Program-made: the position numbers and the translations under genes
DNA from: Chlorokybus atmophyticus
Taxonomy: Eukaryota; Plantae; Mesostigma and Chlorokybus algae
Direction of reading: 5' to 3'
DNA: 45,229 bases
Assembly (NCBI GenBank): GCA_009103225.1
Contig: RHPI01003053.1
Coordinates: forward strand, 35,763-80,991
Shown: positions 1 through 45,229 of the stretch, piece by piece
Layout of the letters: every line of letters begins with the position of its first letter
How positions within the stretch are numbered: position 1 is the first letter of the stretch
Notes under the pieces: generated by a model
Databases searched by the model: none
Told to the model about the DNA's origin: nothing
Seen by the model: only the letters and a program-made list of their open reading frames with translations

Positions 1-593
1 GAGCAGCCGCTGGTCCGGCGGTTAGGCCACGCAGGCTATACAAGCTGGCGTGGTCTACTTTGCGTGGCAAGGCCACCTTGCCGTGACGCCTACACGCCAC
101 CAGGCTAACACAACTAGGCCAAGCGCTTGGCCTGGTGCGCCGGCCTGGCTGCGCCCAGCTTGCCACCAGACCAGGCCCAGCCACTCAGGCCAATGACTGG
201 CCTGGTACGAGCAATTTGCATTGACGGCAATGTCGCCCTTGATCATTCATGGGCACTTGTACAACATCAACGGCCGTACAGGATCATCATGGTACATGCC
301 TCCTGTCATTTAAAGGATGTAAGCATTTATGGCATACAGTGCACATTCATGGCATATGCGCCGTGAATGTGCTGTTTGTTATCTGCACTCTGTAACGGCA
401 ATGAGCATTTGGTTTACGGTAGGTGTATGTTATAAATTCGTTTCGGCATGGGGCAGACTGCACGCTTGGTCGTTAAAGTTCATGCCCATAGCACGAGAAT
501 CAACAAATTTCGGCCAACGTCAATAAGCATTCATGCCGTTTAGCGTGAATTTTCAGTTTTTCGCGGGTCTCATCAACACCAGCGACGCAAACA

Positions 594-832
594 TATGACT
601 TGCAAACAATATGGTATATATACTATCTGTTTGTATACATACTGATAGTGTACATATGCATTATTTCAAGAGCGTGATACATGTATATGCTTGAAATGCT
701 GGTAAAATTCTCTTTACATGGGCCATTGTGGCATAATTGTTGCTTATCTTATGGGCCGCGTCACCCTGCTGCCGCCTTTGCAGCTGGCCTGCCGGCACCA
801 CTATAGGTTACGCTACAGAGTACGACCAATAG
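594..832 (+). repeat. Unique-looking flank duplicated at ~27505-27749, directly upstream of an LTR in both places
   Basis: catatg..tgcaa..caatatggta..tactat..ttgtatacatactgatagtgtac..agcgtgatacatgtatatgctt..gccggcaccacta..gaccaatag aligns by eye between the two loci. Confidence 0.85.
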
Positions 833-3040
833 TATCATGCCCATTGTCCTCGCATGCCAGCCTTCATCGAGCATGCTTACGTCAAGACCCTTCCCTGGCC
901 TACCAGCATACCGACCTGCGCGCGTCACTGCTCAGTGGCTAGGTCATGACTCGAAACTAGCTCATAACCATAGACTACATAGGCACCGCGCGTAGCTGTT
1001 CAGTTGTGAGGTTGGTTATAAGCTGTGTTCTATATCAAGTAGGAGGTGTTCGCGGGAATAGCCTTAATATGACTATTGGCTTATGTTTAAGACAATTATA
1101 ATGACTTGTATACGTAGTCGCAGTGTTTACCAAACCAGCTGGTGACACTGTGAGTGAGAAACTTGAGAGAGCTAAGAAAGCTAAGTTCTTGTGAAGCGAT
1201 TTGAACTACGAACACGCCGTCCTGGTTTCCAAGAATCCCCTCACCGTGTGAGAGCCTGTGCATGCTCTTGTGCACTGTGCTTGTCATTGTTGTGAATCTT
1301 GGTGTGCTTGGTTGCGGTGTGCTTATTGGCATTAGTCAGGGTATAGCATCCACATGTTGCTTGCTCATTCACCTCAGGTAACAGACAAACCAGATGTTTT
1401 CACTCATGCAAAGAACTGTGTAAACAGCGCTACCTATAGCAGTGGCTTGTTGACTCACAGTATCACCCTCTTTGCTCAAATAAGTGTGGTTGCATTCTGT
1501 GCATCAGATGTGCAGCTTAAAATTGGATACATTATAGTGAATTGTTATCATCGCATAGTGCGCACAAGCACTAGTGTGTTGAGTGGTAGCAGCATTACGA
1601 GAGCTTGATATAGCACGAACACTCTACCCTTCATACACTTCCACTAACGCATCAGCTATCAGTAGGCCCTCCCCATTCTCGCCAATAGAGGGGAACCTCA
1701 GCTGCTGAAGCCCAACCTCCAACCTTACCTACGCGCGAGCAAGTGAAGGAAGTGGTTACCATAGCAGCACAGACGCATGCCCCGTCTCCGGTTCCACCTC
1801 CTTCCACTTTTCTCCTCATCAGCGAACCTCTCACCCTCGTTTGAATGGTGACGACGACAAGATAGAGCCTTTCAGCCCAAACAACTCCCTGCGCTCCTCC
1901 GGGCGCCATGGCACCACATTATTTGCAAGTTCATCATCAGGTTCCACTCTAAGATGCGGCAGCAAGCCCTGAGTAAAGATTGAACGCATAAGGTGTCATT
2001 TCATGTGTCGATGCGATATCTCGATCATGAAGCACATGATGTGCGGGAGTCCGTTGCTAAATTGCACTAAATCAATGCCTACGGCGAGCTGGCCTGCACC
2101 ATAGCCTCCACATCACCAAACAGCCCAGCAGCTATGGCCCCTGCAGCAGCGGCCCCAGTCACCGGTCTCACTTTAGCCACAGCTATGGGAAAGGCAGAAA
2201 ATGAAGAGGCTGAGATGGTGGTGACCGTAACTCTTGCAAAGGTTGAGGCTAAGAAGGCCAATCATCAGGGTGCTTAACCATACCGCTGCCATATTAGGGA
2301 GCAGCAAGAGGAGCAATAACTTGCAGCGCTGGAGATGGGTACACCTCCGCTACCAACACCGGGCTCACATGTTCTGTTAGGAGGCAGTGTCTTCACCCTC
2401 GGGTTCAGTGGCATTGCGCGCACCAGCTCTCACGGTGGGCGCCGCCATGTCAGACTCTCCCCTCAAGGACCTCTACGCTGCAATGCGGCGCACCTTCCCA
2501 TTTCAAACCGACAGTATGGTGGAGGAGTTGAGGCGCTTTCGATGGAAGCCCAACGAGGACCTCCTCTGGCTGTATTCATGGCTGGAGGGATTGTCTAAGG
2601 ATACTGACTACCAGATCGTTAGTGAGGAAGCGGCAACAGTGGCGTACGTGGCCTAGTAGAACCCCACCTTGAGTGAGTCGACGCGCCTGATGCTGAATTA
2701 CAGCAGGCCCCTTGGCTACACCCTCAACAAAGCTTTCAAGACTGCACAAGCCATTCACCAACGCGCGGTGTATAAGCAAGCAGTGCTGGACACCTGTCTA
2801 CGTGTCACGACCCATGGCAAGCACGAGTGTAGAGCCCCCTCGGCAAGCCGCAGGCGGGAGACTCCCGGCACCGCAACAAGGATAGACGATCAGCTCATGC
2901 TGCCATTGTTGCTCCCTTGCTGTGCCATTGGTGTGGTCGGCATGGGCACTACTAGAAGAAGTGCACCGAAGAAACTACGGCAACCTGGTATGCGACTATT
3001 GTCACAAGGTGGGACACCACTGGTAGAAATGGCCCCCCAA
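833..3040 (+). mobile_element. Decayed 5' part (LTR, leader, gag) of the DNMT-Gypsy family
   Basis: Colinear with 36602-38840. Starts tatcatgcc versus tgtcatgcc. Fragments GSVALRAPALTVGAAMSDSPLKDLYAAMRRTFP and SESTRLMLNYSRPLGYTLNKAFKTAQAIH match the 37464 ORF. Many stops and frameshifts; similarity ends in the zinc-knuckle region near 3030. Confidence 0.92.
1664..3040 (+). pseudogene. Disrupted gag of the DNMT-Gypsy family
   Basis: ORF pieces 2387-2656 and 2669-3130 are homologous to aa ~250-450 of the 37464-43664 protein. Confidence 0.88.
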
Positions 3041-5704
3041 CAGTTCGGCCTTGCCCACAACTTAAAATGGAGATCAATTTATAACTTAATTAGGGATCCA
3101 TGTAAGCAACATATCGATGTTTGCACTTGATCCTGTTGCAGCCACAATTTAGTTTAGTATCTAGCTGCCATTAAGGAAAAGTAGTTGGTGTGCATTAAGC
3201 TTGATATCCGTCTTTTCTTGAATTCATAATGGCCACATCCTATACTTATTTTTGGTTAGATCAAATATTAAGGGGATTAATCTTAATGCGTGATCTAACC
3301 AAAAATGTTATGGCCGCAGTTCGCGGCTAAAAACCAAAAAGTCGTAACGCAGGGGAGCTCGCAGCTCCATCGCCGAGGAGCGAACCTGCACGGACGAACT
3401 TGCCAGAATCATAAAGAGCAACCTACAACCCAAGCACTGACCGACTAGACTACGACGGCACGGACACTTCATACCGTGTGGGTAAAAGTTATATCCTTTA
3501 CAGCGGCTGCTCAATTGTCTCACGTGCCGCAACGCATGCATGCCAAATGTATTGCATTCATGTATTACCGGTACGCAATGCATGTACCAACACCTGCATA
3601 CAATAGCACTAGGCTACCCTAATCGGTAAACAACTGACAGGTGTATATATATATGTATGTAAACATGTATTATTGTCAGAATTATCAAATATGTATACAC
3701 AACAACATGATAAGGGACATGTTTTATGTATATATGTACACATATACATGTATGTATATACATAATCATGCGTCCTAAACCAATATAGACACCTAGGTTA
3801 ACAGCTAGGCACCGGTAGGTGTCTTTAGATAAGTTATCCGCTTGCGGGTGGCCTAGAGACCCAAACCTAGCTTAGCGGCGCCAAGTGTCCAACTACATCG
3901 TTGATTATAGGGCAAGCTGTTGCCATAAACTCCCTTTGTCACCTACCAAGTCGTGCCGGTGCGTTTTTATTGATGGAGTGGCTGCGTGATCATCAATACC
4001 ATTCTTAAGGTAGGCCGCGAGCACGCGAGTACTTAAACCGGCGATGTATTGATGATCAGGCTGCAAAAGATTGAGACAATTGTACTATTGCGGTGTAGCG
4101 ACCGACGTTATAGCTTTATAGTGGTAAGATCCATGCGTCATTGACGGAATCAGTGAAGCACGTGACAAAGATTCGCACCGGCTATCTTTCCAACCCATAG
4201 CGTTAGCGTGCATGGTTGATTCACGGCGTGTGTGAATGCTTGTAGCATCTGCATTTGGGGAGCAACCTTCCGTGTGCCAACTATGTTCGTGGAAATCAAT
4301 GCGGTGAGGTAGGTGCTCCTTCCGCAAAGTTACATCGAATTAGGCCTAGGCCTAAGTTGGGATTCGAAAGGTAGCGACAAAGGTATAAACATTTATCACT
4401 ACCTAGGTACCGAGGCTTTAGGGGTTCCGACTCCTCATGCGGTGATGGGAAGCCGCGAAGGACGGTTAGCGTACGACAAGTCAATTAGGTCAGAACATAA
4501 CAATTACTCATAGCTGAATCTATTCGGAGAAAGAAAACCCCTAAGACTTTATGCGAGTAGGATTAAGCGAAGGCGCTATAATCATAAGTACCCCCGCCGA
4601 GCAAACAGTCGCGAAAATCTTAAAGGCATGGACTAGCTTTTTAGCAGCGCACGCTAGCACCTACTTGGCGCGCGTCCCATAGCCGCAAGAGGATTTAGCC
4701 ATTTGAAAAGATATGCGGATTCCTGGATACGCAAATACACGCCTAAATGTCGGATTCAACCTAAGCGAGGTTGGGGAGAGAATTGGAAGTTGAGTAGGGT
4801 TCTTTATCTCCCTTGCCGCCGGCACTCTCTGGTGGCGACGCGCCTCCCCGCACTTAGGAATGTTGAGGGCGTAACCCTTTCTCAAAGTTTCAAGTGATAG
4901 TTCACTAAGTGAATGAAGTGAACCAACAAGTTGAATCAGTCAGTGAAGCATTGGCCGAAGTCGCGAAGGCGCGAATTCCGAGAATTGCGAAGTGTACACG
5001 CTTTGCTTGTGAATGAAATTGCGCTAAGTCCGTGTGTAGATAACTAAGGTCGGCTTCACTGAGTGAAGCACTTAAATCAAGGCAAAACGCCTCCGTTACA
5101 GTCGCACACCAGCACGATGTCGCTACCGCCGCCGCTGTCGCCGCCAACAATTTTGCACGCCTCACAAGGACTCAGGGTTAATACGGCTATGGCGGACGTT
5201 GAACAATTGTGAAAGTGATGGCGATCACAGCCTATGACTTAAATTCGATGGCAGTCAACAGCAGCCTGCAAACAATGGTTATCGGTGATCAACTTGCCTG
5301 CCTCAAGGGTCCGAGCGCAATCCGATTGCGCACGGGCCCTTGGGAGGGCCTCTCAAAACAACGAGGAATGGACTTCCCTAAAGTCTTGTACAAACACGAA
5401 TCAAGCAGCACATGCACGTACGCTGCCATGAGCAGGTACTGTATGTAGGTGGTTAATTTTTATTTGTATGATTGTTGCAGCAACCATTTGTGTGCTGCAT
5501 CTCCCGTGAAGCGTTGAACAATGTTGTTGCGAACGCGCACAAAGTGCGATGTACGCGTGAAGTGGGTGACATGCATGCCACCAGCTGCTAGGATCATGGT
5601 TTTTGTCTTTGTAAATGAGCGTTCAGGTGTTGTTGCCGGAGGTAAAGCCGGGCGAGATGTTAGGGGGGTCAGCGGCGATGTCAGTGATAGTGGTGCGATC
5701 GCAA

Positions 5705-5727
5705 GGGGGGGGGGGGGGGGGGGGGGN
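5705..5727. repeat. Poly-G run ending in N (assembly join)
   Basis: 22 G followed by N at 5727. Confidence 0.95.
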
Positions 5728-6975
5728 CAGTAGAGACTGTGACTTGCAGTGGTTAATTGGCGGGCAGCGTGTGCAGGAGACCGGTGGCATCATCGACCAC
5801 GCCCTCCACGTGCGCAAGCGACCACTGCCCCACACTCATCTCCGTACACACCATGCGCCCCACTAGCGCCTGCAAGCCACCCAGTTGCCCGCAATGCAAC
5901 GATGTAGTCACTGCCCGAAAAGGCTAACTATGCATGCATGCCAATTTCGGTATCAAAGAGTACTGCGAGGTGTTGAAGGCGGTAGCTGCGCACGCCTCTT
6001 CCGCCAGCCGCACTAGTACTGTAAAGTACCGTACAGGCTGTAACGCCGGGCATAATAAAAAGTTTTGCTGAACTCGGCTCTCAATTCCCCTCGCAGCTTG
6101 TCTCAGCACACTCATGGCGTCATGGGTGAGTGCAAACGGCCTCGGATGACCGCGAACTGTTGTTAGTAGTGGTCATCATGTGCACATGCTGCCCCTAATG
6201 TGCTGGTATGATGCTGTTGAAAGTATTGAACGTATCCCTGATCCGTGGCATTTGTATGCAGGTCAAACAGTCCACACCTGGTACAATGCAAGTGGCAGTG
6301 AAGAGTATGGAAATGCGTATGGTCCGAATGGTCACTTCAGTGGCAAACCCTCTGATTACAGTACGTACCTTGCATGCTTTATAGTTATCTGCACGCACGA
6401 ACGTACTCGAACGCTGAAATTGCTGCAGCAGTCAATGATATGTGCATGTTCTGCAGTGATCAAGCACTTGTTCGATGTGGATTCGTTTGAACAACACCTT
6501 CCGGAGCTTGAGTTGGAAGAATCTGTCAAGAACAAGTACGTAGCGAAAGACAAGTACGCTGGGGTTGCACACCATCCCGCCGATGTTGATGCTAACAAGG
6601 AAGGTGCTCGTGGCGATGAGTGATCAGCATTTTCTGCTTCAAGCATACGTGAATAATGTGTTAAGCACAATGTAGTGCATGTTGTAGCGTGCTAGGTGGG
6701 GATCTTCCTTACGAAATAGATATCGGAAGATAGTACTGTGAAACCTTCGCGCAGCAGCTGTAACACCCTTGTACATATACACATGCATCCCACCCATACT
6801 TGCAGACATAGCTTTCAACACGGCTTTGCCAAGACTCCCACTCAGTTTGTAGTTGAATTGACTGTGTGTATATTGCTACTCTAACACGTGTGTCTCACCG
6901 ATGCATGCCTCAACCGGCATGATATATGTGCATGGCACTTTGGTCTGCGTGCACATGTATCTTTGTGCATGCATG

Positions 6976-8364
<1,389 letters not shown>

Positions 8365-9986
8365 GTTTCTTGACAATGCAAAAGACTAGCGCTCGGTGCA
8401 GCTCTCATGCAGCGAGCTCACCTGGCACAGATTGATTGGTACAGATGCACTCCTTGTGGTTGCGCATCCAATGCAACAATCGAATGAGAGATTTCAGGGA
8501 AATCACAGCTAACCAATCCTGTTGGAATACAATTATTGTCAAAGGATTCCGTGCAAGCTTGTGCACTGCATTGTTCCAGGCTACATGAACAGAGCCAACT
8601 AATCGATGACACTCAATGCCAGTGTCTGTCAATGCTATAGGTTATGGTATCTTTGACGAGTTCATAGCACAAAGTCTACTGGTGCACGCAGACACTGGGG
8701 AAAGCAAGCCGATTTGCCGCCATTGAAAGACAAAGCATGCATGCAACTAACACTAAGCTTGCTGGCAACACCTACGCACGTGCTAACCCATGCCTTAGCC
8801 TTCAGTAGTCAACTATAACTAGTAACTGCAAAAAACAGCAAGCAACATGATCACTTAGGAAGCAAAGCGTCAACAACGAAGCCAGCACAAGCACTCTAAC
8901 AACTAACGTTAAAGTGCTACAACTAGTTGAGTAGCAAGCAACTTCCAACAAGGGCAGCAGCAAGCATACAGTTGTCACCAACAGAAATTTTAGCTTTGTG
9001 ACAACGCTACTGCGCCATCAGTACATATGGCTATGTGCTACAGCAAGCAATTCTCATCCAAGGTGGTTGAGAACTGCTAGCTGCTTAGCTATATAAAAAT
9101 TCTTCCAGCTGTATGCATACAGCTGGAAGCATACTGCATGCAGCTTGGTTGAGCTGAAAGCATACAGGCACCAATGAACAAACCTAGCAAGCAATCTTTG
9201 TTTCTATTTGAGCACGCAACAGATCTTTGATTACAAGTTTAAGGCAAGAGAACTAGCGTACATGATACCTACCTGGTCAAACAGACAAACTACACAGCAC
9301 GACTGTTGCTAAGATGCCTAGCAGGCAGCAACTATGACATCCACGCAAGCCACTGAGGGGAAAGAGATCGAGCCAGAGACTGCGCAATGAACGGAATTAC
9401 CTCTTCATGAGAGCATGAACCGCTGGAAGTCCTGCTCCCTCCTATCTTCCTTGAGTGGAGTGATAAGAACTGCCACTCACTCCTCCCAAGCACGAACAGT
9501 CAGGGCCTGGAGAAACTTGGCCTTGAGAACACTCGCTGGGGGGAGGCGTGGCCGTAGCAAAGAGAGCGCCGAAAACACCAAAGGCACCACGGTGCCTGAG
9601 GGCGCACTGCTCCCGATACCTGTGACAGATGGCCCGGGAGGGACGCTGTGCTCACCCCGAACAATATTGAAGGAATTGAGAGATCAACAGTCACCCCGAA
9701 AGAGGTAAAGAGAACGGCGACCCAAGCCCACAGAGCTGAGGCAGCCGGGCATTGCACAAAGATACGCAAGGTGGTGTCCACCGTCCCCGAGCCACAAGTC
9801 ATATGCGAAGGGACAGCGTCTAGGTTCTGCAAGCGTTTGCCCGTGTTGAGGGCGTCGTGGGCACTGCCTTTGAATGAGCCACAAGAGACTGCATTGCTTG
9901 CCAGCAATGGAGAGTTTGTGCAGGGTCTTCCAGATGTGCGGCCCAGGAAGCGGGCTGGAGAAAAGCCCAGCGTTTCAAACCACGCA

Positions 9987-10564
9987 TGTCACGCGGGATC
10001 AAATACACATAAATAAAATCGTATGTCATTGACGCCTCTCCGCATTGTAGGGCCTTTGCTACGATGACATAGTGGTTGTTACATGGGAATCAAAGCTTAG
10101 GGTATGGGTTCAAATCTCACTGCATGCGGATGGGTGAGAAAGGCGACCATACTTGATGTTTTCGGCCATTAAGTCGAAGCCCGGGTCGCACCACGCGCGG
10201 CTGCGCGCTGAGTCATGTGGCCTTTGTACCTTGCTTACATTGGTATCCAAAGCTTAGGGTATGGGTTCAAATCTCACTGCATGCGGATGGGTGAGAAAGG
10301 CGACCATACTTGATGTTCGGCCATTAATCGTCGAAGCTCGGGTCGCACCACGCGCGGCTGCGCGTTAAACCACGTGGCCTTTGTACCTTGCCGATACAGG
10401 CCCTGTTGGGCGCAACTTCTGTACACGGGACGCGGACAGGTCGCCGCGGGTTAACGCCGGAAGGAATGTCACGCGATACCAAATATAATTAGATAAAAAT
10501 AATAAACCCTTGACGCCTCTCTTCATCGTAGTGCTTTTGCTATAATAATCTAGTGGCTGTTACA
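9987..10564 (+). mobile_element. TRIM-like non-autonomous LTR element (~578 bp)
   Basis: Two ~97-bp diverged direct repeats TGTCACGCG...TAGTGGYTGTTACA (9987-10083, 10467-10564). Met-type PBS-like tgggaatcaaagc (10084) and tggtatccaaagc (10241). Purine tract ggaaggaa 10459-10466. Flanks acgca/tcgca (4/5 TSD). No coding capacity. Confidence 0.8.
10084..10391 (+). repeat. Tandem duplication (~157-bp unit, 2 copies) inside the TRIM
   Basis: aaagcttagggtatgggttcaaatctcactgcatgcggatgggtgagaaaggcgaccatacttgatgtt...gtggcctttgtaccttgc occurs twice. Confidence 0.95.
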
Positions 10565-10743
10565 TCGCACCAATTGCACAGCAGGGCGCGTGAGAAGATG
10601 GTAGTCGAGGCGGGAGTAGTTCCACAGCTGATGGGGTGACTCTCCGAAGCTTCTCTGGCCAGCAAGCCGAGCCATAGTCGCAATGCAGCTCCCAAAGCAA
10701 CAGAACTACAAGGGGCATTCAAGTCATTAGAGTAGAGGTGCTA

Positions 10744-10990
10744 GGTGGACACCTGGAGGTAGCGGATACAGGCCAATTGGTGCTTCAAAGTACGACGGGA
10801 GAAGGTGTGTACATGGTGGAGCTGAAGGAGGTCTTTCATGTTCCGGGTGCACATGCTAGCCTCTTCTCCACGACGGTCGCATAAAAGACTAAAGCCACAC
10901 TGTTCAGAGAAGGAAAAGAACTTCGTCTTGATATTGATGATAAAATCTGTCTCATCGCGAGAGAACAGCAAGGAGGGGCTACTTGATACA
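10744..10990 (+). pseudogene. Ty1/Copia protease C-terminal fragment
   Basis: Reads GGHLEVADTGQLVLQSTTGEGVYMVELKEVFHVPGAHASLFSTTVA*KTKATLFREGKELRL, parallel to the Copia protease at 29800-30080 (LTDVLYVQGASASLFS). Confidence 0.65.
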
Positions 10991-11034
10991 AGATGCAGAG
11001 ACTAACGAGGCACCGATGGGGATAGTCCCAAAGT

Positions 11035-12208
11035 CGGATGAACAAGAAGGAGCGGGTGGTGTCATACACCAGCTGGAGCAATAACAGCGCCGAGGCCAAC
11101 TACAACAGCTACGAGGGCGAGTGTCTTGCTGCAATGTGGGCCATCTCCTTCTTCCGGCCCTTCCTCTTCGGCCGACGATTTCAAGTGATCACTGACTATC
11201 AGCCACTCAAGTGGTTGATGACCAACAAGCACTTGACAGGCAAACTTGCCCAAAGGGCACTGTTCTTACAACAATATGACTTTGAGATCGATGATCGCGC
11301 AGGCCTCACCAATTAAGAAGCCAATGGGCTCAGTCGTACCCCCACCTCAGCACCAACCAACGACGCAACCGGAGCTCGACACGAGCTCTATAATTGCAGC
11401 CCCTACAATGGCTACCATGTTCGCTTCCAACGCGCTGCGCTCGGGGCGCAAGACCAACACCGCTGCTACAGTCAATGCAGAGGAGATGCATGCCCTTGAG
11501 CCAACCAGACCTGCAGCAAACGCGGAAGACACTTGCGTCATCGACGCCAAGATCAATGACACAGAGCTGGCACCCACCGATATCAATAAATATTAATATG
11601 GCTGAACAATCTATCCCTCTTTTTCCTACAGAGTGGCCAGCTCCCCGCCGGCATGCGCGCGAGAAGGACCGCGTTAACCAACACACGCAGCAATTCCGAT
11701 GGGCAGATGATAAGCTGTATCGTCGTCTTCATGGTGAAAACGAAGAAGTGCCCACACAAGCCACACGTGAGGGCAACATCATCATCGCTGCCCTCCACAC
11801 CGAGTTGGGACATTTCGATGTCAAATGGATAGTCAACCTGGTGCGAGCATATTGGTGGCATTGGTTGTACAAGCAAGTGCAGGAATTCGTGAGCCACTGC
11901 CAACAGTGTGACATGGTGCGCGCCAGCCTCAACACACGCAGTGCCACTCTGCACTCTCTCCCCATCTCCGGCCTCTTCTATCAATGGGGGCTCGACATGT
12001 TGGGAGACTTGTCACCTTCAGCACGCGGCAACCGTTACATCCTTTGGATGATTGAGCACTGCTCTAAATGGGTGGAGCTGGTGCCACTGCTTGACAAAAG
12101 CAGTAAGGGGGTGTCTCAAGCCTTCATCTCTCACGTCCTCAGCCGGTTTGGCAGCTACGCTGAGGTCATCACCGACCAAGGCACTGAGTTCAGAGGGGAG
12201 TTCCATAC
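11035..12208 (+). pseudogene. Older DNMT-Gypsy-family copy: RNase H end, linker, integrase Zn-binding domain and N-half of core
   Basis: NKKERVVSYTSWSNNSAEANYNSYEGECLAAMWAISFFRPFLFGRRFQVITDYQPLKWL nearly matches 44540-44760. Continues LHTELGHF..CQQC..WGLDMLG..MIEHCSKWVE..VITDQGTEFRGEFH, then is cut by an LTR at 12209. Confidence 0.93.
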
Positions 12209-12878
12209 TGTAACGATGCTCGTGCTCACATACGCAGCACACAAGTCATACAACACATGTGTGCAGCTGAGCACAGTCTTCACACCGCAACCTTGCCTTC
12301 TCCCGCGCACGCACGCATGTGTCGAGCACGCACACGCACATGAACACTACTACTTCCCACGCCAAGCAAGAACGCAGCACTGTGCCTTGGATCACGCCTC
12401 TCTCAAGCAGACACCAGCATACTCACAGCAGAGAGCAGAAAAGTTGGTTGTATTCCACAGGGTTTCTATTTATACAAGCACAACAACCAAGCAGCCTAAT
12501 AACCAAGCGTTTCGTCGATAACCTACCAGATTTAATGGACCTGTATAAGTGCAGTCTGCTACCCCGCGCGTCGGAGTATTTTTCACGCGGCAGCTGATTG
12601 GGCAGTCCGCGTCGCAAGGTACTGCGCAGCGGTAGCTGATTATGCAATATGCGTCACATGGCAGGTACCGTGCAGTCTGGTCAGCTGCGTCACCGCTGCC
12701 TCAGTAGGTCACGTCGCAGGCAGCTACCGGGCTGATCGCAGGCGAGGACACGCGCGGCAGCAGAGCACCGCCTGTACAGCTTGTAAAAGCCCTTCATAAA
12801 GCCTTAATAAAGCCAGAAAAGAGGCAAAACACATATTGTACATGTAGTAAATTATGGAGAAAGGTCCAAGTTGTTACA
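12209..12878 (-). repeat. 3' LTR of chromovirus (670 bp)
   Basis: About 94% identical to 17705-18379 by manual count (roughly 37 substitutions and 3 indels). Confidence 0.96.
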
Positions 12879-14322
12879 CCCCTTTTCCCCTGGGGGAGCT
12901 TCGTCCTCGAAGCTGACGAGTGCCTCCTCTGGCTTTGTACTCCTGCAAAATCTGTTTGGCATTGGTGAAGCTCTCCTCGGGTTCGTACGTCGCCTCGTGC
13001 ATCGGATAGCCGCGCCACTTCACCAAGTACTTGCGCACACCTCCCACCATCTTGTCCTTGATGATTGCCTCCACCTCCCACTCAACTTGGTCCTCACCAA
13101 TCAGAACCGGAGGCGGACGAGGTGGCGGCTCCCCCTTGTAAGCTTTAAGAAGCGAGACATGAAAAACGGGGTGCACGCGCATGGTATTGGGCAGCTCCAG
13201 CTTGTAGGCTACCTCCGAGATGACCTTGATCACTTTGAAAGGTCCCAACCATTGCTCACTCAGCTTGCGCACACCCGTGACCAGCTGCACATGCTTGGTA
13301 GAGAGCATCACACGATCACCATTCAAAAAGACAACATGCTTGCGATGCGCATCGGCGTATTGCTTTTGCCTATTTTGTGCCACAATCAGAGCCTCACGAG
13401 CTGCCTGGCTAATGGCCGCACACCTCTCGAGAAAGCCATCCACGGCCTCCACATCTGAACATTGCATGCTAGGCGCCCATGCCGTCAATGGCGTCAACGG
13501 ATGTTGCCCATAGTTTATGAGAAAAGGTGTCACACCCGTGCTTGCACTCTTGTGGTTGTTGACGGTGAACTCAATCAGCTCCAGCATGTCTCCCCAATTG
13601 TCTTGTCGGCTGTTCACATAGCACCGTAGCATGTCCTCGACCACACGGTTGGTGCGTTCCGTTTGGCCGTCCGTCTCAGGGTGGTATGCGGTGCTGAACT
13701 TCAAGGTCGTGCCCAAAGCTGAATGGAGAGCCTTCCAGAAGTTTCCCGTGAACCGCGGGTCCCTATCACTCACCATGCTCCTCGGGAGGCCATGAGAGCG
13801 CACCACATGCTTGATGAACAACTTGGCAGCCTCGGGAGCCGTGCAAGTCTCCGTACATGGCGCCAACCGCACCGATTTGCTGGTCTTGTCCACAAACACC
13901 AAGATAGCATTATGTCCTTCGCGTGTTCGTGGCAGCCCCGTGATGAAGTCAAGAGTAACTTGCTCCCACTTCGTCAAAGGTATCGGCAATGGTTGGAGCA
14001 GCCCGCTGACGCGTTGGTTGCTCGCCTTCACCCTTTGACAAGTGTCGCACAATGCCACATAGTCCTTAACATCACGATGCATCTCCGACCAGAAAAAACG
14101 CTGTTTCAACAAGGCTAGCGTCCGCTCCAGCCCTTGATGACCAGCCATTGGCGCGTCGTGTGCTTCCTTCATCAATCCCACGCGCGTGTACGCAATGTTG
14201 GGTATGTACATGCGATCTCCGTGCCATAGCAGCCCGTCCTTCAATGCCCAAAGGCCGCCATGATCAGTTCCATTCTCGAGCGCTTCAATAGCCTTCTTAC
14301 CGACGGCGTCTTTATGCAACAA
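12874..14322 (-). CDS. Integrase with C-terminal chromodomain (pol segment)
   Basis: AHDAPMAGH..CDTC zinc motif, TLDFIT/VSDRDPRF/DGQTER DDE core, WLGPF (GPY/F) motif, chromodomain WEVEAII..YLVKWRGYPMHEATYEPE at ~12934-13086. Confidence 0.95.
   Translation of the reverse strand: MLHKDAVGKKAIEALENGTDHGGLWALKDGLLWHGDRMYIPNIAYTRVGLMKEAHDAPMAGHQGLERTLALLKQRFFWSEMHRDVKDYVALCDTCQRVKASNQRVSGLLQPLPIPLTKWEQVTLDFITGLPRTREGHNAILVFVDKTSKSVRLAPCTETCTAPEAAKLFIKHVVRSHGLPRSMVSDRDPRFTGNFWKALHSALGTTLKFSTAYHPETDGQTERTNRVVEDMLRCYVNSRQDNWGDMLELIEFTVNNHKSASTGVTPFLINYGQHPLTPLTAWAPSMQCSDVEAVDGFLERCAAISQAAREALIVAQNRQKQYADAHRKHVVFLNGDRVMLSTKHVQLVTGVRKLSEQWLGPFKVIKVISEVAYKLELPNTMRVHPVFHVSLLKAYKGEPPPRPPPVLIGEDQVEWEVEAIIKDKMVGGVRKYLVKWRGYPMHEATYEPEESFTNAKQILQEYKARGGTRQLRGRSSPRGKGV
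12879..12890 (-). other. Polypurine tract
   Basis: ggggaaaagggg on the minus strand abutting the 3' LTR. Confidence 0.9.
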
Positions 14323-14390
14323 GGCTTGGATCTACTTCAACCACTCGGGCTGCACTTGAATAACCGTTTCAATTGCATTCAGGTACCGAC

Positions 14391-14760
14391 TCAACGCGTC
14401 CGCAACCTTGTTCGATTAGCCGAGCTGTACTTGACTTCGAAGTCGAGGAGTTGAAAGAACTCGAGCCAACGAGCTTGCCGCCGCGAGAGATGAGGCTGCG
14501 GTTGAAGGAACCTCAATGGTGAGTGATCCGTTTCAAGGATGAAGCGCTTGCCAAGAAAACAACGGCATTGCCGTAGCGCCAACACCTGCGCCAGCAATTC
14601 CTTCTTATGAACGGGGTAATTAAGCTCGGCTCCACTCAACTTCTTGCTAAAAAATGCCACCGGTTGCAAGCCGTTGCCATGATCTTGCTGCAAAACAGCT
14701 CCAACGGCCTAATCGAAAGCATCGCATGCCACCACGAAGGGCAATTGCATGTTGGGATGC
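14391..14760 (-). pseudogene. RNase H of chromovirus (frameshifted)
   Basis: FVVACDA..PVAFFSKKLSGAELNYPVHKKELLA..FILETDHSPLRFL..RQARWLEFF. Confidence 0.9.
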
Positions 14761-16022
14761 ACAAGAACGGGTGCTGATGTTAAGGCCACTTTCAAGTCAG
14801 AAAACGCCTTCATTTCAGCCTCCGACCAGCTCCAGCTCACCCCCTTCTTCAACAATGCCGTCAATGGTGATGCCAAGTGCGAGAAGCCTCTTACAAAATT
14901 GCAATAATAGCCAGCCAGCCCTAGGAACGACATGACATCCTTCACGTTCTTCGCGGCAATCCAATCGCGCACCGCCGCAATCTTGTTGGGGTCCGCCTTG
15001 ATCCCTTGCTTGGAGACAAGATGGCCGAGATACTCTACCTCTTGCAGCAAAGAACGGCACTTGTTGAGCTGAGCGAACAAGTTGTTTGCACGTAGACGCT
15101 GCATCACCTCACATAGCAACGCCATGTGCTCGCTCTTGCTCTTGGTATACACGAGAATGTCATCGAGGTACACGAGAACACCCTTGCCAATCAGATCAGC
15201 AAAGACACCGTTCATCAAGGTTTGAAACGTTGCCGGAGCGTTGGTCATCCCAAACGACATTACCAACCACTCGTAATGGCCATAGCAATTGTTGAATGCC
15301 GTTTTCTCAATGTCCTCGGGCGCTACGCGGATCTGATGGTAGCCGCCAGCTAGGTCCAAGCTTGTGAAGAACTCAGCACCTTTTAGCTGCTTCAACAACT
15401 CATCAATGCGAGGCATAGGAAAGACATTCTTCTTCGTGATGTTGTTGAGCGGCCGGTAATCAACGCACATGCGCAAGGCTGCATTCTTCTTGCGCACAAA
15501 CAAGATAGGTGCACCATACGTAGACTTGCTAAGCCTGATGTATCCAAGTTGCAGAAGGTCCTCAACTTGTCTCTCCGCCTCCTCCAGCTCAGCCGGAGAC
15601 AGCTTGTACACTGGTCTGTGCGGCGGCTTGTGCACGCCCTCAACGAGCTCCACATGGTGATCAACGCTGCGCGTGGGTGGCAAACCAGATGGTATCCCGT
15701 CCACCATGATGTCTTTGAACTCCTCAAGCAACTTCTGCACCTCAAGGTCTTCCAAACCCTCCACACCAGTGCCGACTAGCTTCGGATCTGACTTTGACGG
15801 TGTGTCACGCACCATACACAACCATGCATCCTTTACGTCGTTCCCGGACCAGATTTGCTCCATCTCAGCCTCAGAAACTTGTGACACCAGCTCCGGAGCC
15901 TCCCCCCCCAAGCTCAAAGCATGTTGTTGTGCATTTTGCTGGCACGCCTTCACGCCACCTTTCGCGCATGTGATGCATTGTTGGCAGCTGCGACGCAGCT
16001 CACACGCTCTTGAACTAAACAC
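14709..16022 (-). CDS. Reverse transcriptase of chromovirus
   Basis: LRMCVDYRPLN, FTSLDLAGGYHQI, MSFGMTNAPATFQ, VYLDDILVY (15159-15170). Confidence 0.95.
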   Translation of the reverse strand: MFSSRACELRRSCQQCITCAKGGVKACQQNAQQHALSLGGEAPELVSQVSEAEMEQIWSGNDVKDAWLCMVRDTPSKSDPKLVGTGVEGLEDLEVQKLLEEFKDIMVDGIPSGLPPTRSVDHHVELVEGVHKPPHRPVYKLSPAELEEAERQVEDLLQLGYIRLSKSTYGAPILFVRKKNAALRMCVDYRPLNNITKKNVFPMPRIDELLKQLKGAEFFTSLDLAGGYHQIRVAPEDIEKTAFNNCYGHYEWLVMSFGMTNAPATFQTLMNGVFADLIGKGVLVYLDDILVYTKSKSEHMALLCEVMQRLRANNLFAQLNKCRSLLQEVEYLGHLVSKQGIKADPNKIAAVRDWIAAKNVKDVMSFLGLAGYYCNFVRGFSHLASPLTALLKKGVSWSWSEAEMKAFSDLKVALTSAPVLVHPNMQLPFVVACDAFD

Positions 16023-16450
16023 TCACCACGGGAAGAAGCACCCAAGCAAGTCATAGCCATACCACCACCTTCCGGGGCAGCAATTAGGCGCTTCCTCCAA
16101 TTAATGGCGGGGTTATGTGTCGAAAGCCAAGGTAGCCCCAAAATGCCATCAAAGCCGTTGCTGAGCTTGAGGCAGCAAAACCGTAGGCTATCCTTTATCA
16201 TCCCCACATGGACTTCAAGCTCTTTGCTCAGCTTCGCAGCTTCGGTTGGCCCACGGCCGTTTGCGAGAGTCACGGAGCCGGCATTCGCCCACGAAAGCCA
16301 CTTGTGTCGACGCGCAACCTCCCAATTCATGAAGTTGCTGTTCGCGCCGCTATCCACCAGCAATTTGCACTCCACCCAAGGCCCATCACCCTCGCGAATC
16401 ATGGCCGTGACGGTCAGCAGCTGCCTCGCCTCATCGGGCACACAAACCAC
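15950..16450 (-). CDS. Aspartic protease of chromovirus
   Basis: LLVDSGANSNFM and DGILGLPWL motifs. Confidence 0.9.
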   Translation of the reverse strand: MVCVPDEARQLLTVTAMIREGDGPWVECKLLVDSGANSNFMNWEVARRHKWLSWANAGSVTLANGRGPTEAAKLSKELEVHVGMIKDSLRFCCLKLSNGFDGILGLPWLSTHNPAINWRKRLIAAPEGGGMAMTCLGASSRGECLVQERVSCVAAANNASHARKVA

Positions 16451-16575
16451 ACCGTTTCACGTCGCCGTCGCGCACGTATACATGCCGCCAACAGTCACCG
16501 ACGCATCCACGAAAGGCTCTGAACTGTCGACATCAGAAAGAGGCTCCATCTCAACCCCAGCAGCAGCCTCCTTAG

Positions 16576-17617
16576 CTACTGAGGTGAGCCGTTTCCCGAC
16601 TGCAACATCTCCTCCTCCACCGTATTCACACGTCCACCGCCGCGCGTGTTGCGTGCATGTGCAGCCGACTTTGCCTTGAAGATGGGGCAGTTGGAGCGCG
16701 TATGTTCAGTAGAAGAGCACTCCCAACACTTCCAAACTGCCTTGGCATCTTCCCAACCCTTCACACCCCTCTTTGAAGCATGGGGAACACCCAACTCCAT
16801 TGGTGTAGGTCCCGAGCCAGCCCCGCAGCTGTTGCAGCTCCCGAACTAGCTCAAAAAGGTGTGTACGAGCGATACATTCCTCCCCATGACTGATTGAAGC
16901 GCCCACGATCAGTGTCTTTGGCAGTACCCTTGAAGTACAACACATCCGTACGCTCGGCGATGCGAATGGCCTCCGCAAGAGACTTGGCGTCACGAAGCTC
17001 AACTTCCTTGCGACAAAGAGACTTCAACCCGCGCGTATAGCGGTCCAGCTGCTCCTCCTCAGTCATGTTGGGTATGGAGAGCAAAAGACGCTGAAACGCA
17101 GATGTGTAGGCCATCACGGACTGCGTTTGCACAAATGTAGAGAGCTGATCGCGTGCCGTCTTCATGCTTTGCACCGGTACGAACTGTTTCTTCACCTCAG
17201 CGGCCAGCTCAGCCACGGTGACAAAGGGGACCTCGAGACCAGCTTCCACACGAGCACAACGATGACGCCACCACACAAGTGCAGCTCCCTCAAAGAAAGT
17301 AGCAGCCACATCGACATGGAGATGTTCGGGTACCTCGATGAGCTTCAACCATGAAGAGACAGCATACACCCACTCCTCGACGCAGTCACCATCCCTCTAG
17401 CCCTTAAATGGCTTTGGTTTTGGCACTTTCACGTGACGAGAGGCTGGTGAAAGAGCCACAGGTGCAGCAATAGGCGTAGCCGCGCGCGCTTGCGCCAAGA
17501 CTTCTTAAGTTGTGCCGCTTGAGCTTGGGCAGATGCTCGAACACGTTGCAGCTCCTCATGAGCAGCGACCACTTGCTGAAGCTCCACAACACGTGCATCA
17601 TCCATGGTAGCGTCCAT
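16576..17617 (-). pseudogene. Gag of chromovirus (capsid plus CCHC knuckle, frameshifted)
   Basis: AATFFEGAALVWW..QTQSVMAYTSAF..RYTRGLK capsid motifs; CWECSSTEHTRSNC knuckle. Confidence 0.9.
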
Positions 17618-17690
17618 AAACAGAAAAATACCTCACACACCAAAGGTATAGTTAATATCCCTTTAAAACAAGAAACTCAACCCTTCCAAG

Positions 17691-17703
17691 GGCTCCGATG
17701 CCA
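17691..17703 (-). other. Primer-binding site, initiator tRNA-Met type
   Basis: TGGCATCGGAGCC 1 nt inside the 5' LTR; 11/13 match to TGGTATCAGAGCC. Confidence 0.85.
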
Positions 17704-17704
17704 C

Positions 17705-18379
17705 TGTAACGATGCTCGTGCTCACATACGCAGCACACAAGTCATACAACATATGTGTGCAGCTGAGCACAGTCTTCACACCAGAACCTTGCCTTCTCCC
17801 GCGCACGCACGCACGCGTCGAGCACACACACGCACATGAACACTACTACTTCCCACGCCAAGCAAGAACGCAGCACTGTGCCTTAGATCACGCCTCTCTC
17901 AAGCATACACCAGCATACTCACAGCAGAGAGCAGAAAAGAAGAGTTCGTTGTATTACACAGGGTTTCTATGTATACAAGCACAACAACCAAGCAGCCTAA
18001 TAACCAGGCGTTTTGTCGATGATTTACCAGATCTAAAAGACATGTATAAGTGCAGACTGCTACCCCGCGCGTCGGAGTACTTTTCACGTGGCAGCTGACT
18101 GGGCAGTCCTCGTCACAAGGTACTGCGCAGCGGTAGCTGACTATGCAATCCGCGTCACATGGCAGGTACCGTGCAGTCTGGTCAGCTGCGTCACCGCTGC
18201 CTCAGTAGGTCACGTTGCAGGCAGGCAGCTGCCGGGCTGGTCGCAGGCGAGGTCGCGCGCGGCAGCAGAGCACCGCCTGTACAGCTTGTAAAAGCCCTTC
18301 ATAAAGCCTTAATAAAGCAAAGAGGCAAAACACATATTGTACATGTAGTAAATTATGGAAAAAGGTCCAAGCTGGTACA
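17705..18379 (-). repeat. 5' LTR of chromovirus (675 bp)
   Basis: Direct repeat of 12209-12878, adjacent to the PBS. Confidence 0.96.
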
Positions 18380-19225
18380 GATACCCTCATGGACAGATGC
18401 TACATTGACCATCGCCGTACCTCGCGTGACCACCCTCAAGCCGATGGCCTCGCGGAGCATACGGTGCAGACCATAAAGAAGGCACTCCGCAAGTACGTGT
18501 TACAGTATCAGGAAAACACCTGGGATGACCACCTCCCGTGGGTGGCTCTCGGGTGTTGACTGTCAAAACAAGCAGCACTGCGTGAGTACAACCCATAGTA
18601 CTTGCTGTCCCGGCGACAGCCACTGCTTCCCTTCCGTGCATAGCAAGAGGTAAATCGAGTGGTGAACAATCTCAATGACCCCAACTGGACCACAACATCA
18701 CAACGCATGCGGCTCTGTTTGACAGCACCGTTTTCATGGCCTTTAACAACTTGCGCGTAGCACCGTAACATGCTGCGCTACGAGGGCCTGCGCAGTGGTT
18801 TCTACAAGGAACGACAACGTCGGTTCCAGGCAGGAGACTTTGGCTATCGCATGGAAGCCACCCACGACACACTTAACATCTCCATTGGTGATACTATTTA
18901 CAAGGTACTGAACGTGTACCCCACACGTCCTCTAGACCTCCTAAGATAAAACGGCCAAAGGTTAAAGGACAACATGGTGAACTGCGCGCCCTGTCACCCC
19001 ATGCGTAGCGGGGTTCGTGCGCATCATCCACCGTCGCCCCACGCGCAGCACACACGTGAGCGTTGTAGCAGTGCCGACAACGACCCATTAATGATGCTCT
19101 GCGGTGGCTGTAACAAAGGGTTGCACTGCTATTGTCTGAAGCCCCCAATGGATGCAAGGCCCATGGAGGAGTATTGGTGCAATGACTACGCGCCAACGCG
19201 CATCCACACTTACGTTGGGAGCTGA
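18380..19225 (+). pseudogene. Continuation of the older Gypsy integrase and terminal PHD finger
   Basis: After removing the chromovirus and one TSD the frame continues FHTLMDRCYIDHRRTSRDHPQADGLAEHTVQTIKKALRK..WDDHLPWVALG, later RFQAGDF and KDNMVNCAPCH, then (R)ERC..MLCGGCNKGLHCYCLKPP..YWCND(Y) at ~19055-19195. Confidence 0.9.
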
Positions 19226-19332
19226 GCTCTACAGCTTAGACCTCTATAGACGCTTAGAGGGGGTGGCTTGTTGACTGTGCCTTACAGCACAACATGTGCA
19301 CCATTGTGGAGCACCACTCCACACTCCACTCC

Positions 19333-19554
19333 ACAGCTACCGGGAGAGTCATGCTTGCTAGACATGCTGCTGCAGCATGCTGTAGCATGGCTTGTTGACT
19401 GTGCCTTACAGCACAACATGTGCACCATTGTGGAGCACCACTCCACACTGGGTTATCTTTTGGTGGGTTATCTTTTGCTTTGGCTAACACTGCAAGACAT
19501 GCTACAGCATGCTGCAGCAGCATGTCTAGCAAGCATGACTCTCCCGGTAGCTGT
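19333..19554. repeat. Perfect 57-bp inverted repeat (foldback, MITE-like)
   Basis: 19333-19389 is the exact reverse complement of 19498-19554. 19264-19325 is exactly repeated at 19388-19449. Confidence 0.93.
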
Positions 19555-21889
19555 CCGAGACAGCGTGACCTTCGATTCTCTTCGGCCCGACAAGTCAAAG
19601 TAAAGTAGTAGTAAAGTGCTATCCAAACGCACATGACAAATCCTTAACGTATTGATAGATTTGCCTTCATACTGCTGCATATATATGATATGTAATGCAG
19701 GTTAGTGCTAAGTGGGCTCCTATCTCGATTCATAAGAAGTATATTACATCAGATTTATACCACCTTTTTATAGCCTGATTGACGCCCCTTGTTACGTGTT
19801 GCATGTAAACGTGAGACAAATGGCGCCAATTTGAGTGTATCCTTGATTGACCAACATGGATCAGCGCCGAAAAACCCTCAATCTCATCATCCATTCATGC
19901 ATCATGCATTACAATGGCATGAACATGTTATTAATTGCGTTTATGAATGACATCTTTTACCCAACGAGATATGTTATAGCCAATTTGAACATGCGTAATC
20001 TTACCAATATAAAGTGCTTATTGGTATGTACAGTGCGCGCTACATCCTACCTGTCACGATGAAAACTATTCCATGAACAACAACCGTGTGATATTGAATA
20101 TGAAAATCATAGTATAGGCCCGACCCGGTCAATTGCACAATTGTTTCCACGTTGATACAACATGGACAATGTGCAGTGATTGTATGTAAGCAATCGACGT
20201 GAATGTAAATGTGTTATTGCGTATTATTTGTATTATATACCATATTTATCCATCTAGCATTTGGCTTCCCTACACCTGCATGATTATAATGAAACCATTA
20301 AGTAATGATGTTAGCATGAGCTCATCGAACTCACACTGATTGTACTACATCAACAAGTAAACATAGGTAACATTGCCACAATGGAACACTTGAGCCTAAT
20401 CTGATAGTTTTATCATTAACGAGCTGTTAATAATTGACGAGTTGATGCGCTTGTCGTGCGAGGACCCTTGATATCAAATGATGTCGGTTGAATCTTACAC
20501 CCACAACACGTTATTTGATGACAAGCATATATATATGTCGCAAAATCCGATTTCAATAATTTTGACAAAGGCACAGCGTGGCCGAACAGGAAGCCCATAT
20601 GCTGCCGACAGTAGACTTACGAAAGCAGACAATCGCGAACATAATTCCGAGAACTCGGCACACAGCAATAGGCGCAAGGCAAAGTCAATTGAAAAACAAA
20701 CAAGCTGTTAGCAACAGCAATGTTGAAGACATCGAAGACGTTGAAGAAGCGCGGCTGTGGCGTTACATATCCTTAGACTAGCAGTCGCTATTGTAACCAT
20801 CACTTGCTGGCTCGATTATATTAATACCACGTTCCGTTGTATAGCTTCTGATTGAAGCAGTAAGTGTTCAAGTAAACCAGAGAAACCAAGCTAGTCAGTT
20901 GTACGACGTTTAATCCGTTCTATGCTTGCGTATGCATCTGGCTTTAAGTGTATTCACGTACATACGCATCGGTGTTATACGCACTTGTGCTTGTCTGCTT
21001 GCGCTGTGCATATGATCCCTTAGCTTTTGAGCTTATAAAGCTTTATCAGGTATCATTCATCATCAATCGATTGCGCATGCCTCAGTCTCTCTCTTATGCA
21101 AGTTTACACGCTGGCAGTATAATTGATACATCCATTCCGATTGTATTCAGCTTATTAAAACCATAACGATAACAATACTTATAGATTAGAAAGACATATA
21201 GTCTGACTTGGAGATGGTAAAGTTACATTATTGTATTATTGTTTTGCCATTTTCAAGTGCGAATGCATAAGGCTCAAGGTTCAGGGTGGCAGTTACATCC
21301 ACAGTTTACACTCTTGCGATGCATAGCATGTTTAAGTAATGAAGTCCTTACACCTATGGCACGAGTTCAAAAGGCACGGCAGGTTGTTACGTAGTGAACA
21401 GCAATACTTTATCAAACACTTGCCACATTACAACGTTGTACATTACACATAAATAACAACACAATCAACATTTAATATCTCACTTGCGACATTGCTGGGT
21501 TGCACTTAATGAACACAATACATGCATGTTGGCAACGGAATATCTACAGATTGTGTCTTTTTGCTCGAACTCACATCTTGTATTTGTTATTGATAAGATC
21601 ATTGATACATATCATGTGTTGAAAATTGAGCATGCTAAGTTGAGTTTATGTTTATGCACAAATACACAACAGCTGTCCGTTTTTACATATGAGAGTAAAT
21701 GCGGTTTAACTTCACGACACGATGCAATATAACACATAGCATGCATCTACACATAGCATATTATTTCTCGCAATTTGCAATCTTTATCAATATACTTCAC
21801 AATGTACTTGCATGTTTGTGGTACTCTTATTCAATGCTCGGCAATAACAATGATTATGGGTGTTTAACATAGCAATACGGAATAATTGT

Positions 21890-23171
21890 CAAATCAATAA
21901 TTGTCACATGTTGCTACTTATGCACTTTATTCAACAATGCAAGCTATTTCATCTCCACGGTGTGGCATATGCATCATTCTTCGGCCTTTGAAGCAAGGGC
22001 CAGATCATGTGGTATGCTTAATGAATGGCCCACAAGTTCTTGTGTGTGCTTGCCAAGCACACACAAGCACGGCTTGCACAATGGTTGTGTGCATTACGTA
22101 TGTCTTGTCAACACTAGCATCTCTATCTTTTTCAAAGTAAGGTTTATATATCAACAGCGCTAGTGCATGAACGTTAAACCCATGGCACAACATGTTGAAG
22201 AAAGCCAACTAGATTTAACATGCCACATCATGCCACATCCGCAGCCACATACCACACAAACACTCTATTATATAGCTCACAGTGTGTTCATGCGAACATA
22301 TTGCTAACAATGCCTATAAGTGTCGGCGCAGCTGCGGCGAGCCTGGCGTCCTCCTCTATCGTCACCGTCAACATCAGCACAGGGCCCCGCCCAGGCACAG
22401 CCGCCACCGCCGCGGCGCCGCGCTTGCGAGGATCGTCAGTCCTTGCGCTCGCTGCAGCGCGCACGTCAGACAATGTCGGTAAATGGTCAAACCTTCTGGT
22501 AGATGGCAAAGTGGCAGTCCCTGCACGTCGAGCAATATAACCGTGTGTACCACATGCCGTTCAATCGACCCCGCCTTACACAACACGTATCGCACAATAG
22601 CCGCACGCCTATTTCCGCTTGATGCAACCCCCTTTTGCGAGCCTACTGTCAATGGCTTGAGGCTAAAGAGTGGTCAGCGATGTGCTTGCCAGCAGCATTA
22701 CAACGCCCCTCTCAACACACAGTGCGAGAACTCTGAGCGTTTTAGTACCTTTGAGTGTTTTAGTACAGGCACGTACAACAGAATACACCATGTTAATGAT
22801 GATTGTTGATTCACCAAGCATGTTCATGTAGAGAATATAGTGTATAACCAAAATCTTGCTTGCCGGTTGCTTCTGTGACCCCTTTTTGCGTGCACCTTCA
22901 GCATGCGTTTGACACTTTTTGCAGTTTCAAGTTGACGGCATCAAGTGTTGCAACTCCTCCTTTTCAAACTGGCTTCTCCTTTTCTCACGACACAAACCAT
23001 GTCTTTCTCCCCATGCGACAGCAACTGCCGCTGTGTTGGACGTGACAGACACAGCGCAAATTGAGCAGGTCAAGCTGGGTGTATATTTCTGGGTGTGTCA
23101 CTTGGTGTGGTGCATTGCAGCCAGCGCTGACTGTTGATTATGTGAGTTGTTGAAGTTGTGTTGTAGCGGAC
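21890..23171 (+). repeat. ~1.3-kb dispersed repeat, copy 1 (copy 2 at ~35325-36601)
   Basis: Colinear from ataattgtcacatgttgctactta to ttgtagcggac; moderately diverged with small indels. No protein family recognised. Confidence 0.93.
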
Positions 23172-24410
23172 ATTGTGACAGCGCGTGGGAAGCTTGACGA
23201 AGCCTTCAGTAATTGTTGGGTTTTCTACTGTTGCGCGCTTACTCGGTCTGGTTCACATGGCTCTGGACTCTGTATCACTCATTCTCATCAATGTGTCCAA
23301 GCGTAGGCAGAGCTGCGACGGATGCTCGCGCAAGGTCATGGCTCGGTGGTGAACAACACAAGCATCTCTGGCCACGTGTACACGCCGCTCAGCAGCAGCT
23401 ACTGCGCCAGCAAGGCCGCTCCTAACAGCTTTACCATCTCTGCAGCCGTCGAGGTCAGCCACAAGTTGACCAACAAGCCATGAACACGCACGCATGTCAG
23501 CGTCATGTGCAACATGTTGTTATGAAGGTTGTGCAAAGAGGCGTGCGCGTGAGACGTGATCGCGCCTGGTTTCGCGCTCCCGTCAGAGATAATCTCGGCA
23601 ATGGTGAACGGCCCTTCCTAGTCGCTGGACTTTGTTCTCAAACTCGTTCTGAGCAGGAAGGTTGGCGGACAGTGAACAGCCTGTCATCAAAGAGCATTGC
23701 AACCAGCTGCTGTGGTTGCAATGCTCTTTAATGACAGGCTGTTCAAGTCTGTCACAGGTCATCAGCATTGACGGGGGTGCTGGTATCAACCACTACAGTC
23801 TGTGACATGAGCCGTGTTGATGTAGTATATTGGCGATTTGTCTCATGTGTTCAGTAGATCTAGTATATGCGACAAGTGTTTGTAACAGAACGTTGGGGTT
23901 ACCTGGCCCATGACATATCAGTGGCCTGGCTTGTCGACGCCTCCATAACAAGTCGTAACTTCGACTCAAGAGGACGTGCTTCTGTGCAAGTACATTGAAG
24001 CACTGCAGGCACTGAGTGTTCCAAAGTGCGACAAACCGAGTTGTAAAAGCTTGACCAACATCACCTCGAATAGCCAGTATGCATGGACCACATGCTTATC
24101 TGCTGGTTCCTGACGGATGATGCAAGAGAATGCGGGGCACGGTCTGCTATGCAACAAGCCATGCAACAAGCCATGCAACCTGTGCACAAGCCTCATACCA
24201 CTGCATGTGTCTCCAAGATTGCTGCACAACGGATTGCGCAGCTTTTATTGCTCACAACGAGATGGCCTAGTGAGCTACAGGATCAATAGCTCAAGGTCTC
24301 CAACACTATCCGTTGGAGAAGGATTATCACTCAGTGCTTCTAGACATTTGCCTACTCAAGTCCGAAACAACAGTTACGGAAAGCCAATCGCTTCCGGTTG
24401 GTGTCTTCGC

Positions 24411-26444
24411 TCAAGTGAGAGTGATGCGGCACGAGGAGGCAGCGTTCTTGTTGTCGCCATGGAACCAGTCCCAGTTCTGCTGAATGAGGAAGCGCTTGCC
24501 TTTGATGTGCGTGTTGTAACGCTTGCCAGCATGGAAGTGCTGCTTGCCATACCTGCACCCCAATCTCAAGTGTTGTTGGTTGAGACGAATCTTGCTGCGG
24601 CCAAGTGATGACATGCATTGGGGGACACTTACGTCCAAGCGCACTTGTCGGCATTCTCGTTGCCCTTCTGATCATGCCATGCGTTGAGTCTCGGGTCCGA
24701 GTGGGCCTCCATCAGCTGTGGGGACCGCAATCAGGAGCAAGATTCAACAACAAGATGACAGCACGTGCGCCGACCCATCCCCCTCTTCCCCACCCACCCA
24801 CCCGAACACACCCCCACACAACAGCCTATGCGTGCGTGCGTGCATGTGTGCCAAGGTCACGCCTGATCTCCCTCATCGTGTACGCGCACAGGTGCGCGTA
24901 CTCACGCACATACATAAGAGACAGACGCGGGCACGCGCACGTACCTCATGTGCCAGAACGCTGGCCATCATATCACCCGCCCAGTCATTGGGAGCGCTAG
25001 ACTTCTTGATTGACAGCGGGCCTCCACAGTTTTTGGGGCAGCGCGTTGCGGCGTTGCCGATGAACGCGTACTTCATGTTGTGCTTGTCGTACGTGTGCCA
25101 ACCGCAGAACTTCCTGCAACACAATCACCCGACGATGATCTTGTGGTAGACTGTACCTCTCTTCACCCTATCAGAGTCAAGCTTACGTGCACAAGCCAGA
25201 TATGGTGACCGTGTTGTCGGTGATGACGAAGTACACGCCATTCGGATCAACCTTCTTGCCAAAGTGTGGACTCAACGCAGCGTTGCGGGCGAGGTGCTGC
25301 ACTTGGCTGGAGGTGATACTGCACACGCACACAAAAACATAAGTTCACAGAGTTGAGAGTTGTGTCCAGATGCAGAGCAGTTGCAACTGCAAGTTCACTC
25401 AAGTCCAACATGTTGATGACCACTCACGTGTGCCCAAAATGGTAGCCGTTGTAGATCACGCTTCCCTTGTACACGACGGGGGAGTGGCCGAGCTTTTTGT
25501 TTGTAGTGTAACGCGACTCGATGTTCTTCCACCACCCGGTGTTACCGATACCCTACTTGCCACATGTGGTGAGAGTGTTGTCTGCAACGTCGCGTGTGCA
25601 TGTGCTCAACAGACGCACTTGACTCACCTGTGCAAGAGTCAAGAGCGTTAAACGCGTTTTGCTGTTGGAGTAGCGAAGTCTGTCCCATTTGCCATAATAG
25701 GCATAGTACACGTGCACGGGCCTGCCCTGGCCCATCACGGGACCGTGAAAGTACTGGATGGGGGAGTTGATACCTGTGCAGGCAGATAGCAATTTCAGTA
25801 AACATGTCGGGGATCGGCAGAGTACTGGCCTTTGTGCAAGGATGTACGCGCGCTGTGTGGCACTCGCATACACGCGCATGCAAACAGACACGTGTGTGCG
25901 CAGAGTTGCGTGACTGTGCGGGGCGGTCGTGTACCTGCATAGGCGGATACGGGCCCCTCTCCACCCGCGTGTGTCTGAGCATCTGGGTCGATTGCACCAC
26001 TCGGCGCTTCTGCACAGCACACAACACAACTTCAGTCAGTTGCTGCAACACCGACAGTTCCATCACGCACGTCTGCCACTCACTGGCAGTGGAGGCATTG
26101 GTGTTCTGAGCTGCAACATTGTCACGGTCGATGTTGTTGATGGGATGAATGCGGAGAGGAGGGATGTCGCTGTCGCTGTGGCTAGCAGCCGCTGTTGCCT
26201 GGTGCACCTCCTCAGCGCTGATGTACTGCAGACCAACGAGCTCGACCATATCTGACCAACACACAAGCCAGTCAGTGGCAGAGCGGCAAACAAATTGTCA
26301 CACGCACATGTGGACATCCGCTGCAAAGTGCAGCACACACCCACCTAGCAGGTCTTCAGCGGCAGTGCATTGGGACATGATCTGCGTCCCAACCAGCAGC
26401 AGAAAGAGGAGGCAGCTCGTGGAGGCTGCAATGGTCGACGCCAT
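24411..26444 (-). CDS. EXORDIUM/PHI-1 (phosphate-induced protein 1, Phi_1 family)-like secreted protein, 9 exons, 379 aa
   Basis: Exons 26444-26345, 26251-26084, 26009-25935, 25773-25628, 25552-25428, 25318-25187, 25113-24945, 24715-24633, 24552-24411. All introns are GT-AG, phases are consistent, total 1140 nt. N-terminal hydrophobic signal (MASTIAASTSCLLFLLLVG); family motifs IQYFHGPVM, YYGKW, GWW, DPNGVYFVIT, FCGWH, YAFIGNAATRCP, SVLAHELME, NAW, ENADKCAW, YN..GKRFLIQQNWD. Confidence 0.9.
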
Positions 26445-27749
26445 GGTTATGACGCTGACCGATTCACTCTGGCACGCAGCAACCACTGAACAGACAATGC
26501 CACGGCTCCTGCCCAAACATGTTGGTTTATATACCACATTCCAGCGCGACGTGGCCTGTTACGCGGCCTGAGGCTGGCTTAGCAACATCTGACAAAGTGG
26601 TGACTGTACTTGTATGAAGCAGCAATGGCGTATGGTAACTTGCCACGCACTGCCGGATAGCTCTGACAGCTCAGCACAGATGTAACACCAGAGGTACTAC
26701 GTAAGATCACGCGCGCCGTTTGGAGCCGCTCGCCTCTCGAGCCCAGAAGTCTAGTAAGCACATTTCAAATCGATCAACAAGTCTGCGTGGGTTGCTTACT
26801 ATTCCGTCGGTCGTTGACAAGGTTCCGCACTGCTGCATGTTGCCAGAGCGCCAACCTGGCTTCAAGCCTTGAAGTTCAAGGGCAAAGCATCTTCCAGCCG
26901 TCTAACTCGCTGGCTTGTTATGGCCAATGCTGCGTCTGTAGTCATGCGTAATGCTTTGAAGGCGTAACATAAACTGGTAATGGTTTTCTTTTCTTGCAGC
27001 TGCTACGAGCACATCCCATCCAATATAGCCATCATAAGCCATCATAGCAGAAATTCATATCGATTAGTGTCGCCGCCTCAGACGTTCGATAATTGCAATT
27101 AAAACATCACATTAATACACAATCTTGTACATTATGCTGGAACCGACAGGTACCGTATATACCCAAACACAGTCCCCCCCCCCCCCAACCACAGTCCCCC
27201 CCCAGCGTTTGTAAAGGGGGGGACAGAGTTTTGACTTAGGAGTCCCCCCTCCATTTGTAAGTTTACCTTTAAGGGGACTGTACCACATATATGGTATACA
27301 TATTACACATATATGCATACATGTATGTCTGATATGTAGGTTACATGTATACTTATATTTTTAAAATGTATGATATATAATCGCATATCGGATATCGCAA
27401 ATCTTATATAATGTATATGTATAAATATATACACACACACGTGATACAAAATGATATACCCATGCATTGTGTACAAAATATACATATGCAACTATGTACA
27501 CAAACATATGAGTTGCAACAATATGGTACAAATACTATTTATTTGTATACATACTGATAGTGTACGTATGTATCATTTGTGTTTATCATTAACAGCGTGA
27601 TACATGTATATGCTTAAAATGCTAATAAAATTCCCTTTTTGTGGGCCATGGTGGCACAATTGTTGCTTATCTTATAGGCTGCGTCAGCCTGCTGCCGTTG
27701 CTGGCCTGCCGGCACCACTATAAGTTACGCTACTGACTGTGACCAATAG

Positions 27750-28388
27750 TGTCATGCCTATTGTCCTCGCATGCCAGCCTTCATCGAGCATGCTCACGTC
27801 AAGACCCTCCCCCGGCCTACCAGCCTACACGCGTCACGTCTCAGTGGTTAGGTTGTGAATCTAGACTAGCTCATGACCATAGCCTACAAAGGCATCGCGC
27901 GTAGCTGTTCAGTTGTACGGTTGGTTATTAATTTTGTTCTTTTAATTAGGAGGTGTTCGTGGGAATAGCCTCGATATGACTATTAGCTAATGTTCTAAAC
28001 AGTCTTAATTTGACATGTATAAGAAGTTGAAGTGTTCACCAAACCAGCTAGTGACACTGTGAGTGAGAAAATGGAAAGAGCTAAGAAAGCTAAGAGCTTG
28101 TGAAGCAACTTTAACTACGAACACGCCATCCCACTTTTCAAGAATCCCCTCACCGTGTGAGGGATTCTTGAAAATTAGGAGCCTGTGCATGCTCTTGTGT
28201 AATGTGCTTGTTATTCCTGTGAAAATTGGTGTGCTTGGTTGCATCAGTTAGAGCATTGCATCCACATGTTGCTTACTCATTCACCTCACTTCACAAAGTG
28301 AGATATTCCCACTCATGCGAATAACTGTAAACAGCGCTACCTATAATAGTGCTTGTTGAGTCATTATCACCCTCTTTGCTCAAGTGAG
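27750..28388 (+). mobile_element. LTR/leader remnant of the DNMT-Gypsy family
   Basis: Starts tgtcatgcc, colinear with 833-1480 and 36602-37280; ends at caccctctttgctcaagtgag where a Copia-like element begins. Confidence 0.88.
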
Positions 28389-28392
28389 CAGC

Positions 28393-30090
28393 TGAGGATA
28401 TTCCAACATCCATGGCAATAAGTAAGTTGGCTGGCTTGCCCTTTGCATAGGAATAGCCGCTAGAAGGTTTGAGACAACTTAAGTCAAGCGGTCCAAGCGC
28501 GAGAAGGTTCCAGGCGCGTCGGCGAGTCCGGATTTTGGAGACTTTCAGGCGCTGTAGTAGAATGATTGTATCTTGGTGATAGTTGACTATTTGGCGTGTG
28601 CTATAGCTTAATGGAAAGCTGCTGAAAGCTAGCTACGTGGCGCAACTTGGAGTGCAGGTTATGGTTGAGCGTGCTAGATGCAGTAGCTTTTGAAAGAGAA
28701 GCATGTGTAGCTGGCGGGTATTAAATCCGTGGACATGATGTTAATAGATGGTCTTGTATGGTCTCCTGACGCTGGTGTTGTAGCGTGCACTTGTGCATAT
28801 GTATGCTTGTCATCGTCCATCTAAACAAGTCATGGGCCTACACATGCTTGTGTAGGTTGTAGTGAGTTGAATCGCGTGAGTAGGTGTGGATGATGTGTGG
28901 GTAGTAGGTTGCAAACTCTGCGAGTAGCAGAGGGGCAACGAAGGTTACAAGCATGGACGGCATCAAGTACACAAACGACCCACTAGACGTTGACAACTAC
29001 AACATCTGCAGTATGAAGATGGCGCTGCTATTAGCCCACAAAGAGTTGTGAAAGTATGTAGACCCGAAGGAGACTGTTCCCGTTGCTGAGGCGAGTGTTT
29101 GTGCGTCTCAAGGGAGGAAGGCTCTGGCGCTGATTGGCTTGCACATTGCAGACCATCACTTGGTGTTGGTGAGGGAGTGCAAGGATGCGAAGGAGCTTTT
29201 TACAAAGCTTGAGAACCACTTCAAGGCGCGTAACATGGCGAGGAGATACAACTGAGGTAGGAGCTCAACTCGTTGCGCAAGGAGAGCGGAGAGGCCATTA
29301 TCAAGTTCATGACACGCGCGAAGGCGTTGTGGAAAGACTTGCTCGGTGTTGGCCATGATCTCAAGGAGGTGGAGATATTTTGGGATGTGCTCATGTTTGC
29401 CCGAGGATTATAGGGTTGTTGTCACTATATTGGAGTCATCAACGGAGGACTTGACGTTGGATGGGGTGACACCACGGTTTCTTCAAGAGGAGCAACGCTT
29501 GAGGAAAGAGGATGAAGTAGAGAACGGAGCTGAACTTGGTGGTGTGGCATTCGCGACTTTATCGAGGCATGCACATCAGAAGAAGGGCGCTCGAGGCAGC
29601 AGCGTGCAGTGTTGAAACTGCGGGGAGCGTGGTCATGTAAGGAGCAAGTGTCCCAAGCTGAAGAGGACGAGGGCTGATGGTGAGGAGAGGGTGTGTGCGT
29701 TTCATGCATCTGATGAAGGAGCGGAGTATCCTGGGTGGGTGCTGGATTTGGGAGCAAAACAAGCATCTCAAAAGCGACAGGAGCAAGCTAATCAACCTCA
29801 CTCTGTTAACTGAGCCAGTCACGGTGGACTTTGGGAACAAGAAGATGCTGGATGCTGTTGCCAAAGGAGACGCCAACCTCAGGTGCAAGGTGGGTGGTGC
29901 AGTTAAGAAGGTTGTGCTTACAGATGTACTGTATGTGCAAGGTGCATCTGCTAGTTTGTTCTCAGTACATGTAGCCTCAAGGGTTGGTGCGAAAGTTGTG
30001 TTCCATGCGGACAAGGTTAAGATAGTGCTTGGGGGCGTCACATATGTGGTAAGCATCAACAAGGGCGGACTCTACTACGTTGAGGAGGAC
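28393..30090 (+). mobile_element. Decayed, 3'-truncated Ty1/Copia element (candidate LTR, PBS, gag, protease)
   Basis: From ATG 28953: LDVDNYNICSMKMALLLAHKEL..KALALIGLHIADHHL..LPEDYRVVVTIL, knuckle C*NCGERGHVRSKC, protease WVLDLGA..LTDVLYVQGASASLFS. Candidate LTR 28393-28827 is low confidence. Candidate PBS agtcatgggccta at 28828-28840. Confidence 0.88.
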
Positions 30091-30772
30091 TGTAACGGTC
30101 AAGGCCAAGTTTCATGATTTTATAACCTTTTTGCCCATATATTGAGCACCACGTTTTCATGACTTGTGCCAGATATTGGCGAGTTATGCGTCTGCTACGG
30201 ATATCAACTGGGGGCCCAGGACCAGTCCGGAAGGTGCTAGAAAACGGAGGGCCAGTCGAGAAGGGCTCGACCAGATTTCTCAAAGGGCCTGGCGCCAAGT
30301 AGAATAACTTGACCATATGAGCACCTAATCAGGAGATCTTTGGTGCGTAAGAAAGGTTTAGAAGTATACTATAAGGTTATGCAATAACATCTTAGCCTTA
30401 GATTTTGTGTACCACGGGAATCGTCTACACAGTAGCATGTGCAGACTGGCAGGTATAAAAGTGACATTCTACAATGTGCAATACAACCTTTAGCTCCCTA
30501 GTTTCTTGTGTGCAAGCCTGGTGGTGGTTAGCAGGGATTGCTAGCCTGTGTCCATTGGTGTGTGCTTGCTTGTGTGACGATCCAAGGCGCTACACAAGTT
30601 GGTGTGTAGCTTCGAGCGCATGCGCGTGCGTACGCCAGTGACGGGGCGCGCGTGTGTGCTTGGCAGAGGGGGCAAGGTTCCGGTGTGAATACCGTGTCTT
30701 GGTGAGAGGGTTATTGATTGGACCAAGTCACAGGTGACAAGGCACAAGCACCGTTACAATTGGTATCGGAGC
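30091..30772 (+). mobile_element. Orphan 5' LTR (668 bp) plus Met PBS of another LTR element
   Basis: Perfect 9-bp terminal inverted repeat tgtaacggt...accgttaca (30091-30758), then AT, then TGGTATCGGAGC (30761-30772). Sequence runs into the N at 30820. Confidence 0.85.
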
Positions 30773-30819
30773 ACGGTGTCCAAAGGTGAGAGAGGAAGTG
30801 TGTGGGCGTTGCAGCTGCA

Positions 30820-30842
30820 NTGCTGCTGCTGCTGCTGCTGCG
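30820..30842. repeat. (TGC)n run beginning at N (assembly join)
   Basis: N at 30820 followed by tgc repeats. Confidence 0.9.
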
Positions 30843-31601
30843 CTTGCAGCTGCTCTTCTTCCACCTCCAGCTGCGTATCGCGAGGCCAAAACATATACTG
30901 CCTTGACAGTCGTCCCGCTTCGTCCCACATTTTTTGCGTCTGTAACCTTGGGTTAATTTGCATGGTGGGATAATTGGTGTAAAACTGCATCCACTCACCC
31001 ATCCTGAGATGGCCATGACTTCTGCCATTTGGTAGTACTTCAGCACCGCGACCCTTGGATGAGGGTGGGTCGGTTATTGATTGTTCTGCAATACGCTGCT
31101 GGTGAGTTTCTCGTGCAAATGTAAGTTGATAACAAGGCTTGTATAACAAAACAACAGCATGCATAACACGTGACGTGCACAGGATCCCAGCAGCGACTGT
31201 CAACGCGCTGCACGATGCGCCATACGGCACAGAGCATTGACAGCCCGGGCATGTCGTAAGCAATTTCGATTGTTGAACGCTCTTACCTTAGTGGCTTTCT
31301 GGAGTTCAAGCCCCATAGACTTGCACGCATCCTGGTCCTCGCTACCACCTCCGTTGTTGACCATGCGCACGACTCGGCACATCTGCGTGTTGAAGTGCTG
31401 TCCGATTTTGGTGGGCTTGGTCTCTCCCCGAGTTGGTTGACCCCTTGCATCACGGTGACCAGCTTGCACATTGCACAAACAAAACGGGCAACCCCAGATA
31501 AACGGCGCCCCTGTGGACGCCCGCCTTCGTTCCATGACGTCCAATTGCCTGGCAATCCTTCTCCTAGCAACTGTCTTGTACAACTCCTCACAGCTCAGCA
31601 C
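30821..31601 (-). other. Possible coding exons of unknown function (Cys/His cluster, poly-Q)
   Basis: Overlapping ORFs read WGCPFCLCNVQAGH..KIGQHFNTQMCR and WMQFYTNYP..WDEAGRLSRQYMFWPRD..EEEQLQAQQQQQQ. No family recognised. Confidence 0.35.
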
Positions 31602-31635
31602 ACCTCTCCTCGCTTCACCCTGCGCCCTGAGCTAC

Positions 31636-31770
31636 ACCCACACCCACACCCACACCCACACCCACACCCACACCCACAACCACAACCACACCCACAACCA
31701 CACCCACAACCACAACCACAGCCACAACCACAACCACAACCACAACCACAACTACAATCACAACAACAAC
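31636..31770. repeat. (CCACAM)n hexanucleotide microsatellite
   Basis: cacccacacc.. grading into cacaaccacaacc.. Confidence 0.92.
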
Positions 31771-32389
31771 AGCAAACAATACCAGCGAAACCTTGCAATG
31801 GCTATATACGTCACCAACCTCCCGTCTAATTGACGATGTCCATCAATGACAGCCGCCAAGTTGGTGAGTCCATAGCCCTAACCCTTGACAGCCGCCTTGT
31901 TTATTTTATGCATTTGTTGTTACAGAATCCACTGCATTTTATTATAGCATGCGTTTGGCGTCACTTCGCTGTCCAATAGATGACAACCGCCAGTTTAAGG
32001 ATTGACAGCCGCGTCGCTAGCTTTGTGACTTCCATTGACTGTCGCACTGCACATGGCACTGCACAAGTACGGCTTGTGCGGCAGTCACAAGGCTTGAGCG
32101 GCTCGTGCGACTGTCAATATGGAACATGATAGGACTTGACAGTCGCAGCAGCAACTTGGTAATTGAATGATGAGTTCGCATGCGCGTTTGCATGCGCCCT
32201 GGTGTTGCTTAAGTACTTGCATTTGTTGTTTTTGTTTTCCTGCGAGCTGTCAGCGCTTACCTGCAAGGTGTTTAACTTGCTTTAAAGCTTGCATGCCTTG
32301 TTGCTTGCGCGCTGAGTCACTGTCTGTGCACTAAGTTCGCTTGCTTGTTTAGCCTCAGTCTGTGCACTGAGTTTAATTACTGGTTCAGG

Positions 32390-34130
32390 CTGATCAGCTG
32401 CAGCACACCATGGCTACCAAGGAGGGCAGCCAAATGCGTGCCGCAGCTGATTGCTTCAAGGCCAGTGCAACAATTTGCTGGGCCAGGTGACAGGTCTGCA
32501 GTCCTTGATAACGGAGGAGTACAAGCATATGCACACAATGCTGATGGTTTACATGGAGAAGCTGAAGAAGGAGATGTTGAGCAAGTGGCCACTACCTCAA
32601 GATATAAAGGGCAAGCACTTCAAGATGAATGCTGAGCACCGGCAGGAGCTCGATGAAGTATGTTAAGCAGTCTTGCAGCAATCACTTCCGCTGGTCTATT
32701 ATGTAAACCACTCGCTCATGTGGACAAAAGGTGAGCTGCTTTCTTAATGACATGTGATCTTTGAATGGAACTTAAAATCAGCTGCGCTGAAGTGAGCCTT
32801 CAAGCATGTTGTTCAGCTTTCAATTTACTCTGTCTGCTTTGCTGTAATGCCGTTGACAATCCTTGCCCTGGTTGATGTTGCTGTGTTCATGCTTGTTGCT
32901 TCAATGACCAGTCGCGATATGCTGTCTTTGAGGCTGTCTTCTGCTAAATGGCAACTTCCAACAGCTGAAAGTGTGTGCTATATGGAGCTGCCGTCGACAG
33001 TCCTTGCCGTCGACAGTCCTTGCCATTGGTACTTTGCTGTAATCGTATCTGCTTGTGGTGCAGCACAAATCAAGCATGTATGCTAGTGCTTCAGTACTCC
33101 GTTGGCGCGAAGCGCGGCAGTGGTACCGTGAAAAGCGTCCAACATCGCAATGAAGCCAAGAAGCAAAGACGTGCCAGCAACAGGGAAGTTGCACAAGGCA
33201 GCCACGCTGCTCAAGCTGAAGCTGGCTGGGGCATGACATTTTGTTTGGGGAGGGACATGAGGGCCAACCAGCAGGTGGTCATGCTTGCGCCTTTGACCGC
33301 TGAGCCTCTCACATATGCTCAGTACCGGGCCACTTGGCTAAAAGAGAGGTAAGCAACCATGGTGCTGTCGACTGCCAAACCTGTTCTACTGTTGCCTCCA
33401 TACTGGCTTCACACATGGTGCCTGCTACTCAGCCTGCTACTCTGCATGTCACGACAGGGGTGTGGACGGATATGCTGAAGATCAGGCGTACAACATTTGC
33501 AACAACGCAGTTGTTGTTGTGCGGATTGTCAACATTATTGACAGTCGCTAATGCGATCAGCTGACTCTGTCATGAAAGTCGCCAAGGGACTGCACTGACC
33601 ACTCTGGGTCCTACGCAGGTTGCTGGGGCGATCTTTGACTGTGAAGATAAAGAAGCCGCCCCCATGAACTTGCGAATTGCAGCGGGGATTGTGTGCAACA
33701 TCAAGCCCAATGCCCCCATCAGAGAGGAGGCAATGGACATGTATGAGTACTACTACCACACCGAGCACACGCTGTTTCACAATAGTCACCAGCTGGCATT
33801 CAAGGACCCCGACCAAGTGGAGCGTGTGCCAGACGAGCTGATTTTGCGAGCCATTGTCACCTTTGCTACTAGGAAAAAGTGGGTAATTTTGAACAAAAAT
33901 GTTGAAGGAGGGTGCGAGTGGGGAATTAATTGCAAACTACTAGGTATGCATACTTCACTGCAGTAAGTTAACAATAGTCCTTTGCTAGTTTTCAAGAGTG
34001 ATGACTTGGTATAATGCAGGGCTATTAAGCAAGGCAAACTTTGCCTCTTGAAGAAGAGGAAGCCATTCCGACAAAAAGGCAGTGGATGCGACAGCCCTCG
34101 TCATCCTCCTAGGTGGGTGGTTTCCTATGC
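32390..34130 (+). other. Possible multi-exon gene of unknown function
   Basis: Protein-like stretches (QSLITEEYKHMHTMLMVYMEKLKKEMLSKWPLP; GAIFDCEDKEAAPMNLRIAAGIVCNIKPNAPIREEAMDMYEYYYH..ILRAIVTFATRKK) bounded by donor-like gtatgt, gtgagc, gtaagc. Full model not resolved. Confidence 0.4.
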
Positions 34131-34489
34131 TATGGTCAAGTTACTATTTGTGTGTAAGCACATAACATTACAGTTGTTGTGCAGAGTTCAACAAGCACGC
34201 GCTGAGTGTTTGCAAGAGATGCCGTCGAGCAAGGCTGTAGCGGGTGTCTTCACATTGGGGCTGAATCAACCAGGGAGCATATGTGTGGCTTCCAGGCGAA
34301 GGTGCTGGCAACACAACAGACTGATGTTGTTAGCTGCTTCTGTTACCTCCTGTAACCGCAGCGTGAAGTGCATGCATGTAGGAGACTGTAGCTACAGTCT
34401 CACTGGCTTGACACTGACGGGCTGGCGTTTGACAGTTCATTACCGCATTTTTGTGAATTGCATGCGTGTCGGATTGTATGCACCAAGCA

Positions 34490-35164
34490 CGGTGCATGCA
34501 CCAGTGCTGAGACCATGCATGGATACAATGGCTGTGACATCATGACAGACCATGCATGGTGCGATTGTCAATTAGACCATGTATGGTGCGTTGTCTGTTG
34601 GGACTAGACATGGTGCCGCTTGTAGACCATGCATGCACAACAATGTCCGTATCTATGGACCGTGCATGGTGCGACTGTCAATCAGACCATGTATGGTGCA
34701 TTGTCTGTTGGGTTATACATGGTGCCGCTTGTGAACCATATATGCATAACAACGTCCGTGTTTATGGACCGTGCATGGTGCGATTGTCGATCAGACTGGC
34801 ACCATAAATGGTCCACTAAGCCAGGAGGGCAGCGCATTATGCATGGTGTACAATGTCGGTTACAAAAAGGACTTTCGGTCCGTTTTCATGGACCGTGCAT
34901 GGTGCGAATGTCAATCACCAGACATGTGGAAGTAACAAACCATGCATGGTCTTCGGTGCCAGGGGGCATTGCACCATACATGGTCCTTGCAACCTCATAC
35001 AAACAGGTCACCATACAAGGTGCGACCCCCAAAAAAACATGGGACCGTTTACGTGAGGTTTAGACCATGCATGGTCCGACTGTCGATGACCAACCATATA
35101 TGGTCCACTAATTTCATTTAGCAGGGGAAAATCTTGGTCTAGAGGTACGGACCATTTATGGTCC
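34490..35164. repeat. Array of about 18-20 quasi-palindromic 12-mers (ACCRTRYATGGT) with a ~110-bp higher-order unit
   Basis: gaccatgcatggt, gaccatgtatggt, gaccgtgcatggt, aaccatatatggt, caccatacatggt etc.; units start at 34548, 34658, 34767. Confidence 0.9.
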
Positions 35165-35183
35165 TTTGACGTCAACCGGTATG

Positions 35184-35299
35184 ACCCCCCACCTCAGCAC
35201 CAACCAACGACGCAACCGGAGCTTGACACGAGCTCGGTCCTGCAACTGCAGCCCTACAATGGCTGCCATGTTTGCTGCTAACGCGCTGCGCTCAGGGCG
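35184..35299 (+). mobile_element. Short fragment of the DNMT-Gypsy family RH-INT linker
   Basis: Matches 11339-11450 and 44843-44955. Confidence 0.85.
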
Positions 35300-35324
35300 A
35301 ATACCAGACAGCACTTTCATTGAA

Positions 35325-36601
35325 AAATTGATAATTGTCACATGTTGCTACTTATACACTTTATTCAACAATGCAAGCTAATTCATCTCCACGGTGTGGC
35401 ATATGCATAATTCTTCGGCCTTTGAGTTAAAGGACTAGATCATGTGGCATGCTTGATAAAAGGCCCACGAGTTCTTGTGTGTGCCTGCCAAGCATGGCTT
35501 GCACATTGGTTGTGTGCATTACGTATGTCTTATCAACATCAGCATCTCTATCGTTTCAAAAGTCCAAGGTTTATGTATCAACAACGCTAGTACATGCACC
35601 TTTAACCATGGCACAATATATCGAAGAAAAACGACTAGACTCAACGTGCCACAGCATGCCATATCCGCAGCAACATAACACACAAACATATTATCATATG
35701 GCTCACAGCGTGTTTGTGCAAACATATTGCTAACCATGCCTATAACAAGTTCCGCTCCGCAGCTGCGGCGAGCATGGCGTTTTCCTCCATTGTCACTATG
35801 AGCATCGGCTTGGGACCCCGCTCAGGCACAGCCGCCACCACGGCGCCGTGCTTGCGAGGATCGCAAGTCCTTGCGCTCGCTGGAGCGCGCATGTCAGACG
35901 CTATTGCTAATTGGTCAAAATTCCTGGTAGACAGCGACGTGGCAGTCCCTGCACGTCGAGCAATATAACCATGTGTACCACATGCCTTTCAATCGACCCC
36001 GCCTTACACATCACTTAACGCACAATAGCCGCACGCTTTTTGCTTGATACAACCCCCTTTGGCGAGCCAATTGTCAATGGCTTAAGTCTATAACGTGGTA
36101 TAGAGTGGTATAGAGTGGTCAGCGATGTGCTCGCAAGCAGCATAACAACGCCTTGCTCAACACACAGTGCGAGAACTTTGAGCGTTTTGGTAACTTTGGG
36201 CGTTTAGTACAGGCACGTACAACAGAATACTCCATGTAAATAATTGTTGATTCACCAAGAATGTTCATGAGAGGAGAGAACATAATGTTTTACCAACAGC
36301 TTGCTTGCCGGTTGCTTCTGTGACCCCTTCTTGCGTGCACCTTCAGCATGCGTTTGACACTTTTTGCAGTTTTAAGTTGACGGCATCAAGTGTTGAAACT
36401 GCTCCTTTTCAGACTGGCTTCTTCTTCTTCACGACAAACAATAGCTTTCTCCCCATGCAATAGCAACTGCCGCTGTGCTTGACGTGACAGACACTGCGCA
36501 AGTTGAGCAGGTCGAGCGGGGCGTGTATGTTTCTGGGTGTGTCACTTGGTGTGGTGCATTGCAGCCAACGCTGACTATTGATTGTGTGGGTTGTAGCGGA
36601 C
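35325..36601 (+). repeat. ~1.3-kb dispersed repeat, copy 2, cut by the DNMT-Gypsy insertion
   Basis: Homology to 21890-23171 stops at gtagcggac, and tgtcatgcc (LTR start) follows immediately. Confidence 0.93.
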
Positions 36602-37463
36602 TGTCATGCCATCTACCCTCGCATGCCAGTTCTTCTCAAGCATGCCTACACCCAGCCCCACGCCCGGGCTACCAGCATGAAGACCGCGCGAGCCTCAGCC
36701 TACTGCTAGCTACTGTACCACTCATGTAGCATGTAGCTAGGGCTACTTTATAGACCTGTCTGTAGGGACCGCGCGTAGCTGATCAGTTGTAAGTCTGTTA
36801 AGAACACATGTGCTATATCGAGTCTTAGGAGATTTCCGAAATAGCATGAGGCCTCGATGTGACCGTTGGCCTAATGCCCGCGTGGCACTGCACAGTCATG
36901 ATTTGACATGTATAAGTAGGAAGTCACGTCACCAGACTGGCTGGTGACACTGTAAGTGAGTACTAGGAGTACTAGGAGTACTAAGAAGTAAAGACTCTGT
37001 TTCTAAAGAGCTTGTGAAGCGACTTGAACTGGAAGCACGCTGCCCCGGTTGCCAAGAATTCCCTTACTGCGTGAGACACGGTGCATGCTCTTGTGCGCTG
37101 TGCCTGCCATTGCTGTGAGCTTGACGGTGGTGTGTTGTTTCAGTAGTCAGGGTGTTGTATCCACGTGTTGCACACTCATTCACCTCACTTAACAGTGTAT
37201 CATTCTATCCACTCATGCAAAGAACTGTGTCCACAGCACTACCTATCGTAGTGGCTTGTTGACTTACAGTGTCACCCTCTTTGCACAAGTGAGTGTGTTG
37301 CAATCTGCATCAGATAGTGCAGTCTGCACCCAGGGATACATCGCTGGGCATTCGTTATCATTGTTATCACATAGTGCGCACAAGCACTAGTGTTGGGTGG
37401 TAACAGCATCAGGATAGACGGTAGAGCACAAGCACTCTACCCTTTCACCTCTGGACCAGCTGT
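36602..37463 (+). repeat. 5' LTR plus leader of the DNMT-Gypsy element (LTR 3' boundary not resolved)
   Basis: Begins TGTCATGCC; homologous to 833-1660 and 27750-28388; contains 3x GAGTACTAR at 36958-36984. No canonical PBS recognised. Confidence 0.8.
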
Positions 37464-40400
37464 ATGAGCAGGCCCACCCCGTTCTCCCCAATAGACGAGG
37501 GTGACCTCAGCAGTTGGAGCCCAACCACCAACCTCACCTACGAGCGGACCAGTGACGGAAGCATCGACCGCAGCAGCAGAGGCTCGCGCTCCATCTCCAG
37601 CTTCACCCCGCTCCACTCTACTCCTCGTCATCCAGCTTCTCCACTATCATCGGACGGCGACGACAACGAGATGGAATCTTCCAGTTCAACCACATCCCTG
37701 CGCTTCTCCGGACGTGCCGGCACCACCTCGCTGGATGAGTTCATCATCAAGTTCCACTCCAAGATGCGGCAGCAAGCACTGAAGAACAAAGACTGGTCAG
37801 ATGAGATCTCTTTCCACATTGCTGCTCAGTATCTTGATCATGAAGCACACGATGTCTGGAAGTCCGTTGCTGAACTGCATCGAGTAGACGGCTATGGCGA
37901 GCTTGCCAGCACCATAGCATCTGCATCCCTGCATCGTCCAGCAGGTGTCATTCCACCTGCCACTTCAGTTGCAGTAACAGGCTTGACCATAGCTGCAGCT
38001 CTCAAGCAGGCAGAGGAGGAGGAACCAGAGTTGGTACTGGTCTACTTGACCCCTGCAGAAGTTGAGTATAAAGAGGCCACACGTCGAGTCCGCATCCTTG
38101 ACCGTTCTGCCATTATCATTGAGGAACAAAAAGCTGTACAGCAAGCGGCAGCCGCAGAGTGGGGTACTCCTCTACCTCCAGCAACACCTGGCTCTCGTGC
38201 AGGAGGCAGCGCTTTCACCCTCGGGTCAGTAGCACTGCGCGCACCAGCCATCACCGTAGGTGCTGCCATCTCTGATTCTCCACTCAAGGACCTGTACGCT
38301 GCCCTGCGCCGTACCTTCCCTCCTCAGACCACCAGCAAGGTTGAGGAGCTGAGACGCTTCCGACGCAAGCCCAATGAGGATCCCCTCCGCTTGTACTCCA
38401 GACTGGAAGGTCTGCTGAAGGACACTGACTACAAGATTGTCAGTGAGGAGGCTGCTGCAGTGATATACGTCAATGAGTTGGATGCTGCTCTGAGCGAGTC
38501 GACACGCCTGACTCTGAACTACAGCAGGCCCCTTGGCTACACCCTCAAAGAAGCCTTCGAGACTGCACAAGCCATCCACAAGCGCTTGGTGTATGAGAAG
38601 GCAGTGCTGGACACCAACCGCAGCGCCGTACGGCCTGTAGTCAGCACGACAACTGAGCCTCCTCGCCGCGACCGTGGCCGGGACGCTCCACCAGCACGCG
38701 ACAAAGGGAAACGGTCAGCTCATGCTGCACTTGCTGCCCCTGTGCTGTGTCATCGCTGTGGACGGCATGGGCACTACCAAAAGGAGTGCACCGAAGAATA
38801 CTCAACTTTGGTTTGCGACCACTGTCACAAGACTGGTCATTTGGAGTCAGTCTGCTGGCTCAAGTTCTCAAAGTTGAGGCCCGCCAACAGCTACAACCAC
38901 AACTACCTCGGTGGCTACAACAGAAACAACACCGGGGGCCACACTGGCAACAACTTCAGTGGCTACAACAGCAACAACACTGGGGGCCACACTGGCAACC
39001 ACTTCAGTGGCTACAATAGCAACAACACTGGAGCCCACAACAGCAACAACGCTGGTGGCAACAACAACAACAACAACAACGCCAGTGTTCGCAAGGAAGA
39101 GCAAGGCTACAGGGGGAAGAACAGACCTCGTCAGCGTAAGGGACCAGAGACACGTCCGCGCGCTGCTGCTGTTGCCGCCAAGGCTTCAGCCAACCCACCA
39201 GCTGATGACCATATGGCAGCCCTCATGGCACATATGGCACGCTTGGAGGAAGACAAGGAGCAGGACTACCGCGCCTGCTACGCTGCCCGATGGGCGCTGA
39301 TGGCTGCAAAACGCGAGAGAGACAGGAACACTCCGTCCCGCGTGCAACCATCACGACGAGCACGAGGGGAAGCTGCAACAACATCAGCAGGCACCTCCTC
39401 CGAAGCCACCAGTGGTGCTGCCTCCGCAGCGACAGCCACACCGGCTACAACGTCGACTCCACCAACGTCAGCAGTACCCACTCCAGTTGCACCACAATCT
39501 GGTACACCGGTGGGCACCGTGACGCCGACGCTGGTGAGCACACTGGCAGCAGCCGCCATCACTACCGAATCTGCACCAGTGGGCGGTGCACTTCCCACTG
39601 CAGCAATGCCTCTGTCCGTAGGCGTTAAGACAACTCTCGCACCACCGACCGATACCGTCGCAACTGCCACAATGGCCATCGTCGAGCCCGCTGTCTCTGC
39701 AGCAACGCGCGCAGCCACTCTGCCCGCTCTCGACGTCACTCAGGCTGTCCCAACTGGTCAGCAAGCTGAACGAGCATGGGAAACCATCCTGCGCGGAGCA
39801 GACCCCACTACCATCGCCTTCGGTCGGGGGGGGGAGCGCACCACGCGTGTCGCCCGCGATAATCGCGTCTTCCCGCTACCAGAGGTTCACACCCTTCCAG
39901 CACTCACTCAACACCAGTTAGAAGATGAGATCCTTGCTGGCACTGCACCTCCGATGCGTGACAGGGTGTTTTTGATCAGCTACAGCCCACCTGTAGTGTT
40001 GGAGTTGGGTCTGCAGCTGTTCTGGGCGTTGCACAACAACATGCAGACCGCCCCGCGCCAGCCTGCACGCATGCCAACCACCACCTTTGAACCCAGCCCG
40101 TTGGACACGTATCGGGACCGCCGAGACGCCGTCCAGCAGCGCATCGCCGACGCAGCCAACCTGCCTTTGGGCACTGATGAAGCACTCGGACCTCCTACAA
40201 CTGCTCGTCTTCATCAGCGCTACCACGCACTGGAACAAGCATATCATTGGCGACAGGATCAAGCTGCCGCCATTGCTGCACGTGAGCAAGCTCTTGAAGC
40301 TACACGTGCACCAATACCTCAGTCACCAACTGCTGGTCCATCCTCCAGCACCACTCCGCTCTTCGTCGAGACCAACTCTGACCAAGCGAGGGCGTTGGCT

Positions 40401-43400
40401 CAACAAACCAGGGGGGTGATCGCCCCGTTGCTGCCTGCGCTGGTGGAGGATCTACCTGAGGACCAAAGGGAGCCAGGGAGGGGCTACCTTACACCACAAG
40501 GGTGTACGCAAAGAGATGGAGCAGGACTGGTTGGAGAGCAACAACTACGCACTGCTCTGTTGCGACAAGCAACCATGCTGCATCGTCAAGAAGGCATTGG
40601 ACTCCGGCAGATGCTTGGGATGCGAGACAATGGAAACTCGGCACGCGCACGGTTAGTGACGTGGCTGGTCACCAACCATCCCGCAGTCCCGTTGTTCGCT
40701 TTCGGCGCCAGAATAGCGTGGGTGGACGCATTCCTTCGCTCCATACGACAAGCCTATGATGAAGTGGCTTCCGCCGCCACCGACACTCTGGAGGGAGCTC
40801 TGGAGGCGATACTGAGTTTGCCAGGAGTGGAGGCAGGACGTCAGCGCAGGCGCATCGCCGCTGCTTACGAGCAGCATGTCCAACAGCCAGAGACCCGCCT
40901 CACTGTACGCACACGAGCAATAACAGTGCTGAAAGTGGGAGTGGTCAACGGCAGATGGGATGCTTACATGGCAGGGATCCTCAGGGTGCCCACCATCACT
41001 CACGACATGGGGGCGCGGCTCCTACGCGCAGTGTACCTGCAGCCCATGCCTCAGAACCATCGCTATATAGACTTGGACAACAATGCGACGGCGACATGGG
41101 AAGGTACACTAGTCAGAGAGGCAGCCCATGCTGTGCGATGGACCTATGCAGAGGAGCAGGCTGCACGAGAGGCAGTCCCGCAAACACCAGGTCCTCCAGG
41201 GTTCCCGCCACAGCCACTGGCCACTCCTCCTGGCATGACAACAGCTGCACAGAGGGTCAACCCTCCTGCACCTCCACTTGGACAGGTTGCAGCAGCACCT
41301 CCAGTGCCTAGGCCACCACGCGTGTACCAGCAACCGCGACAAGGACGGTTTGGACAAAGCCGAGGACAAGGAGGCCCACAAGATCCAGCAGGCAGAGGAG
41401 CCCTGGCTGCCCTACGGTCAGGCCCCACAGATGAGAGTAAAGCAACAGTCTCTCCACGCAAGAGGTTCCGTCGCTTCAAGAGGCTGCGCATCAACGCCAA
41501 TGCAGCCATGATCGCCAACCAAGGCAAGCACGTGACCGTCAATGGGCGGGCACCCAAACGCGTGATGCTGGACACTGGAGCACAGCCTGTCATCATTGGG
41601 CGCTATCTCGCACGAGATCTCGGCATCACCAGCGCTGAGCTGCTTCCCTGTCCCTACCAGCTGGACACCGCAACCGGCAACCGCGACAAGGTACTCGGCC
41701 TTACCAAGCAGGCTGTGAGCATCCGCCTCACCGGACTAAACCCTTCCCACAGCACCGAGATTGTACAAAGGTGTGTGGTCACCGATGCCGGGTTCTTTGA
41801 CCTACTGTTGGGACAGGACTGCAACTTCCCTGTCGGCATGGGGCTGGACTGCTGGACTGAGCAGGCATGGTTTCGACCACATTGGGATGAGGATGATGGA
41901 GAGGAGCAGGGATTCCTACCTCTCGAATTGGTGGCCAAGGCCCACTCGCAACGAAGATCGGCCGCAGCAGCCAACTACAATTCTACAAAACGCTCACGTG
42001 TGCCTCGTGCCCGAACGCAGCCAAGGACAACTGCAACGAGCTCGAGCCCGAGCCTAAACGCTGAAGAGGACTCTCATACACCGTACGATGAGTCTCAGAA
42101 AACTGTCACCAAAGAAGTGGCCTTTCAGGAGCCATCCGAGCGTCGCTGGAGCGCACAAGTAGCAGCACACATGCTGCTGACCAGGCCTCAGCTCACTGCA
42201 CACTTCCCTGTCTACAAAGACCAGGCTACAGTGCAGGAGCAGTACCATATAGCTACGGGAGTTGTGGAGTTCCACATGTTCCGCCGACAACAAGGCATCA
42301 CTGTGCTGGAGCTGTTCGGAGGCATAGGCAGTGGGCTTGCGGCTGTCCTCAACACAGGAACAACAGTCACCAAGTACCTCTACTGTGACCCTGACCCTCA
42401 TGCACAGGAGGCTCTGAGCCATCATTTACGACAGCTGCACCAGCGCTACCCGCAGCAGCTACCGATGTCGGCACTGCAAGGGAGCCAGAAGGCTCTACCG
42501 CAGGACATCCGCTGGATTACCAAGGATCACCTGCAGGCAGTCGGCAACATTGACCTGCTGATAGCAGGATGGGAGTGTCAAGGGCACTCCAGGGCAGGCA
42601 GAGGCCAAGGGCTCTCTGATCCTCGCTCACAGCTGTTCTGGGAGCTAATGAGAGTCATCAAACTCCTACAGACCAGTCAGATTGCTAGACCCTTGGGGTA
42701 CATCATCGAGAATGTGCACTCCGAGGATGACAAGCGGCATCACGTCGCCAGGGCCTATCGGCAAGTATGCTCCTTGCTGGGGCATCCTCTCAAAATCAAT
42801 GCCGCGCGTCATGGATCTCGTGCACACCGCGTCCGCACCAAGTGGACCAACCTGGCCATTGTGGAAGACTTGTTTCTGGCAGAGTACCTATACAGCAATC
42901 GGCCACGAAATCTCGTCGTCGATGACATCCTGGACCCTGGACGCACAGCGCAACCAGTTACACGCCTTGACCCTCACCACTTCTACCAGTGCAACCAGCC
43001 TGGTCAGCCGCGCCGCGCGCTACCTACACTTGTATCCTATCCGGGCTCCTACGCGTTCCGCAATGCAGGCGACGGCATGGTGTTAGACTCCAACACTGGA
43101 CAGCTGGAAGAACCCAACGCTCGTGAGCGCGAGCGTGCTATGGGATTCTTTCCAGGCAGCATCACAGGCTCCACACTGACAACCAGTCAACAATGTCAGT
43201 TGTTAGGCTGCGCCATGGATCGAAACAGCATGGTGTGGTACTTGGAAATGTGCTTTGCTCTCCAGGACCGCCATGTGTCCTTCCAGGAGCTCGAACACCT
43301 GGTTGGGGGGTGGATTGCTCGCTTTTCAGAGACCAAAGAAGCACACACCGCCCTCGAGACCGCCCACATGGAGGAGCAGGCAGCAGTCATTGTGGAAGAC

Positions 43401-43664
43401 ATTCCAGTGGTCGCCAACGCTACCTCGTGGTCCCACGCCATTGGACCGCTGGCCACAGGCCAGACTCGAGAGCAACTCGAGGCTCTCCTCAACAAGTGGA
43501 GGAGCCAATTCAGCTTCAGTGTGAAGGAGCTGGGCATCTGCTCAGCATACCAGATGGACATTGAACTAGTGGACACCGAACCGGTGTTCAGAAGACAGTA
43601 CCGCCTCTCCAAGCTAGAAGAAGAGTTGGTGGAACAGAGGTGCAAGGCGCTGCTGATGAGATGA
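37464..43664 (+). CDS. Gag - protease - C5 DNA methyltransferase polyprotein (2066 aa)
   Basis: Knuckles CHRCGRHGHYQKEC (38748) and CDHCHKTGHLESVC (38814); protease MLDTGA (41571); DNMT motifs (next feature); pre-RT YRLS motif near the end. Confidence 0.95.
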   Translation: MSRPTPFSPIDEGDLSSWSPTTNLTYERTSDGSIDRSSRGSRSISSFTPLHSTPRHPASPLSSDGDDNEMESSSSTTSLRFSGRAGTTSLDEFIIKFHSKMRQQALKNKDWSDEISFHIAAQYLDHEAHDVWKSVAELHRVDGYGELASTIASASLHRPAGVIPPATSVAVTGLTIAAALKQAEEEEPELVLVYLTPAEVEYKEATRRVRILDRSAIIIEEQKAVQQAAAAEWGTPLPPATPGSRAGGSAFTLGSVALRAPAITVGAAISDSPLKDLYAALRRTFPPQTTSKVEELRRFRRKPNEDPLRLYSRLEGLLKDTDYKIVSEEAAAVIYVNELDAALSESTRLTLNYSRPLGYTLKEAFETAQAIHKRLVYEKAVLDTNRSAVRPVVSTTTEPPRRDRGRDAPPARDKGKRSAHAALAAPVLCHRCGRHGHYQKECTEEYSTLVCDHCHKTGHLESVCWLKFSKLRPANSYNHNYLGGYNRNNTGGHTGNNFSGYNSNNTGGHTGNHFSGYNSNNTGAHNSNNAGGNNNNNNNASVRKEEQGYRGKNRPRQRKGPETRPRAAAVAAKASANPPADDHMAALMAHMARLEEDKEQDYRACYAARWALMAAKRERDRNTPSRVQPSRRARGEAATTSAGTSSEATSGAASAATATPATTSTPPTSAVPTPVAPQSGTPVGTVTPTLVSTLAAAAITTESAPVGGALPTAAMPLSVGVKTTLAPPTDTVATATMAIVEPAVSAATRAATLPALDVTQAVPTGQQAERAWETILRGADPTTIAFGRGGERTTRVARDNRVFPLPEVHTLPALTQHQLEDEILAGTAPPMRDRVFLISYSPPVVLELGLQLFWALHNNMQTAPRQPARMPTTTFEPSPLDTYRDRRDAVQQRIADAANLPLGTDEALGPPTTARLHQRYHALEQAYHWRQDQAAAIAAREQALEATRAPIPQSPTAGPSSSTTPLFVETNSDQARALAQQTRGVIAPLLPALVEDLPEDQREPGRGYLTPQGCTQRDGAGLVGEQQLRTALLRQATMLHRQEGIGLRQMLGMRDNGNSARARLVTWLVTNHPAVPLFAFGARIAWVDAFLRSIRQAYDEVASAATDTLEGALEAILSLPGVEAGRQRRRIAAAYEQHVQQPETRLTVRTRAITVLKVGVVNGRWDAYMAGILRVPTITHDMGARLLRAVYLQPMPQNHRYIDLDNNATATWEGTLVREAAHAVRWTYAEEQAAREAVPQTPGPPGFPPQPLATPPGMTTAAQRVNPPAPPLGQVAAAPPVPRPPRVYQQPRQGRFGQSRGQGGPQDPAGRGALAALRSGPTDESKATVSPRKRFRRFKRLRINANAAMIANQGKHVTVNGRAPKRVMLDTGAQPVIIGRYLARDLGITSAELLPCPYQLDTATGNRDKVLGLTKQAVSIRLTGLNPSHSTEIVQRCVVTDAGFFDLLLGQDCNFPVGMGLDCWTEQAWFRPHWDEDDGEEQGFLPLELVAKAHSQRRSAAAANYNSTKRSRVPRARTQPRTTATSSSPSLNAEEDSHTPYDESQKTVTKEVAFQEPSERRWSAQVAAHMLLTRPQLTAHFPVYKDQATVQEQYHIATGVVEFHMFRRQQGITVLELFGGIGSGLAAVLNTGTTVTKYLYCDPDPHAQEALSHHLRQLHQRYPQQLPMSALQGSQKALPQDIRWITKDHLQAVGNIDLLIAGWECQGHSRAGRGQGLSDPRSQLFWELMRVIKLLQTSQIARPLGYIIENVHSEDDKRHHVARAYRQVCSLLGHPLKINAARHGSRAHRVRTKWTNLAIVEDLFLAEYLYSNRPRNLVVDDILDPGRTAQPVTRLDPHHFYQCNQPGQPRRALPTLVSYPGSYAFRNAGDGMVLDSNTGQLEEPNARERERAMGFFPGSITGSTLTTSQQCQLLGCAMDRNSMVWYLEMCFALQDRHVSFQELEHLVGGWIARFSETKEAHTALETAHMEEQAAVIVEDIPVVANATSWSHAIGPLATGQTREQLEALLNKWRSQFSFSVKELGICSAYQMDIELVDTEPVFRRQYRLSKLEEELVEQRCKALLMR
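42294..43260 (+). other. DNMT3-like C5 cytosine methyltransferase domain within the polyprotein
   Basis: Motif I VLELFGGIG (42315), IV DLLIAGWECQG (Cys 42576), V GLSDPRSQLF, VI YIIENV (42708), VIII AHRVRTKWTNL (42828), IX ERERAMGF (43125), X LLGCAM (43206); non-permuted order. Confidence 0.92.
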
Positions 43665-45229
43665 GGGCCTGATCGAGGAGTCCACATCGGACTTTGCGGC
43701 CGCGACCGTCATGCCCCTGAAGAAAGATTCAGCAGGCAACTGGACAGACCGGCGCATGTGTGGCGACTATCGCCCCCTCAACAACAAGACCAAGCAGGAC
43801 CGGTATCCAATGCCTACCGCAGAAGGCATCTTTGACGATGTAGGAGACTGCACGGTCTTTAGTATCCTGGATATGCGCCAAGGGTACAACCAGATCGCCA
43901 TCAAGGAGGAGGACAAGCACAAGACTTCCTTCTGGGGAAACCGGCAGCTGTACCAGTGGAAGGTCATGCCCTTCGGGCTGAAGAACGCTCCGGCCAAGTT
44001 CCAGCGCGTCATGGACAAAGCCCTCAAGGGGTTGGACTTCGCACGCTGCTACATCGACGACATCCTCATCTTCAGTCACAGCAATGAGGAGCATCTCCAG
44101 CACATCGAAGAGGTGCTACAGAGGCTGAAGGAAGTCGGGATGACGGTGCACCCTGACAAGTGCACCTTCTTCACCCACAAGGTACCCTACCTAGGACACA
44201 TGATTGTGCCCCATGGTGTGTACGTACAGCAGGCCAAAGTGGAGGCACTGGTGGCTATCCCTGCCCCCACAGACCTCACGCGGCTGCGGGCCTTCCTCGG
44301 CCTTGCCAACTATTACCGACGGTTTGTCAAAGACTTTGCCAAGATCGCAAGGCCTCTCAGCGAACTACTGAAGAAGGACACCGAGTTCTTGTGGAAGGAG
44401 GCACAACAGGAGGCCTTTCAGGAACTGAAGCTCCGCCTCACCACAGCTCCCATTCTGCAACGCCCTGACTACACCAGGTCGTTCATCCTGCACACAGACT
44501 GGAGCAAGCTCGGCATGGGGGCCGTGCTCGTACAGCATGACAACAACAAGAAGGAGCGCGTAGTGTCGTACGCCAGCCGCAGCAACAACAGTGCTGAGGC
44601 CAACTACAGCAGCTACGAAGGGGAGTGTCTCGCCGCAGTGTGGGCCATCTCCTTCTTCCGACCCTTCCTGTTTGGACGGCAGTTCCAACTGGTCACTGAC
44701 CATCAACCCCTCAAGTGGCTAATGAACAACCAGCACTTGACAGGAAAGTTAGCACGATGGGCGCTGCTGCTCCAGGAGTACGACTTCGAGGTGGAACACC
44801 GCGCAGGCCTTGCCAACCAGGATGCGGATGGCCTCAGCCGTAACCCCCACCTCAGCACCAACGACGCCACAGGCGCCCGACATGAGTTGGGTCCTACAGC
44901 TGCACCTGCAGGTGTGGCCACCATGTTCGCTGTCGCTGCGCTACGCTCAGGACGCAGGACTCAGATCGCTGAGGCAGCAGCAGACGGGGACATGCCCGCT
45001 CTCGAGCCCGCCATCACCACCACCGATCCTTTATCAGAAGAAGCAATCGCTGCCGACCCTGAGGTGGATGATGAGGAGCTGGCACCCACCGACACACGAC
45101 AAGACATCTGGCTGGACGAGCCATCCCTTGCACTGCTTCAGACCAGACAACTTCCAGCAGGCATGAGCGCACGCGAGAAGGACCGCGTCCGACAACGCAC
45201 TCAGCGTTACCGCTGGGCCAACGACAGGC
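43660..45229 (+). CDS. Reverse transcriptase - RNase H (+1 frame relative to ORF1; open to window end)
   Basis: DEGLIEESTS, RMCGDYRPLN, LDMRQGYNQI, MPFGLKNAP, YIDD (44050-44061), HTDWSKLGMGAVL, YEGECLA, TDHQPLKWL; no stop seen before 45229. Confidence 0.94.

Follow-up and report, generated by a model that had tools for sequence, protein, structure and literature searches.

A stretch of Chlorokybus atmophyticus DNA of 45,229 nt, analyzed here as a single window, contains a near-intact Ty3/Gypsy-type element that encodes Gag, protease, a C5 cytosine methyltransferase (DNMT), reverse transcriptase (RT), and RNase H, in that order. By Pfam, profile, and modeled-fold comparison, the methyltransferase domain is DNMT3-type. 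The class is already known, since a Gypsy-Dnmt3 element has been described in the charophyte Klebsormidium nitens (KnitGypsy-Dnmt3) and a DIRS-Dnmt3 element in Symbiodinium (de Mendoza et al. 2018, Nat Commun 9:1341, PMC5890265), and the Chlorokybus copy is a new member of it in a new host. The first-pass annotation of this DNA had correctly pointed to DNMT-bearing Gypsy elements of charophytes and DNMT-DIRS elements of dinoflagellates as the described class. We propose, with a probability of roughly 0.6, that the element carries an active DNMT3-type enzyme as a standing part of its Gag-Pol, which would methylate its own cDNA or the DNA at its insertion.

The assignment to Ty3/Gypsy-type retrotransposons, made earlier from the sequence, is supported by the order of protease, RT, and RNase H within the window and by their Pfam matches. 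The features of the element are as follows.

36763-37463, + strand: 5' non-coding leader, a repeat common to the degraded second copy (980-1479) and a solo fragment (27889-28388)
37464-43664, + strand: ORF of 2066 codons with Gag, spacer, protease, DNMT, and the N-terminal start of RT (ORF listing, Pfam)
38748-38855, + strand: two CCHC zinc knuckles of Gag, residues 429-442 and 451-464 (Pfam zf-CCHC, motif positions)
38860-41490, + strand: stretch of roughly 880 residues separating Gag from protease, low-complexity in part (N/G/T- and A/T/P-rich)
41532-41819, + strand: aspartic protease, residues 1357-1452, with D-T-G at 41571-41579 (Pfam PF13650, Asp_protease_2, and PF13975)
About 42261-43283, + strand: predicted DNMT3-type C5 cytosine methyltransferase, residues 1600-1940 (Pfam, PDB searches, AlphaFold2, Foldseek, motifs)
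42306-42335, + strand: motif I, LELFGGIGSG
42561-42590, + strand: motif IV catalytic loop, IAGWECQGHS, with the catalytic Cys kept and the preceding Pro replaced by Glu
42699-42722, + strand: motif VI, YIIENVHS
42816-42854, + strand: motif VIII, SRAHRVRTKWTNL
43125-43160, + strand: motif IX, ERERAMGFFPGS
43197-43229, + strand: motif X-like, QLLGCAMDRNS
43584-44205, + strand: RT, split by the frame break, with a YIDD box at 44050 (Pfam RVT_1, E 1.4e-34; motif positions)
43655-43658, + strand: frame break of 4 extra letters, absent from every covering contig of runs X1, X2, and X4
44392-44781, + strand: RNase H (Pfam RT_RNaseH and RT_RNaseH_2, E 3.9e-37 and 2.9e-34)
44782-45229, + strand: linker and first residues ahead of the integrase zinc-binding region, truncated where the window ends

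Within the long ORF, the Pfam match to the Gag zinc knuckle is weak (zf-CCHC, residues 429-444, E 0.0054, under the cut-off), and the Gag core (38280-38858) can be aligned with the relatives P0009 and P0024. The spacer that follows has no Pfam match, and its equivalent in P0009 is about 240 residues long. The protease matches PF13650 at E 2.1e-7, and the active-site motifs of both protease (DTG) and RT (YIDD) are intact in this copy. Integrase, PHD finger, and 3' repeats lie beyond the window end. Just inside it, relative P0020 (residues 1058-1099) has a tblastn match to 45103-45228; in the full-length relative P0009, RNase H is followed by an rve integrase and a PHD finger (Pfam).

The leader, whose 5' boundary at 36763 is approximate, consists of repeats of the direct-repeat families D6 and D10, and in self-BLAST 37011-38831 pairs with 1188-3008 and 36892-37293 with 27999-28388. 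Partners of the repeats at 35319-36594 and 36763-37293 occur at other places in the window, and further repeats lie at 21885-23150, 585-1479, and 27498-28383. The window covers the 5' side of this copy only, and these repeats are no more than candidate parts of an A/B layout for it. A search for a tRNA-Met primer-binding site beside the leader found none near it. In the older, second copy of the window no DNMT is recognizable, and its protease and RT are lost as well.

The Chlorokybus copy is young and nearly intact. Its ORF stops at 43662-43664, inside RT, and from 43660 onward RT-RNase H is encoded in the next frame, as far as the window reaches; as assembled, the copy cannot make RT because of the 4-letter break at 43655. 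The first-pass placement of the DNMT between protease and RT holds in position, with RT being out of frame in this copy. Sister contigs from three sequencing runs, 95-99% identical to the element, extend over the DNMT region and stay open across the break site. Among 40 listed differences from these contigs, 18 are synonymous where 31% would be expected, a weak enrichment (p 0.04 in a rough count), and a single one of the 40 falls in the DNMT domain. Against run X1, A/T stands here for G/C in the sister contigs at 63 positions and the reverse at 39; with 6 of the 22 listed cases at CpG, these differences bear no clear methylation signature. The element was found in no RNA sequencing run.

The proposed HMM check of the domain gave a match to Pfam DNA_methylase (PF00145) in the ORF at 37464-43664 with E 1.9e-10 and 41.1 bits, above the cut-off of 22. 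All six motifs named in the first-pass annotation (I, IV, VI, VIII, IX, and X) are found in one frame with Gag and protease, in canonical, non-permuted order, and the noted span of 42294-43260 lies inside the folded domain. Motif IV stands as claimed in that it is present with its Cys, but it departs from the usual form: C5 methyltransferases have Pro-Cys at this site, the Pro being near-universal, and the element reads Glu-Cys. Motif X is degenerate, with LLGCAMD rather than the GN type. A protein atlas labels the domain "DNA methylase, Streptophyta or viruses."

The relation to DNMT3 is seen in both sequence and modeled structure. Searched against the PDB, the family profile matches DNMT3A at 4.8e-27 and DNMT3B/3C at about 3e-24, followed by the DRM enzymes of tobacco and Arabidopsis (5e-17 to 9e-15), HhaI (9e-13), and DNMT2 (about 4e-8), and DNMT1 is unmatched at E up to 0.01. 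An AlphaFold2 model of the domain (pLDDT 95.8, pTM 0.93) has DNMT3A, DNMT3B, or DNMT3C as all of its best 50 Foldseek matches, with target-normalized TM scores of 0.81-0.84, E 4.8e-19, and about 20% identity. Chance likeness is excluded by the E-values of the profile match to DNMT3A and the Foldseek match together. The resemblance of motif VIII to DNMT3, noticed at first sight, is visible in alignment to DNMT3C and DNMT3A, and the claim that the motif order is unlike that of permuted DRM2 agrees with three stretches of the family profile being collinear with DNMT3A, while DRM matches by its C-terminal half only.

Judged by sequence, the element is one of many Gypsy-type elements with a DNMT that make up a large, old family in green plants and algae. 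Of the 2633 cluster representatives that HMMER matched at E<0.001, 253 pass E<1e-30; none of the best 150 matches is weaker than E 2.1e-43, and the ones looked at are of retroelement type. Two domain orders occur, with protease-DNMT-RT, as in the Chlorokybus element, in the named hosts Marchantia, Calypogeia, and Closterium, and RT-RNaseH-DNMT-integrase in the named hosts Haematococcus and Scenedesmus. The DNMT tree and the RT tree are concordant on the split of the two orders, so the DNMT has long traveled with the element, and the wide distribution over liverworts, Closterium, Haematococcus, and Scenedesmus argues against a recent, lineage-specific capture. The sequence P0234 was rejected as an outgroup, being a truncated bacterial-type enzyme. 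No protein with more than 51% identity to the DNMT domain was found by word-index searches and exhaustive HMMER, and neither the word-index searches nor the best 150 HMMER matches yielded Klebsormidium or cellular DNMT3 sequences. Together with our finding no published report of such an element in Chlorokybus, liverworts, Closterium, or chlorophytes, this accords with the earlier expectation of a new lineage or host.

Conservation within the family shows the methyltransferase to be a fixture of the element that selection maintains for catalysis. In a set of 93 members, pairwise less than 55% identical, the motif I Gly, the catalytic Cys, the Glu of ENV, both Arg of motif VIII (RxR), and a Thr of the target-recognition domain (TRD) are invariant (93/93). 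The residue before the catalytic Cys is Glu in 53 members, Pro in 32, Asp in 4, and Ser in 4, and switches between Glu and Pro number at least three to four if only well-supported branches are counted and as many as 20 overall, with the rest of the loop fixed. This alternation in a fixed loop suggests that the position is tolerant and that Glu is not a mark of decay. The target-recognition region between motifs VIII and IX is long and well conserved across the family.

In the mechanism that we propose, the domain is predicted to be an active SAM-dependent cytosine-C5 DNA methyltransferase, which would be made within Gag-Pol and carried into the particle or the pre-integration complex, there to methylate de novo the new cDNA of the element or the DNA at a new insertion. 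A fresh copy would then arrive already marked, and the mark may disguise it as host DNA or as gene body, or may damp its own expression and harm. The idea of release by the protease, packaging, and methylation of cDNA or target is the same inference as that of the 2018 paper (PMC5890265). The observed/expected CpG ratio of the element (0.65-0.70) is no different from that of its flanks (0.55-0.94); thus, the sequence bears no signature of self-methylation.

One alternative is that catalysis has been lost and the domain is a DNA-binding or chromatin-tethering pseudo-enzyme like DNMT3L, for example holding the pre-integration complex on DNA. This would fit the replacement of Pro-Cys by Glu-Cys, the degenerate motif X, which is shared with Klebsormidium, and the lack of methylation by the Klebsormidium Gypsy domain when expressed in yeast, a result that its authors call inconclusive (PMC5890265). 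However, the first of these points is countered by the repeated alternation of Glu and Pro in an otherwise fixed loop. Moreover, the Cys, the ENV Glu, the RxR, and the motif I Gly, invariant in the 93 members, are unneeded for mere binding and are missing from DNMT3L, and we consider loss of catalysis unlikely. Another possibility is that the enzyme methylates RNA, as DNMT2 does, placing m5C on the genomic RNA of the element or on a tRNA primer. Inside the particle it would meet RNA first, and RNA methylation has been raised for LINE-borne DNMTs (PMC5890265). Yet both sequence and fold are nearest to DNMT3, a DNA enzyme, with DNMT2 about 19 orders of magnitude worse by the family profile and absent from the best 50 structural matches (0/50), and the length and conservation of the region between motifs VIII and IX likewise speak against it, making an RNA substrate somewhat less probable still than a pseudo-enzyme.

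A methyltransferase in this position could also stem from a host gene that this one copy picked up recently and by accident, or from a chimera of the assembly, but nothing in favor of either was found. The first-pass annotation had named absence of the domain from other copies as a sign of one-off capture; instead, a very large family shares the domain, which occurs in the same place in hundreds of related polyproteins and in the sister contigs, which span the protease-DNMT and DNMT-RT junction regions in all three runs. With both the family and the contigs against it, this explanation is ruled out for practical purposes, and an active enzyme acting on DNA remains our preferred reading.

A broader scenario, which we put forward tentatively and hold to be rather less likely than not to be right in full, is that DNMT-bearing Gypsy elements form a single ancient lineage running through the entire green line, characterized by PHD-finger integrases, two domain orders, and a working DNMT3-type enzyme kept for hundreds of millions of years, in which Pro has repeatedly given way to Glu beside the catalytic Cys. 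Within this scenario, the protease-DNMT-RT order is that of the named streptophytes, which range from the earliest-branching alga up to liverworts, and the RT-RNaseH-DNMT-integrase order is that of the named chlorophytes. The PHD-finger integrase is seen in the relatives that were checked. If the scenario is true, the catalytic loop of these enzymes would work unlike that of every characterized C5 methyltransferase, and the elements would be a possible long-term reservoir, as donor or recipient, of green-lineage DNMT3 genes.

Why a selfish element carries the enzyme that hosts use to silence such elements has been an open question since 2018, and Klebsormidium, the sole earlier example from the green lineage, gave no activity in the one assay tried. 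The Chlorokybus copy is a near-intact example from an alga that can be cultured and that stands at the base of the streptophytes, and a family of more than 250 diverse clusters shows which residues are indispensable. The recurrent alternation of Glu and Pro beside the catalytic Cys bears on both the activity and the tolerance of the C5-methyltransferase loop.

Among cellular enzymes, the catalytic domains of DNMT3A, DNMT3B, and DNMT3C are the best match to the domain by sequence and structure, sharing its motif order and having a similar motif VIII (AHR-R--W-NL) and C-terminal LLG helix. In contrast to them, the DNMT of the element is part of a retroelement polyprotein, lacks PWWP and ADD domains (Pfam), reads Glu-Cys for Pro-Cys, and exceeds the DNMT3 catalytic domain by about 55 residues, most of which lie behind motif II and in the target-recognition region. 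Plant DRM2 is DNMT3-related and belongs to the second-best match group, but DRM is circularly permuted, with family profile positions 12-151 matching DRM residues 225-354, and the domain of the element is not.

Among mobile elements, the chromovirus nested in the same window (12207-18379) shares the Ty3/Gypsy RT-RNaseH-integrase core, its RT being 37.6% identical to that of the element, and has a chromatin reader at the integrase C-terminus, as do the relatives of the element. Its reader, however, is a chromodomain and not a PHD finger, it has no DNMT, and it is bounded by ordinary LTRs (672 nt, 92.7% identical) with a tRNA-Met-like primer site. SymbioDIRS-Dnmt3 likewise has a DNMT3-type domain inside Pol and two alternative domain orders, but it is a DIRS element with a tyrosine recombinase in dinoflagellates, whereas relatives of the Chlorokybus element have a DDE integrase (rve) with PHD and a Gypsy RT-RNaseH; the DIRS-borne Dnmt3 methylated CG de novo in yeast (PMC5890265). 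KnitGypsy-Dnmt3 resembles the Chlorokybus element in its non-permuted, DNMT3-related domain within a Gypsy-type pol, its lack of introns, its streptophyte-alga host, and its key catalytic residues being kept while motif X is poorly conserved, a likeness of domain content between different hosts. Its domains have Ka/Ks below 0.2, and the Klebsormidium retroelement copies form a divergent clade beside DNMT3 (PMC5890265). The repeats of KnitGypsy-Dnmt3 have the DIRS-like layout A-coding-B-A-B (PMC5890265). L001, a relative of the Chlorokybus element, forms an array, tandem or circular, whose 8262-nt unit contains no LTR. Acquisition of the methyltransferase was placed "in the K. nitens lineage" (PMC5890265), and the family found here spans far more hosts than that.

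The studied Ty3/Gypsy-type copy carries a frame of 2066 codons (ORF1, 37464-43664, + strand) within the last 8 kb of the window, in which Pfam places a zinc knuckle, an aspartic protease and a C5 DNA methylase (DNMT), all in one single frame.

Features of the studied copy, with single motifs given by motif position
residues 429-444 of ORF1, +, zf-CCHC zinc knuckle (Pfam, weak)
38748-38855, +, two zinc knuckles of Gag (motif positions)
residues 1357-1452 of ORF1, +, aspartic protease (Pfam, E 2e-7)
41571-41579, +, protease D-T-G
within ORF1, +, C5 DNA methylase PF00145 (Pfam, E 1.9e-10, 41 bits against a cut-off of 22)
42306, +, methyltransferase motif I
42561, +, methyltransferase motif IV
42699, +, methyltransferase motif VI
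42816, +, methyltransferase motif VIII
43125, +, methyltransferase motif IX
43197, +, methyltransferase motif X, degenerate
within 43660-45228, +, reverse transcriptase (RT), next frame relative to ORF1 (E 1.4e-34)
44050, +, RT YIDD
within 43660-45228, +, RNase H, next frame relative to ORF1, open to the window end (E 4e-37)

Active-site motifs of protease, methyltransferase and RT are all present, and the Pfam domains and motif positions together give the order Gag, spacer of about 880 residues, protease, DNMT, RT and RNase H, with the integrase past the window end. The first-pass annotation had placed the methyltransferase in frame with Gag and protease and between protease and RT, and both placements hold; the PF00145 search it proposed scored well above cut-off. 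The six motifs it named (I, IV, VI, VIII, IX and X) were all located and stand in canonical order, with IV reading Glu-Cys and X degenerate. The Gag-to-protease spacer (38860-41490) compares with about 240 residues in P0009, a full-length relative; part of it is low-complexity, and about 39700-41400 resembles ordinary protein with no Pfam match.

Against solved structures, the DNMT domain alone matched DNMT3C, DNMT3A and DNMT3B best (E 4e-8 to 2e-6), followed by HaeIII (2e-5), HhaI (5e-4) and DRM2 (0.2). A family profile built from 93 members, less than 55% identical to one another, ranked DNMT3A (4.8e-27) and DNMT3B/3C (about 3e-24) ahead of DRM (5e-17 to 9e-15), HhaI (9e-13) and DNMT2 (about 4e-8), with no match to DNMT1 among solved structures at E up to 0.01. 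The profile aligns with DNMT3A collinearly in three stretches, whereas its match to DRM is confined to the DRM C-terminal half, which is the known permutation; the proposed non-permuted order is thus borne out. Modeling by AlphaFold2 with the same alignment gave pLDDT 95.8 and pTM 0.93, and the best 50 Foldseek matches in the PDB were DNMT3A, 3B or 3C only (target-normalised TM 0.81-0.84, about 20% identity). The element's domain exceeds the DNMT3 catalytic domain by about 55 residues, most of the excess following motif II or falling within the target-recognition region that separates motif VIII from motif IX. Match ranking, predicted fold and the published tree of Klebsormidium elements indicate that the domain is DNMT3-like; the DNMT3-type methyltransferase first noticed in this Gypsy-type retroelement is real and nearly intact.

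Motif IV of the studied copy reads G-W-E-C-Q-G, with Glu in place of Pro in the otherwise near-universal Pro-Cys pair. The position before the catalytic Cys is Glu in 53 of the 93 members (Pro in 32, Asp in 4, Ser in 4), so Glu-Cys does not reflect damage to this copy, and the Glu/Pro state changes about 20 times on the domain tree, at least three to four changes being forced by well-supported branches alone. Throughout the 93, no variation occurs at the Cys, at the Gly of motif I, at the Glu of ENV, at either Arg of motif VIII or at a Thr of the recognition region. The DNMT domain is shown to be a fixed and constrained component of the polyprotein, and every residue needed for SAM binding and cytosine-C5 attack is present. 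We read the Glu/Pro position as tolerant within an otherwise strongly constrained active site, a pattern that argues for a predicted working enzyme. A catalytically dead binding module is disfavoured because the catalytic residues are invariant, and an RNA methyltransferase is disfavoured by the DNMT3 fold and by the far poorer score of DNMT2.

Searched exhaustively with HMMER, 1.84 billion cluster representatives yielded 2633 matches below E 0.001, of which 253 fall below 1e-30; the best 150 of the 2633 all have E 2.1e-43 or better. Most family members come from metagenomes, and a one-off capture of a methyltransferase is refuted. The order protease-DNMT-RT-RNaseH-integrase, as in the studied copy, occurs in about 60 of 237 proteins, with named hosts Marchantia polymorpha, Calypogeia fissa and Closterium NIES-53, -54 and -68. 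About 95 of the 237 have RT-RNaseH-DNMT-integrase, with only chlorophytes as named hosts (Haematococcus lacustris and Scenedesmus sp. PABB004). Domain order requires one change only on the DNMT tree, at a weak branch, and a 99% branch of the RT-RNaseH tree parts 15 of 16 protease-DNMT-RT rows from the RT-RNaseH-DNMT rows. Both trees thus show DNMT and RT diverging together, with the two orders forming sister lineages of old date. Chlorokybus itself is a streptophyte of the class Chlorokybophyceae.

The RT-RNaseH-DNMT-integrase order was seen in database proteins P0020 and P0104 (Haematococcus), P0110 (Scenedesmus) and about 90 others. P0195, entered as a 455-residue 'DNA cytosine methyltransferase' of a Candidatus Obscuribacterales metagenome bin, shares 48% identity with the studied domain and has the family loop G-W-P-C-Q-G-H-S; a eukaryotic transposon sorted into a bacterial bin by mistake is the probable source. 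P0009 (protease-DNMT-RT-RNaseH-integrase-PHD) lies on a metagenome contig (ENA ERZ25067493, ctg159469_5x_c, 1-18357) that repeats an 8262-nt unit 2.2 times head to tail at 99.8% identity; the unit contains no LTR, and the arrangement may represent either tandem copies or circular DNA. The layout agrees with the DIRS-like, circle-derived layout published in 2018 (PMC5890265).

The ORF1 stop falls in the N-terminal part of RT, which continues one frame over. Public contigs of three runs, 95-99% identical, all lack four letters at 43655, and their removal makes the frame continuous; a single Gag-Pol frame, as in full-length P0009, is therefore the family's normal state. The studied copy has either a private 4-letter insertion at 43655 or an assembly error; its version is in none of the contigs listed, which cannot prove its absence. 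Transitions across 39300-45229 are lopsided: A/T in the studied copy against G/C in sister contigs at 63 sites in one sequencing run (reverse, 39) and at 57 in another (reverse, 29), with CpG sites only a minority of the cases listed.

The window also holds a second, older and degraded family copy at about 585-19225, split precisely in its integrase by a chromovirus.

Features of the older copy and its insertion
1658-3003, Gag of the older copy (50-79% protein identity)
11026-12212 and 18383-19222, RNase H-integrase-PHD pieces of the older copy
12207-18379, -, complete-looking chromovirus, 6.2 kb (Gag, protease, RT, RNase H, integrase with SH3 and chromodomain)

Ordinary LTRs of 672 nt (92.7% identity) bound the chromovirus, whose primer site at 17692-17703 is tRNA-Met-like. 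Protease, DNMT and RT are not recognisable in the 8 kb between the older copy's remaining Gag and RNase H-integrase-PHD pieces; a (CT)n microsatellite of about 1.4 kb (6979-8363), ending at a single N, lies inside this copy. Repeats 5' of the studied copy (35319-36594 and 36763-37293) have partners elsewhere in the window, and its 3' end is outside. A 120-nt fragment (35186-35306), 86% identical to the older copy's RNase H-integrase linker (11339-11456), lies directly upstream of the repeat at 35319-36594, an adjacency that may point to a rearrangement or to a third copy with an internal deletion.

Produced within Gag-Pol, the DNMT would enter the particle or pre-integration complex and there may act de novo on fresh cDNA or on the site of insertion, methylating it so that a new copy would be already marked on arrival. 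Candidate benefits are passing as host or gene-body DNA, self-restraint and cDNA protection, which sequence cannot tell apart. No trace of self-methylation was seen in CpG observed/expected ratios (0.65-0.70 in the element vs 0.55-0.94 in its flanks). A PHD finger ends the integrase in the full-length relatives checked and, by analogy, is reminiscent of the ADD domain with which cellular DNMT3 reads histones.

The first-pass annotation rightly referred this class to the described DNMT-bearing Gypsy elements of charophytes and DIRS elements of dinoflagellates (de Mendoza et al. 2018, PMC5890265). We found no literature report of such elements in Chlorokybus, liverworts, Closterium or chlorophytes; database protein searches returned none more than 51% identical to the studied DNMT domain, in line with the suggested new lineage or host. 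No Klebsormidium proteins were among the database matches, so the resemblance to the published copies is one of kind, and direct kinship with them would be conjecture. KnitGypsy-Dnmt3 of Klebsormidium nitens carries a non-permuted Dnmt3-related domain in Gypsy pol, with key residues conserved, motif X weak, Ka/Ks below 0.2 and DIRS-like A-coding-B-A-B repeats (PMC5890265). Symbiodinium DIRS-borne Dnmt3 domains gave de novo CG methylation in a yeast assay; the Klebsormidium domain gave none, which its authors call 'inconclusive' (PMC5890265). They assigned the capture to 'the K. nitens lineage' (PMC5890265), and a 2025 paper from the same group merely restates the report. This published picture is extended by the wide spread of the family over the green lineage, by the existence of two domain orders and by the repeated replacement of Pro by Glu in the catalytic loop; the studied element itself is of an already known kind, that of KnitGypsy-Dnmt3, in a new host.
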